Shown: piece after piece, positions 1 through 51,714 of the stretch
Layout of the letters: the number at the start of each line of letters is the position of its first letter
Position numbering within the stretch: position 1 is the first letter of the stretch
DNA from: Chthonomonadales bacterium
GTDB lineage: Bacteria > Armatimonadota > Chthonomonadetes > Chthonomonadales > Chthonomonadaceae
Direction: 5' to 3'
DNA length: 51,714 nt
Assembly (NCBI GenBank): GCA_038217285.1
Contig: JBBQPO010000009.1
Span: 1 to 51,714 of the forward strand
Translations under genes and position numbers: made by a program
Notes under the pieces: generated by a model
The model's database searches: none
The model's input: the letters and a program-made list of their open reading frames with translations, nothing else
Told to the model about the DNA's origin: nothing

Positions 1-96
1 GGCGTTGGCTTGCTCGGCCAAAACGCCCTGCTGTTGAACCACGAGGGTGGCGAGTTCGTCATAAGTTGGAGTAGCAGACTTGCTCATAGGCATCAT
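1..96 (-). mobile_element. N-terminus of a probable IS66-family (DUF6444-type) transposase, running off the left edge
   Basis: Minus-strand frame reads MMPMSKSATPTYDELATLVVQQQGVLAEQANA, resembling the PTYDELAALV coiled-coil start of single-ORF IS66 transposases. Only 32 codons are visible. Confidence 0.45.
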
Positions 97-606
97 TACG
101 AACCAACGGCCATAAAATACTCATCAGTCTGAACTGTATCAGCGCCCTCCGCGAACAGCGAGGCAATTCGGACGACCGCGCACACGCTCTTTCTGATGTA
201 TATTCGGTGTCCATGGCTTTCTACAGCACCATTTTCTTGACAGCATTCGAGCGATCGAGTATAATGAAAAGCGAGCGATGGAACTATTCCCATAACATCT
301 TAACTCCAGATTGCCCGAGGGTTTGACGACATTCACCATGCCTGTTATTCCTAAGGACGCAACCAGGAACTTTCTGCACCTAGAGCGTTCCCTGTCAACA
401 TGCGTACATCGACTTCTTTCACTCTCGTACCGCCCAAACGGTGCACAGCGCCACTTACGCGCTCCCACAATTTCCGCTAAGCCATTTGCGACACTCCGAC
501 ACCGTCTCTTGAAAGGAGGAAAGAGACCTACTCTTCGGCTGATCGAAAATGCTTGTCAGCAGTTTCGGCAATTTAACGCTTTGTACACGCAGAAAGGAAG
601 CCTAAA

Positions 607-888
607 ATGGCATGTAACTTAACCAGACCTCAGGTATTGGACATTATCGTCATGGTCATTAAAAGAGCCGAGCACATCCCGAATGCCGTTGTGATAACCG
701 GTGACACATCGACAGCTTCACTGGGTTTTGATGACGCCTCGATCAGGCTGATATTCGATGCCGTCCGGCTGGTGCTACAGCAAAGAGGGTGCTGCCTGAC
801 AATTGCGGCAGAAGATCTCGACGGTTCTGCCGCCGTCGAAGACGTCGTCGGCACCTTTTTTGACGGCCTGACAGATTGTCCGGCGTAA
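607..888 (+). CDS. Small acidic protein with an acyl-carrier-protein-like pattern
   Basis: RBS-like AAAGGAAG before ATG; 93 aa; ITGDTSTASLGFDD resembles the ACP motif IxxDxxxxxLGxDS but lacks the Ser. Confidence 0.5.
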   Translation: MACNLTRPQVLDIIVMVIKRAEHIPNAVVITGDTSTASLGFDDASIRLIFDAVRLVLQQRGCCLTIAAEDLDGSAAVEDVVGTFFDGLTDCPA

Positions 889-929
889 GCAGCTGTGTTA
901 AATGCAACGAAGGAAAAAAGGACACAAGG

Positions 930-1829
930 ATGAAAATCTATCGATGCCTGACATTGGCGATCCTGACTCTCTGTGGATTAGCGGCTCAACCGGCGCTCCA
1001 AGCCCAAGCCGCTCCCCCTAAAAAGCACGCGCAGGATTTCTGGAAATATATTCATCTCCAACAGGCTTTTGACGGCACGGGTTCAACAGATCCGGCAACC
1101 TTCTCTTTCCTGAATACTACAGGCGGCAATAACGTCGGTTCTGCAGACTTCGCCCTTATCTATAAGCCGAGTTTGCCTTCCGGTCACGATACGTTCAGCG
1201 TCTCTGGGGAAGGCAAGATCGCAAGCGACAAGGGCGCCGCAGAAGATGCGGTCCGGCTTCGCCTGACTTACAACATGTATCGGCCTTTGGGCGAAGATCC
1301 TACCAACCTTGATCCCCGGTTTCACGGGCTACAGGATACGTACACTACCTTCTCCCTGAAACACGAAGCCAACAAAGGCTATACGACGCAAAAGCTGCTG
1401 ATGGAAACCGTGTTTACGCTCACGGACTCAGACCTCGCTATGGGAGGCCGACATCCTGTAGCGGATAAGAACAACCATTTACATCTTTCCAGTCCGATTA
1501 TCTGGAGGCCATACTTCGGTGTCGACGCCGGCGACACACTGCGCACAGGAGACTCTACGGAGACCAGCAGGACTGTCCTGCGTCTGCTGTTTCGTCTGCA
1601 CGTTCAACTCGATTTCGGCAATCCGGACGGTATCTACCTCTATGTCGACAATAAGGCGTATGCACTTCCCCTCGAACACTCCGGAACGGGCAAGAACTTT
1701 CTAGTTGCGGGTCTGGTGATACCCATCAAAAAGGACATCAGCTTCGAACTGAAGTACAAAGTCGGCAAGGACTCACCGGACTTTCAAGGCATCGAAACAT
1801 TTGGAGGAGGAATCGGCATTAAGTTCTAA
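930..1829 (+). CDS. Secreted hypothetical protein, possible outer-membrane beta-barrel
   Basis: Signal-peptide-like start (MKIYRCLTLAILTLCGLAAQPALQAQA), amphipathic beta-strand patterns and a C-terminal aromatic residue (GIGIKF). Confidence 0.7.
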   Translation: MKIYRCLTLAILTLCGLAAQPALQAQAAPPKKHAQDFWKYIHLQQAFDGTGSTDPATFSFLNTTGGNNVGSADFALIYKPSLPSGHDTFSVSGEGKIASDKGAAEDAVRLRLTYNMYRPLGEDPTNLDPRFHGLQDTYTTFSLKHEANKGYTTQKLLMETVFTLTDSDLAMGGRHPVADKNNHLHLSSPIIWRPYFGVDAGDTLRTGDSTETSRTVLRLLFRLHVQLDFGNPDGIYLYVDNKAYALPLEHSGTGKNFLVAGLVIPIKKDISFELKYKVGKDSPDFQGIETFGGGIGIKF

Positions 1830-2132
1830 GGTAAGCATATGGCCGCAAATCTACGCGGGTGTCGAAAAACAGCGTCAGTAGGGGGAAAGCATTGCGCGTA
1901 CAAAATCCCAAAATGGTAGGCCCATTCGCATTCTCCAACGTCCTCTATTCGGCACCCAGCCTTGTCTACGGCGGAAACCCGGCGCTGGCGCAGTATGCCG
2001 TTTACGAACAATCCACGCCGGGATTTTCTACCCGTTCGCCGATTTCGATTTCAGAGTCATAATTGCCTCGTTGAACGCCGATATCAAGACGCTCCAGAGT
2101 ATGCCCACCCCATTTAGGGTAAACTGGTTACT

Positions 2133-3239
2133 ATGGCAGGAAGCACTTTTGGAACTCTCTTTCGACTCACGACGTTTGGTGAGTCGCATGGCCCCGCCGT
2201 CGGGTGTATTCTCGACGGCTGCCCTCCCGGCATCCCCTTGAGTCTCGCACAGATCCAGGCCGACCTGGATCGGCGTCGCCCCGGACAGAGCCGCATCACC
2301 ACGCAGCGGCGCGAGGGCGACGAGGTGGAGATCCTCTCCGGCCTCTTCGAGGATCAGACCACTGGTACCCCCCTGGGCATGCTGGTCCGCAACACCGACG
2401 CGCGCTCCAAAGACTACGGTGAGATGCGCGACCTCTACCGCCCGAGCCACGCCGACTATACCTATCAAGCCAAGTTCGGGGTGCGCGACTATCGGGGAGG
2501 CGGGCGGGCGTCGTATCGTGAGGCCATAGGTCGCGTAGCCGGGGGCGCGGTGGCGCGTCAGTTGCTCCACCATCGCTGCGGCACGGAGATCGTCGGCTAT
2601 GTGCTGCAGATCGCCGACATTCGCAGTGAAGCGGACACCGACACCGTCACACGCGAGGATGTGGACGCCAACATCGTGCGCTGCCCCGACACGGAGATGG
2701 CGGACAGGATGATTGCGGCGATAGACGCGGCCCGACGCGACGGCGACTCGCTGGGCGGCATCGTCGAACTGGTGGTCCGCAACGTGCCCGTCGGACTGGG
2801 CGAGCCGGTCTTCGATAAGCTGACCGCCGACCTGGCCCACGCCCTGATGTCGCTGCCCGCCGCGCGCGGCTTCGAGATCGGGGAAGGCTTCGGCAGCGCG
2901 CTCATGCGCGGCTCCACGCACAACGACGCTTTTACGATGCGCGCCGGGCAGGTACGCACCCGCACCAACCACTCCGGCGGAATCCAGGGCGGCATCTCCA
3001 ACGGCGAGAACATCGTCGTGCGCGTCGCGTTCAAGCCCGTCGCCACCATCATGCAGGAGCAGGAGACGGTCAACATGCAGGGCGAGGCGGTCACCTTCCG
3101 GGCGAAAGGCCGCCACGATCCCTGTGTTCTGCCCCGCGCCATCGCGGCCGTCGAAGCGATGGCCGCCCTCGTCCTCGCCGATCACCTTCTCCGCCAGACC
3201 GCCTACGGTCACGATGCCCCTGTTTCGGACGCATCGTGA
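2133..3239 (+). CDS. aroC: Chorismate synthase
   Basis: [34 protein letters not shown] and GRHDPCV signatures. Confidence 0.98.
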
Positions 3240-3327
3240 ACCTTTTGGGTGCTTTCGGTATCCAATCGAGACAACAGGGACGTGCAGGCATCCTTGCCTG
3301 CGACAGCCGGGTGAGGGACCCAATTTC

Positions 3328-3927
3328 GTGCGAGACGATCTGAAACTGACGCGCCGAATTCAGGCGGGCGACCCGCGAGCTTTCGAGGAGTTTCTGGACT
3401 CCTACGGGGCGCGGGTGCAGTATCTTGTCCGCCGCACGGTCGAAAATCGCACGGATGCCGAGGACTTGACGCAGGAGATTTTCGTGCATCTGTATCGCAA
3501 TATCGGCAGTTATCGGGGCGAAGCGGCGCTGGCGACCTGGGTCTATCGCGTGGCGCTGAACCAGTGCGCCAAATATGCCCAGAAACGACATCCGCAGAAC
3601 GTGGCGCTGGAGGAGCAGAACGAGCAGGCCTCTCCCGACTGGCGTTCCGACCCGGAGAAGGCGGCTGTCAAGGGCGAGCTCTCGGAGCGAGTACACGATG
3701 CGCTCGAACAGCTCTCGCCGCTGCATAAAGAGGTGGTCGTGCTGCACGAGTTGTATGGCCTCACCTATCAGGAGTGCGCGCAGACGCTGGAGGTGCCCAT
3801 CGGCACCGTGAAGTCACGCCTCTTCAACGCGATCCGCCGTCTGCGCGGCAGCCTGAGCGACTATGTTCTTGGCGAGACGGCCGGAGGTGTGCTTCGGGTG
3901 GAAGTGGCCGGGGAGAAAGCGCCATGA
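3328..3927 (+). CDS. ECF (sigma-70 family) RNA polymerase sigma factor
   Basis: DAEDLTQEIF and TWVYRVALN (region 2), YQECAQTLEVPIGTVKSRL (region 4). GTG start at 3328 inferred. Confidence 0.93.
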   Translation: MRDDLKLTRRIQAGDPRAFEEFLDSYGARVQYLVRRTVENRTDAEDLTQEIFVHLYRNIGSYRGEAALATWVYRVALNQCAKYAQKRHPQNVALEEQNEQASPDWRSDPEKAAVKGELSERVHDALEQLSPLHKEVVVLHELYGLTYQECAQTLEVPIGTVKSRLFNAIRRLRGSLSDYVLGETAGGVLRVEVAGEKAP

Positions 3928-5339
3928 CACCGGCAGAACACAACGCGGCGCGCCAGCCGATGCTGAAAGCCTTTCTGGATCACGAGATCCCTCCGTGGAG
4001 GAGTCTCGCGGTGCGGCTGCATCTGGCGCGGTGTACGTCCTGTCGGGAGGAGATACGAGCCATGCAGCAGATCGGGGAAGAGCTGCGCGGACAGCCGCCG
4101 CTCGATCCGCTCGATCCGGGCCTGCGGTCGCGCATACTGGCGACCGTGCGCGACATGACGCCGGGGCCAGCTCGGCCTGTGCAGGCCCGACGTCCCGTAC
4201 TGATCTGGGGTGCAACCGCCGCCGTGCTGCTTCTGGTCGCCGTTTTCGCCCCACGCCTCCTGCAAGAAAACAGTCTCAAATTATCGCGCGAGTCCGACGA
4301 GTCGAGCGCAAAAGTCGCCTCTGGGGCGCAAGAGCCTCTTGCCGGGTCTGCAGCAAACGAGTCCACCTCCCTTTCCCAATCTCGGACGAACGACCGAAGC
4401 TCCGTAACAACGCCGCCTTCCACCGCTTCGGAGCCGCAGAAACAGAGCGCAAAGAAGGACTATTCAAGCGTTGAGGCCCCCAACGCCATGCAGTCCAGTA
4501 CGTCAAACAGTGCCTTCAGCAACCTTCCATCGGCTGGCGGCCTTCCTGAGCATACGGCAGGCGCGAGGGGAGATGCCAGCGTCAATTCTTCTAAACGCAT
4601 GCCCGCGTCGGAGGCATCCGGAGTACGCTCTTCGGCTGCACACCATAAGGCGTTTGATGGGGACAGCACCTTGTCCGGACCGGGGTTCGGCGGCAGTTTC
4701 GGTGGTGGCCGCCAATCAAAGCTGCATGCGAAAATGCGGGTGGGGCGGACGGCTCTGCCGGCGAAACAGTCGGTCGTCCTCGACCGCGCCGGGTTCGATC
4801 TCAATGGCTACCGCTTCTTGGCGCAGGATGGGCAGCGAGTGGACGTACCGTTCAACAAGAACCTGAATGCGGTTCGGTTCGCCCGCGCCGCCGACGGTAA
4901 GATGGCGCTGATCAGGAACGGTGCGTCTCCCATCCTCTATCTCGCGCCCGCCGACGTACTCCATAACGACGTCGTGGTGGGCTCCCTCTGGCAGCCACTG
5001 CCACCAGGAAGCGTCGCGACCCAACCGCTCTACGTGCGCCCCGCGCCAGACTGGGAGCAGTTCCTCGCCATGCGCTGGTATCCGAACATGACGGTTGTCG
5101 GCGGGTTGACACGTTCCGAAGCGGCTCAGGACGCCTTCACCTGGCTGCCCGGCTCCCATATTCAGATCGGAGGCGTCCTCTACTCCGACTATGCCGCCTA
5201 CCGCGCCTACGCCGACTCCCACCCTGACGCTCTTCGCCTGCGCGCCGTCTACGACAATCCTCCTCCGACTGCGCCCGCCGTAGTCTCCCCCACATCACGG
5301 AATCCCACACAGCGCGCCGTCGAAAAACGTCGTCCCTAG
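3924..5339 (+). CDS. Zinc-binding anti-sigma factor (zf-HC2/ZAS) with TM helix and extracytoplasmic domain
   Basis: HLARCTSC (HxxxCxxC), TM segment LIWGATAAVLLLVAVF, and ATGA overlap with the sigma gene stop. Confidence 0.85.
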   Translation: MTPAEHNAARQPMLKAFLDHEIPPWRSLAVRLHLARCTSCREEIRAMQQIGEELRGQPPLDPLDPGLRSRILATVRDMTPGPARPVQARRPVLIWGATAAVLLLVAVFAPRLLQENSLKLSRESDESSAKVASGAQEPLAGSAANESTSLSQSRTNDRSSVTTPPSTASEPQKQSAKKDYSSVEAPNAMQSSTSNSAFSNLPSAGGLPEHTAGARGDASVNSSKRMPASEASGVRSSAAHHKAFDGDSTLSGPGFGGSFGGGRQSKLHAKMRVGRTALPAKQSVVLDRAGFDLNGYRFLAQDGQRVDVPFNKNLNAVRFARAADGKMALIRNGASPILYLAPADVLHNDVVVGSLWQPLPPGSVATQPLYVRPAPDWEQFLAMRWYPNMTVVGGLTRSEAAQDAFTWLPGSHIQIGGVLYSDYAAYRAYADSHPDALRLRAVYDNPPPTAPAVVSPTSRNPTQRAVEKRRP

Positions 5340-5529
5340 CCGAAGCAGGATAGACAACGCGCACACGACCGGGCAGGGCGATGCAAGCGGGACACCCCAA
5401 ACGGTCACTTTTTTTCCTGCCTCCCTTGCTGGAGCGGGTATAATCGTAGAAACTGGCGTCCATGCAATTTCCTATATCCGTGAAACAGGGAGCCTTTGTG
5501 CTGCGTAGACCAGAAAAGAGGGTAATGCA

Positions 5530-6051
5530 ATGACAGTAACCTCCTATCTGGGTTTCGGGTCCAGCCTGGGCGACCGTTGGGCGCATCTGCGTGACGCGCT
5601 CCGAAGGATGGAGACATTTGGGCCGGGCCTGCAGGTGACGGCCGTCTCGCCCGTCTATCAGACGCCGCATCTCGGCCTGAAGCCTGGCGATGATACGCGG
5701 TATCCGCCGCATCTGAATCTGGTAGCGCGAATCGAAACCGATCTGACGCCGGACGATCTGCTGCAGCGGATTCAGGCCGTTGAGACGGCGGGAGGTCGGC
5801 AGCGCGCCGAGCGCTGGGGGCCCCGTACGATCGATATCGATATTCTGCTGTACGGCGATACGGAATTTCGGACGCAGGCGCTGATCCTGCCACATCCCGG
5901 TCTTGCGGAGCGGGCATTCGTCGTGGTTCCGTTGGCCGATCTCGCGCCCGACCTGCGCCTGCCCGACGGGCGCTCTGTGGCCGAGTTACGGGTAAGCGCG
6001 CCGATCCGTTCCCAGAGCATCGAAAGGGTGGAAGATGGACTATCTGTATGA
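5530..6051 (+). CDS. folK: 2-amino-4-hydroxy-6-hydroxymethyldihydropteridine diphosphokinase
   Basis: YLGFGSSLGDR, RWGPRTIDIDILLY, LILPHP and ERAFVVVPL motifs. Confidence 0.95.
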   Translation: MTVTSYLGFGSSLGDRWAHLRDALRRMETFGPGLQVTAVSPVYQTPHLGLKPGDDTRYPPHLNLVARIETDLTPDDLLQRIQAVETAGGRQRAERWGPRTIDIDILLYGDTEFRTQALILPHPGLAERAFVVVPLADLAPDLRLPDGRSVAELRVSAPIRSQSIERVEDGLSV

Positions 6052-7438
6052 AGCCGTAGACGCCTCCGGCCGCACGGTCATGGGCAAAATCGAGGCCAAC
6101 GACGAAGTCGAAGTGCGGCGAAAGCTGACCCTGATGGGCTATCGTCCGCAGACCATCGCGGCTACGCAGGCCCTGCAAGGCGCCTCACGGACCGGCGCGG
6201 GTTCCGTCGCCGTCGCGGCAAACTCCGCCCGGAGCGTGATGCAGAACGGCGCCCAGACGGCCGCACGCTCCAGCGGTATCACCATGGCAGGCAATGCGGC
6301 GAAGGTGAGCACACGAACCGCAACGCAGTCGCAAAGCCGAACTGCTTCCACAACCCGCTCTAACTTCCTTCTCAACCCGGTCAACCCGAACGCTTCGAAA
6401 CTGGGCGGAGTCTCCACGCGCGATCTGGCGTTCTATTTTCAACAGTTGGCGCCCCTGGTGAAGAGCGGTATGACGATCTACGCTGCCCTCGACAATCTGG
6501 CGGGGCGCACTCCCAACAAGAATCTGGCCCAGACCGCGCACGAAATGGCCGAGACCGCGCGCAAAGGGAACCGTATCTCCGATGTGATGGAGCACTATCC
6601 GCGCATCTATCCCGATCATATCGTCGGCATGGTGCGCGCCGGGGAGACCGGCGGCTTTCTGGAGATCGCCCTCGCGGAGATCGCCCTCAACTTCGAGCAG
6701 AACATCGCCCTCTACAAAGGGATGTGGCTGCCGAAACTGATGGCGTCGCAGGCGTTGTATGTGCTGCCGATCGCCATTCCGTTTATGCCCTGCCTCCTGG
6801 CCAGTTTCGATCTGGCAGCCAACGCGATGCTCTATCTTAAATGGGAGCTTGTGCTGCTTCCAGCTACGGCTCTCCTCCATTTTCTGATCCTGCACAGCGC
6901 CAGACAGGCCCGTCTTCCGCAGTATCGGCGGTTCCGCGACAGCATGAGTCTGCGCCTTCCCGCGTTCGGCAATCTGCAGCGCGTGGCCGCGCTCTCGGCG
7001 TTCGTGCGGATGCTGCGCCGCCTGCATCAGGCCGGTGTCGCGCCGATCCAGGCCTGGGAGTGCGCTATGAACACGACAGACAACGTGGTCATTCGCGAGC
7101 GACTGGCCTCCTCTTATGAGATGATGAACCACGGCGCCTCCTTCTCCGACGCCTTTGCGGCCACCGAACTGTTCGACAATCAGATCGAAAACCTGGTCAT
7201 TACCGGGCAGCACTCGGGCGAGATCGTCGAGTCGCTCGACAAAGCGGCGGACCACTACCAGGAAGCCGTCTACGATGCGACGACCCGCGCCAAGCGGGTC
7301 ATGCTCAGCATGGGCCTGACAACGATGCTGGTGCTCGGCGGCGGAGCGCTCCTCTGGGTCGTGCATAGCTACTTCCACGGGATCTTCGACTTCGTGGACA
7401 AACAGTTCGCTACCCCAGACTTTCTGCAGATGCTTTAG
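6035..7438 (+). CDS. Type II secretion system F / PilC-family inner-membrane platform protein (paralog 1)
   Basis: N-terminal YEAVDASGRTVMGKIEA; two T2SSF repeats (FQQLAPLVKSG...AGETGG and GQHSGE); C-terminal TM. Confidence 0.9.
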   Translation: MDYLYEAVDASGRTVMGKIEANDEVEVRRKLTLMGYRPQTIAATQALQGASRTGAGSVAVAANSARSVMQNGAQTAARSSGITMAGNAAKVSTRTATQSQSRTASTTRSNFLLNPVNPNASKLGGVSTRDLAFYFQQLAPLVKSGMTIYAALDNLAGRTPNKNLAQTAHEMAETARKGNRISDVMEHYPRIYPDHIVGMVRAGETGGFLEIALAEIALNFEQNIALYKGMWLPKLMASQALYVLPIAIPFMPCLLASFDLAANAMLYLKWELVLLPATALLHFLILHSARQARLPQYRRFRDSMSLRLPAFGNLQRVAALSAFVRMLRRLHQAGVAPIQAWECAMNTTDNVVIRERLASSYEMMNHGASFSDAFAATELFDNQIENLVITGQHSGEIVESLDKAADHYQEAVYDATTRAKRVMLSMGLTTMLVLGGGALLWVVHSYFHGIFDFVDKQFATPDFLQML

Positions 7439-7453
7439 GAAGGGACACGCGCC

Positions 7454-9151
7454 ATGCCGCAGTTCGTATTTCGGGCCTTCGACCGTATGGGCAATACGGT
7501 CGAAGGCAACGTCGCCGCAGACAGCCAAACCGCAGCGCTCGCGCAGGTGCGAGGCATGGGCTACACGCCGCTGCAGGTTCAACCCAAAAGCGCCGCCGCC
7601 TCCCCGATAGCGCCCGGCCTGACGGCGACGCAGCCGCTGGCGCCCTCCGCCCTCACAGCGACCCAGCCGCGAAACGGTACGTCCCCCCTTGCCGCGACCC
7701 AACCCCTGAACGGCGCACCTCCCCTCGCCGTGACACAACCCATTCCCGCTCCCACCCGTCCTCGTCGGATCGACCTCTCCTCGCCGATGGAGGAGATCGC
7801 CGCGACGACCGCAACCCTCTACGGCCTGCCAGAGGCCGAGGCAGGCGCGGAGAGCACGGGGGGGGGGCATCTCGAACCCTGGGAGCGCAGCGTCGGGTTG
7901 AATGATCCGGCGGCTGCCGAACAGACCACCGAAATGGCCGCGAACGGCGTTCAGCCGACCCAGGCGTTGCCTCCGGGTGGCCCCCAGCCTTTCACCGCTC
8001 CGCAGGCGAGAGGCGGCGTGGAGCGCCCCTTCTACGACTCCGAACATGAGCGCGCCAAGGCGTTCCCGCAGCTCTTCCGGGAGCGGGTAATCAATCCGAT
8101 CTTTGCCGGCGTCGTGCTCAAGGATCTCGCGCCGTTCTACCGGCAGTTCGCCACGCTCATCAATGCGGGTATTCCACTGTTTCAGGCGCTCTCCGCACTC
8201 GAGGCCAGCACCAAGAACCCAAAACTGAAAGAGATCGCGCGGGAAGGTCAGCGGCAGGTGCAGGCCGGAGGCCGGTTCTCCGAGGTCATGGCGGCCTATC
8301 CCTGGATATGCTCCCCGATGCAGGTCGAGATTATCCGCGCCGCCGAAGAGGGCGGCATGCTGGACACCTCCCTGCGCCAACTGGCCGATTATGTCGAGAA
8401 CGACCTCGCCATCCGCCGCCTCGTCAGCCGCGAGACGATCTATCCAAAGATCGTCCTGTTCGTCGCTCTGATGCTGCTCGGCCGTCCTGGCTTCATGTTC
8501 CAGCAGATGTCGATCGTGCGGCTGGTACTCGGCGGTATGGGCAAGTCCGAGTACACCGGGCTGAACTATCTTTTTGACACCGTTGGATTCGGAATGCTGA
8601 TCCTGCTGCCGGTCGTCGTTGGGATGATCGCGTTCCGGCTCTTCTTCTTCAACTCCGTCGCCTTCCGCGAAGGCTACGACACCTTCAAAACCAGTATTCC
8701 CGTGCTCGGCCATCTGATCCGTATGTTCGCCACGGCCAAATTCTGCCGCACCTTCGCCGCACTCTACCGGGGCGGTTTCCCGATGGGCAACGCCCTGCAA
8801 GTCGCCGGCAACGCCAGCGGCAACTTCGTCCTGCGCAGAGCGGCGCATCGCGCGGCACTCTCCGCCAACCGGGGCGAAATGGTGGCCGATTCGATGCGCA
8901 GTTCCGGCTTCTTCAATGCCCTGACGGTCGATATGTTCCGAACCGGCGAAACGTCCGGCAGTCTCGATATGATGGTGGACAAGATCGCGGAGTATTATGA
9001 GGCGGAAGCCAAGCTGAAGACGCATCAGGCGGCCATGATCTTCGGGACGTGTGTCTTCCTTATCGTGGCGATTTTCGTGGCGATCCAGGTGATCTCCCAG
9101 TACACCGGCCTGGCCCAGAGCGAAATGAGCGCCGGCAACGACCCCTCTTAG
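7454..9151 (+). CDS. Type II secretion system F / PilC-family protein (paralog 2) with a long Pro/Thr-rich linker
   Basis: MPQFVFRAFDRMG, YRQFATLINAGIPL, AEEGGML and TGETSGSLD motifs. Confidence 0.92.
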   Translation: MPQFVFRAFDRMGNTVEGNVAADSQTAALAQVRGMGYTPLQVQPKSAAASPIAPGLTATQPLAPSALTATQPRNGTSPLAATQPLNGAPPLAVTQPIPAPTRPRRIDLSSPMEEIAATTATLYGLPEAEAGAESTGGGHLEPWERSVGLNDPAAAEQTTEMAANGVQPTQALPPGGPQPFTAPQARGGVERPFYDSEHERAKAFPQLFRERVINPIFAGVVLKDLAPFYRQFATLINAGIPLFQALSALEASTKNPKLKEIAREGQRQVQAGGRFSEVMAAYPWICSPMQVEIIRAAEEGGMLDTSLRQLADYVENDLAIRRLVSRETIYPKIVLFVALMLLGRPGFMFQQMSIVRLVLGGMGKSEYTGLNYLFDTVGFGMLILLPVVVGMIAFRLFFFNSVAFREGYDTFKTSIPVLGHLIRMFATAKFCRTFAALYRGGFPMGNALQVAGNASGNFVLRRAAHRAALSANRGEMVADSMRSSGFFNALTVDMFRTGETSGSLDMMVDKIAEYYEAEAKLKTHQAAMIFGTCVFLIVAIFVAIQVISQYTGLAQSEMSAGNDPS

Positions 9152-9202
9152 CGGATGGTTCAATGCCGGTATGCCCAAAGCGCCGGCAACGACCCCTCTT
9201 AG
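9128..9202 (+). repeat. 24-bp direct repeat duplicating the last codons and stop of the second pilC-like gene
   Basis: AGCGCCGGCAACGACCCCTCTTAG at 9128-9151 and 9179-9202. Confidence 0.9.
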
Positions 9203-9378
9203 GCCGCCCCTAAAGGGGCGGCCTGATGCGCAAACCCCGCTGAAGCGGGCTGTTTTCCACTCAGTAACAGTTGCTGTTCGGCGCAAATGGACGCTGGACG
9301 GCCTTATGGCGCTCACGCCTTGCCCAGGCCCGTTTACGGGCCTTATGAAAGACAGACCGCTCCTTTAGGGGCGGGCCT
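9201..9378. repeat. Four-hairpin REP/REPIN-like element, copy 1
   Basis: Hairpins AGGCCGCCCC-TAAA-GGGGCGGCCT, CCCGC-TGAA-GCGGG, AGGCCCG-TTTA-CGGGCCT and CCGCTCC-TTTA-GGGGCGG. An inverted homolog lies at 36665-36870. Confidence 0.75.
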
Positions 9379-9444
9379 CTCTTGACTTTCCAGCGGTTAT
9401 CAACTACAATAGCGGACAGACTGGCAGGAAGGGAGTCGCAGGGT

Positions 9445-10392
9445 ATGAAGCGTGTCGTGAGTATCAGTCTGGGGTCGTCCACGCGCAACAAGAAGGTCCA
9501 CGCCACCTTTTTTGGGGAAGAGTTCGAGATCGAGCGCATCGGAACCGACGGCGATATGCAGAAGTATCGCGATATGGTGACGGAACTTGATGGCAAGGTG
9601 GACGCTTTCGGCGTCGGCGGCACGGACATCTACCTCTATGCGGGCAGCACACGCTACGTTTTCAAAGAGATCCTGCATCTGCTCGACGGCGCGAAGCAGA
9701 CGCCGTTCGTCGATGGCAGCGGCCTGAAACATACGCTGGAGCGCAAGACGGTCGCCTACCTTCAGGAGCAGGGCATCGTCGATTTCCGCGCGAAACGTGT
9801 GCTTCTCGTCAGCGCCGTCGACCGCTTCGGCATGGCGGAGGCGCTGTCGGGGTTGGCGAAATCTATCGTCTTCGGCGACCTTTTGTTCGGGCTGGGGGTT
9901 CCTATCGCCATACGGTCGTGGGGCACGGTGCAGACCCTGGCGAAGCTGATGCTGCCCGCCATCGTCCGAATGCCGTTCAAATGGTTCTATCCGACCGGGG
10001 AGAAGCAGGAGCAGAACACCCCGACGCACGGAAAGTATTTCGCCGAGGCCGATGTGGTAGCCGGTGATTTTATGCTCATCAAGCGTTTCATGCCGGAAGA
10101 TATGCGCGGTAAGATCGTCTTCACCAACACAACGACGGCGGAGGACGTGACGGAACTGATGCGGCGCGGCGTGAACCTGCTCATCACGACGACTCCGGTC
10201 TTCGACGGGCGATCGTTCGGCACGAACGTCATGGAGGCGGTGCTGGTGACGCTGCTCGGAAAGCGCCCGGACGCGCTGACACCCGAGGACTATTTCCGTA
10301 AACTAGAAGAGTTGGGCTGGACGCCGCGTGTGCAGGAGCTTAATCCCGCCCTCGTCCCGCAGCAGGCCGCTCTTGCCGCAGAACAGGCTTAG
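9445..10392 (+). CDS. Conserved hypothetical protein (family often auto-annotated as quinate 5-dehydrogenase)
   Basis: MKRVVSISLGSS...ERIGTDGD...VDGSGLK...GRSFGTNVMEA family pattern, usually paired with the downstream gene. Confidence 0.75.
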   Translation: MKRVVSISLGSSTRNKKVHATFFGEEFEIERIGTDGDMQKYRDMVTELDGKVDAFGVGGTDIYLYAGSTRYVFKEILHLLDGAKQTPFVDGSGLKHTLERKTVAYLQEQGIVDFRAKRVLLVSAVDRFGMAEALSGLAKSIVFGDLLFGLGVPIAIRSWGTVQTLAKLMLPAIVRMPFKWFYPTGEKQEQNTPTHGKYFAEADVVAGDFMLIKRFMPEDMRGKIVFTNTTTAEDVTELMRRGVNLLITTTPVFDGRSFGTNVMEAVLVTLLGKRPDALTPEDYFRKLEELGWTPRVQELNPALVPQQAALAAEQA

Positions 10393-10413
10393 ACAGACGT
10401 TAGAGGAGTTCCG

Positions 10414-11514
10414 ATGGAACAGTTTGCTTTTATCATTCACCCTATCGACGCCAAGCGGGATGTGAGCCGCAAGTACCCCATTGCGAAGTATATGCCCACG
10501 AGCCTGATCGAGTGGATCATCAAAGGCCGGGACCCGGTCGTTATGGCGGAGATGGTCGGTATCCGCTCGAAGACAGGCCGCGAGGCGAAGGGCTATATGA
10601 TCGCCTGCCCTTTGACGCCCCGGCAGATGCTGTCGCTACCGATCGATTTCGTCTGGGACAAACTCCAGAAGTGCGGGGAGCTGGCGCAGGAGAAGGGCGC
10701 GAAGATCCTGGGCCTCGGCGCGTTTACGTCGGTGGTCGGCGACGGCGGCATCACCCTGGCGAAGCGACTCCCCACCCTGCCGATCACGACAGGCAACTCC
10801 TACACGGTGGCGACCGCAATCGAGGGCGCGAAGACGGCGGGCGAGTTGATGGGGATGTTGCTGCCGGAGAGCCGGGTCGCTATCGTCGGTGCGACCGGCT
10901 CTATCGGCGCAACCTGCGCGGAGATCATGGCGCGTGAGGCGGCGGAGGTGGCGCTGGTCGGACGCAATGTGGAGCGGCTCGACACGCTGGCGCAGCGGCT
11001 GAACGCGCAGCACGGCGCTGTCGTCTCGACCTACAACGATGTGGCGGAGGGGCTGCGGGACGCCGACATCATCATCACGGTGACGAGCGCGGTGGAGGCG
11101 GTGATCCTGCCAGAGCATATCAAGTCCGGGGCGGTCGTGTGCGATGTGGCGCGGCCGCGGGATGTGTCGGTGCGCGTGGCGAAAGAGCGCGATGACGTGC
11201 TGGTGATCGAGGGCGGCATGGTCCAGGTGCCGGGCGAGATGCATCTGCCCCGACCGGACAGCCCCGGCAACGAGTTCTCCTTCGGTTTTCCGCCTGGGAC
11301 CTCCTACGCCTGCATGGCGGAGACGATGATGCTAGCGCTCGACCAGCGCTACGAATGTTTTACGCTCGGCAAAGATGTGTCGGTGGCGCAGGTCGATGCC
11401 ATCAATGAGATCGCCACGCGCCACGGTTTCGGCCTCGCCGGCTTTCGCTCCTTCGAGCGCGCGGTCGACCAGGAGTACATCGCCGCCGTGCGCCGCAACG
11501 TCCGCAAGAAATAA
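10414..11514 (+). CDS. NAD(P)-dependent dehydrogenase, COG5322 / long-chain acyl-ACP reductase-like
   Basis: FAFIIHP, LGLGAFTSVVGD, TTGNSYT, Rossmann VAIVGATGSIG, DVARPRD and YACMAETM. Confidence 0.85.
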   Translation: MEQFAFIIHPIDAKRDVSRKYPIAKYMPTSLIEWIIKGRDPVVMAEMVGIRSKTGREAKGYMIACPLTPRQMLSLPIDFVWDKLQKCGELAQEKGAKILGLGAFTSVVGDGGITLAKRLPTLPITTGNSYTVATAIEGAKTAGELMGMLLPESRVAIVGATGSIGATCAEIMAREAAEVALVGRNVERLDTLAQRLNAQHGAVVSTYNDVAEGLRDADIIITVTSAVEAVILPEHIKSGAVVCDVARPRDVSVRVAKERDDVLVIEGGMVQVPGEMHLPRPDSPGNEFSFGFPPGTSYACMAETMMLALDQRYECFTLGKDVSVAQVDAINEIATRHGFGLAGFRSFERAVDQEYIAAVRRNVRKK

Positions 11515-11544
11515 GCGCGATCCTAGATTTCGAGGGCTGAGGTT

Positions 11545-12819
11545 CTGGACAGAAAACGGACATCGAGTGACCGCCAGGTACTGGTGGTCGGCGGCGGCGC
11601 GGCCGGGCTGATCGCAGCCAAACGCGCGGCGGAGTGCGGCGCGCAGGTGACGCTGCTGGAAAAGAACGACCGTCTGGGCATGAAGATCCTGATCTCCGGC
11701 GGCGGCAAGTGCAACCTCACCCACGCGGGCACGATGGAAGAGATCCGTGCCACCTTCCGTCTCCCGGAAGCCCGCTTCCTCAAACCCTCCTTCTACCGTT
11801 TCACCAACGACGATTTTCTCGCCATTCTCCACAGGTCGGGTATGCAGACCTACGTGCGCCCCGATGGCCGTATCTTCCCTGTCGAGCCTTCCAACGCGAA
11901 GGACGTCGTGGAGGCGCTGGAGCAGGCGGTGCAGCAGGCGGGAGTGCGCATCGTGACCGGAGCGGCGGTGAGCGGTTTGGTCGTCGAGGAGGGCCACATC
12001 GCAGGCGTGCGGATAGGAGAGAAGGTACGGCGGGCGGAGCGTGTCATTGTGGCGGTGGGCGGCTCCTCGTATCCCGCGACCGGCACGACCGGCGATGGCT
12101 GGCGGTGGGCGGCGGAGGTCGGGCACACGATGGTCCCTCTGCGAGCGGCGCTGGCGCCGCTCTATCTGGACCGTGTCGAGCCGGACTGGTCGGGCGTGGC
12201 GCTGCGGGAGGTGACGCTGCGGGCGCGGACGCAGGCGGGCGGCAAAGAGTACGTCCGCTGGCGGGGCGACCTGCTCTTCACGCACAAGGGTCTCTCGGGG
12301 CCGTGTGCGCTGGGCGTGTCGCGGGAGATCGGCGAGCGGATGGCCGTCGGGCTCGCGCAGGGCGGCGTCCTGGAGGTCGATCTAATCCCGGACACATCGT
12401 TCGAGGCGCTGCAGGCGCAGATACGGACGGAGCTGCGCGACAGCCCGCGCAAGACCGTGGGCAGCCTCGTGGACCGTTATCTGCCGGATCGCCTGACGAC
12501 ACCGTTTATGGCGACGGCGGGCGTGGAGGCGCAGACGCGCGGCGCGCACCTGTCGGCGAAGGCGCTGAACCAGTTGGTCAACACCCTCAAAGGCTGGCCC
12601 CTCGGCGGCGTTCGCAGCGTCCCTCTCGAACGCGGGGAGGTCGTCGCGGGCGGCGTTAGCCTGGAAGAGGTCGATCCGCAGACGATGGCCTCTCGCCGCA
12701 TACCGGGCCTCTACCTCTGCGGCGAGATCCTCGACATCGCCGGCCCCGTCGGCGGCTACAACCTGCAAGCCGCCTGGAGCACCGGCTACGTCGCCGGAGA
12801 AGCCGCAACAGGAAACTAA
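11545..12819 (+). CDS. HI0933/BaiN-family NAD(P)/FAD-dependent oxidoreductase
   Basis: VVGGGAAG, KILISGGGKCNLT, GGSSYPATGTTGDG and GGYNLQAAWSTG. Start uncertain (CTG at 11545 or GTG at 11584). Confidence 0.92.
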   Translation: MDRKRTSSDRQVLVVGGGAAGLIAAKRAAECGAQVTLLEKNDRLGMKILISGGGKCNLTHAGTMEEIRATFRLPEARFLKPSFYRFTNDDFLAILHRSGMQTYVRPDGRIFPVEPSNAKDVVEALEQAVQQAGVRIVTGAAVSGLVVEEGHIAGVRIGEKVRRAERVIVAVGGSSYPATGTTGDGWRWAAEVGHTMVPLRAALAPLYLDRVEPDWSGVALREVTLRARTQAGGKEYVRWRGDLLFTHKGLSGPCALGVSREIGERMAVGLAQGGVLEVDLIPDTSFEALQAQIRTELRDSPRKTVGSLVDRYLPDRLTTPFMATAGVEAQTRGAHLSAKALNQLVNTLKGWPLGGVRSVPLERGEVVAGGVSLEEVDPQTMASRRIPGLYLCGEILDIAGPVGGYNLQAAWSTGYVAGEAATGN

Positions 12820-13049
12820 CAATTGTTCAAGTGTCCTTTCTGTACGGCGTGTCACGAATCGACCGCTCGCACGTAAGGGATGAGAATGGGAATGTCGCAG
12901 AGGCGACGTCTCTTCCCCAGGTCGTGCCCGACACGTGAGGGATTTTTCCGGAGTTCCGGCACGTATAGGAGCATACCGACCTTGATGTCGTAAGTGCGGC
13001 CCGTCTGTTGTCAGCGCCCCGACAAGAACCGGACCATGGAGAACAAACT

Positions 13050-15377
13050 GTGTTAACCAGAAGCTGCAAACCATTTCGATGGTCGCTGCTCCTGGGCGGT
13101 ATGCTGGCGGCGGGACTGATGCCTGCCGCTCACGTACAGGCTCAGGACGCCGACCAGGGCGACACCGTGTCGGGCTACCGAACGGGCGAGCACACACCCC
13201 GCAATGATCAACCCTTCAGCAACGACGACTCTCAGGCGACTGCCAAGCCGACCGACCCGAAGACGCAAGGACCGGTCCGACTGGCGCGGTTCGCCTATGT
13301 ACACGGCAACGTCACCTGGCGACCGGACAGCACGGCGAGTTGGTCGAAGGCCACGAACAACATGCCGCTGCGCCAGGGCGCGGAGATATGGGTCACCGAG
13401 GGCGGACGCGCCGATCTTCAGTTCGACGACGGCAGCGCGCTGCGCCTGGGCAACAGGGCGCTCGCCGTCCTGAAAGTCCTCTACAGCGACGCGCAGGGCG
13501 AGTTCACCGAGATCGCCCTGAACGACGGTCTCGCGACCCTGCACTCGCGCCATGCCGACGCGGTCTATCAGGTCGATACGCCCATGGCTTCCGTGAAGTC
13601 GAGCGGCGTCTCGCAGGTACGGTTCGGCGTGGACGGCGGCTCCGAGATCGCGGTCCAGACCGGCAGCGCGACGGTGGAGGGCGCCGCCGGGAAGACTACG
13701 GTCGAGGCGGGCCACTATCTCTACCTTCGCGATGCGAATTCGGCCTATACGCCGCACAAAATCCCCGGCGCGGACAGTTGGGACCAGTGGAACAGTGATC
13801 GGAACCGTCTGATCGAGGGCAAGTCGGAGACGTATCGGCATGTGCCGTCCAATATCGGACTGGTCGCCGAAGACCTCGACTCCTCCGGTTCCTGGCACGA
13901 GGATTCAAAATACGGCTGGGTCTGGGCTCCCCGCGTCACCGAGCGCGACTGGCGGCCCTACTACTACGGTCACTGGACCTGGGTCGATCCGTTCGGCTGG
14001 ACCTGGGTTTCCGACGAGTCGTGGGGTTGGGCGCCATACCACTACGGCACCTGGGTCGAGCTTTCGTACGGCTGGTCGTGGTGCCCAGGTTCGCAGTGGC
14101 AGTACTGGTCGCCGGGCGTGGTCAGCTTTTGCTCATACGGAGATCGTATTGGCTGGGCGCCGCTCTGCCCGTGGGAAGTGCGCTATCCCTCGGCGTTCTC
14201 GCTCGGCTACTGGGGCGGAAACTGGGGCCTCTCCTTCTCTATCGGCTGGGCCGGCTGTTACTATCCGAGTTACGGCGGTTTCTGCGAAGGCCGCTCTTTC
14301 GACAACTACTATGTCAACCGGTGGAACGGCGACGACCGTTTTAACAACGGCAATGGCTACCGCTACCGTCCCGGCACCACCGCATCGGACCGTTTGAACG
14401 CCTCGGCGGAGGGTCACGTGGCGGTGAACAGCCGTTTCGTGCCCTACAATGCCAGCCACTCCGCAGGCACGACCTACGCCGCCAACGCCGCGTTCAACGG
14501 GAGAGGCACGTATCAGGCGGCTGCCAAAGGAGACACGTCGTTCTTCAACAGGGGCCAGGCCATCGGCGCGCCCGCCGGAAAAGCGGCGATCTCCGGGCCG
14601 ACCTCGATTCAGCCGACAAGCCTGTCCCGTACCTCCACACGCGCGTTCACGGCGGATGCCCGGCCTTCGCAGAGCGCACTGCAGCGCAGTCTCTACCAGG
14701 CACAGTTGCCAAGCAACGTTCAGCGTAGCCTGCCCGCCACGCAGACCCGCCGTGTCGATGTGATGTCCCGAACCAGCGCGACGGCGGGAGGCGCACCAGG
14801 AAGCCCGATTGGACGCACGAGTCCGGTGGAGTCCGGCCTCTCGTCGGGAAGATCCCGGCCCGGTTTCTCACCGGCCTCCCCCGATCATAGCACGGTGACC
14901 ACGGCCAACAGTTCGAGCCGCAGTCCGGCAGAAGCGGCGCGCCAGGCGCGCGCCTCACTTGGTATGGATGGTACGCGCTCCAGTTCCGAGTTCTCTCGCG
15001 GCGGTGACCGTTCGGGCGTCACTAGCGGATCGGCGGGCAGCAACGGAGATCGTACTTCGGGCAGTTACCGGAACGGCAGCGGCGGCGACCGGAGTTACCC
15101 CGGTTCCGGACGTAACTCTCCGGGCGCAGGTTCGCCTCCCTCTGCGGGACACAGCTACGGCGGCAGTTCACGCGGGTCCGATCCTGGCAGTGCGCCTCGC
15201 TCCTACCGCGTAGGCCCCAGTGATGGCGGCGGTTCCGGCGGTCGGAGTTCCGGCAGCAGCGGTGGTTCGGGCGGAGGAAGGTCGAGTGGAAGCTCCGATG
15301 GCGGTGCCCCGAGCGGCGGCAGTTCCGGCGGCGGGCGTTCGAGCGGAGGAGGTTCCCCCTTCAATCGGGGCCGCTAA
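13050..15377 (+). CDS. Secreted FecR-domain / DUF6600 protein with a Gly/Ser-rich tail
   Basis: GGAG RBS before GTG; signal peptide; FecR-like ADLQFDDGSALRLG; DUF6600-type WRPYYYGHWTW...WGWAPYHYGTW. Confidence 0.85.
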   Translation: MLTRSCKPFRWSLLLGGMLAAGLMPAAHVQAQDADQGDTVSGYRTGEHTPRNDQPFSNDDSQATAKPTDPKTQGPVRLARFAYVHGNVTWRPDSTASWSKATNNMPLRQGAEIWVTEGGRADLQFDDGSALRLGNRALAVLKVLYSDAQGEFTEIALNDGLATLHSRHADAVYQVDTPMASVKSSGVSQVRFGVDGGSEIAVQTGSATVEGAAGKTTVEAGHYLYLRDANSAYTPHKIPGADSWDQWNSDRNRLIEGKSETYRHVPSNIGLVAEDLDSSGSWHEDSKYGWVWAPRVTERDWRPYYYGHWTWVDPFGWTWVSDESWGWAPYHYGTWVELSYGWSWCPGSQWQYWSPGVVSFCSYGDRIGWAPLCPWEVRYPSAFSLGYWGGNWGLSFSIGWAGCYYPSYGGFCEGRSFDNYYVNRWNGDDRFNNGNGYRYRPGTTASDRLNASAEGHVAVNSRFVPYNASHSAGTTYAANAAFNGRGTYQAAAKGDTSFFNRGQAIGAPAGKAAISGPTSIQPTSLSRTSTRAFTADARPSQSALQRSLYQAQLPSNVQRSLPATQTRRVDVMSRTSATAGGAPGSPIGRTSPVESGLSSGRSRPGFSPASPDHSTVTTANSSSRSPAEAARQARASLGMDGTRSSSEFSRGGDRSGVTSGSAGSNGDRTSGSYRNGSGGDRSYPGSGRNSPGAGSPPSAGHSYGGSSRGSDPGSAPRSYRVGPSDGGGSGGRSSGSSGGSGGGRSSGSSDGGAPSGGSSGGGRSSGGGSPFNRGR

Positions 15378-15463
15378 TACCAACCGGCTCTTGCACGATG
15401 TTGCGAGATGAGCAACTCGAATGTTCTGTCAGCCTACAGCGTTGCGGGTAAAGAGCAGGGATC

Positions 15464-17236
15464 TCATCGCGGAAGCGGCACGTCTCTACCTGCGAAGCTG
15501 TGGGGCCGAAACTGGGCTTCGTGGAGGCGCTGGTAGACGCCGCCGGCGTTCATCAGTTCGTGATGGAGCCCTTGCTCGGCGATGCCTGTTTCGTCTACGA
15601 CGACGATACGGTCTGCGTTTTGGATCGTCGCCAGTCGGTGCGCGATGACGAGGGTCGTGCGTCCGACGGCCAGTTCTGCCAGTGACGCCTGGATCGCCCG
15701 CTCGGTTTCGGTGTCCAGCGCCGAGGTCGCCTCGTCCAGAATGAGGATGGGCGGGTTTTTCAGGAACATTCGCGCAATCGCCATGCGCTGTTTCTGCCCG
15801 CCGGAGAGCTTCACGCCTCGCTCCCCAATGATCGTCTCCAGCCCGTCGGGCAGTTGGCTGATCATATCGTCCAGGCGTGCGCGGCGGGCCGCTTCCAGGA
15901 TTTCGGCTTCGGTCGCATCGAGGCGGCCGTAGGCGATGTTCTCGCGAATGGTGCCTGCGAAGAGGAAGACATCCTGCTGCACAAGGCCAATGTTGCGCCG
16001 CAGAGACGCCAGTTTCATCTGCCGGATGTCGATACCGTCCACGGTGATGCGCCCGGCGTTGGGCTCGTAGAAGCGAGGCACCAGGGAGCAGATCGTCGTC
16101 TTACCCGCCCCGCTCGGCCCGACGAACGCCACCGTCTCCCCCGCATGGACCACCAGATCGACACCCTCCAGAACATTCTTGTGGGCTTCGTAGCCGAACG
16201 TGACGTTCTCGAAGCGTATCTCTCCCCGCAGATGGCCGATCTCGAGGGCGTCGGGCGCATCGGCTATGTCGGGCACAGTAGCGAGTAGTTCCGTGTAACG
16301 CTTGAAGCCTGCGATGCCCTTGGGATAGGTCTCCAGCACGGCGTTGATCTTTTCGACGGGGCGGAAGAACACATTGACCAGGAGCAGAAAGCCCATGAAT
16401 CCTCCGACCGTCAACTGGTGGTGCAGCACATAGTAGGCGCCCGCGATCATCACGAAGAGCTGCACGATACGCATCGTCATGTAGCTGAGCGACATGCTTT
16501 TGGACATCAGGCGATAGGCGTCGAGTTTGTTCTGGCGGTACTTCTCATTGTCCCCGGCGAAGAGCGCGCGCTCGTGGTCTTCGTTGGCGAAGGCCTGCAC
16601 CACACGGATACCGCCCACATTCTCCTCGATGCGCGCATTGAAATCCCCCACCCGCCCAAACAACGTCCGCATCGTCTGGGTCATGGCTTTGCCATAGCGG
16701 GTCGAGATCCAGGCCATGGGCGGCACGACGAGGCCGGTGATCAGCGCGAGCCTGGCATTGAGGGTGTACATCAGAAGGAAGGAGGCGAAAAAGGTCATGA
16801 TCGCGATGAAGGCGTCTTCGGGCCCGTGGTGCGCGACCTCCCCCACATCCTCCAGGTCTTTGGTCACACGGGCGACGAGTCGGCCCGTCTTCTGATTGTC
16901 GAAGAACCGGAAGGAGAGCTTCTGGAGATGATCGAAGGTCTTGCGGCGCATCTCGGTCTCGATGGAGATGCCGAGCACGTGGCCCCAGTAGTTGACAATA
17001 TAGGACAGACCCGTATTGAGCATATAGATGGCGAGCAGCCCTATCGTCGCTCCGAGGATCAGCCCCCAGTTCTGACTGGGCAGGAGACGGTCGACGAATG
17101 TGCGAACCGCGAGGGGAAAGGCGAGTTCCAGGAGTCCAGAGAGGACCGCGCACGAGAAGTCGAGCACGAACAGCCCGCGATGGGGCCGATAGTAGGCGAA
17201 GAATTGGCGAAGCATAGGTTGTTTAAGGTACTCCAA
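15464..17236 (-). CDS. ABC exporter, fused permease/ATP-binding protein
   Basis: TM domain, Walker A GPSGAGKT, signature LSGGQKQR, Walker B ILILDEATSALD. Confidence 0.96.
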   Translation of the reverse strand: MEYLKQPMLRQFFAYYRPHRGLFVLDFSCAVLSGLLELAFPLAVRTFVDRLLPSQNWGLILGATIGLLAIYMLNTGLSYIVNYWGHVLGISIETEMRRKTFDHLQKLSFRFFDNQKTGRLVARVTKDLEDVGEVAHHGPEDAFIAIMTFFASFLLMYTLNARLALITGLVVPPMAWISTRYGKAMTQTMRTLFGRVGDFNARIEENVGGIRVVQAFANEDHERALFAGDNEKYRQNKLDAYRLMSKSMSLSYMTMRIVQLFVMIAGAYYVLHHQLTVGGFMGFLLLVNVFFRPVEKINAVLETYPKGIAGFKRYTELLATVPDIADAPDALEIGHLRGEIRFENVTFGYEAHKNVLEGVDLVVHAGETVAFVGPSGAGKTTICSLVPRFYEPNAGRITVDGIDIRQMKLASLRRNIGLVQQDVFLFAGTIRENIAYGRLDATEAEILEAARRARLDDMISQLPDGLETIIGERGVKLSGGQKQRMAIARMFLKNPPILILDEATSALDTETERAIQASLAELAVGRTTLVIAHRLATIQNADRIVVVDETGIAEQGLHHELMNAGGVYQRLHEAQFRPHSFAGRDVPLPR

Positions 17237-17502
17237 GCGTAGGCGTCGAGATAGTGAGAAAAGAGAGCCCTCGTTTTACTACGAACGGACTGGCATTGGT
17301 TTCGTCTCCTGTCAGTATCGTTCCATGATATACTTCTGCAAAACGCTTCGGCCTTGATCTCCACGATGTTGATGCCGCTCCAACTCGGTATCCTGTCCAG
17401 AGCGTCGCAGGCCGTTCGCGCCCAAACCAGCGGAGGGAGGGTTTCCCGGTTCCGCTTTCCCATGCGTCCCGGCCAATAATGCGAAAGAGGAGGAAGCGGG
17501 GC

Positions 17503-17531
17503 TTGACATACCTAGCTGAACATGATATAAT
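17503..17531 (+). promoter_or_regulatory. Consensus sigma-70 promoter of the PadR operon
   Basis: TTGACA-17 nt-TATAAT with extended -10 TG. Confidence 0.85.
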
Positions 17532-17571
17532 ACCCATGATAACCCCAAGAGACATAATAAGGAGCCTGACG

Positions 17572-17919
17572 ATGGCTGATGATCGCGATCTATTACGCGG
17601 CAATATTCCTACCCTCATACTCGCTGTCGTGAGCGAGGGGCCTTTGCACGGCCTCGCGATTGCGCGGGAGATCAATCAGCGCAGCAACAAGGCCCTGGAG
17701 CTGAAGCAGGGCACACTCTATCCGGCGCTGCATGCTCTGGAGCGGGATGGATGGATCTGCGGCGAGTGGGAGATCCTCGAGGGGGAGCGACCGCGCAAAA
17801 TCTATACGCTGACCCCCGACGGAACGGCGGAACTGGAGCGTAGGATGCGGGCGTGGGACCAGTTTACAGCGGCGATGGAGAGGGTGACGAGGAGCAAGCG
17901 TCATGAGCAAACAGCCTGA
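17572..17919 (+). CDS. PadR-family transcriptional regulator
   Basis: AAGGAG RBS; LHGLAIAREI, GTLYPALHALE and RKIYTLT motifs. Confidence 0.93.
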   Translation: MADDRDLLRGNIPTLILAVVSEGPLHGLAIAREINQRSNKALELKQGTLYPALHALERDGWICGEWEILEGERPRKIYTLTPDGTAELERRMRAWDQFTAAMERVTRSKRHEQTA

Positions 17920-18613
17920 GCTGAAACTGATTGCAACCGGCCTGCAGGCGCAGCAGCTCTCCTGTGACGAGCGCCTGGAGGACTATCTGGAACATCTGGG
18001 CGCGCCGCTGGTCGGCATCGTGCCCTATCCGGAGCGCAAAGCGTTTCGTCAGGAGGCTCATGCGCATATCGAGGGGCTGATCCGCGAATATGTGTGGCAG
18101 GGGCAGGACCTGAAAAAGGCGACCGAGACAGCTTTGCGGGAGTTCGGTGAGCCCTGGAAGGTGGGACGAGCCTTCTTAGAGGAGTGGCTGCAGGGAACGC
18201 CGCGCCTGCGTCCGCCGATCCTGATCCGCAGGGCGACAAGCACGGCCTTCGCCTGGTTCGGCATCGCCTCCATGCTGATCCTGCTGCTGCTCGAACAGGT
18301 TCTGAGCGCTCCCACGCATGAGGCTCTGCTTCCCGGTATCGGGCTGCTAGCTTTTCTGGCTCCGTTTGTGGCGGGCGGCCTGACAGGGGTGATGTGCCCC
18401 TCCCAGACAGAGCGCGGGGTGCGCAACGCGGTGGGCTTCCTGACCTTGCATTCCGTTGTCATCGGCCTACTCTTGCTGCCCAGGGTAGAAGGCTTGGCCT
18501 TTGCCGCGTGGCAGTTGCTCTTCTGGCTGCCCGCGGGCCGGATTACCGCCGGGATGAGCGCCGCCTGCCTGCGACAGGCGCGGCGTCAACGTTTTTGGCA
18601 GATCGCTCGTTAG
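17903..18613 (+). CDS. Membrane protein with N-terminal HAAS/permease-prefix domain (PadR partner)
   Basis: EAHAHIE...ALREFGEP motif followed by about four TM helices; overlaps the PadR stop. Confidence 0.75.
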   Translation: MSKQPELKLIATGLQAQQLSCDERLEDYLEHLGAPLVGIVPYPERKAFRQEAHAHIEGLIREYVWQGQDLKKATETALREFGEPWKVGRAFLEEWLQGTPRLRPPILIRRATSTAFAWFGIASMLILLLLEQVLSAPTHEALLPGIGLLAFLAPFVAGGLTGVMCPSQTERGVRNAVGFLTLHSVVIGLLLLPRVEGLAFAAWQLLFWLPAGRITAGMSAACLRQARRQRFWQIAR

Positions 18614-18658
18614 GTGGAGGGCGGCGCGCTGTGGCGCCTGCTCCGGAAAGGTACGCAC

Positions 18659-19357
18659 ATGTCACTCCGTCTCTCTCGTCCCCTCGGATTTACCCTCGTC
18701 GAGTTACTGGTAGTAATCGCTATCATCGGCCTCTTAGCGGCGCTGCTGTTTCCGATCTTCGCCAGAGCGCGCGAGAAGGCGCGGCAGACCACCTGCGTCA
18801 GCAATCTGCGCCAGCTCGGGCAGGCGTTCACGCTGTATGCCCAGGACTACGACCAGCGCCTGCCGGAGCAGTGGTTGGGCAGGTCGAAGGACTCTCCGAA
18901 CAGCGCGGCTCTCACGACCGCCTGGGAGACTTACATCAACCCCTACACGAAGAGTAAGGAGATCAACCGCTGTCCGAGCGACATCCTATCGGCTCCGCTC
19001 AACGTGCCCGGTACGAACACGACGCTGTTCAGCTCGTACGCCACAGCCTGGAACGTGCAGGGACAGACGTTGGCGGCGATCCCTTCGTCCTCGATGACCG
19101 TTCTGCTCGTCGAAAACTGGCAGAACGCGGATACCGATCTGAACTGGCTCGTGCAGCAGCTTGGGAAGAAGAGCTTTACGATGGAGTGGCCAGCTGTCTT
19201 TGAGCAGCCGGAGTTTCGCCATAACGAGACGGGCAACTATCTGTTTGTAGACGACCACGTCAAAACGTTGCCGGGCCCAAACCCGAAGTTTCCTGGCTAC
19301 CTGACGGGGCCGAACGGCGCGGCCCGCTGCGCAGGCGGCGATCCTTTGCCACAGTGA
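18659..19357 (+). CDS. Prepilin-type N-terminal cleavage/methylation protein (DUF1559, H-X9-DG-like)
   Basis: [42 protein letters not shown]-terminal [16 protein letters not shown] (DD in place of DG). Confidence 0.92.
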
Positions 19358-19606
19358 CCTAGCTGCGTCGGGTGAGAGTCCGTGAATCTCGGGCGGAATC
19401 TGGATCGTCAGGGACAGGTCTGCGGTTTTATCGGGGGTCTTCAGGGAGACCCCCAGTCAGGCCGAGCCGGACTGCCTGCTGGGGAGAGGGCCAGGGCGCG
19501 CCATTGGGACGATGACGGTGGTATGCGGTAAGCGTTGAGTCATTCGTCCGGTTGGTAGTGCCACTACTGAAAGCGAACGACAGAAAGCCGACGCCATCGT
19601 TGCGGA

Positions 19607-20194
19607 TCAACCATAGATTCGCGCGTAGGATTGCAACCGTCGCAGGTCCTTGTCAAACTTTTCCGGATCGAACAGTTCCGGGTCATATTTGCGTCCTACC
19701 CATTGCTTCATATCCTTGTGTTCAGGGTGGCGTGGATTCGCCAACACTTTCAGCAAAGAGACATATCCCGGCACGCTGCCGCAGTCTTCCGGCGGACAGG
19801 CGCGTTTGCCGGCCATACACAGAGGATATCTGGTGTTTGGGAACGGAGGAAGCACCTTTTCAAGAGTCACGACATGCTCCCAGTCGTCCCCAAAGTCGTA
19901 AGTATAGAGGAACGTATCCTTCGAAGCGCTTATCAGGTCGTTCAAGCGCAACTTCCGCTCGTCCTCCATCTGCAACTCTTCGAGAGCGCCCTCTTCATAG
20001 GGCATCGTAAATCGACGGTCTCCGAACATAAAACAGTGCAGATGCGAGTTTGTCCAACCCATCGCCGCTTGAAGGACAAGATGCAGATCATCCAACCTGA
20101 TGTCCCACGGAATCTGGACCCGCCGCCAGATTTGCGGGCGAATATCGCTCAGCACGATCTTCAACTGATACACGTTGCCTATAGGTTGACGCAT
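19607..20194 (-). CDS. Plasmid pRiA4b ORF-3 family protein
   Basis: IWRRVQIP...LHLVLQAAMGWTNSHLHCF, YTYDFGDDWEH and RACPPEDCG. Confidence 0.9.
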   Translation of the reverse strand: MRQPIGNVYQLKIVLSDIRPQIWRRVQIPWDIRLDDLHLVLQAAMGWTNSHLHCFMFGDRRFTMPYEEGALEELQMEDERKLRLNDLISASKDTFLYTYDFGDDWEHVVTLEKVLPPFPNTRYPLCMAGKRACPPEDCGSVPGYVSLLKVLANPRHPEHKDMKQWVGRKYDPELFDPEKFDKDLRRLQSYARIYG

Positions 20195-20248
20195 CTCTTC
20201 GTCCTTTCGACACTTCCAGATCATTAATAGTGCAAGACGCCTTCCCGC

Positions 20249-20697
20249 GTGCACCTACGCGTTCATTTTGGCCAGGAGGAAGTTCTCCCTCTATTCGAAC
20301 CGTCGAAAACGTTCAGGCGTCGCGGTACTGGGCGAAGAGGGCGAGAGCGGCTTCGAGGGACATCGCGCCGAGGTCGCCTTCGGTGCGGCGGCGGACGCTG
20401 ACGGTGCTGTTCTCGATGTCTTTGTCGCCGAGGATGAGCATGACGGGGATCTTCTGCATCTCCGACTCACGGATGCGTTTGCCCATCTTCTCATTGCGGT
20501 CGTCCATCTTGACGCGGAAACCGGCGGCTTTGAGCTGCTCGCCGACCTCGTTGGCGTAGGCGTAGTGTCGCTCCGCGATGGGGATGAGGACGATCTGCTC
20601 CGGGGCGAGCCAGAAGGGGAACGCGCCCGCATACTGCTCGATCAGCACGCCGAGGAACCGCTCCGTCGTGCCCGTGACCGCGCGGTGCAGCACGACC
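20249..20697 (-). repeat. Duplicated thrS 3' end, copy R1 (about 128 codons, open frame, plus about 65 nt of downstream sequence)
   Basis: Near-identical to 24993-25441; encodes VVLHRAVTGTTERF...AQYRDA. Confidence 0.97.
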
Positions 20698-20699
20698 AG

Positions 20700-22448
20700 T
20701 TAGTCGAATCGAATCCCGAAAAGCCCCCCATCTTCCGTTGCATCAGTAAGACGAACCACATTTACGAAATCCATCGGCGCAAAATCATCACCAGACTTCT
20801 CGCTCAACAACGTATCAGAATTTAGGGCGACAATATGCTGAAATCGGTATACATTGGACATCTCATGGCCAACTTGTAGTGCTGTCAACACCTGACGAGG
20901 GTCTACGCCATCGAAAAGATGACTGTCATGAATCAGGTATCCTGGGTTAATTGCGCGTTCAACGGTTATCCGTATGAGTGCGATATCAAAACAGAAAACC
21001 TGCATTGACGAAACTCCTTTGCTCTTCTGCCCCTGGATGCGGACTTCGAATTTGGGTCCATCCTGAGTATCATTAACAACGAGGCTACCCGCCTTTTCAT
21101 ACAGACGCGAAGACACATCTTCAAATGTGACAATTGCCTCATCAACGCGCTGCTTTTGCTCCTTTAGATCTTGTTGCAATCGAAGCATCAAGCGTTGGCG
21201 TTCTATTCCAAGTTCTGCTTGCTGACCTTGGAGATATTCCGCTGTTTCTAGTTGTTTCCGCAAAGCCTCAGTTTCTTGCTCCAAACGAGTTAACTCGGCT
21301 TGCAAACCCACATAACTTTCCAGAGCACCACCTGATCTGATGATGCTCATGATCTCTTGTCGTCGGCGATCAAGCGCTTCCTTTTGGCTCTCTCGATCCC
21401 TAATTCTTCGCAAAGCATCTTCCATCGCACCAGCAAGATAACTGCGTCGGTTATCGACAACAGAACGGTGAAATGCGGATAACTCCTCGAAACGTTTCAA
21501 GGCAACATCAGGCAGTTCAACTCCAGCCTCTTGATAAAGTGCTTGGAGGTCGCTATAAGATGGAAGTCTTTCTATATCGAGCGCTGCCTGTAACTCGCTT
21601 GCCAAAGATCGATCTATCGTATTCCCATCCGCTAATTCCCCAAGTTGCTTTGTAAGGAACGTAGCCTCGATTTCTAGTTCTCGGTACTCAGGCACGACCT
21701 GGAAGTTTCCCACACTAGTGCGCATACGCACAACTCTTTGCTCACGAACAGCGAGACGTGTCCGTAGTTCGGCGGGATCTCCCACAATTTGTCCCAAGTC
21801 AGCAGTGCTGGATGCTTTTTTTATTTCTCGGAGCATCCGCTCACGGTCGCGGACAAGTTGCCATTGTTGTGCAATCGTCCAATCAAGTCCCAAAAGAAAT
21901 GAAATAGCCACCTGACTGTCCCCTTCAGCTTGTTGAGTCGCTTGCTTGAACGGAGAAGAAAAGCCACCGCTATTCTGTTTTCGGATAAAATACGCAATCA
22001 GTTGGCGAAACTTTGGTGCCCAGGCACCCCATGTTTCCTCCTCAACAGGAATTCCAAAGACGAGATGTCCAAGAACTGATTTCCATTTCTCGTTCGAGAT
22101 AATCCCCTCTTCATTTGGCTGATGCGGCCACGTCGCTGTATCGCCATCGACAAGATGAACCTCCGAAGGTTTAGCACCCATTCGCTTGACTGTAACCTTT
22201 GAACCTCCCAGGTCGAATGTCATACAGAACCAATGTCTAATGAGAGCAGAGTTCCTGAAGATCGAGTCCTTCTCGCAGTTGCCTCCCAATAGAAAATGGA
22301 TTGTTTCTATGAAGCTCGTTTTTCCCGCTCGATTACGAGTTTGACGTTGTGTGGAATCTTCCGTTTTGTCCGACAGGAGGATATTTAGCCCTGGACCGAA
22401 CTCCATGGATTTGAACGATGTAAGGGTAGAAAATACGCGGTAGATCAT
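20700..22448 (-). CDS. ABC-three-component / Lamassu LmuB-like SMC-type ABC ATPase (DUF2326-like)
   Basis: FGPGLNILL, Walker A RNRAGKTS, central coiled coil, Walker B-like LIHDSHLFDGVD, C-terminal LFGIRFD. Confidence 0.85.
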   Translation of the reverse strand: MIYRVFSTLTSFKSMEFGPGLNILLSDKTEDSTQRQTRNRAGKTSFIETIHFLLGGNCEKDSIFRNSALIRHWFCMTFDLGGSKVTVKRMGAKPSEVHLVDGDTATWPHQPNEEGIISNEKWKSVLGHLVFGIPVEEETWGAWAPKFRQLIAYFIRKQNSGGFSSPFKQATQQAEGDSQVAISFLLGLDWTIAQQWQLVRDRERMLREIKKASSTADLGQIVGDPAELRTRLAVREQRVVRMRTSVGNFQVVPEYRELEIEATFLTKQLGELADGNTIDRSLASELQAALDIERLPSYSDLQALYQEAGVELPDVALKRFEELSAFHRSVVDNRRSYLAGAMEDALRRIRDRESQKEALDRRRQEIMSIIRSGGALESYVGLQAELTRLEQETEALRKQLETAEYLQGQQAELGIERQRLMLRLQQDLKEQKQRVDEAIVTFEDVSSRLYEKAGSLVVNDTQDGPKFEVRIQGQKSKGVSSMQVFCFDIALIRITVERAINPGYLIHDSHLFDGVDPRQVLTALQVGHEMSNVYRFQHIVALNSDTLLSEKSGDDFAPMDFVNVVRLTDATEDGGLFGIRFD

Positions 22449-22675
22449 CGCTTTACCTTCTTTAGGCGGCCTTCGTGATACTCCACGGTGCCGATGAGAA
22501 ACAGCAGATCCAACGACAAAATAAACCAGTCGTACGACACGCTCGCCCCGCTATCACGCTGGATCGTTTCCCATAATCGTGAAACTGTCTGCGGGTGATT
22601 AAGTTGACGAAGAACACGTGCGCCCAATCCAAGAAGGGCTTTATCTGCGGAGATTCGTTTTGTGGGCAATATCAC
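22445..22675 (-). CDS. ABC-three-component middle component (LmuC-like)
   Basis: MILPTKRI...TVSRLWE...YDWFILSLDLLF; 76 aa; ATGA/GTGA overlaps with both neighbours. Confidence 0.8.
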   Translation of the reverse strand: MILPTKRISADKALLGLGARVLRQLNHPQTVSRLWETIQRDSGASVSYDWFILSLDLLFLIGTVEYHEGRLKKVKR

Positions 22676-23595
22676 GATTCCCCTCCCTTTAGTTCGCTTG
22701 CATCATGTCGCTCGAAGATATCGCATTCTTCGAAGAAGTGAGCTAGAATTGCCAGTGCAGCGGCTTGCTCACGGTCAGATGTAGCATCATTTGCTCCAGC
22801 GTAACCCCTTAATTCCCAAAAGATGCTATCGGGATCCAAGCCCTTTTCCTTCAGTTCAATATACTTCTCGTTAAATTGAAACGCAAGAGCATCGCCATAA
22901 CGGGGATCTCGATAGTTATCAAAGTAGTGAGCAACCAGAGAAGACTTTATCATCCCAAGCGTCAGAAAGGCAGCAACGTCACCGGAAAGTGCATTCATTT
23001 GCAATTTGTCCGCCGGTACCGGGCGCAAATCGACTCCCAACGGCGGATCAACAGTCTGGATATGCTGAAGGACTTTCTCGACATCGGAAAATCTTACCTT
23101 CTGCATCGCTAAGGTAGATGGCGCCGGTCCAAGAACAAATTGAATATCTACAGGCTCCAACTCGAACAACTTCGCTCTTAATTCGGCGAATCCCCATGGC
23201 GTAAAGCCGATCATAGGATTGGCTTCTCCGAAAGCTTGTGTCTTCTGAAGAACAAACGGCGGTACCCCCTCACGAGAGTTATGGACGAAATTCCAATGTT
23301 CAAACTTCCCACTCCAATGGATACACGCTCCCTGAAAATCTTCGTCCATCTTTCTTTCTGTCTCTGCTCTGGTAAGTTCATCAGGGGCATAGACTTGAAA
23401 TAGCCGCTTCTCGCTGGCAAGCCATCCATCACACTTTTGGTCACCGATATTTCCCCACGGACGCACCTGCGTGAAGTCGATGGGATATCGCAACTCCATA
23501 ATTCTCGTAAAAAGCGTCTGGAACGCCGAGGATCGAAATACCACAAAGTCCCTTTCGAACGTCCTTTCCCAATACATTCTCGTGATTTGTTCCAT
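22672..23595 (-). CDS. ABC-three-component effector: restriction-endonuclease-like N-terminal domain plus CTD (LmuA-like)
   Basis: AFQTLF...GNIGDQKCDG...FQVYAP nuclease-like core and C-terminal LAHFFEECDIFE. Confidence 0.78.
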   Translation of the reverse strand: MEQITRMYWERTFERDFVVFRSSAFQTLFTRIMELRYPIDFTQVRPWGNIGDQKCDGWLASEKRLFQVYAPDELTRAETERKMDEDFQGACIHWSGKFEHWNFVHNSREGVPPFVLQKTQAFGEANPMIGFTPWGFAELRAKLFELEPVDIQFVLGPAPSTLAMQKVRFSDVEKVLQHIQTVDPPLGVDLRPVPADKLQMNALSGDVAAFLTLGMIKSSLVAHYFDNYRDPRYGDALAFQFNEKYIELKEKGLDPDSIFWELRGYAGANDATSDREQAAALAILAHFFEECDIFERHDASELKGGES

Positions 23596-23884
23596 TATGT
23601 GGTAGTCACCTCATCATCTAACGCGAAAATATCGTTTTATCGTTTTATTGTCTTACCGGACAAAGGGCGCACGACCAAAATTGGCCCGCAAACATCGTTT
23701 GGTCGTATCACGTTGATCGTTACCACGTTCGACACTTGGGGCCGTTATTCCTATCAAGGCGAGGGCGATACCAAGATATTTGAACCATGTCGAGTTTGCA
23801 AACGCAAGCTGAACGCGAGGAACACGCATCCGAGTCAAAAGAGCCGGACATTTTCAGAATGTCCGGCCTATCAGACTGTTGCAA

Positions 23885-24238
23885 TATTCGAACCGTCGAA
23901 AACGTTCAGGCGTCGCGGTACTGGGCGAAGAGGGCGAGGGCGGCTTCGAGGGACATCGCGCCGAGGTCGCCTTCGGTGCGACGGCGGACGCTGACCGTCT
24001 GGTTCTCGATATCCTTGTCGCCGAGGATGGGCATGACGGGGATCTTCTGCATCTCCGAATCACGGATGCGTTTGCCCATCTTCTCATTGCGGTCGTCCAT
24101 CTTGACGCGGAAACCGGCCGCTTTGAGCTGCTCGCCGACCTCGTTGGCATAGGCATAGTGTCGCTCCGCGATGCGGATAATGGCGATCTGCTCCGGGGCG
24201 AGCCAGAAGCGGAATGCACCCGCATACTGCTCGATCAG
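23885..24238 (-). repeat. Duplicated thrS 3' end, copy R2 (more diverged, pseudogene fragment)
   Basis: Encodes LIEQYAGAFRFWLAPEQIAIIRIAERH...AQYRDA, homologous to the thrS C-terminus. Confidence 0.95.
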
Positions 24239-24289
24239 GATGGTGCCAACGATGGGCTGACGGCCATCGGCTTTCTGATCGCGGAGGGG

Positions 24290-24628
24290 CTATGCCATGT
24301 CTACGGCAACGCGTAACGCCTGCTCCACCTGTGTCAGCGTTATTAGGGATACTTCGCCCATCCGCCGGATGAGCCGCGCGTTGTCAATGGCGCGGGCCTG
24401 ATGGCACAGGGCAACACTGTCAACGGACAGTCCGGCTTCGCCCGCAGGAACCTGTACACAGAAGGGGAATCGCGCCCAGTTGGCATTCGAGGTAAGAGGG
24501 ACAATGACAGCGGTACGCAGGAAAGCGTTGAGCGGATCCGCCTGCAATATGAGCACGGGACGCGTTCCGGCCTGCTCGGAGCCGCGGATCGGATCAAGGG
24601 AGGCCATCCACAGTTCGCCGCGTCTCAC
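24290..24628 (-). CDS. mazF: Type II toxin, PemK/MazF-family endoribonuclease
   Basis: MRRGELWMASLDPIRGSEQAGTRPVLILQ, VPLTS and DSVALCHQARAID. Confidence 0.93.
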   Translation of the reverse strand: MRRGELWMASLDPIRGSEQAGTRPVLILQADPLNAFLRTAVIVPLTSNANWARFPFCVQVPAGEAGLSVDSVALCHQARAIDNARLIRRMGEVSLITLTQVEQALRVAVDMA

Positions 24629-24876
24629 GCTTTGTCCGCCTCGGCCAACTGGCGGGCGTAGTCGTCCATGCCTGCCTCGGCAAGGGCCACGTCTTCGTCG
24701 GCAAGCCTGCTGTACAGGGTGATGAGAGTCGGATCAAGGAGCAACTGCCTGCGCTGCTCGGCGTGCACATATTGGCGCAAGGCGTCGGCGACTACGTCGG
24801 CCTTGGAACGCCCCTTGCGGGTTGACACACGTTCGAGTTCCGCGTCTAAGGCTTCATCAATCGTGAGGGTGACCAT
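24625..24876 (-). CDS. CopG/ribbon-helix-helix antitoxin
   Basis: LTIDEALDAEL...GRSKADVVADALRQY; overlaps the toxin start. Confidence 0.85.
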   Translation of the reverse strand: MVTLTIDEALDAELERVSTRKGRSKADVVADALRQYVHAEQRRQLLLDPTLITLYSRLADEDVALAEAGMDDYARQLAEADKA

Positions 24877-24966
24877 TGCCTGATGTCTCCTTGCCGAAGT
24901 TCAAGATGCGGATATTATAGCAGACGGTGGCGCAGACGGCAAGGGACGGCATGGCTGCAGAGGCGG

Positions 24967-25006
24967 ACACGTGGGCGCGCAGTCTTTCTGTTGTGCGCCC
25001 ACGTGT
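24967..25006. terminator. Stem-loop downstream of thrS
   Basis: ACACGTGGGCGC / GCGCCCACGTGT 12-bp inverted repeat; a T-run follows only on the plus strand. Confidence 0.45.
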
Positions 25007-25056
25007 GCTTTTTGGACTGGAAGAAGTTCTCCCTCTATTCGGACCGTCGAAAACGG

Positions 25057-26808
25057 TCAGGCGTCGCGGTAATGGGCGAAGAGGGCGAGGGCGGCTTCAA
25101 GGGACATCGCGCCGAGGTCACCTTCGGTGCGGCGGCGGACGCTGACGGTGCTGTTCTCGATGTCTTTGTCGCCGAGGATGAGCATGACGGGGATCTTCTG
25201 CATCTCCGACTCACGGATGCGTTTGCCCATCTTCTCGTTGCGATCGTCCATCTTGACGCGGAAACCGGCGGCTTTGAGCTGCTCGCCGACCTCGTTGGCG
25301 TAGGCGTAGTGTCGCTCCGCGATGGGGATGAGGACGATCTGCTCCGGGGCGAGCCAGAACGGGAATGCGCCCGCATACTGCTCGATCAGCACGCCGAGGA
25401 ACCGCTCCGTCGTGCCCGTGACCGCGCGGTGCAGCACGACCGGCGTCTGCTCGTTGCTCTCCGCATCGATGTACTTGCAGCCGAGGCGGGCAGGCTGGAT
25501 GAAGTCGACCTGGATGGTGGAGATCTGCCACTCGCGGCCCAGCGCATCCTTCGTCAGGAAGTCGGCTTTGGGGCCGTAGAAGGCCGCCTCGCCGGGCGCT
25601 TCGAAATATTCGACCGCGTTGGCGTCGAGGGCGCTGCGGAGGGCGTCGGTCGCCTTCCTCCACTTCTCGTCGTCGGCGACATACTTGCCGCCCGGCTCCT
25701 CGCCGCGCAGGGAGAGACGAACCCGGTAGTCCGTAAAGCCGTAACGCGTCAGAACCTCCCGGATCAGCTTGAGGGCCAGCGCAAACTCGCTCTCGATCTG
25801 GTCTTCCGTGCAGAAGATATGGCAGTCGTCCTGCGTCAGGGCGCGCACCCGCGTCAAGCCGTTCAACTCGCCCGTCTTCTCGTAGCGGTAGAGCGTGGCG
25901 AACTCGGCGTAGCGCAGCGGCAGGTCGCGGTAGGAGTGGTACTGGGCATTGAACAGTGTCATGTGCGAAGGGCAGTTCATCGGCTTGAGGCGATAGTTGA
26001 TACCCGCCTCCTCATCCCGCATCGGCGGGAACATCACGTCTGCATAGTTCTCGTAGTGGCCGCTCTTCTTATAGAGATCTTCGCGCACCAGATGGCCCGT
26101 CCAGACGTGCTGATAGCCGTAGCGCGTCTGCACCTCGCGCACATAGCTCTCCATCGTGTGGCGCAGCATCTCGCCTTTCGGCAGGAACAGCGGGATACCG
26201 GAGCCGATCGCCTCCGGCGCGAAGACGAACAGTCCCAACTCCTTGCCCAACTTGCGGTGATCCCGCAGTTTGGCCTCTTCCAGCCGCTGCAGGTAGTCGT
26301 AGAGCTCCTGCTTCGTCGGCCAGACCGTGCCGTAGATACGCGTCAGCATCTTGTTCTTCTCGCTGCCCCTCCAGTAGGCCCCCGCGATATGGAGCAGCTT
26401 GAAATGCTTCATAGAACCCGTGCTCGGCAGGTGCGGCCCCCGGCAGAGGTCGATCCAGTCGCCCTGGCGATAGAACGAGATCACCTCGCCCTCCGGCAGA
26501 TCATCGATCAGTGCGACCTTGTAAGGCTGGTCCAGCGCCTCCTCGAACGCGCGAGCCTCGGCGCGCTCCTTCTCCTCGCGCACGATCGGCAGGTTTCGGC
26601 CCGCGATCTCGCGCATCTTCTCTTCGATTCGCGCCAGCTCCTCCTCTTTCAGCGGCTCCTTAAACTCGAGGTCGTAGTAGAAACCATCCTCGATAGGCGG
26701 GCCGATGGCGTACTTCACGCCGGGAAAGAGCTCTCCGACGGCCTGGGCCATCAGGTGCGCCGTGCTGTGGCGCAGATCGTAAAGCGCATCATGCGCGACT
26801 TCATTCAT
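25057..26808 (-). CDS. thrS: Threonine--tRNA ligase (short form, no N-terminal TGS domain)
   Basis: RHSTAHLMAQA, DLCRGPH, RDHRKLG, LKPMNCP, GEAAFYGPK and HRA motifs. Confidence 0.98.
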   Translation of the reverse strand: MNEVAHDALYDLRHSTAHLMAQAVGELFPGVKYAIGPPIEDGFYYDLEFKEPLKEEELARIEEKMREIAGRNLPIVREEKERAEARAFEEALDQPYKVALIDDLPEGEVISFYRQGDWIDLCRGPHLPSTGSMKHFKLLHIAGAYWRGSEKNKMLTRIYGTVWPTKQELYDYLQRLEEAKLRDHRKLGKELGLFVFAPEAIGSGIPLFLPKGEMLRHTMESYVREVQTRYGYQHVWTGHLVREDLYKKSGHYENYADVMFPPMRDEEAGINYRLKPMNCPSHMTLFNAQYHSYRDLPLRYAEFATLYRYEKTGELNGLTRVRALTQDDCHIFCTEDQIESEFALALKLIREVLTRYGFTDYRVRLSLRGEEPGGKYVADDEKWRKATDALRSALDANAVEYFEAPGEAAFYGPKADFLTKDALGREWQISTIQVDFIQPARLGCKYIDAESNEQTPVVLHRAVTGTTERFLGVLIEQYAGAFPFWLAPEQIVLIPIAERHYAYANEVGEQLKAAGFRVKMDDRNEKMGKRIRESEMQKIPVMLILGDKDIENSTVSVRRRTEGDLGAMSLEAALALFAHYRDA

Positions 26809-26863
26809 GGACTATTTTCTCCTGGATGATTACCAATGAATCGATTTTGAGTGATAAGGCGAC

Positions 26864-27021
26864 AAAAAAGCCGCCTGCCCTGTTCTGTAAGGGTAGCGGC
26901 GTGGGTTGCAAGGGTCCGGGTCGAGGAGAGCGAGTGGGCTAGGGAGAGCCGGGAGCGCAGACAGGACGACGCAACATCACGCCAGTGTGGGCGGTATCAA
27001 CCGACACGGGCGAAGCCTCCT
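26864..27021 (-). promoter_or_regulatory. Putative thrS leader attenuator: uORF plus intrinsic terminator
   Basis: AGGAGG-8 nt-GTG uORF at 27007-26939 (MSVDTAHTGVMLRRPVCAPGSP), then a GC hairpin with U6 at 26900-26864. Confidence 0.45.
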
Positions 27022-27096
27022 GATTGCGGTGAGATGATGCGTTTCGTGCGGACAAAGACGGGCTCGTTTCCTCGGGTATGCGCTGCAACACTCCTT

Positions 27097-27125
27097 ATTA
27101 TAGGCGGAATAGATACGAATGTCAA
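27097..27125 (-). promoter_or_regulatory. Consensus sigma-70 promoter for thrS
   Basis: TTGACA-17 nt-TATAAT on the minus strand. Confidence 0.85.
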
Positions 27126-27158
27126 GAGGAGCCACAGACTTATCCTCGGCGGTTTCCA

Positions 27159-27187
27159 TTGACAGAGACGGTTAGGCATGATATAAT
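27159..27187 (+). promoter_or_regulatory. Consensus sigma-70 promoter for tRNA-Ser (divergent from thrS)
   Basis: TTGACA-17 nt-TATAAT with extended -10 TG. Confidence 0.85.
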
Positions 27188-27299
27188 AGGGACTGGATTG
27201 TGCAGGCGCGCATCGCACCTGGTGCGACTGTTCGTTGGATGCTTCTCTCACTCGGCAACGATCATTCCCCTTGTGTCGGGCCTGCGCTTTCTTTTGTGT

Positions 27300-27387
27300 G
27301 GAGTGATGTCCGAGTTGGTCTAAGGAGCACGATTGGAAATCGTGTAAAGGTTTACCCCTTTCGAGGGTTCGAATCCCTCTCGCTCCG
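27300..27387 (+). tRNA. tRNA-Ser(GGA)
   Basis: Acceptor GGAGTGA/TCGCTCC, anticodon arm CACGA-TTGGAAA-TCGTG, long variable arm, GGTTCGAATCC. Confidence 0.95.
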
Positions 27388-27469
27388 TTGTTCGTCGAAG
27401 CCTATAGTTGTCTGAAGGGGCGAGTTCGGCAGGAAGCCGGACTGCGCCCCTTTCCCGCACCTGCGGGGC

Positions 27470-28978
27470 GTGTTCGTGGTTCAGGAGGAGTCCTTGCCCC
27501 GTCGTCGTTTGCCTGCGCGTGTCATCTCCCGCTGGGTCGTGGCGGGCCTGCTGCTGCCCTGCGTCTACTTCGCCGGAGAGGGCGGGGCGTTCTTCTACCG
27601 ACAGCGCGCCGTCTACGCGGCGACCGGCTCCGTACGCCTGCCGGAGATGCCGGCGCCCACCCACGCCGAACGGCTCCTGGTCTTCGCGCCGCACTGCGAC
27701 GATGAGACGCTGGGCTGCGGCGGGCTGATTCAGCAGACGCTCGCGGCGGGCGGCGCGGTGCAGGCCGTGATGCTGACCAACGGCGACGGCTTTCGCACCG
27801 CGGTTGCGCGACAGGCGCGCACACTGCGTATCGGGCCGCAGGACTATATTCGGTTCGCGGCGCTGCGGCAGGACGAGTCGCATACCGCGCTCGGGGCGCT
27901 GGGCGTCACGCCGAACCATGTGCTGTTTCTCGGTTATCCGGATCGCGGCCTGATGGCCCTGTGGGAAGATCACTGGTCTGCGGAAACCCCCTACGCTTCG
28001 GTCTTCACCCACCAGACGCGCTCGCCCTACGCCGACACCTTCGATCATAACGCGCGTTACTGCGGACACGATCTGCTGGTCGACATCAAGACGACCCTGC
28101 GCACCTTCCGCCCTACCCTCGTCACGGTGACTCATCCGGCAGACGATCACTCCGACCATGCCGCTGCCGCCGCCTTCGTGGCCCGCGCTGTGCAGGAGCT
28201 GCAGGCGGACCCGCATGAGCGCGCCTGGGCAAAGCGTATCCGCCTGCGCTACTATCTGGTGCATCGAGGCGACTGGCCTCTGCCGCAGGGGGCGCATCCG
28301 GAATCGCCGCTGCTGCCCCCCGTCGAGATGCGCAATGTCGATACACGCTGGGAATCGCGGCCTCTGACCCCGGCGCAGACACGAGGCAAGGCACGCAGCA
28401 TCCGCCTCTATCCCTCGCAGTGCGAGATCGCGCAGGAGTTTCTGACCGCCTTTGCGCGCCGCACCGAGATTTTCGGAACCTTACCGGAGATGCAGTTGCC
28501 GCGCCTCCCCGTCGGTGGCCCGCGCCTTGCTTCCGACGCCCAGGCATGGGAGCATCTGCCGCCGGTGCTGCTCGATCCGGCCCGCGATACGGTGCTGCGC
28601 GACCTGCAGGGTGGCGGCGACATTCGTACGCTCTATGCCTGCCGTGACGGGAACACCCTGCGCCTGCGCCTGGACACCCGCCAGCCGATCAGCCGACGTT
28701 TCGTCTATACTATCCGACTGCGCGCCTTCGGGGCGAACGGAGAGACGCCTGCGGCAGACTGTGTCCTGCGCCTCGGCCCGAACCTGGCGGAATCGAATAC
28801 AGGCGATAAGGTGCGAACCGGCGTGCAGGACCGAACCCTGACAGCGGCCCTGCCCTGGGAAGCCCTGACGCGGCCTCTGAACGGTGCGGCCCTCCGCACC
28901 CTCGCCGTCAGCGTCACGACGACTCTGGGCGATGTCGAGGTGGATAAGACCGGAATGCGATTTCTGCAATGTCCGTGA
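27470..28978 (+). CDS. PIG-L/LmbE-family deacetylase with N-terminal membrane anchor
   Basis: FAPHCDDETLG, LTNGDG, FLGYPD and HPADDHSDH. Confidence 0.9.
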   Translation: MFVVQEESLPRRRLPARVISRWVVAGLLLPCVYFAGEGGAFFYRQRAVYAATGSVRLPEMPAPTHAERLLVFAPHCDDETLGCGGLIQQTLAAGGAVQAVMLTNGDGFRTAVARQARTLRIGPQDYIRFAALRQDESHTALGALGVTPNHVLFLGYPDRGLMALWEDHWSAETPYASVFTHQTRSPYADTFDHNARYCGHDLLVDIKTTLRTFRPTLVTVTHPADDHSDHAAAAAFVARAVQELQADPHERAWAKRIRLRYYLVHRGDWPLPQGAHPESPLLPPVEMRNVDTRWESRPLTPAQTRGKARSIRLYPSQCEIAQEFLTAFARRTEIFGTLPEMQLPRLPVGGPRLASDAQAWEHLPPVLLDPARDTVLRDLQGGGDIRTLYACRDGNTLRLRLDTRQPISRRFVYTIRLRAFGANGETPAADCVLRLGPNLAESNTGDKVRTGVQDRTLTAALPWEALTRPLNGAALRTLAVSVTTTLGDVEVDKTGMRFLQCP

Positions 28979-29658
28979 GAGATCCGGGCCTGTCGTTGGA
29001 GCAGACGGCGGAGATGCGGCTTGGCATCATGGGCGGCACGTTCGACCCGATCCATTATGGGCATCTGTTCGTCGCAGAGGAGGCGCGGGCGCGGTTCGCT
29101 CTCGATCATGTGCTGTTCGTGCCCAACGGTGCGCCGCCGCACAAGAAAGAGTACCTGCTGACCGCCGCGCGCGACCGTTATGAGATGACCCTACTGGCGA
29201 CCGCCGACAACCCGGCCTTCACCTGTACGGCGTTGGAGTTGGAGCGGCCCGGCCCCTCGTATACGGTTGAGACGCTGACGACACTGCGCGCACAGTATGC
29301 AAGCGCGGAGCTGTTCTATATCACGGGGATCGACGCCATCGCCGATATACTCACCTGGCGACGCCATGACGAGATCATTCGTATGGCGACGTTCATCGCC
29401 GCAGCCCGCCCCGGCTTCGACCTGAAGACGCTGCAAGACCGCCTGCCGGCGGCCTATATGGAACGGATCCTGCTGCTCGGAACGACCGCGCAAGGCATCT
29501 CTTCCACCGAAATCCGTGAGCGCACACGCGCCAAACTGCCGACCCGCTACCTCACCCCGGATAGGGTGCTGGACTATATAAGAGAACACAAGCTGTATGA
29601 GAACAAGGCCGTCCCTGTCGGGGACGCCGCCTCCCAGGCTGGAGAGAGAACATCGTGA
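28969..29658 (+). CDS. nadD: Nicotinate-nucleotide adenylyltransferase
   Basis: GIMGGTFDPIHYGH, PPHK, SYTVETL and ISSTEIR. Alternative start at 29014. Confidence 0.96.
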   Translation: MSVRDPGLSLEQTAEMRLGIMGGTFDPIHYGHLFVAEEARARFALDHVLFVPNGAPPHKKEYLLTAARDRYEMTLLATADNPAFTCTALELERPGPSYTVETLTTLRAQYASAELFYITGIDAIADILTWRRHDEIIRMATFIAAARPGFDLKTLQDRLPAAYMERILLLGTTAQGISSTEIRERTRAKLPTRYLTPDRVLDYIREHKLYENKAVPVGDAASQAGERTS

Positions 29659-30239
29659 CGAAATCGACTGAGCAGACAACGCCGCCCCGGCGCGACGATA
29701 GTGAACTGGAAGCGCTCGAAGAACTCGAGAATCTGAAAGAGCTGGAAGAGTTGCAAGAGTTGGAAGACCTGCAAGAACTGGAAGCGATGGAAGCAGAGGA
29801 ACTTGAGGAAGAGGAGTTCGAAGAAGCCGAGCCGGTCGCGACCCTGGAAGAGCTCGATACCGAAGAGCGCCTGAAGATCGTGGTCCGCGCGGCCGATGCG
29901 ATTAAGGCGACCGACATTATCGCGCTCGACCTGCGCGGTTTGACCATCATCGCCGACTTTTTCGTCATCTGCACGGGCAAATCTTCCATTCAGATACGCG
30001 GCATCGCCGACCGTATGGAAGAGAAGATGCGTGAAAGCGGCTATCGCAAGCTGCGCATGGAAGGCTACCAGGAAGCGACCTGGATCCTGATCGACTTCGG
30101 CGATGTCGTCGCCCATGTCATGGCGGAGGAGCAGCGGGCCTTCTTCGGACTGGAAGAGTTCTGGTCCGAGGCGCCGCATGTGGAACTGGACATCGTGCCC
30201 GAACCCACGACGCTCAACGCCTCCTCGTTTGCGCCGTGA
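29655..30239 (+). CDS. rsfS: Ribosome silencing factor with an acidic N-terminal extension
   Basis: KATDIIALDL, ADFFVICTG and WILIDFGDVVAHVM; located after nadD. Confidence 0.93.
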   Translation: MTKSTEQTTPPRRDDSELEALEELENLKELEELQELEDLQELEAMEAEELEEEEFEEAEPVATLEELDTEERLKIVVRAADAIKATDIIALDLRGLTIIADFFVICTGKSSIQIRGIADRMEEKMRESGYRKLRMEGYQEATWILIDFGDVVAHVMAEEQRAFFGLEEFWSEAPHVELDIVPEPTTLNASSFAP

Positions 30240-30274
30240 CGCTGTTTTGATCGATTCGAAGAGGGAGCCACGCC

Positions 30275-31588
30275 GTCAACTACCGCCCTCTGAAGAGGGC
30301 GGCTTGTCCCTAGTTGGAAGCGAGTGCTTCTAACCGGAACATTAGGGCGGCTGACAGTTCGCCCCGTGCCTTCAGATTCAGCGCCGCATTCAAGTCAGCG
30401 TTGAGTCTCAGGCCACAACATAGACATTCAAAACTCTCCTGGCTCTTGCGGTTGCCCCGCGCACAGTGACCACAACCCGAACAAGTCTGGCTGCTGTAGC
30501 GAGGATCGACCTCAAGGAGAGGCACTCCCGCTCGCTGGCACTTGTAAGCGAGGAAGCGTTTGAGTTGATCGAATGCCCAACTGTTGAGTTCGGTTCGCAT
30601 CGCCCGACTAAAACTGTTTCCTCGCTGACGAATGCCCATCAGAGCTTCGCAGGCGAGTGCCTTCTGTCGGTCTAGCGCGAGTTGAACCATTTTCTTACTG
30701 ATGCAGTGGTTGACGTTCTTGACGAAGCGGCTTTCCCGCTGGCTTGCTTTTTGAAGATGCTTGCGGGCAGATCGGGTCCTCTTGGGCTGAAGGAGTTTGC
30801 GAAGCCTACGGCACTTCTTTCTGACCTTCTTGAGCGCCTCGCCGGAATACTGATTTCCTTCGCTGTCTGTGGCGACGTTGACGATGCCGAGGTCGATACC
30901 GATCACGCCTGTGGGCACAAAGGGCGTCTCTTTCGCTACGCTGACAGCGACACAGAGATAGAACTGCCCGTTTCGCAGGAGCAGGTCCGCCTGCCCACGC
31001 TTGCCGCTCAGGAGTGCCTTGTCTCTCCCTGAGCAAAGGAAGCGCAGTTTGAGGCGACCGCGCACGGTGTTGACGGAAACGGTCTGTTCCAAGACTTTCC
31101 AGGCGAGGGTGTCTTTGTTGAACTCGATAGCGCCGGTCGGGTCAAAGGTACGGAGGCTCTGGGTACTCTGTTTGTAGGCGTTGGCGACCTTTGCAATCGC
31201 ACAAATAACGTGCCCCGCCGCCAGGTCGGTTGCGGCGCGAGTGTTGTGGTAGGTGCGGTGGTGCAGGTCGAACTTGCGGAAGGTCTTTTGGTCGAAGGCG
31301 ATGCGGCTGATACGGTCGCACGCAGCGTTACACATCCGCAGAGTTTGGAGCAGAGCGGCGTGTTCCTCTTCGGAGGGTTGGAGTTTGACGCGCGTGGTGA
31401 GTTGCATGACACTTCTTCACTACGCGAAAACCGGCCGAACCGGAAAGCCGTTCAAAAGTATTTTCAACAAAAACCGAAAGGAGCGTACGAGGGGATGATT
31501 GCAAAGCCCGGTGCTGAGACACCGGTTTCGCAACAGGATGACAATTCCTCTGCCACCTAAAGGAGGCAGTCCCCTTGTCATATTTTTT
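30275..31588 (-). mobile_element. Non-autonomous IS200/IS605-family element (tnpB only, possible tnpA remnant)
   Basis: Right end GTCAACTA-CCGCCCTC-TGAA-GAGGGCGG-CTTG (30275-30306); left-end hairpin TGACAA-TTCCTC-TGCCACC-TAAA-GGAGGCA-GTCCCC-TTGTCA (31539-31580). Removing the element joins an RBS to an ATG. Confidence 0.85.
30310..31407 (-). CDS. tnpB: RNA-guided endonuclease TnpB
   Basis: RuvC-I GIDLG, RuvC-II ACEAL, Zn finger CSGC/CLCC, RuvC-III NADLNAA; 365 aa. Confidence 0.95.
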   Translation of the reverse strand: MQLTTRVKLQPSEEEHAALLQTLRMCNAACDRISRIAFDQKTFRKFDLHHRTYHNTRAATDLAAGHVICAIAKVANAYKQSTQSLRTFDPTGAIEFNKDTLAWKVLEQTVSVNTVRGRLKLRFLCSGRDKALLSGKRGQADLLLRNGQFYLCVAVSVAKETPFVPTGVIGIDLGIVNVATDSEGNQYSGEALKKVRKKCRRLRKLLQPKRTRSARKHLQKASQRESRFVKNVNHCISKKMVQLALDRQKALACEALMGIRQRGNSFSRAMRTELNSWAFDQLKRFLAYKCQRAGVPLLEVDPRYSSQTCSGCGHCARGNRKSQESFECLCCGLRLNADLNAALNLKARGELSAALMFRLEALASN

Positions 31589-32590
31589 ATGGATGAGACC
31601 CCCGAACGTTCCGTGCCCGACCTGACGCAGGCTTTTCTGCCGTCTGCTCGGCCCGCCTCCGAGCAGACGCAGGCGATTCCGCCTGCGTCTGCTCTCTCCC
31701 CCCCGGTCGCAGAGGTCACCGATGCTGAAAAGCGGCGGCGTATCGAGGCGGAGATGACCAAACTCGGCCTCTCTCCCGACGAGGTGCGCCGCCTGATGAA
31801 TGCGAACTCCCATACGGCGGATGTCGCCCCGGCTCCCCTCTCCAAACCTGCCATGGTTCCGCCCAGTCTTCGCCCCACCCTGTCGCCCCAAAAGGGATCC
31901 GACCGCGTCACCGCCGACTCTTTGCAGGCGTTCGCGGCCCAGTTGAAGGCGGAGAAGGACGCCGTGCGCCAGGTGGCGATCACGACGGCCGGAAAGAGCC
32001 TGCCGGAGTTCCGGGAGTCGTCCGTCGCGGAGGTTCGTGCCGCAGAGACGCTGATGCGGGATGCAAACATGCTGCGCCGGCGAGAGAAATTCATCGAGGC
32101 AGAGGCGAAGTGCCGTGAGGCCCTGGAACTCGTTCCCAAAGACGCCGCCACACTGGAGATGCTCGGCGACATCCTGCAGGGCGTGGCGCGTATCGACGAG
32201 GCGCTCGCCGCCTACAAACGCGCGCGGGACGCCGATCCAAGACGGGCCGCCGCCGAAAAGAAGTACGCCGACCTTCTGATGCGTCAGGAGAACTGGGCCA
32301 ACTACGACCCGGAGACGTCTACGCCTCCGAATGCGCGGTTGGCCGTGCTGGTTTCGCTCTTGCTGCCCGGCGCCGGGCAGTTCTTCTATGGAAGTTATGT
32401 GAAGGGCGGCATCCTTCTGCTGCTGGATGCGATCTGCGTCTACCTGCTGGCCGGCTCTCCCTGGGGACTCTCCGGAAGCCACGTACACAAGGGCGTCAGC
32501 CCCGGCCTGATCGCTATGTTCGCCTTTACTATTGTGCTCTACGTCGGAGCTGTCGCCGATACGATCTCTGAGAGCAAACGCGCCGATTAG
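31589..32590 (+). CDS. Tetratricopeptide-repeat membrane protein
   Basis: TPR pattern (ALELVPKDAATLEMLGDIL...EALAAYKRA) and TM2-like LVSLLLPGAGQFF with C-terminal TMs. Confidence 0.8.
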   Translation: MDETPERSVPDLTQAFLPSARPASEQTQAIPPASALSPPVAEVTDAEKRRRIEAEMTKLGLSPDEVRRLMNANSHTADVAPAPLSKPAMVPPSLRPTLSPQKGSDRVTADSLQAFAAQLKAEKDAVRQVAITTAGKSLPEFRESSVAEVRAAETLMRDANMLRRREKFIEAEAKCREALELVPKDAATLEMLGDILQGVARIDEALAAYKRARDADPRRAAAEKKYADLLMRQENWANYDPETSTPPNARLAVLVSLLLPGAGQFFYGSYVKGGILLLLDAICVYLLAGSPWGLSGSHVHKGVSPGLIAMFAFTIVLYVGAVADTISESKRAD

Positions 32591-32618
32591 CTCCGCGATG
32601 ACCTACGAGAGGCGACGC

Positions 32619-33395
32619 TCACAGCATCAGACGCGGGAAGGTGCGGTGGGCGTTGCCGGTCGTGAGTCGGGCGATCTCTTCCAGGGTCATGCCGCGCAGC
32701 TCTGCCAGTCGCTCGGCGATGAGGCGGACATAAGCAGGCTCGTTGCGTTTGCCCCGATGCGGCATGGGTGCGAGGTAGGGCGCGTCGGTTTCGATCAACA
32801 GCGACTCCAGCGGCATGGTCTGCGCCGCCAGTCGGACCTCGTCCGCGTTTTTGAACGTCAGCGTACCGCCGAAGCCAAGCGCCAGCCCCATCGCGGCCGT
32901 CTGCTGCGCCTCCTCCACGGTTCCCGCCCAGCAGTGCATCACACCACCGGTTTGGTCCGCGCCCTCTTCCCCTAAGACCTGCAGGGTGTCGGCATACGCC
33001 TCTCGGCAGTGAATGACCACGGGCAGGCCCGCCGCACGCGCCAGCCGCATCTGCGCCCGAAACGCCTCGAACTGCGCCTCCCGTAGGGAGAAGTCGTAGT
33101 GATAGTCGAGTCCGATTTCACCGATAGCGACGACCTTCGGATGATCGGCAAGCGTACGGAAGCGCGCTTCGGTAGCCGCATCCCAGTGATTCGCGTCGTG
33201 CGGGTGGACGCCGATAGTCGCGAAGACGCCGTCTCCGACCTCCTCCGCGATGGCGACCGCCTGCTCGCTGCCTTCACGGTCCGCCCCGACGACGATCATC
33301 TGTGACACGCCCGCATCACGCGCCCGCGCGATGCACTCCAGCATATCTTCTGCGAACCGGGCATCATTGAAATGGCAATGCGTATCGATCAGCAT
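32619..33395 (-). CDS. tatD: TatD-family hydrolase
   Basis: MLIDTHCH, GVHPH, AIGEIGLDY, IHCREA and ETDAPYLAP. Confidence 0.95.
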   Translation of the reverse strand: MLIDTHCHFNDARFAEDMLECIARARDAGVSQMIVVGADREGSEQAVAIAEEVGDGVFATIGVHPHDANHWDAATEARFRTLADHPKVVAIGEIGLDYHYDFSLREAQFEAFRAQMRLARAAGLPVVIHCREAYADTLQVLGEEGADQTGGVMHCWAGTVEEAQQTAAMGLALGFGGTLTFKNADEVRLAAQTMPLESLLIETDAPYLAPMPHRGKRNEPAYVRLIAERLAELRGMTLEEIARLTTGNAHRTFPRLML

Positions 33396-33436
33396 ACGGC
33401 TCTCTTTCCTCGATCCAGTGAGAAGTTTTGCAAGCG

Positions 33437-33467
33437 AAAAACCCCTCTCCCAGCGGTGGGAGAGGGG
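33437..33467 (-). terminator. Intrinsic terminator of groESL
   Basis: CCCCTCTCCCA-4 nt-TGGGAGAGGGG followed by T5 on the minus strand. Confidence 0.8.
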
Positions 33468-33496
33468 AAGCAGGAGCGCTCCTAACGGAAGGGAGA

Positions 33497-35107
<1,611 letters not shown>

Positions 35108-35398
35108 CTACTCCTTGATCGCCAGAACGTCTTCTTGACGCAGAATCGTATATTCCTGATTGCCGAGTTTGATCTCGGTGCCGCCGTACTTCGCGTAGAT
35201 GATGATGTCGCCGGGTTTCACTTCCACGGGGACCAGCTTGCCGTTCTCCAGCAGTTTGCCGGGGCCTACCGCCACGACTTCGGCCTCCTGCGGTTTTTCT
35301 TGCGCGGAATCGGGCAGGAAGATACCACCGGCGGTTTTCTCCTGCGGGGTCACCGCCTTGACGACGATGCGGTCATTCAGCGGTTTCAACGTTGCCAT
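35108..35398 (-). CDS. groES: Co-chaperonin GroES
   Basis: LKPLNDRIVV, TAGGIFLPDSAQEKP and KYGGTE. Confidence 0.99.
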   Translation of the reverse strand: MATLKPLNDRIVVKAVTPQEKTAGGIFLPDSAQEKPQEAEVVAVGPGKLLENGKLVPVEVKPGDIIIYAKYGGTEIKLGNQEYTILRQEDVLAIKE

Positions 35399-35522
35399 TG
35401 CACAACCTCCTCGATGCGATTTTGCGATGTCGAACCGCTCGCCACAACGGGCGCGGTCGAACCTGGGAAAAAGCGTGTCGAACTGCCTTCCGCCCCCTGC
35501 GGCGCGGAAACGCAGAACACAA

Positions 35523-35549
35523 TTAGCACTCGCACTGGTTGAGTGCTAA
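35523..35549. promoter_or_regulatory. CIRCE element (HrcA operator)
   Basis: Perfect TTAGCACTC-N9-GAGTGCTAA upstream of groES; a TTGAAT-18-TACAAT promoter-like site lies at 35589-35560. Confidence 0.97.
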
Positions 35550-35686
35550 AGCCGTTGAGATTGTACTTCATTCGCAGGGGTAAATTCAAGAGGAACGCAG
35601 AAAAAAACCGGCGCACTGCCTTGTACGCAGGGAAAAGGCCACGAAATTGCCAATAGACCTGTAGCCTAATTGACAGGAGACCCTCC

Positions 35687-36709
35687 ATGATCCTCGCTCC
35701 ATTTCACCGCCGAAACCGCGCCGTAGTCGGCCTGCCTCTCACATTATGTCTGCTATCCGGTCTTGCCCTGCCCTGCGCGGTAAAAGCCGAAGGAACCAGA
35801 CGCACAGCACCGCAAGCCACAAAGCAAGCAGAGTCCATTGCCGTCTGGCCCGACAAGGTGCCGGGCGAGAAGGGCGACATCGGCCCCGAGGCAGACACGA
35901 CCAAGCCGGGCCAGGACGGCGACAAGCCGGAGCGGTATGTCATTCGACAGGGCAACGTCTCGCATCCGACGCTCACGGTCTACCATCCGCCCAAAGACAG
36001 AGATACCGGTGCCGCCGTCCTCGTCTGCCCCGGCGGCGGCTACACTATACTTGCCCTGAACCTGGAGGGCACGGAAGTCTGTCAGTGGCTCAACTCTGTC
36101 GGCGTCACCGCCATCCTGCTGAAATACCGTGTTCCGGCGCGCGCGGGACTGGAGAAGCATACGGCGGCGCTTCAGGATGCCCAACGGGCATTGAGCGTGA
36201 TCCGGCACCGAGCGAAGGAGTGGGGAGTCGATGCGAAACGTCTGGGCATTCTTGGTTTCTCAGCGGGAGGGCATCTGGCCGTCATGGCCTCGACAGCCTA
36301 CGACGCGCGCACCTATCCCGAGATCGATGCCGCCGATAAGGAAAATTGCCGACCGGACTTCACCATCTTGATCTATCCGGCCTATCTGACCGACCAGGCC
36401 GATATGAGCAAGCTCGCGCCGGAGATCAAGGTGACCGCCCACACGCCACCCGCCTTTATCGCGATGACGCAGGACGACCCTGTTCATGTCGAGAACGCGT
36501 TTACCTATGCGAAGGCGCTCCAGAACGCGAAAGTCTCGGTAGAACTGCACGTCTATCCCACCGGCGGACACGGCTACGGCCTGCGCCCAAGCCCGAACAT
36601 GGTCTCACACTGGCCCGAACGCGCCGCCGAATGGCTGAACGCGCAGGGCTGGCTGAAAAAGACCGCCACCCCTGAAGGAGCGGCCTGTGGGGAAGGTCAA
36701 GGCCCATAA
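35687..36709 (+). CDS. Secreted alpha/beta hydrolase (acetyl-esterase/BD-FAE-like)
   Basis: CPGGGY, nucleophile elbow GFSAGG, DDPV and GGHGYG; signal-like N-terminus. Confidence 0.9.
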   Translation: MILAPFHRRNRAVVGLPLTLCLLSGLALPCAVKAEGTRRTAPQATKQAESIAVWPDKVPGEKGDIGPEADTTKPGQDGDKPERYVIRQGNVSHPTLTVYHPPKDRDTGAAVLVCPGGGYTILALNLEGTEVCQWLNSVGVTAILLKYRVPARAGLEKHTAALQDAQRALSVIRHRAKEWGVDAKRLGILGFSAGGHLAVMASTAYDARTYPEIDAADKENCRPDFTILIYPAYLTDQADMSKLAPEIKVTAHTPPAFIAMTQDDPVHVENAFTYAKALQNAKVSVELHVYPTGGHGYGLRPSPNMVSHWPERAAEWLNAQGWLKKTATPEGAACGEGQGP

Positions 36710-36870
36710 ATGGGCCTGTGCTGGTCGGAAGCGAGATCGATCTGTCCAACAAGTCGTGCCTGACCAATCAGACGGACAGTCGCTCCGTATGGGGACTGAA
36801 CTGCATTATCAACCATCACAGCCCCCTTCAGGGGGCTTACCGCATCAGGCCGCTCGTTTACGGGCGACTG
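36665..36870. repeat. Four-hairpin REP/REPIN-like element, copy 2 (inverted relative to 9201-9378)
   Basis: CCACCCC-TGAA-GGAGCGG, AGGCCCA-TAAA-TGGGCCT, AGCCCCC-TTCA-GGGGGCT and GCCGCTCG-TTTA-CGGGCGAC; shares the 13-mer GCGGCCTGATGCG with copy 1. Confidence 0.72.
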
Positions 36871-37365
36871 TCAGGTAAGATCTTCGCCGGAGGAGGTGGG
36901 GACGAATTTGCCGTGGAGGACGCCGCGGGCGCTGGTGAGGTGGTCGGCCATGTGAATAACGTCGGCGCGGCGACCCCGGAGGACGATCACTTCCAGACAG
37001 TTCTCCGCCGACAGATGGATATGCAGGGCTGTCTGCGCCGTCTTATGGTCGTGGTGTTGGATTTCGATGAGATGGTCGCTGAGCTGCCGGGTGCTATGCT
37101 GATAGACCAGGCTGACGATACCGACCATCTCCCCATCCGGATCCGCATCCTGTTTCCACTTCGCCTCTACCAGCGCATCGCGCACAAGGTCACGGACGGC
37201 CTCCGAACGGCTGGTATAGCCCAGCGATTTCCGCCAGTTGTCCAGGTCACGCACCAGGGCGGCAGGCATAGAGACCCCAAACCGCACCAGACTATCCCCT
37301 TCTTCCAGGGCGGGAGCGATCGTTTCGGATGCCTCCTCTTTGCGGTTCGTTTCCGTTTCGTGCAT
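36871..37365 (-). CDS. nikR: Nickel-responsive transcriptional regulator NikR
   Basis: RFGVSM...GYTSRSEAVRDLVR (RHH) and IQH...LHIHL...CLEVIVLRG. Confidence 0.93.
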   Translation of the reverse strand: MHETETNRKEEASETIAPALEEGDSLVRFGVSMPAALVRDLDNWRKSLGYTSRSEAVRDLVRDALVEAKWKQDADPDGEMVGIVSLVYQHSTRQLSDHLIEIQHHDHKTAQTALHIHLSAENCLEVIVLRGRRADVIHMADHLTSARGVLHGKFVPTSSGEDLT

Positions 37366-37501
37366 AAGTTTTCCCGCCGATGGGCTTTCCTTTCAAGAGT
37401 GCCAGCCCCGCAGACGATCCGGGGACTGCCACGGCATCCTTCCGGTTTCCTGCGCGGGACCTTCCACTGCAATACGTGCCTTCACAGTTCAGAGTTGCGC
37501 C

Positions 37502-38407
37502 TCACGCGCGCTCCTGTTCGTAGGCACGAAAGCCGCGCAGCATGAGTCCGCGCTGGTTCTCCTTTTTCGCATCGGCCACGCGTTTCTCGTTCTCCGCGCG
37601 ATTCTCCGCAGTCGTTCCTGTGATGACCACATAGTCGTCGGCGGCGCGATAGCGGTTGATGATGACCGGACGCGGTTTCTCGGAGTGATTCTCCTGCGAG
37701 CCGTGCACCGTCTCGACATGAAAGAAGATCGAGTCGCCGGCCTTTCCGACAATGGGCAATGCGCGCTCCCACGGCCATTCGTGTGCATCCAGACCGAGGT
37801 GCGAAAAGGTATCGACGTGCTTCAGCATCCCCAGTCGGTGCGAGCCGGGTGCTACATAGAGCGCACCGTTGACCAGATCGGTATCCACGACGTAACTCAG
37901 CATCCCGACCGGCCCCTCGAACTTGTGCTCGAAGTAGGCTGCGTCCTGGTGCAGATGTTTCGGATGCCCGCCGACCGGCTCCTTATAGAGGCACTGCCCG
38001 TTCATATAGAGCTCGACGTTCGGGCCGAGGATCGCTTCCATCAGGTCGAGGGTCTTGGTGTCGAGCGCGGAGCGAAAGAAAGCGGCGCTGGTATAGTAGC
38101 TGACCGCCAGTACCATGATCTGTTTGTCGCGCGCGAAGTGCGGCGGCGCGGGAAGGAACAGGGTGCCGTTCGGCGTCACCCACCCTTCCGGCACCTTGCG
38201 GGCCTGATCCAGCAGCGCGATAGACTGGGTGGCCGCTGCCTCTATGTCGCGCGTCACTTCCGCAACATAGTCTCGCATCAGCCCACGCACCACGAGGCAG
38301 CCATGCTCTTTGTAGATCGCAGCGGCGCGGTCAACGTCTAAATCTTCCGCGAACAGCTCGATATCCTCGATACAAACCGCACTCGTCTTGGTCGTAGCGG
38401 CACTCAT
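37502..38407 (-). CDS. Phytanoyl-CoA dioxygenase (PhyH) family Fe(II)/2OG oxygenase
   Basis: LHQDAAYF, NGALYVAPGSH and AGDSIFFH...VHGS; GAGGAGG RBS. Confidence 0.9.
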   Translation of the reverse strand: MSAATTKTSAVCIEDIELFAEDLDVDRAAAIYKEHGCLVVRGLMRDYVAEVTRDIEAAATQSIALLDQARKVPEGWVTPNGTLFLPAPPHFARDKQIMVLAVSYYTSAAFFRSALDTKTLDLMEAILGPNVELYMNGQCLYKEPVGGHPKHLHQDAAYFEHKFEGPVGMLSYVVDTDLVNGALYVAPGSHRLGMLKHVDTFSHLGLDAHEWPWERALPIVGKAGDSIFFHVETVHGSQENHSEKPRPVIINRYRAADDYVVITGTTAENRAENEKRVADAKKENQRGLMLRGFRAYEQERA

Positions 38408-38592
38408 ATTCTCCTCCTCTCTGAGATCGACCACGTGAACCCAGGTGGCCGTTAACGACAAGGCCGGAAAGCATTTCGCTCTCCGGTCACGATAGAAAGG
38501 GTATGATGAGGATGTGGAAGGGGCAAACCAGCACAAGAAAGTCCCCGGTCACGGCGCTCAAGCTGTGCTTTCGAGATGCAAACGGAGGTTGA

Positions 38593-38665
38593 TGCGCCCG
38601 GAGGGATTCGGACCCCCGACCCTCAGTTCCGAAGACTGATGCTCTATCCACTGAGCTACAGGCGC
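38593..38665 (-). tRNA. tRNA-Arg(TCG)
   Basis: GCGCCTGTAGCTCAGTGGATAGAGCA-TCAGT-CTTCGGA-ACTGA...; T-loop reads TCCGAAT. Confidence 0.9.
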
Positions 38666-38677
38666 GTTGCGGACTTC

Positions 38678-38706
38678 ATTGTATCGGTTTTTCGGATCGT
38701 TGTCAA
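38678..38706 (-). promoter_or_regulatory. Sigma-70 promoter of tRNA-Arg
   Basis: TTGACA-17 nt-TACAAT, 12 nt upstream of the tRNA. Confidence 0.8.
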
Positions 38707-38840
38707 GAGTGGCCGTCGTTGCGGAGCAGCAATAGATCGTCCGCTATCCGAGGCTCTTTCCGAAGAATTCGAAGAACAAAATGCCTTGCTCGCCCGTCCT
38801 CTCTCCACGATAACTTTGCTTGTAAGAAAGACTGTACGCC

Positions 38841-41800
38841 ATGACGGAACGCGGGATCGTATTGGGGTTTTACCAGGATAGGGAGAGTGCCACAGCGGTA
38901 CTGGTCGATCTCCGCAAACGCAGCTACCGGAGCGCCGCAGTAATCCATCGCGCAGAAGATGGCATGGTTTCCGTGGAGAGCCAACGAGGGATGCCGACTG
39001 GAGTGCAGCGGGCTCTTCTCCTGCGCTACCAACAGTGGATTGTGCGGAAGGAGACGTTGGTGATTGTGCGGGCGCCCGCCCGCGATATGGGCAGCGTCCT
39101 CGACATCTTACGTCAAAATGCTGGCAGTCTTCCGATCACCTTTGCTTTCCATCCGGTCCACAAGTTCGCCTCCGAGGCCGAGGAAGCGCTCAGATACCGC
39201 ACCCTGCTGGCCCCCGCAGGCCGTCCCGTCGCGAGACGCACCTCGGTCGTGCATCCCGCCGCCGCGCGGGTTGGGCGTGCCGATCCTTTGATGGGTCGCC
39301 TGCTGAACAGCGAGAACGCCCTCAAATATGTCCAGACGATGCTGGCGGATAGCGCGCGGGCCGGTCAGCCCGTCTCCATGGCCTCGGACTGGTTGCTGGA
39401 CAACGTCTACCTTCTGCAGGGCCATATCGACGACTTCCGGCGCAATCTGCCCAGGCGCTACGCTTCCGAGCTTCCGATCCTGGCCGACGGACCGCAGGCG
39501 GGACTGCCACGGGTCTACGGGCTTGCCACCGAGCTGATCGGGAATACCGACACCCTGCTCGACCGCGAGCGGATCGTCGATTTCTTCCAGGCTTACCAGG
39601 CGCAGTCTGCGCTGACGATGGGCGAGATCTGGTCTCTGCCGCTGATGCTGCGCCTGCGCATGATCGAATGTGTGCGCCGCCTTGCCATTCAGGTCGAGCG
39701 CCGCGAGCGCGAGCGCGAGCAGGCCGACTTCTGGGCCAACCGCCTGCTCACGGCTGCCCGGCAGGAACCGGAACGCCTGCAGCCGTTCGTCACGGAGCTT
39801 GCACACGAGCAGCCCACTCCCTCGACTCACTTCGTCGACCAGCTCATCGGCTATCTCTACGACGAAGAGACCGCGCTGGCGGCGGTACGCGGTTGGCTCG
39901 AAAAGAGTCTGGACGTGCCGACCGCGACCGCCATCCAGCAGGAGCATATCGACCAGACCGCCGAGCAGGTCGCGCTCGCCAATGCCATAACCAGCCTGCG
40001 CCGCTTGTCACAGATGGACTGGCGCGACATTTTTGAAATCCTGAGTAAGGTCGAGGCACGTCTGCGAACCGACCCGGCGGGTATCTATGCGCAGATGGAT
40101 TTCGCGACCCGCGATCACTACCGTCACGCCATCGAAGAGATCGCCCGTTGTACCAAATCGGATGAAAACGAGGTGACCGAACGGGTACTGGAAATGGCGG
40201 CAGCCGAGACGCCGCCGCTTCACCGGCACATCGGCTACTTTCTCCTGGATGAGGGCCGCGCCGCGCTGGAGAAGCAGTGCCTCTGCCGACCGAAACTCGG
40301 AGTAAGAGCCAGACGGTGGGCACGCGCCCACGCCACCGGACTCTATACCGGAAGTATCGCAGGCGTGACGGCGCTGGTTCTCAGCCTGCTCCTGCTCGCC
40401 GTAGCCCACGCCGGAGCCCGACCGGTGCTGCTGGCGCTCTTAGGCATTCTGGCGCTCCTGCCTGCCAGTGAAGTCGCGGTCCAGAGCGTCAACTATCTGG
40501 TCACCCGACTGATGCCGCCGCAGTTCCTCCCCAAGATGTCTTTCCAGGCCGCGATTCCCGACGAGTGCCGCACCCTGGTGGTCGTCCCCATGATGCTGCT
40601 GACCCCACAAAGCATACGCGAACAGGTGGAACTGCTCGAGATACGCTATCTTGCCAATCCGGACGCGAACCTCTGCTTCGGCCTTCTGAGCGATTTTTCC
40701 GACGCTCCGCAAAAAGAGATGCCCGACGATGTCGAACGCCTCGACGTCGCGGTGGGCGGCATCGAAGCGTTGAACGCTCGCTATGGAGAAGGCCGCTTTT
40801 TTCTGTTCCACCGGGAGCGCCAGTGGAGCGCAAGCGAGAATCGCTGGATCGGATGGGAGCGCAAACGCGGCAAACTCGAGCATCTGAACCGCTTCCTCAT
40901 GGGAGAAACCGGCCCTGATGTGGACAACCTGCTGCATGTCGGGGAGGCCGACGCCTTGCGGGGTATCGGCTTCGTCATCACCCTCGATGCCGATACACAG
41001 CTCCCGCGTGAAACGGCCCGCCACATGGTGGAGACGCTGGCGCATCCGCTCAACCGACCGCAGCTCTCGGCGGACGGCAGCCGAGTCGAACGCGGTTTTA
41101 CGATCATTCAGCCGATGGTCAGCACCAGTCTGCCGAGCGCGACGGCGACACTGTTCTCCCGTATTTTCACGGACGCCGCCGGAATAGATCCCTACACCCA
41201 CGCGATCTCGGACGTCTACCAAGATCTGGCGGGCGAGGGCAGCTACCACGGCAAAGGCATCTACGACCTGAAGGCTTTTCACAGCATCCTCTCCGGGCGC
41301 TTTCCCGAAGCTCATCTGCTCAGTCACGATCTGATCGAAGGCGTCCATGTCCGGGTCGGACTGGCGAGCGACATCGAACTGCTCGACTTCTTTCCGCGCG
41401 ACTATCTGGTCTACTCCGGGCGACAACATCGCTGGACGCGCGGCGACTGGCAGATCATCGACTGGCTCTTACCGCAGGTTCCGATGGGTCAGGGCGAGCG
41501 GGTCGCCAACCCTCTCTCGCTGCTCAGCCGCTGGAAGATCGCCGACAATCTGCGCCGCAGCCTCTTCCCGGTCGCCTTCGTGGCGATGCTGTTGGTCGCC
41601 TGGTTCTTTTCGCCTGCGGGTGCGGCGGCGGCCGTAAGCCTGTTCGCGGGCTTCGTCATGTTCCTGCCGCCGCTGACGACGGTCGTCACGCACCTGACCA
41701 GCCTCTCGCCTCTCAACAGGCGGGTCTGGGTGGATTTCGCCACCAACCTTGTACGCTGCGCGCTTTTGGTCGCGCTTCTGCCGCATCAGGCGGCTTCCGC

Positions 41801-44800
41801 GCTGGACGCCATCGGGCGCGTCTGGTATCGCCGCCTGGTGTCTCATCGGCTGCTCCTGGAGTGGGAGACAGCCCACGAAGCGCACCGCAACTCGAAGAAT
41901 CGGCAGCGGCAGTTCCTTATCGGCATGCTCTGGGTAACGACGATTGCGATCTTCATGGCACTTGCTCTCTCCCTGCGACCGTTGACCGTAGAGCGCGCGG
42001 CCCAACCATTCCTGGCCCTCTGGATCATCTCGCCGCTCCTGGTCGGGTGGCTCAATACTCCGCTGTGGGATCGGTCGGTGTCGTCGCTCTCCTCCGAGGA
42101 TCGGCGCCTGCTGCGGCAGGTCGCGCGGCAGACGTGGCGTTTCTTTCAGGAGTTCGTCGGGGCCGAGAGCAACTGGCTTCCGCCCGACAACTACCAGGAG
42201 TTTATACGGCACGAAGTGGCCCAGCGGACCTCGCCCACCAATATCGGACTGAGTCTTCTCGCGCCGTTGATCGCTCACGATTTCGGTTATGTCACCGTCG
42301 ATGAGCCGCTGGAGCGGACACTGGCGACCGTGCAGACCCTAGACAAAATGGAGCGTTACGAGGGGCATCTGCTCAACTGGTACGACATTCAGAATCTGCA
42401 GCCGCTGATACCGCGCTATGTCTCGATGGTGGACAGCGGCAATCTGCTCGGCAACCTCTGGGCAATGGAGCAGGGACTGGAGGAGCTGCTCTCCGGCCCT
42501 GTGTTGACCAAACGGGCGTTCCGGGGGCTGGAAGACACGCTGTCGCTTCTCCGTTGCCTGCCGGCGACGGAGAAGCTGCGGGGCACGACGCAGGAGAAGT
42601 CCCTGATCGCGCTGGAGGCTCTGGCCGCCTCCTCCCCGCAGAGTTTGGAGCAGTTGGTCGCCAATATCCGTCTGGCGACTCCCCTGACCCGCCTGATGGT
42701 CCGAGCCGTCAACGAACACTGCGCGGAGGACCAGGCGTGCCGCCACTGGGCACAGCAGGTCGAAAAGCAGGTGCGGGCTTGGAACGAGCTGGTGGATCGC
42801 TATCTGCACTGGGTGGAGCTGCTGGCCGCCCCGCCGGAAGGCGGGCTGCTGCGCTTTAGCCCGGATGCACATGAATGGCGCCGCTTGGCGCTGAGCACGG
42901 CTCCGTCTCTGCGCACCCTCGCGGCCGGAGATGTGCCCGGACTGCGCATCCTTGTCGCCCTGCAGCATCGGGCTGAAGAGCTGACACTGACCGATGCCGC
43001 CCGTGACTGGCTGAAGGCGTTGGCGGAGACAGCCGCGCGTTCGCAGTGGCTGGCCGGGGAGCGCATCTCTCAGGCCAACGACTCGATCACCCGCCTCCGT
43101 GCCCTCGCGGATGGCATGAATATGAAGTTCCTCTACGACGCCGACCGCGACCTCTTCTTCACCGGCTACCACGTCAACGATCAGCGCATGGATACGGGGC
43201 ACTACGATCTGATGGCCAGTGAAGCGCGCCTGGGCAGTTTTATCGCGGTGGCCCGGGGCGAAGTGCCGCTGGAACACTGGTGGGCGCTCGGACGGCCTTA
43301 CGGCTCCGCCTTCGGCAAGCGTGCTTTGCTCTCCTGGAGCGGCACGATGTTCGAGTATATGATGCCCCTGTTGATGACATACAGCTTCGACAACTCGATG
43401 CTCGATCAGGCCTGCAGGACGGCAGTGGACTGCCAGATCGCCTATGGCAAGCAGCGGCATCTTCCCTGGGGCATTTCGGAAGCGGCTTACAGCGCTCTGG
43501 ACGCGCATCAGATCTATCAGTATCAGGCGTTTGGCGTCCCCGGCCTCGGAATGAAGCGCGGTCTGGAGGACGACCTTGTCGTCGCGCCGTACGCCTCCGC
43601 GCTGGCTCTGGCGATGGACCCGGTGAGTGCAGTCAAAAACCTGCGTCGCCTCGATAAGATGGGCATGCGGAGCGAATACGGCTTCTACGAGTCCATCGAC
43701 TACTCGCGCCAGGAAGGGCCTGCAGGCGAGCGCGGGGTCATCGTCTACTCCTACATGTCGCACCACCAGGGCATGATCCTCGCTGCCATCGACAACGTGC
43801 TGAACGACGGTATTCTGCAGGAGCGCTTCCATCGCGCCCCGAGCGTACGCGCCACAGAGTCGCTCCTGTACGAGCGCATTCCGCCGGCGCCGGTCTTGAT
43901 CAAGGGCTCCGTACGGCGCGAACACCTGCCGCGCCTGACGCCGCTCCTGACGGCGACGGCCTCCGGGCGAATCGAGACGCCGAACACGACCGTACCGCGC
44001 ACCAATCTGCTCTCGAACGGCGCCTACAGCGTGATGGTGACGAACTCAGGCGGCGGCTACAGCCAGTGGAAAGACCGCGAGATCACGCGATGGCGGGCCG
44101 ATACGACGCGCGACGCCTACGGCAGCTTCTGCTATATCAAGGACTGCGACACCGACATCGTCTGGTCCACGGCCTATCAGCCGGTTCGGACCCTGCCGCA
44201 GCGCTATTCGGTCACCTTCGCCGCCGACAAAGCCGAATTCCGGCGGCGGGACAACGGCATCGAAACCATCACCGAGATCGTCGTCTCCCCGGAGGACAGT
44301 GTCGAGGTGAGGCGGATCACGCTCTCCAATCGGTCGCTGCGCAGACGGTCGCTGGAACTCACGAGCTATATGGAAGTCGCGATGGCGGGCCACAATGCTG
44401 ACCGGGCGCATCCGGCCTTCAGCAAGCTCTTCCTGGCGACAGAAGCGTTGGAGGAACAGCACGCTCTGCTCGCCGGTCGCCGCCCGCGCGCCGCCGAAGA
44501 CGCGCCTCTCTGGGCGATGCACTGCGTAGCGGACGACGGCGCGTTCGATCCGCTGCTGCAGTACGAAACCGACCGGGCGCGTTTCCTGGGGCGAGGTCGC
44601 GGCCCGAACAAGCCGGCAGCCCTGGACGGCGACCTGAGCCAGACGGTCGGAGATGTACTGGACCCTGTTTTCAGTCTGCGACGGCGCGTGACGCTCGAAC
44701 CGGGGGCGCGTGTCCAGATCGCGTTCATCACCGGAGCCGCTGGAAGTCGGGAAGAGGCGGCAGCGCTGGCGGAGAAGTACCACGATCTTCGCGCCTCCCA

Positions 44801-47800
44801 CCGGGCCATCGAGATGGCGTGGACGCATGCGCAACTGGAACTGCGGCATCTGCGCATTCATCAGGAGGAAGCCCAGTTATTCCAGCAGTTGGCGGCGCAT
44901 GTCCTCTACCCCAACGCTCTGCTGCGCCCTGCCTCGGAACGCCTCTCGCGGCGCGAACTCGGTCAGTCCCGGCTCTGGGCCTATGGGATCTCCGGTGATC
45001 TGCCTATCGTCGTCGTTTCGATCGGGGAGGAGCAGGACAGCGATCTGGTGCGGCAGACATTGATGGCACACACCTACTGGCAGGCCCACGGCCTGAAGGC
45101 CGACCTCGTCATCCTGAACGAGGAGGCCGTCACGTACGATCAGCCACTGCAAAACCAACTGCGGCGCATGGTGGACGCCTATTCGCAGTTGACGGGCACG
45201 GATCGGCCCGGCGGCGTCTTTCTGCGTCCGGCGGGGCAGATACCGCCGGAGGATCGCGCTCTGCTTCTGACGACCGCCCGCGTGGTGTTGATCGCCGCGC
45301 GCGGGTCGCTGGTGCAGCAGCTCGGGACGCCCACGCAGTCCGTAACGGTTCCGCCGCCACTCACGAAAGGCCCGCCTATCGGTGAAGAGCCGTCGGCTCC
45401 CCTGCCCTTCCTGGAGCTGGCTTACTTCAACGGCCTGGGCGGATTCACGCCGGACGGCCGGGAGTACGTCATCTATCTCGGGCCAGGCGACGAGACCCCT
45501 ATGCCCTGGATCAACGTCATGGCCAATCCCTCCTTTGGGACGCTGGTGTCGGAGTTGGGGCAGGGCTACTCCTGGTACGGCAACAGTCAGAGCAATCGCC
45601 TCACGCCCTGGACCAACGACCCGGTCTCCGATCCGGGCGGGGAGGCGCTCTATATTCGCGACGAGGAGTTGGGCGTCGTCTGGACGCCGACGCCCCTGCC
45701 GGTTCGCGAGGAGGATGCCTATCGTATCCGGCACGGGCAGGGCTATACGCATTTCGAGCATAACAGCCACTCCATCGACCAGTGGCTGACGACCTGCGTT
45801 CCCGTAGACGACGCGGGCGGCGCGCCAGTGCGCCTGCAGCGCCTGCGGCTCACCAACCGCTCCTCACGCAGGCGGCGTCTGACCGTCACCCTTTACGGCG
45901 AGTGGACGCTCGGCACAGAGCGCGAAGAGACTCAGAACCATATCTTTACCCAGTGGGACGGGCAGCGCCAGATCCTGACGGCGGGGAACCCGTATCATCC
46001 CGATTTCGGGGACCGAATCGCGTTCGCCGCCTCCAACCTGCCCATCGTCTCCTACACCGGAGATCGGGCGGAGTTTCTGGGCCGCAACGGTCTCTCCTCC
46101 GCTCCAGCGGGCCTGACGCGTACACGCCTCTCCGGGCGCGTGGGAGCAGGGCTGGATCCCTGCTACGCCCTGCAGGTCACGGTCGAGATAGAGCCGCAGC
46201 AGGAGACCGAAGTCGTCTTTCTGCTGGGTCAGGCGGCGGATATGGCCGAAGTCGGCGCGCTCGTCGAGCGATTCCGCTCGGCCCAGGTCTTTGAGCAGAC
46301 TCTCACGACGACCTGCGCCTGGTGGGACCGTCTGCTCGACACGGTTCAGGTCGAAACCCCCGATCTGGCGGTGAACTTCCTGCTGAACCGCTGGCTGCTC
46401 TATCAGGATGTCAGTTGCAGGCTCTGGGGGCGGTCGGCCTTCTATCAGTCGGGCGGCGCTTACGGCTTCCGCGACCAACTTCAGGATGTCATGGCGCTGG
46501 TCTACGCCGCGCCGCAGTTGGCGCGAGAGCAGATCGTGCGGACGGCGGCGCGGCAGTTCGTGCAGGGCGACGTGCAGCACTGGTGGCATCCGCCGTCGGG
46601 CGCGGGCGTCCGCACCCGTATCTCCGACGACCTGCTGTTCCTGCCGTTCACGACCGCGCACTACGTGCGCGTGACCGGCGATACGACGATCCTGGACGAA
46701 GTGATGCCTTTCCTCGACGGCAAGGTGCTCGAAGAGCACGAACACGAGGCTTTCTATCTGCCGACGGTCTCGGAGCAGAAGGCGACTCTGCTGGAGCACT
46801 GTCGGCGCGCCCTCGCGAAAGGGGCGACCGCCGGGCCGCATGGCCTGCCGCTGATCGGGGGCGGAGACTGGAACGACGGTCTGAACCGGGTTGGGATCGA
46901 GGGAAAGGGCGAGAGCGTCTGGCTGGCCTGGTTCCTGATCCACACGCTGCACGACTTCGCCGAGCTGCTCCGCCTGCGGAACCAGGAGGCCGAGGCCATC
47001 GAGTGCGAGCAGCGCGCCCATCTGCTGGCCGGGGTGATCGAGGCGCAGGCGTGGGACGGCGCGTGGTACCTCCGCGCCTATTTCGACGACGGCACGCCGC
47101 TCGGATCTCACGAGAACGACGAGGCGCAGATCGACTCGCTGGGTCAGTCGTGGGCGGTCATCTCGGGCGCGGGCGACCCGAAGCGCGCCGAGATGGCGAT
47201 GCAGGCCGTTCAGGAGCGCCTGGTCCGGCCGAACGACCGCCTGCTGCTGCTCTTCACGCCGCCCTTCGACAAGACCACCCACGATCCCGGCTATATCAAA
47301 GGCTATCCGCCCGGTGTGCGCGAGAACGGCGGACAGTATACCCACGGCTCGCTCTGGGTGCCGCTGGCGCTCGCGCGCCAGGGCAAAGGCGACGAGGCGG
47401 TCAAGATCCGGCGCATGATGAACCCGGTCGAACACACCCGCGAACCCGCCGACGTGCAGCGCTATAAGGTCGAGCCTTACGTCGTCGCCGCCGACATCTA
47501 TGCGCTCAAAGACCGTGTCGGGCAGGGCGGCTGGACCTGGTACACAGGCTCGGCCGCCTGGATGTACCGCGTCTGGCTGGAGGAGATCCTCGGCTTCCAC
47601 CTGCGCGGCGACCGCCTCTCCCTCGATCCGACCCTGCCCACGGACTGGGACGGCTTCACCCTGCGTTACCGCTACCGCAGCACACCCTATGAGATCGTCG
47701 TGGAGAACCCCGACCACGTCAGCCACGGCATACAATCTATGGAACTGGACGGCCAGCCGATCCACGAAGCTTCGATCTGCCTGGAAGACGACGGCACACC

Positions 47801-47855
47801 GCACACCCTGCGCATCCGCCTGGGCCAGGTGGCGCTGCCTATCGTGCTGAAGTAA
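38841..47855 (+). CDS. cgs: Cyclic beta-1,2-glucan synthase (GT84, TM region, glucanase/cyclase region, GH94 phosphorylase)
   Basis: WLLDN, GWERKRGKL, VITLDADT, LLSHDLIEG, RWTRGDWQ, LPPDNYQ, RTSPTNIG, SWSGTMFEY, QSGGAYGFRDQLQD, GDWNDG and WYTGSA; 3004 aa (NdvB/ChvB family). Confidence 0.95.
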   Translation: MTERGIVLGFYQDRESATAVLVDLRKRSYRSAAVIHRAEDGMVSVESQRGMPTGVQRALLLRYQQWIVRKETLVIVRAPARDMGSVLDILRQNAGSLPITFAFHPVHKFASEAEEALRYRTLLAPAGRPVARRTSVVHPAAARVGRADPLMGRLLNSENALKYVQTMLADSARAGQPVSMASDWLLDNVYLLQGHIDDFRRNLPRRYASELPILADGPQAGLPRVYGLATELIGNTDTLLDRERIVDFFQAYQAQSALTMGEIWSLPLMLRLRMIECVRRLAIQVERREREREQADFWANRLLTAARQEPERLQPFVTELAHEQPTPSTHFVDQLIGYLYDEETALAAVRGWLEKSLDVPTATAIQQEHIDQTAEQVALANAITSLRRLSQMDWRDIFEILSKVEARLRTDPAGIYAQMDFATRDHYRHAIEEIARCTKSDENEVTERVLEMAAAETPPLHRHIGYFLLDEGRAALEKQCLCRPKLGVRARRWARAHATGLYTGSIAGVTALVLSLLLLAVAHAGARPVLLALLGILALLPASEVAVQSVNYLVTRLMPPQFLPKMSFQAAIPDECRTLVVVPMMLLTPQSIREQVELLEIRYLANPDANLCFGLLSDFSDAPQKEMPDDVERLDVAVGGIEALNARYGEGRFFLFHRERQWSASENRWIGWERKRGKLEHLNRFLMGETGPDVDNLLHVGEADALRGIGFVITLDADTQLPRETARHMVETLAHPLNRPQLSADGSRVERGFTIIQPMVSTSLPSATATLFSRIFTDAAGIDPYTHAISDVYQDLAGEGSYHGKGIYDLKAFHSILSGRFPEAHLLSHDLIEGVHVRVGLASDIELLDFFPRDYLVYSGRQHRWTRGDWQIIDWLLPQVPMGQGERVANPLSLLSRWKIADNLRRSLFPVAFVAMLLVAWFFSPAGAAAAVSLFAGFVMFLPPLTTVVTHLTSLSPLNRRVWVDFATNLVRCALLVALLPHQAASALDAIGRVWYRRLVSHRLLLEWETAHEAHRNSKNRQRQFLIGMLWVTTIAIFMALALSLRPLTVERAAQPFLALWIISPLLVGWLNTPLWDRSVSSLSSEDRRLLRQVARQTWRFFQEFVGAESNWLPPDNYQEFIRHEVAQRTSPTNIGLSLLAPLIAHDFGYVTVDEPLERTLATVQTLDKMERYEGHLLNWYDIQNLQPLIPRYVSMVDSGNLLGNLWAMEQGLEELLSGPVLTKRAFRGLEDTLSLLRCLPATEKLRGTTQEKSLIALEALAASSPQSLEQLVANIRLATPLTRLMVRAVNEHCAEDQACRHWAQQVEKQVRAWNELVDRYLHWVELLAAPPEGGLLRFSPDAHEWRRLALSTAPSLRTLAAGDVPGLRILVALQHRAEELTLTDAARDWLKALAETAARSQWLAGERISQANDSITRLRALADGMNMKFLYDADRDLFFTGYHVNDQRMDTGHYDLMASEARLGSFIAVARGEVPLEHWWALGRPYGSAFGKRALLSWSGTMFEYMMPLLMTYSFDNSMLDQACRTAVDCQIAYGKQRHLPWGISEAAYSALDAHQIYQYQAFGVPGLGMKRGLEDDLVVAPYASALALAMDPVSAVKNLRRLDKMGMRSEYGFYESIDYSRQEGPAGERGVIVYSYMSHHQGMILAAIDNVLNDGILQERFHRAPSVRATESLLYERIPPAPVLIKGSVRREHLPRLTPLLTATASGRIETPNTTVPRTNLLSNGAYSVMVTNSGGGYSQWKDREITRWRADTTRDAYGSFCYIKDCDTDIVWSTAYQPVRTLPQRYSVTFAADKAEFRRRDNGIETITEIVVSPEDSVEVRRITLSNRSLRRRSLELTSYMEVAMAGHNADRAHPAFSKLFLATEALEEQHALLAGRRPRAAEDAPLWAMHCVADDGAFDPLLQYETDRARFLGRGRGPNKPAALDGDLSQTVGDVLDPVFSLRRRVTLEPGARVQIAFITGAAGSREEAAALAEKYHDLRASHRAIEMAWTHAQLELRHLRIHQEEAQLFQQLAAHVLYPNALLRPASERLSRRELGQSRLWAYGISGDLPIVVVSIGEEQDSDLVRQTLMAHTYWQAHGLKADLVILNEEAVTYDQPLQNQLRRMVDAYSQLTGTDRPGGVFLRPAGQIPPEDRALLLTTARVVLIAARGSLVQQLGTPTQSVTVPPPLTKGPPIGEEPSAPLPFLELAYFNGLGGFTPDGREYVIYLGPGDETPMPWINVMANPSFGTLVSELGQGYSWYGNSQSNRLTPWTNDPVSDPGGEALYIRDEELGVVWTPTPLPVREEDAYRIRHGQGYTHFEHNSHSIDQWLTTCVPVDDAGGAPVRLQRLRLTNRSSRRRRLTVTLYGEWTLGTEREETQNHIFTQWDGQRQILTAGNPYHPDFGDRIAFAASNLPIVSYTGDRAEFLGRNGLSSAPAGLTRTRLSGRVGAGLDPCYALQVTVEIEPQQETEVVFLLGQAADMAEVGALVERFRSAQVFEQTLTTTCAWWDRLLDTVQVETPDLAVNFLLNRWLLYQDVSCRLWGRSAFYQSGGAYGFRDQLQDVMALVYAAPQLAREQIVRTAARQFVQGDVQHWWHPPSGAGVRTRISDDLLFLPFTTAHYVRVTGDTTILDEVMPFLDGKVLEEHEHEAFYLPTVSEQKATLLEHCRRALAKGATAGPHGLPLIGGGDWNDGLNRVGIEGKGESVWLAWFLIHTLHDFAELLRLRNQEAEAIECEQRAHLLAGVIEAQAWDGAWYLRAYFDDGTPLGSHENDEAQIDSLGQSWAVISGAGDPKRAEMAMQAVQERLVRPNDRLLLLFTPPFDKTTHDPGYIKGYPPGVRENGGQYTHGSLWVPLALARQGKGDEAVKIRRMMNPVEHTREPADVQRYKVEPYVVAADIYALKDRVGQGGWTWYTGSAAWMYRVWLEEILGFHLRGDRLSLDPTLPTDWDGFTLRYRYRSTPYEIVVENPDHVSHGIQSMELDGQPIHEASICLEDDGTPHTLRIRLGQVALPIVLK

Positions 47856-47935
47856 GACGGACAGACATTGGACCTCCCGCATTGGTTTTGACAATGGCAG
47901 GAGGACACACTGGCACCCAGTCTGATGCAGGCTCT

Positions 47936-48901
47936 CTATTTTAGCGGCGTGAAGGTGTTGCCGGGGACGAGGCGGAGGCCGCGGGCCCAGGCGTCGGCGG
48001 GCATGCGTTTGCCGCTGTCGGGCTGGGTTTCGGTGAGGAGGAGAGCGGTGCCCTGTCCGGCAGCGACGAGGACTCCGGCGGGATGTTTGGAGAACGAGAG
48101 AATCGTGCCGGGGGGGGTCGGGTCGGCGGAATCCGGGACGAGATGCGAGGCCCAGATCTTGACACGGCGACCGGCGATCTCGGCGAAAGCGCCCGGTTTC
48201 GGACTGACGCCGCGAATGCGGTGGTGCAGGGCGCGGGCCGAATCGTTCCAGTCCAGCAGGCCGTCTTCCGGAGTCAGCACCGGGGCGAAGGTCGCGAGGG
48301 CGGGGTCTTGCGGACGACGGGAGAGGGTGCCTGTCGCGAGACCATCCAGGGTCTCTACGAGCAGTTCCGCGCCCAGCGCGGCGAGTTTCGGGAAGAGCGT
48401 GCCCGCCGTATCGTCGGATTCGATAGGCAGGGAGCGGGCCAGCAGCATATCACCGGTGTCGAGGGTGGCGTCCATCCACATGGTCGTGACGCCGGTTTCG
48501 GCTTCGCCCGCCATGACAGCACGCTGAATAGGGGCCGCGCCGCGATATTTCGGCAGCAGCGAGCCATGCACGTTGATTGGGCCGAGAGGCGGCAGGTCGA
48601 GCAGCTCCTGCGGCACGATCTGGCCGAAAGCGGCGAGCGTCAGCACCTCGGGGGCCAGTTCGCGCATCTTCGCAAGGAAGGAGGCGGAACGAACCCGACG
48701 CGGCTGCAATACGGGCAGACCGTGCCGCTCCGCCGCCTTTTTCACCGGGGAGGCGGTCACCTGCATGCCCCGCCCCTGCGGCTTGTCGGGCTGCGTCACC
48801 ACCGCGAGCACCTCGTGCCCCGCCTCCAGCAGCGCCATCAGCACCGGAACCGCGAAATCAGCCGTGCCGAAGAAAACGGTTTTTAGTTTGCGCGATGTCA
48901 T
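47936..48901 (-). CDS. fmt: Methionyl-tRNA formyltransferase
   Basis: FFGTADFAV, VTQPDKP and INVHGSLLPKYRGAAPIQ. Confidence 0.97.
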   Translation of the reverse strand: MTSRKLKTVFFGTADFAVPVLMALLEAGHEVLAVVTQPDKPQGRGMQVTASPVKKAAERHGLPVLQPRRVRSASFLAKMRELAPEVLTLAAFGQIVPQELLDLPPLGPINVHGSLLPKYRGAAPIQRAVMAGEAETGVTTMWMDATLDTGDMLLARSLPIESDDTAGTLFPKLAALGAELLVETLDGLATGTLSRRPQDPALATFAPVLTPEDGLLDWNDSARALHHRIRGVSPKPGAFAEIAGRRVKIWASHLVPDSADPTPPGTILSFSKHPAGVLVAAGQGTALLLTETQPDSGKRMPADAWARGLRLVPGNTFTPLK

Positions 48902-49527
48902 CGTTCGGCGGCCTCTTTACCCGGTGCCTTCTTTGGCTCCGGCAACGCGTCCTCTTCGTCCCCATCGTCCCCATCGTCCTCTTCGTCGTCATCGTCGCCG
49001 CCGATCGACCATTCGAGCGTGTCGGGGTCCGCGCGATCGATGAACAGCACGCCGTCGAGATGGTCTATCTCATGCTGGAGGACACGCGCCTCCAGGCCGG
49101 TGGCCCGGATCGAGACGGGACGCAGCCGACCGTCGAAGCCCTTGACGCGCAGCTCCTGCCCACGGACGACCTGCCCGGTCAGGCCCGGTATCGAGAGGCA
49201 GCCCTCCGGTGGGTCCAACTGCTGACCCTTCATCCCCATGATCTTCGGATTGATCAGCACGCGCAGGCCGTCCCCGGCATCGTAGATCAGAATGCGTGTC
49301 GAGACGCCGACCTGGGGCGCCGCCAGCCCGAGGCCGCGCGCCTGCCGCATGGTGACAGTCATGTGCTCGATCAAGCGGCGCGTCTCTGTGGTGACGCGCG
49401 TGACGGCCAGCGCCTGCTGCCGCAGCACCGGATGACCCAGTTTGACAATGGCGGGAACGCGGTTCCAGGCCTCCTGCAGCTCCACCGGTGGCATGAACTG
49501 CGCATCGAATTCCGAACGGTCCGACAT
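48898..49527 (-). CDS. def: Peptide deformylase with an acidic C-terminal tail
   Basis: GLGLAAPQVG, EGCLSIP and QHEIDHLDG. Confidence 0.97.
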   Translation of the reverse strand: MSDRSEFDAQFMPPVELQEAWNRVPAIVKLGHPVLRQQALAVTRVTTETRRLIEHMTVTMRQARGLGLAAPQVGVSTRILIYDAGDGLRVLINPKIMGMKGQQLDPPEGCLSIPGLTGQVVRGQELRVKGFDGRLRPVSIRATGLEARVLQHEIDHLDGVLFIDRADPDTLEWSIGGDDDDEEDDGDDGDEEDALPEPKKAPGKEAAER

Positions 49528-49899
49528 CAGGTTGATTCCTTACGGCCCACTCTCTGAAAGAGGCGCAGGCGAGATGCGAACATTATACACCAAAAGTCTC
49601 GTCGCGGGAAGTTGGCCGTCCGTAAAATTTTGCGACAACGGCGCAAAATTATGTAGCGAAATCGAACCGCGTGACGTCTAAACAGTGGAGTGTGATTGGT
49701 TGCAACAACAGTGCGTGGCAGAGCAGCAGGAGCCGTCTCGACCGCAGCCGCGATTCGCGACCACAACTGGGGAGCGATTCACCGCCGAGTCATCGGAGAG
49801 TGCGAAAGAGGCGATGCCGCCGAAGAGAGGTGAAAGGCAGTGGCCGAATGTTTCGGCGCGGCCCGACCACGCAGTGCCTTGGGAAAAGGAGTTTCCGCT

Positions 49900-50142
49900 A
49901 TGCCTGCAGTCGATTCCGAGGCGACCCGAGCCGTTCGGGCGCAGATCACCCGTCGCTACCTGGACTCCTCGCAACTGGAAGTCCGCGTCATGCACGGGGT
50001 CGCTTACCTGCGCGGGGTGATCTCTCACCTGCGCTCCCACCCGGACATCAACCTGGAACATGAGAAGGAGGTCATCTCCCACTCTCTCCGCGGACGCAAC
50101 GGCATTCGCGAAGTGATCTGGGAAGTCACCATTCGTGCCTGA
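49900..50142 (+). CDS. Small BON-domain-like protein
   Basis: AAGGAG RBS; LDSSQLEVRVMHGVAYLRG...GIREV pattern. Confidence 0.7.
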   Translation: MPAVDSEATRAVRAQITRRYLDSSQLEVRVMHGVAYLRGVISHLRSHPDINLEHEKEVISHSLRGRNGIREVIWEVTIRA

Positions 50143-50326
50143 TCTCTCTGCGTTCGGTCCTGATCGTTTTTCCGATGGGCGCACAAAGCGCTTCTCGGCC
50201 CGACCGAACCGTCCTGTCCGCCAGGACCGCCGTCACGACGGCGCTGCCCTGCCGCCTGTCCCCTGGTCTGCCCGTCGTCCGCCCTCTGGGGGCCGAACGA
50301 CTCATCATCGAAGAGGGTACGCAATC

Positions 50327-50560
50327 ATGTGGATCAAATCCGGCTCACGCTATTTCAACACCGATACCATCGCCTACATTCAGGTCTCTATGGACGAGTC
50401 TGCCCACGAACCGAAGACCCTCTACCTGCATTTCATGAACGAAAGTCACACGTTCACGCTGCACGGTCAGGAGGCCATTGCGGTCTTTCGCGCGATGCAG
50501 ATCTGCCTCGCGCAGAACGAGGCCCACCACGTCCAGGCCCTAGTCGCCGCCGCCGTCTGA
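50327..50560 (+). CDS. Small hypothetical protein
   Basis: GAGGG RBS; MWIKSGSRYFNTDTIAYI; followed by a terminator. Confidence 0.7.
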   Translation: MWIKSGSRYFNTDTIAYIQVSMDESAHEPKTLYLHFMNESHTFTLHGQEAIAVFRAMQICLAQNEAHHVQALVAAAV

Positions 50561-50573
50561 CCGGGCCGTCTCT

Positions 50574-50622
50574 ACAAAAGCTCGCCCCGCGAAAACGGTG
50601 TTTTCGCGGGGCGAGCTTTTGT
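50574..50622. terminator. Bidirectional intrinsic terminator
   Basis: ACAAAAGCTCGCCCCGCGAAAAC / GTTTTCGCGGGGCGAGCTTTTGT perfect inverted repeat between convergent genes. Confidence 0.88.
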
Positions 50623-50641
50623 CGCATTCGCCTGTCGGAAC

Positions 50642-51010
50642 TTACCGCGCTTTCGCGCTGGCCACGGCTAGATTTTCGATAAGAACGGCGATTCGATGCC
50701 GATCGTTCGTCCCTCCGGTGGAGGGGTAGACAAGCGGAGCCTCTCCCTCCCACATCAGACCCGCTTCGGCGGTCTCGTGCGCCAGGTAGCGCATCATCAG
50801 ACAGTAGCGATGCCGGACACGCGGCAGCCACATCACGCCGTCGCGCAGCAGAGGCGTCGGCAACAGCTTCGGCGAAACCAGTTTGATGCGTTCCACGCCC
50901 AGCCGACGCGCCACCGTGCGCCACTCCAGGGGAGTCTCCGGCATCCTGCCTCCGGCGCGCTCGATGATCACCTCCAGCAACCGCGCCGCCACCTCATGTC
51001 GAGCCTGCAT
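50642..51010 (-). CDS. Short ImmA/IrrE-like protein
   Basis: VARRLGV...RYLAHETAE (HExxE variant), directly downstream of an XRE regulator. Confidence 0.55.
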   Translation of the reverse strand: MQARHEVAARLLEVIIERAGGRMPETPLEWRTVARRLGVERIKLVSPKLLPTPLLRDGVMWLPRVRHRYCLMMRYLAHETAEAGLMWEGEAPLVYPSTGGTNDRHRIAVLIENLAVASAKAR

Positions 51011-51032
51011 GGTACTACTCCTACTCGTCTTC

Positions 51033-51416
51033 CTACAAGGCCTTGTGGCCGTGGGTCGTCCGCTGGCGATCCGACTCTTCGAAAAGCGCCTTCAGAGTCG
51101 CGCGCGCCGCCACCCGCAACTCCGGGGAGGTTCCGTTATAAAATTCCATGGCCTCTTCGTCCAGCCACGAGTCTTCGGACTTTTCCCCGAGCAGGTAGGC
51201 TGCCGGTATCATCAGGATCTTCGCAATCGCCGACAGAGCCGAAGACGGTATGTCCGCCCGCCCGGTTTCCCAGTGCGAATAGGCCGCGCGCGTCATCTCG
51301 ATGCCGGCCGTCTCAAGCCTGGTGATTACGTCTTGCTGCGACCACTTGTGCTCGTCACGGCGGGCCTGCATACGGCGGCCCATCTCCACCAATTGAGGTC
51401 TGATTATACGCGACAC
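51033..51416 (-). CDS. XRE/Cro-CI-family HTH transcriptional repressor
   Basis: GRRMQARR...WSQQDV...TRAAYSHWETGRADIP...IAKIL; GAGGAG RBS 7 nt before GTG at 51416. Confidence 0.88.
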   Translation of the reverse strand: MSRIIRPQLVEMGRRMQARRDEHKWSQQDVITRLETAGIEMTRAAYSHWETGRADIPSSALSAIAKILMIPAAYLLGEKSEDSWLDEEAMEFYNGTSPELRVAARATLKALFEESDRQRTTHGHKAL

Positions 51417-51448
51417 GGCAACACTCCTCACACCCATATACGGGAACC

Positions 51449-51505
51449 AGGTTTGCACGATGCAAACCTTTCTATCATTATAACCTGGGTTTCCGGATTT
51501 GTCAA
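51449..51505 (-). promoter_or_regulatory. Consensus promoter plus palindromic operator of the XRE gene
   Basis: TTGACA-17 nt-TATAAT (51505-51477) and AGGTTTGCA-CGA-TGCAAACCT (51449-51469) at the expected transcription start. Confidence 0.8.
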
Positions 51506-51664
51506 CCGTTCGCAGACGGATCGAGAACAAAACAACCGCCATTCATCACGAAATTCCGACAGGTGGCAGGAGACAGAGGTAGAACCGCATCAAACGGTGA
51601 AAATGTGAAAAGTGGGGCATGTCCTTCGTAAGTTTGATTACCACATCCAACTTAGGAGGTTTCC

Positions 51665-51714
51665 ATGCACCCACAACCTACATTTTGCCCTAATCTCGAC
51701 TGTCCGTCAAGAGG
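51665..51714 (+). mobile_element. N-terminus of a probable IS1-like transposase, running off the right edge
   Basis: AGGAGG RBS then MHPQPTFCPNLDCPSR, resembling the FCPNxxCP zinc-ribbon start of IS1-type transposases. Only 16 codons are visible. Confidence 0.45.

Follow-up and report, generated by a model that had tools for sequence, protein, structure and literature searches.

Truncated thrS 3' ends border a toxin-antitoxin pair and a candidate defence operon in a Chthonomonadales bacterium: a possible recombinase-free route of insertion

Some site-specific islands rebuild the 3' end of the gene that they enter, as with phage 21 and e14, which carry their own icd tail, and accretion of CIMEs is reportedly known at the 3' end of fda. 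Chromosomal integrons, in which toxin-antitoxin cassettes are common, collect cassettes behind a fixed point. Other routes have been described that involve no dedicated recombinase. In Campylobacter, pcp/tetO-mediated circles form by homologous recombination between copies of a conserved gene and are inserted by homologous recombination (PMC10770853). For the displacement arrays of T6SS effector-immunity, Rhs and CDI systems, HFIR has been proposed (PMC5361080), while a model for MGE-free hotspots involves a double crossover in both flanks that leaves no duplication (PMC5635113).

The array described here lies within the window, the whole stretch of 51,714 nucleotides analysed from a Chthonomonadales bacterium (GCA_038217285.1, contig JBBQPO010000009.1). 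On the minus strand, its order is intact thrS, an RHH-MazF pair, a displaced thrS 3' fragment (R2), an ABC-3C/PDC-M68 operon, a second fragment (R1) and a PRiA4_ORF3 gene. All called genes are on the minus strand, and the cargo shares the orientation of thrS, in line with the original prediction. The thrS gene (25057..26808, minus strand; GC3 0.87) encodes a threonine-tRNA ligase of 583 aa with the Pfam domains tRNA_SAD, tRNA-synt_2b and HGTP_anticodon, and its score of 683.6 bits for TIGR00418 (NCBIfam; cut-off 383.65) bears out the claim that the gene is intact. A BLASTN search of the window with the thrS region finds two additional copies of the thrS 3' end, in agreement with a repeat search and with a search of the whole genome, which gives three sites, all on the same contig. 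The copy that belongs to the complete gene (T, 24993-25441, minus strand) consists of the last 385 bp of thrS and 64 bp past the stop. R1 (20249..20697, minus strand) holds the last 127 codons, the stop and 64 bp, and aligns to 24993-25441 over 449 gapless bp with 95.99% identity and 18 mismatches; R2 (23885..24238, minus strand) holds the last 111 codons, the stop and 21 bp, and aligns to 25036-25389 over 354 gapless bp with 92.66% identity and 26 mismatches. Repeats of about 450 and about 350 bp had been predicted, as had their different starting positions in thrS (25441 versus 25389), and both features are confirmed. R1 begins 3 bp past the TAA that ends the ABC ATPase gene and is in frame with that gene.

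The cargo between thrS and R2 (unit 2) consists of a CopG-type RHH antitoxin gene (24625..24876, minus strand; Pfam RHH_1, E 6.7e-4, at 20.0 bits slightly under the cut-off of 20.5) and a MazF/PemK-family toxin gene (24290..24628, minus strand; Pfam PemK_toxin, E 7.7e-28, 97.3 bits; NCBIfam ChpB/MazF matches under cut-off). The two genes overlap by 4 bp, and a PemK/MazF toxin behind a small overlapping antitoxin gene makes the pair a putative type II MazEF toxin-antitoxin system. Between R2 and R1 (unit 1) lie three minus-strand genes. The first (22672..23595, 307 aa, GC 0.48) matches Pfam CTD10 (E 1e-18) and PADLOC PDC-M68A (E 1.7e-24), the second (22445..22675, 76 aa) is the ABC-3C middle component MC6 (Pfam MC6, E 2.1e-20), and the third (20700..22448, 582 aa) is an ABC ATPase with DUF2326 and CTD10 (Pfam DUF2326, E 6.1e-36). 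The combination of DUF2326 ATPase, MC6 and CTD10, all above Pfam cut-offs, identifies an ABC-3C system, the PADLOC candidate PDC-M68. The earlier label "Lamassu-like" is weakly supported: the PADLOC match of the ATPase to LmuB (E 7e-15) covers part of the protein and is far weaker than that to PDC-M68B (residues 1-581 of 581, E 1.8e-150), and PADLOC finds no LmuA in the operon. GC is 0.46-0.49 in the operon versus 0.60-0.66 in its surroundings. Relatives of the ATPase were found at two loci in metagenome contigs (40-46% identity at best) and at six loci in genome contigs (31-45%; an Alphaproteobacteria MAG, Streptomyces and Streptosporangium), and they were uninformative for gene context. Beyond R1, the PRiA4_ORF3-family gene (19607..20254, minus strand; 215 aa, GC 0.53; Pfam PRiA4_ORF3, E 4.8e-69) had closed the predicted order. 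No thrS remnant longer than 14 bp occurs in 17000-20200; no additional thrS copy follows this gene, which is either native flank or older cargo.

In agreement with the original prediction, a Pfam scan of the called ORFs of 19607-25441 gave no integrase or transposase. No integrase was found in the flanking ORFs (11584-19357 and 27078-32590) either, and a TnpB/OrfB_IS605-like gene lies at 30310-31407, outside the array. Downstream of thrS, the ORFs scanned here and in nine relatives (G001, G002, G004, G015, G020, G024, G046, G063 and G067) include one IS66-type transposase, in G002, and no integrase.

Compared with the Campylobacter circles, the array is alike in that a direct duplication flanks the cargo, there is no dedicated recombinase, a conserved gene is the address and loop-out of a circle is possible in principle. 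It differs in that single-copy housekeeping genes supply the address with their 3' ends, so that each insertion restores the gene and strands a truncated tail. The cargo, too, is different, consisting of toxin-antitoxin genes or candidate defence genes, the host is an environmental bacterium, and no circle was seen. The T6SS, Rhs and CDI arrays likewise grow downstream of a conserved anchor by successive horizontal transfer, leaving stranded 3' pieces of the anchor and having no integrase; there, however, the toxin gene itself serves as anchor, and what is displaced is a working toxin tip together with its immunity gene, whereas the thrS fragments are inert pieces of an essential gene that has no relation to the cargo. 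With the MGE-free hotspots, the locus shares a non-syntenic region (here downstream of thrS) and cargo turnover without integrases, but a single flank is used and the scar is a duplicated gene end. Integrase islands and CIMEs show the same rebuilt end, displaced native end and possible tandem accretion, whereas here the thrS units have no integrase, the targets are many and unrelated, and the duplications are long and variable (96-449 bp). Integrons and CALIN resemble the array in their serial, co-oriented cassettes behind a fixed point. In contrast, there is no intI or Phage_integrase match on this contig, the repeats are fragments of a host gene, thrS, rather than attC, their length varies and there is no common promoter logic. 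The array is best read as a recombinase-free route that differs from HFIR displacement arrays, from circles made by homologous recombination and from MGE-free hotspots.

The three copies of the thrS end form a mosaic. Over 25441-25133, T and R1 are identical at 305/309 positions (52/52 plus 253/257); in the part of this stretch shared with R2 (25389-25133), T and R2 agree at 237/257, differing at 20, versus 253/257 for T and R1. From 25132 to 25036 it is R1 and R2 that are nearly the same (95/97), while T agrees with each of them at 91/97, differing from both at six positions. The left part of R2 is therefore of a divergent type ("b") and its right part matches R1. This heterogeneity along the repeat has a Fisher p of 0.002, the signal on the right side consisting of 5-6 sites. 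The similarity switches in the interval 25120..25132 (minus strand), 63-75 bp before the thrS stop, where the putative crossover of the MazEF unit would lie. Reciprocal hybrid copies (resident/incoming and incoming/resident), as Campbell-type insertion-duplication requires, appear to be present, judging from these few sites, and a single reciprocal crossover by a unit whose divergence is 6-8% throughout would explain both T (a|b) and R2 (b|a). Against this, one T-R1 gene-conversion tract could mimic the mosaic. The dN/dS values are 0.17 for T-R2 and 0.04 for T-R1; because these resemble the values for orthologue pairs (0.10, 0.11 and 0.20 for T with G001, G002 and G004), the divergence of the fragments arose in working genes. 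With differences that are mostly synonymous, R1 and R2 are alleles of working thrS from related lineages rather than decayed target duplications. In an outgroup polarisation, G001, G002 and G004 are about equidistant from the "a" and "b" types (229-230/257), so the donor is left unnamed.

The reading that we favour, with about an even chance of being right, is that the array arose by two successive recombinase-free, RecA-type homology-anchored insertion-duplications behind thrS, and that at least eight further conserved genes have undergone the same process. Anatomy, mosaic and recurrence are direct observations, as are the allelic character of the fragments and the lack of recombinase genes, and the insert has a direct duplication on both sides, with one complete and one truncated thrS copy. 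An incoming unit would have consisted of the thrS 3' end of a related lineage and its cargo, and recombination inside the thrS homology (RecA-type, ends-in or Campbell-like) would have produced a complete hybrid thrS, the cargo and a truncated thrS tail. The ABC-3C/PDC-M68 operon would have arrived with unit 1 (3593 bp), whose donor would be about 1-2% divergent in thrS. RHH-MazF would have come with unit 2 (1151 bp), a circle of thrS tail and MazEF from a donor about 6-8% divergent, with its crossover 63-75 bp ahead of the thrS stop. We infer that the incoming unit was circular, and likewise the dependence on RecA, the route of DNA entry and the persistence of toxin-antitoxin cargo; such cargo would be kept since loop-out between the repeats would kill the cell. 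The mosaic, dN/dS values of 0.04-0.17, variable starts and lack of an integrase all speak for the predicted serial addition of thrS ends with cargo from relatives without a dedicated recombinase.

Similar structures occur in relatives. Fragments of the thrS tail were found in three other genomes of the order from two lineages (G015, G063 and G046), so that the proposed check for thrS C-terminal fragments downstream of thrS in other genomes had a positive outcome. In a self-scan of 22 genomes, most with only about 1.4 kb of flank, four (these three and G067) have repeat structures downstream of thrS. G015 and G063 have the order thrS-RHH-MazF-fragment, G046 has 2.65 kb of cargo between thrS and the fragment, and in G067 repeats of 41 bp from past the stop enclose a PIN gene. 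The 615-aa cargo protein of G046 has no Pfam, PADLOC or NCBIfam family and falls in hypothetical clusters of the Atlas. Relative to the thrS stop, the fragments start at -385 (R1), -333 (R2), about -152 (G015 and G063) and -131 (G046), which answers the question whether the start points are fixed or variable in favour of the latter. G063 is too divergent (71%) for placing the crossover in G015. No thrS fragment is present downstream of thrS in the loci fetched from G001, G002 and G004; G001 has a deletion remnant of the same RHH antitoxin gene behind thrS, and synteny downstream of thrS is not kept among relatives in the genus. In a phylum-wide survey of 401 genomes for extra thrS tails, second matches among those listed were confounded by paralogues, and the class-level search covered the same genomes as the order-level one.

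The original prediction placed the anchor in the 3' end of thrS, but thrS is not special in this respect: at least eight further loci of this genome, including groEL, lepA and a comM-like gene, show a gene 3' end, low-GC cargo and a repeat of that end. A screen of 40 direct-repeat pairs (spacer of at least 500 bp, distance up to 8 kb) assigned eight to the class of a gene 3' end with a downstream fragment, two of them the thrS pairs, and the groEL locus (C164) and C81b were added by eye from the alignments. PIN toxin genes occur at 4/8 loci and recombinases at 0/8. Cargo GC is 0.52-0.58 versus 0.52-0.66 for the repeats, the cargo being lower at seven of the eight loci (the exception is the lepA locus, C277). 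Cargos at different loci are unrelated at the DNA level, and no 10-mer recurs in the cargo ends of three or more spacers among the 18 compared. No empty site could be demonstrated in four relatives in the genus for groEL, an NYN gene (C236), lepA or the target on C35, their downstream synteny being lost. The lepA unit is common to G000 and G004; judging by this distribution, it and the thrS-MazEF unit of G015 and G063 look old and vertically inherited, which implies stability rather than fast turnover. Of the predicted "accordion of defence genes", one candidate defence unit (PDC-M68/ABC-3C) stands; the other unit is MazEF, and cargo across the genome is mostly PIN toxin-antitoxin pairs with assorted genes. 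With such cargo, some units old and no loop-out seen, the term "integron-like defence accordion" is overstated.

Among other routes, sequential displacement by HFIR has an appreciable but small chance. A linear donor of thrS and cargo would recombine homologously in thrS while its far end is joined illegitimately upstream in a second thrS copy, so that each fragment would be the 3' end of the previous resident, with later T-R1 gene conversion making the mosaic. The variable fragment starts agree with it, it has been published for T6SS and Rhs arrays (PMC5361080), and G046 fits it well: its two copies differ by one mismatch over about 90 bp on the left (-131 to -41) and by ten over the final 40 bp on the right. 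This pattern misfits the uniformly divergent circle of the favoured reading and would suit an illegitimate joint with a one-sided homologous crossover, or later conversion. In the window, however, HFIR demands a similarity of 98-100% between T (donor 2) and R1 (the oldest resident) across 309 bp, and one of 98% between R2 (donor 1) and R1 that is confined to the last 97 bp; moreover, the duplication requires two copies of the recipient segment. The homologous anchor that HFIR needs on one side is there; on the other side, no clear microhomology is visible by eye at the joints 20697/20698 and 24238/24239.

It is doubtful that the units are decayed or satellite site-specific islands of the CIME kind, each with its own thrS tail and a target in the thrS 3' end, in which the integrase is elsewhere or lost and tandem accretion left integrase-less units. 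The topology is that of attL/attR with a rebuilt gene end, and the putative crossover (-76 to -64) lies in a conserved GDLGA-coding stretch that is also inside the G046 identity block (-131 to -41), so that a fixed crossover is compatible with the thrS cases alone. Set against this, a survey of 68 genomes of the order by protein, together with annotated loci, gave no integrase in or beside any thrS unit. The same anatomy at nine or more genes of one genome, with unrelated cargo ends, does not fit one target per integrase: as many specificities would be needed, while the genome has five Phage_integrase (PF00589) and four Resolvase (PF00239) matches, one Resolvase below cut-off, all on contigs other than those that bear the repeats. 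Fragment lengths of 96 to 449 bp, the variable starts and the lack of a motif common to cargo ends also argue against such islands.

A long target-site duplication made in situ, for example by end-joining capture at a staggered break or collapsed fork, with copies that then diverged, is very improbable. It would suit the unit 1 copies (the inferred earlier thrS end and R1), which are about 99% alike to 21 bp past the stop, and the groEL repeat, identical at 114/114 positions. However, most of the 7% divergence of R2 is synonymous (dN/dS 0.17), and its level shifts abruptly within the repeat, neither of which would be expected of a decaying pseudogene. The loci of G001, G002 and G004 are without a thrS fragment; G001 keeps the antitoxin remnant.

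The genome is a MAG of 459 contigs, and Logan contigs end within the thrS repeats, with none spanning a whole repeat; neither a circle nor an empty site nor an excision junction was seen among contigs that stop there. In run X1, which covers the locus best, depths are 7.43 (flank), 6.89 (ABC-3C), 9.06 (MazEF) and 7.62 (thrS); because alternative alleles would split the thrS depth, these equal depths support one tandem array rather than strain alternatives. X1 contigs cover 20668-23914, including both ABC-3C cargo junctions, and 24089-25150 with 0 differences each, and are not independent, X1 probably being the sample behind the window assembly; a contig of X3, from a different study, covers 23993-24259 and thus the junction of R2 with the MazF side. 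In X2 the ABC-3C operon is present and MazEF is uncovered, which is a hole in the contigs and not absence. Joints in X2 (e.g., 20630->25970) were considered as an excision or loop-out signal and rejected, their sides being only 20 letters long and coming from other thrS genes. An artefact in which the MAG assembly joined strain variants that differ in the genes following thrS has only the slightest chance, despite the fragmented assembly and the X2 coverage, since junctions between cargo and mid-thrS are impossible from graph collapse yet present in k=31 contigs (X1 and X3), both cargos have thrS depth in X1, and a like structure exists in G015, a 99%-complete genome of five contigs.

More tentatively, the favoured insertion-duplications could be part of a general, recombinase-free mode of mobility, with which the eight further loci of the genome are consistent. 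Selfish toxin-antitoxin and defence cassettes would carry a housekeeping 3' end as a "homology address", loop out as small circles by host recombination and re-insert behind the same gene in relatives; the essential gene would be rebuilt at each insertion, and addiction would guard the unit against being deleted through its two repeats. Such cassettes would form a widespread kind of mobile element that encodes no mobility gene.

Many toxin-antitoxin and defence genes have no visible vehicle in their genomes. If the proposed mode is true, the tail of a conserved gene would suffice for transfer among relatives by ordinary recombination, which would explain integrase-free "islets", and the signature of gene, cargo and tail fragment would flag recent transfers in any genome. 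Addictive cargo would be predicted to be enriched, since an insert without it would be lost through its flanking repeats. In annotation, a short "pseudogene" tail of an essential gene would mark the border of an insertion.

The window is an entire 51.7-kb contig (C9) of a MAG of 459 contigs that is 95% complete, and it contains an intact thrS gene (26808 to 25057, minus strand; TIGR00418, 683.6 bits). A gene adjoining the locus has a DUF1559/N-methyl match in Pfam, which suggests Planctomycetota. When the thrS region was compared with the window by BLASTN, exactly two extra copies of the thrS 3' end were recovered, both ungapped. The first, R1 (20249-20697), matches 24993-25441 over 449 bp at 95.99%, and the second, R2 (23885-24238), matches 25036-25389 over 354 bp at 92.66%; a whole-genome search found no further copies of the tail elsewhere in the MAG. 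Read along the minus strand with Pfam and NCBIfam, the order is intact thrS, an RHH antitoxin gene, MazF, R2, an ABC-3C operon, R1 and a PRiA4_ORF3 gene. The three minus-strand genes of the operon encode, according to Pfam, a CTD10 protein, MC6 and a DUF2326 ATPase. PADLOC places the operon in candidate system PDC-M68, with a full-length B subunit (E 1.8e-150) and weak similarity to LmuB, and its GC content is 0.46-0.49 vs. 0.60-0.66 in the surroundings. BLASTN, Pfam, NCBIfam, PADLOC and GC content thus bear out every structural detail of the array in the original prediction.

R1 begins in frame with the ABC-3C ATPase gene, 3 bp past its TAA stop (20693-20702), so that readthrough would fuse the ATPase to a 126-aa ORF (20313-20693, GC3 0.91) spanning the stranded anticodon-binding domain in R1. 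Farther away, a TnpB-like gene (30310-31407, minus strand; Cas12f1-like_TNB and OrfB_IS605, 365 aa) lies 3.5 kb upstream of thrS; no scanned ORF encoded a TnpA. A giant ORF of 3004 aa occupies 38841-47855 on the plus strand (GC3 0.81). A repeat of about 266 bp (contig C81:16662-16927) recurs at 68-97% identity on over 40 contigs of the MAG, with one partial copy in the window (36660-36751). It could represent either a small repeat element or the N-terminus of a conserved gene.

The 3' end of the intact gene (T), R1 and R2 form a mosaic. In the in-register alignment, T matches R1 at 305 of 309 positions over 25441-25133, where R2 has 20 differences from T in 257 positions; over 25132-25036, R1 matches R2 at 95 of 97 positions and T has six differences from each. 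Similarity switches in the interval 25132-25120, 63-75 bp short of the stop codon, and the heterogeneity is significant (Fisher p=0.002). The differences among the copies are mostly synonymous, with dN/dS of 0.17 for T-R2 and 0.04 for T-R1 (orthologue pairs within the genus give 0.10-0.20), and the fragments are therefore alleles whose divergence took place in functional thrS genes of related lineages. Three radical changes in R2, at residues common to T, R1 and the genus relative G001, are consistent with some decay after displacement.

When a circle that carries a 3' gene fragment integrates by one crossover, the result is a full gene, an insert and a truncated copy, in that order; this is the most economical account of the window, with about an even chance of being correct. 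DNA would enter the cell, the incoming unit would be circular, and its insertion would be RecA-dependent. A resident thrS end of type 'a', with the ABC-3C operon already behind it, would have met a circular unit of 1151 bp bearing RHH-MazF and a 'b'-type thrS tail that was 6-8% divergent throughout. One reciprocal crossover would then explain both hybrids, T being a/b and R2 being b/a. The donor of the earlier, 3593-bp ABC-3C unit would have been only 1-2% divergent in the thrS tail, and for this reason the position of that crossover cannot be placed. A contig from a public sequencing run (X4) connects thrS upstream sequence with R2-like sequence across 30 other letters (window 24241/25423); it looks like a full-length thrS with an R2 ('b')-type 3' part, which would be the gene of the donor lineage.

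The idea that thrS is a special anchor was not borne out, as the same anatomy is found at eight other loci of the MAG. A whole-genome self-comparison for direct repeats (spacer ≥500 bp, distance ≤8 kb) gave 40 pairs. A script assigned eight of these to a class in which the upstream copy forms the 3' end of a long high-GC3 ORF, its downstream counterpart being a stranded fragment; two are the thrS pairs, and six are on contigs C35, C81, C236, C277, C347 and C438. Alignments add C164 and a second C81 pair, both missed by the script thresholds. At the eight non-thrS loci, the repeats (96-279 bp, 91-100% identical) contain the last codons, the stop and 3 to ~70 bp beyond it, followed by the cargo. 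The targets are GroEL (TIGR02348, 833.7 bits), LepA, a Mg-chelatase/ComM-like ATPase (C438:1777-2793), a DZR_2 and Pribosyltran protein that we take to be ComF-like (C81:17286-18080), a branched-chain permease, an NYN-domain protein, a 240-aa protein without family and a 796-aa ORF; the ComM-like and ComF-like names are our own, from domain content. Four of the eight loci carry PIN genes (predicted toxins) with a small partner ORF, and cargo also includes an 85-aa ORF with a distant likeness to the window's RHH region, a DUF2325 protein, DJ-1 with SDR, and three small ORFs left unassigned. Cargo GC (0.52-0.58) is below that of the repeat (0.52-0.66) at seven loci. No DNA-level relatedness was found among the cargos, no 10-mer recurs at the cargo ends of three or more spacers among the 18 compared, and the recombinase matches of the MAG (five Phage_integrase and four Resolvase, one below cut-off) are all on contigs other than the repeat-bearing ones.

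Synteny with the window downstream of thrS is absent in the three genus relatives fetched and in two other family members. In G001 (L024:3109-3208), the RHH antitoxin gene survives behind thrS as 51 bp of its 3' end, along with 49 bp of its upstream region, the 194 bp between the two being deleted, indicating that a relative of the window's MazEF cassette once sat there in this lineage; no MazF is found behind its thrS, nor any thrS fragment in the 15 kb downstream. In G002 (L025:14194-15960), thrS is immediately followed by a 588-aa IS66-family transposase-like ORF, with the match confined to its C-terminal part, a further sign of this spot being a point of rearrangement. Across the order, thrS fragments were surveyed by a protein search of all 68 genomes and a DNA self-scan of 22 thrS loci, most with ~1.4 kb downstream, and the counts are lower bounds since the protein search missed G063. 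G063 and G015 share a genus, and in each thrS is followed by RHH, MazF and a thrS fragment that starts near -152 relative to the stop; their cassettes are 77% identical and their thrS genes 76%, and hence probably reflect one old inherited event. In G067 (L033:3348-4425), a PIN-domain gene (predicted toxin) on the opposite strand lies between two 41-bp post-stop copies (83%). In G046, from another family, a 2.65-kb cargo with two opposite-strand ORFs that could be assigned to nothing precedes a fragment that starts at -131, with a contig break at the repeat. None of these four cargo stretches encodes an integrase.

The two G046 copies are identical for ~90 bp with one mismatch, after which 10 of 40 bp differ, a pattern that fits an illegitimate joint better than a uniformly divergent circle. 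This bears on a linear-DNA alternative, homology-facilitated illegitimate recombination (HFIR), in which each fragment would be the previous resident thrS end. With one later T-R1 gene-conversion tract added, it takes as many steps as the circle model for the window, and we consider it possible but unlikely. Integrase-borne islands that rebuild a gene 3' end, and their integrase-less derivatives (CIMEs), exist, and their topology is like that of the thrS array; an integrase acting in trans on a CIME-like unit is nonetheless a still more doubtful explanation. The many unrelated targets with long, variable duplications, the allelic fragments with a reciprocal mosaic, and the lack of shared end motifs and recombinase genes instead point to ordinary homologous recombination anchored on a conserved gene end rather than to the action of a site-specific recombinase or transposase. 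The original prediction of a recombinase-free, homology-based mechanism is supported, but not its framing as an integron-like defence accordion specific to thrS. A long duplication in situ, with the fragments as its decayed copies, was rejected on the mostly synonymous differences and low dN/dS and is very improbable.

Least probable of all is an assembly artefact. Logan contigs from four public runs were aligned to 18500-27500, and one run, X1, contains 90% of the sequence words of this region and is probably the source sample of the MAG. One X1 contig (20668-23914) covers the entire ABC-3C cargo and 30 bases of thrS copy on each side with 0 differences, and another (24089-25150) runs from the left part of R2 through MazEF into the right end of thrS. 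Graph collapse cannot produce such junctions of cargo with mid-thrS sequence. Strain alleles would split the thrS depth among themselves, and the X1 contig depths (flank 7.43, ABC-3C 6.89, MazEF 9.06, thrS 7.62) argue against alternative alleles. A contig from a different study (X3; 23993-24259) crosses the MazF/R2 junction, and G015, a genome of five contigs, has the same kind of structure. No Logan contig of the four runs bridges a whole repeat, so the order of the units rests on the MAG assembly and the depth argument.

For Campylobacter resistance cassettes, circles are reported that form between conserved-gene copies and insert by homologous recombination (PMC10770853). Vibrio T6SS loci are described as arrays that lengthen through repeated displacement downstream of a conserved anchor, with no integrase; HFIR is proposed there and Rhs cited (PMC5361080). 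Hotspots lacking mobile-element genes are documented as turning over by recombination in flanking core genes (PMC5635113). Literature term searches found neither housekeeping-gene tails as addresses for toxin-antitoxin or defence cassettes nor the gene-tail cassette pattern for Planctomycetota. The array is a variant of these recombinase-free acquisition routes.

What makes this variant of interest is its recurrence across the genome and the toxin-antitoxin bias of its cargo. An insert flanked by repeats would otherwise be lost through recombination between them, which may account for an over-representation of such cargo. The lepA unit (C277) is common to the MAG and its genus relative G004 (L062:1501-2707), where the cargo is 72% identical and the fragment shorter (58 bp); it would be either older than the split of the two species or acquired twice, and its presence in both indicates that such units can outlive speciation. 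Finally, other bacteria have ComM and ComF proteins that are associated with natural transformation, and the presumed ComM-like and ComF-like targets are of interest for how incoming DNA enters the cell.
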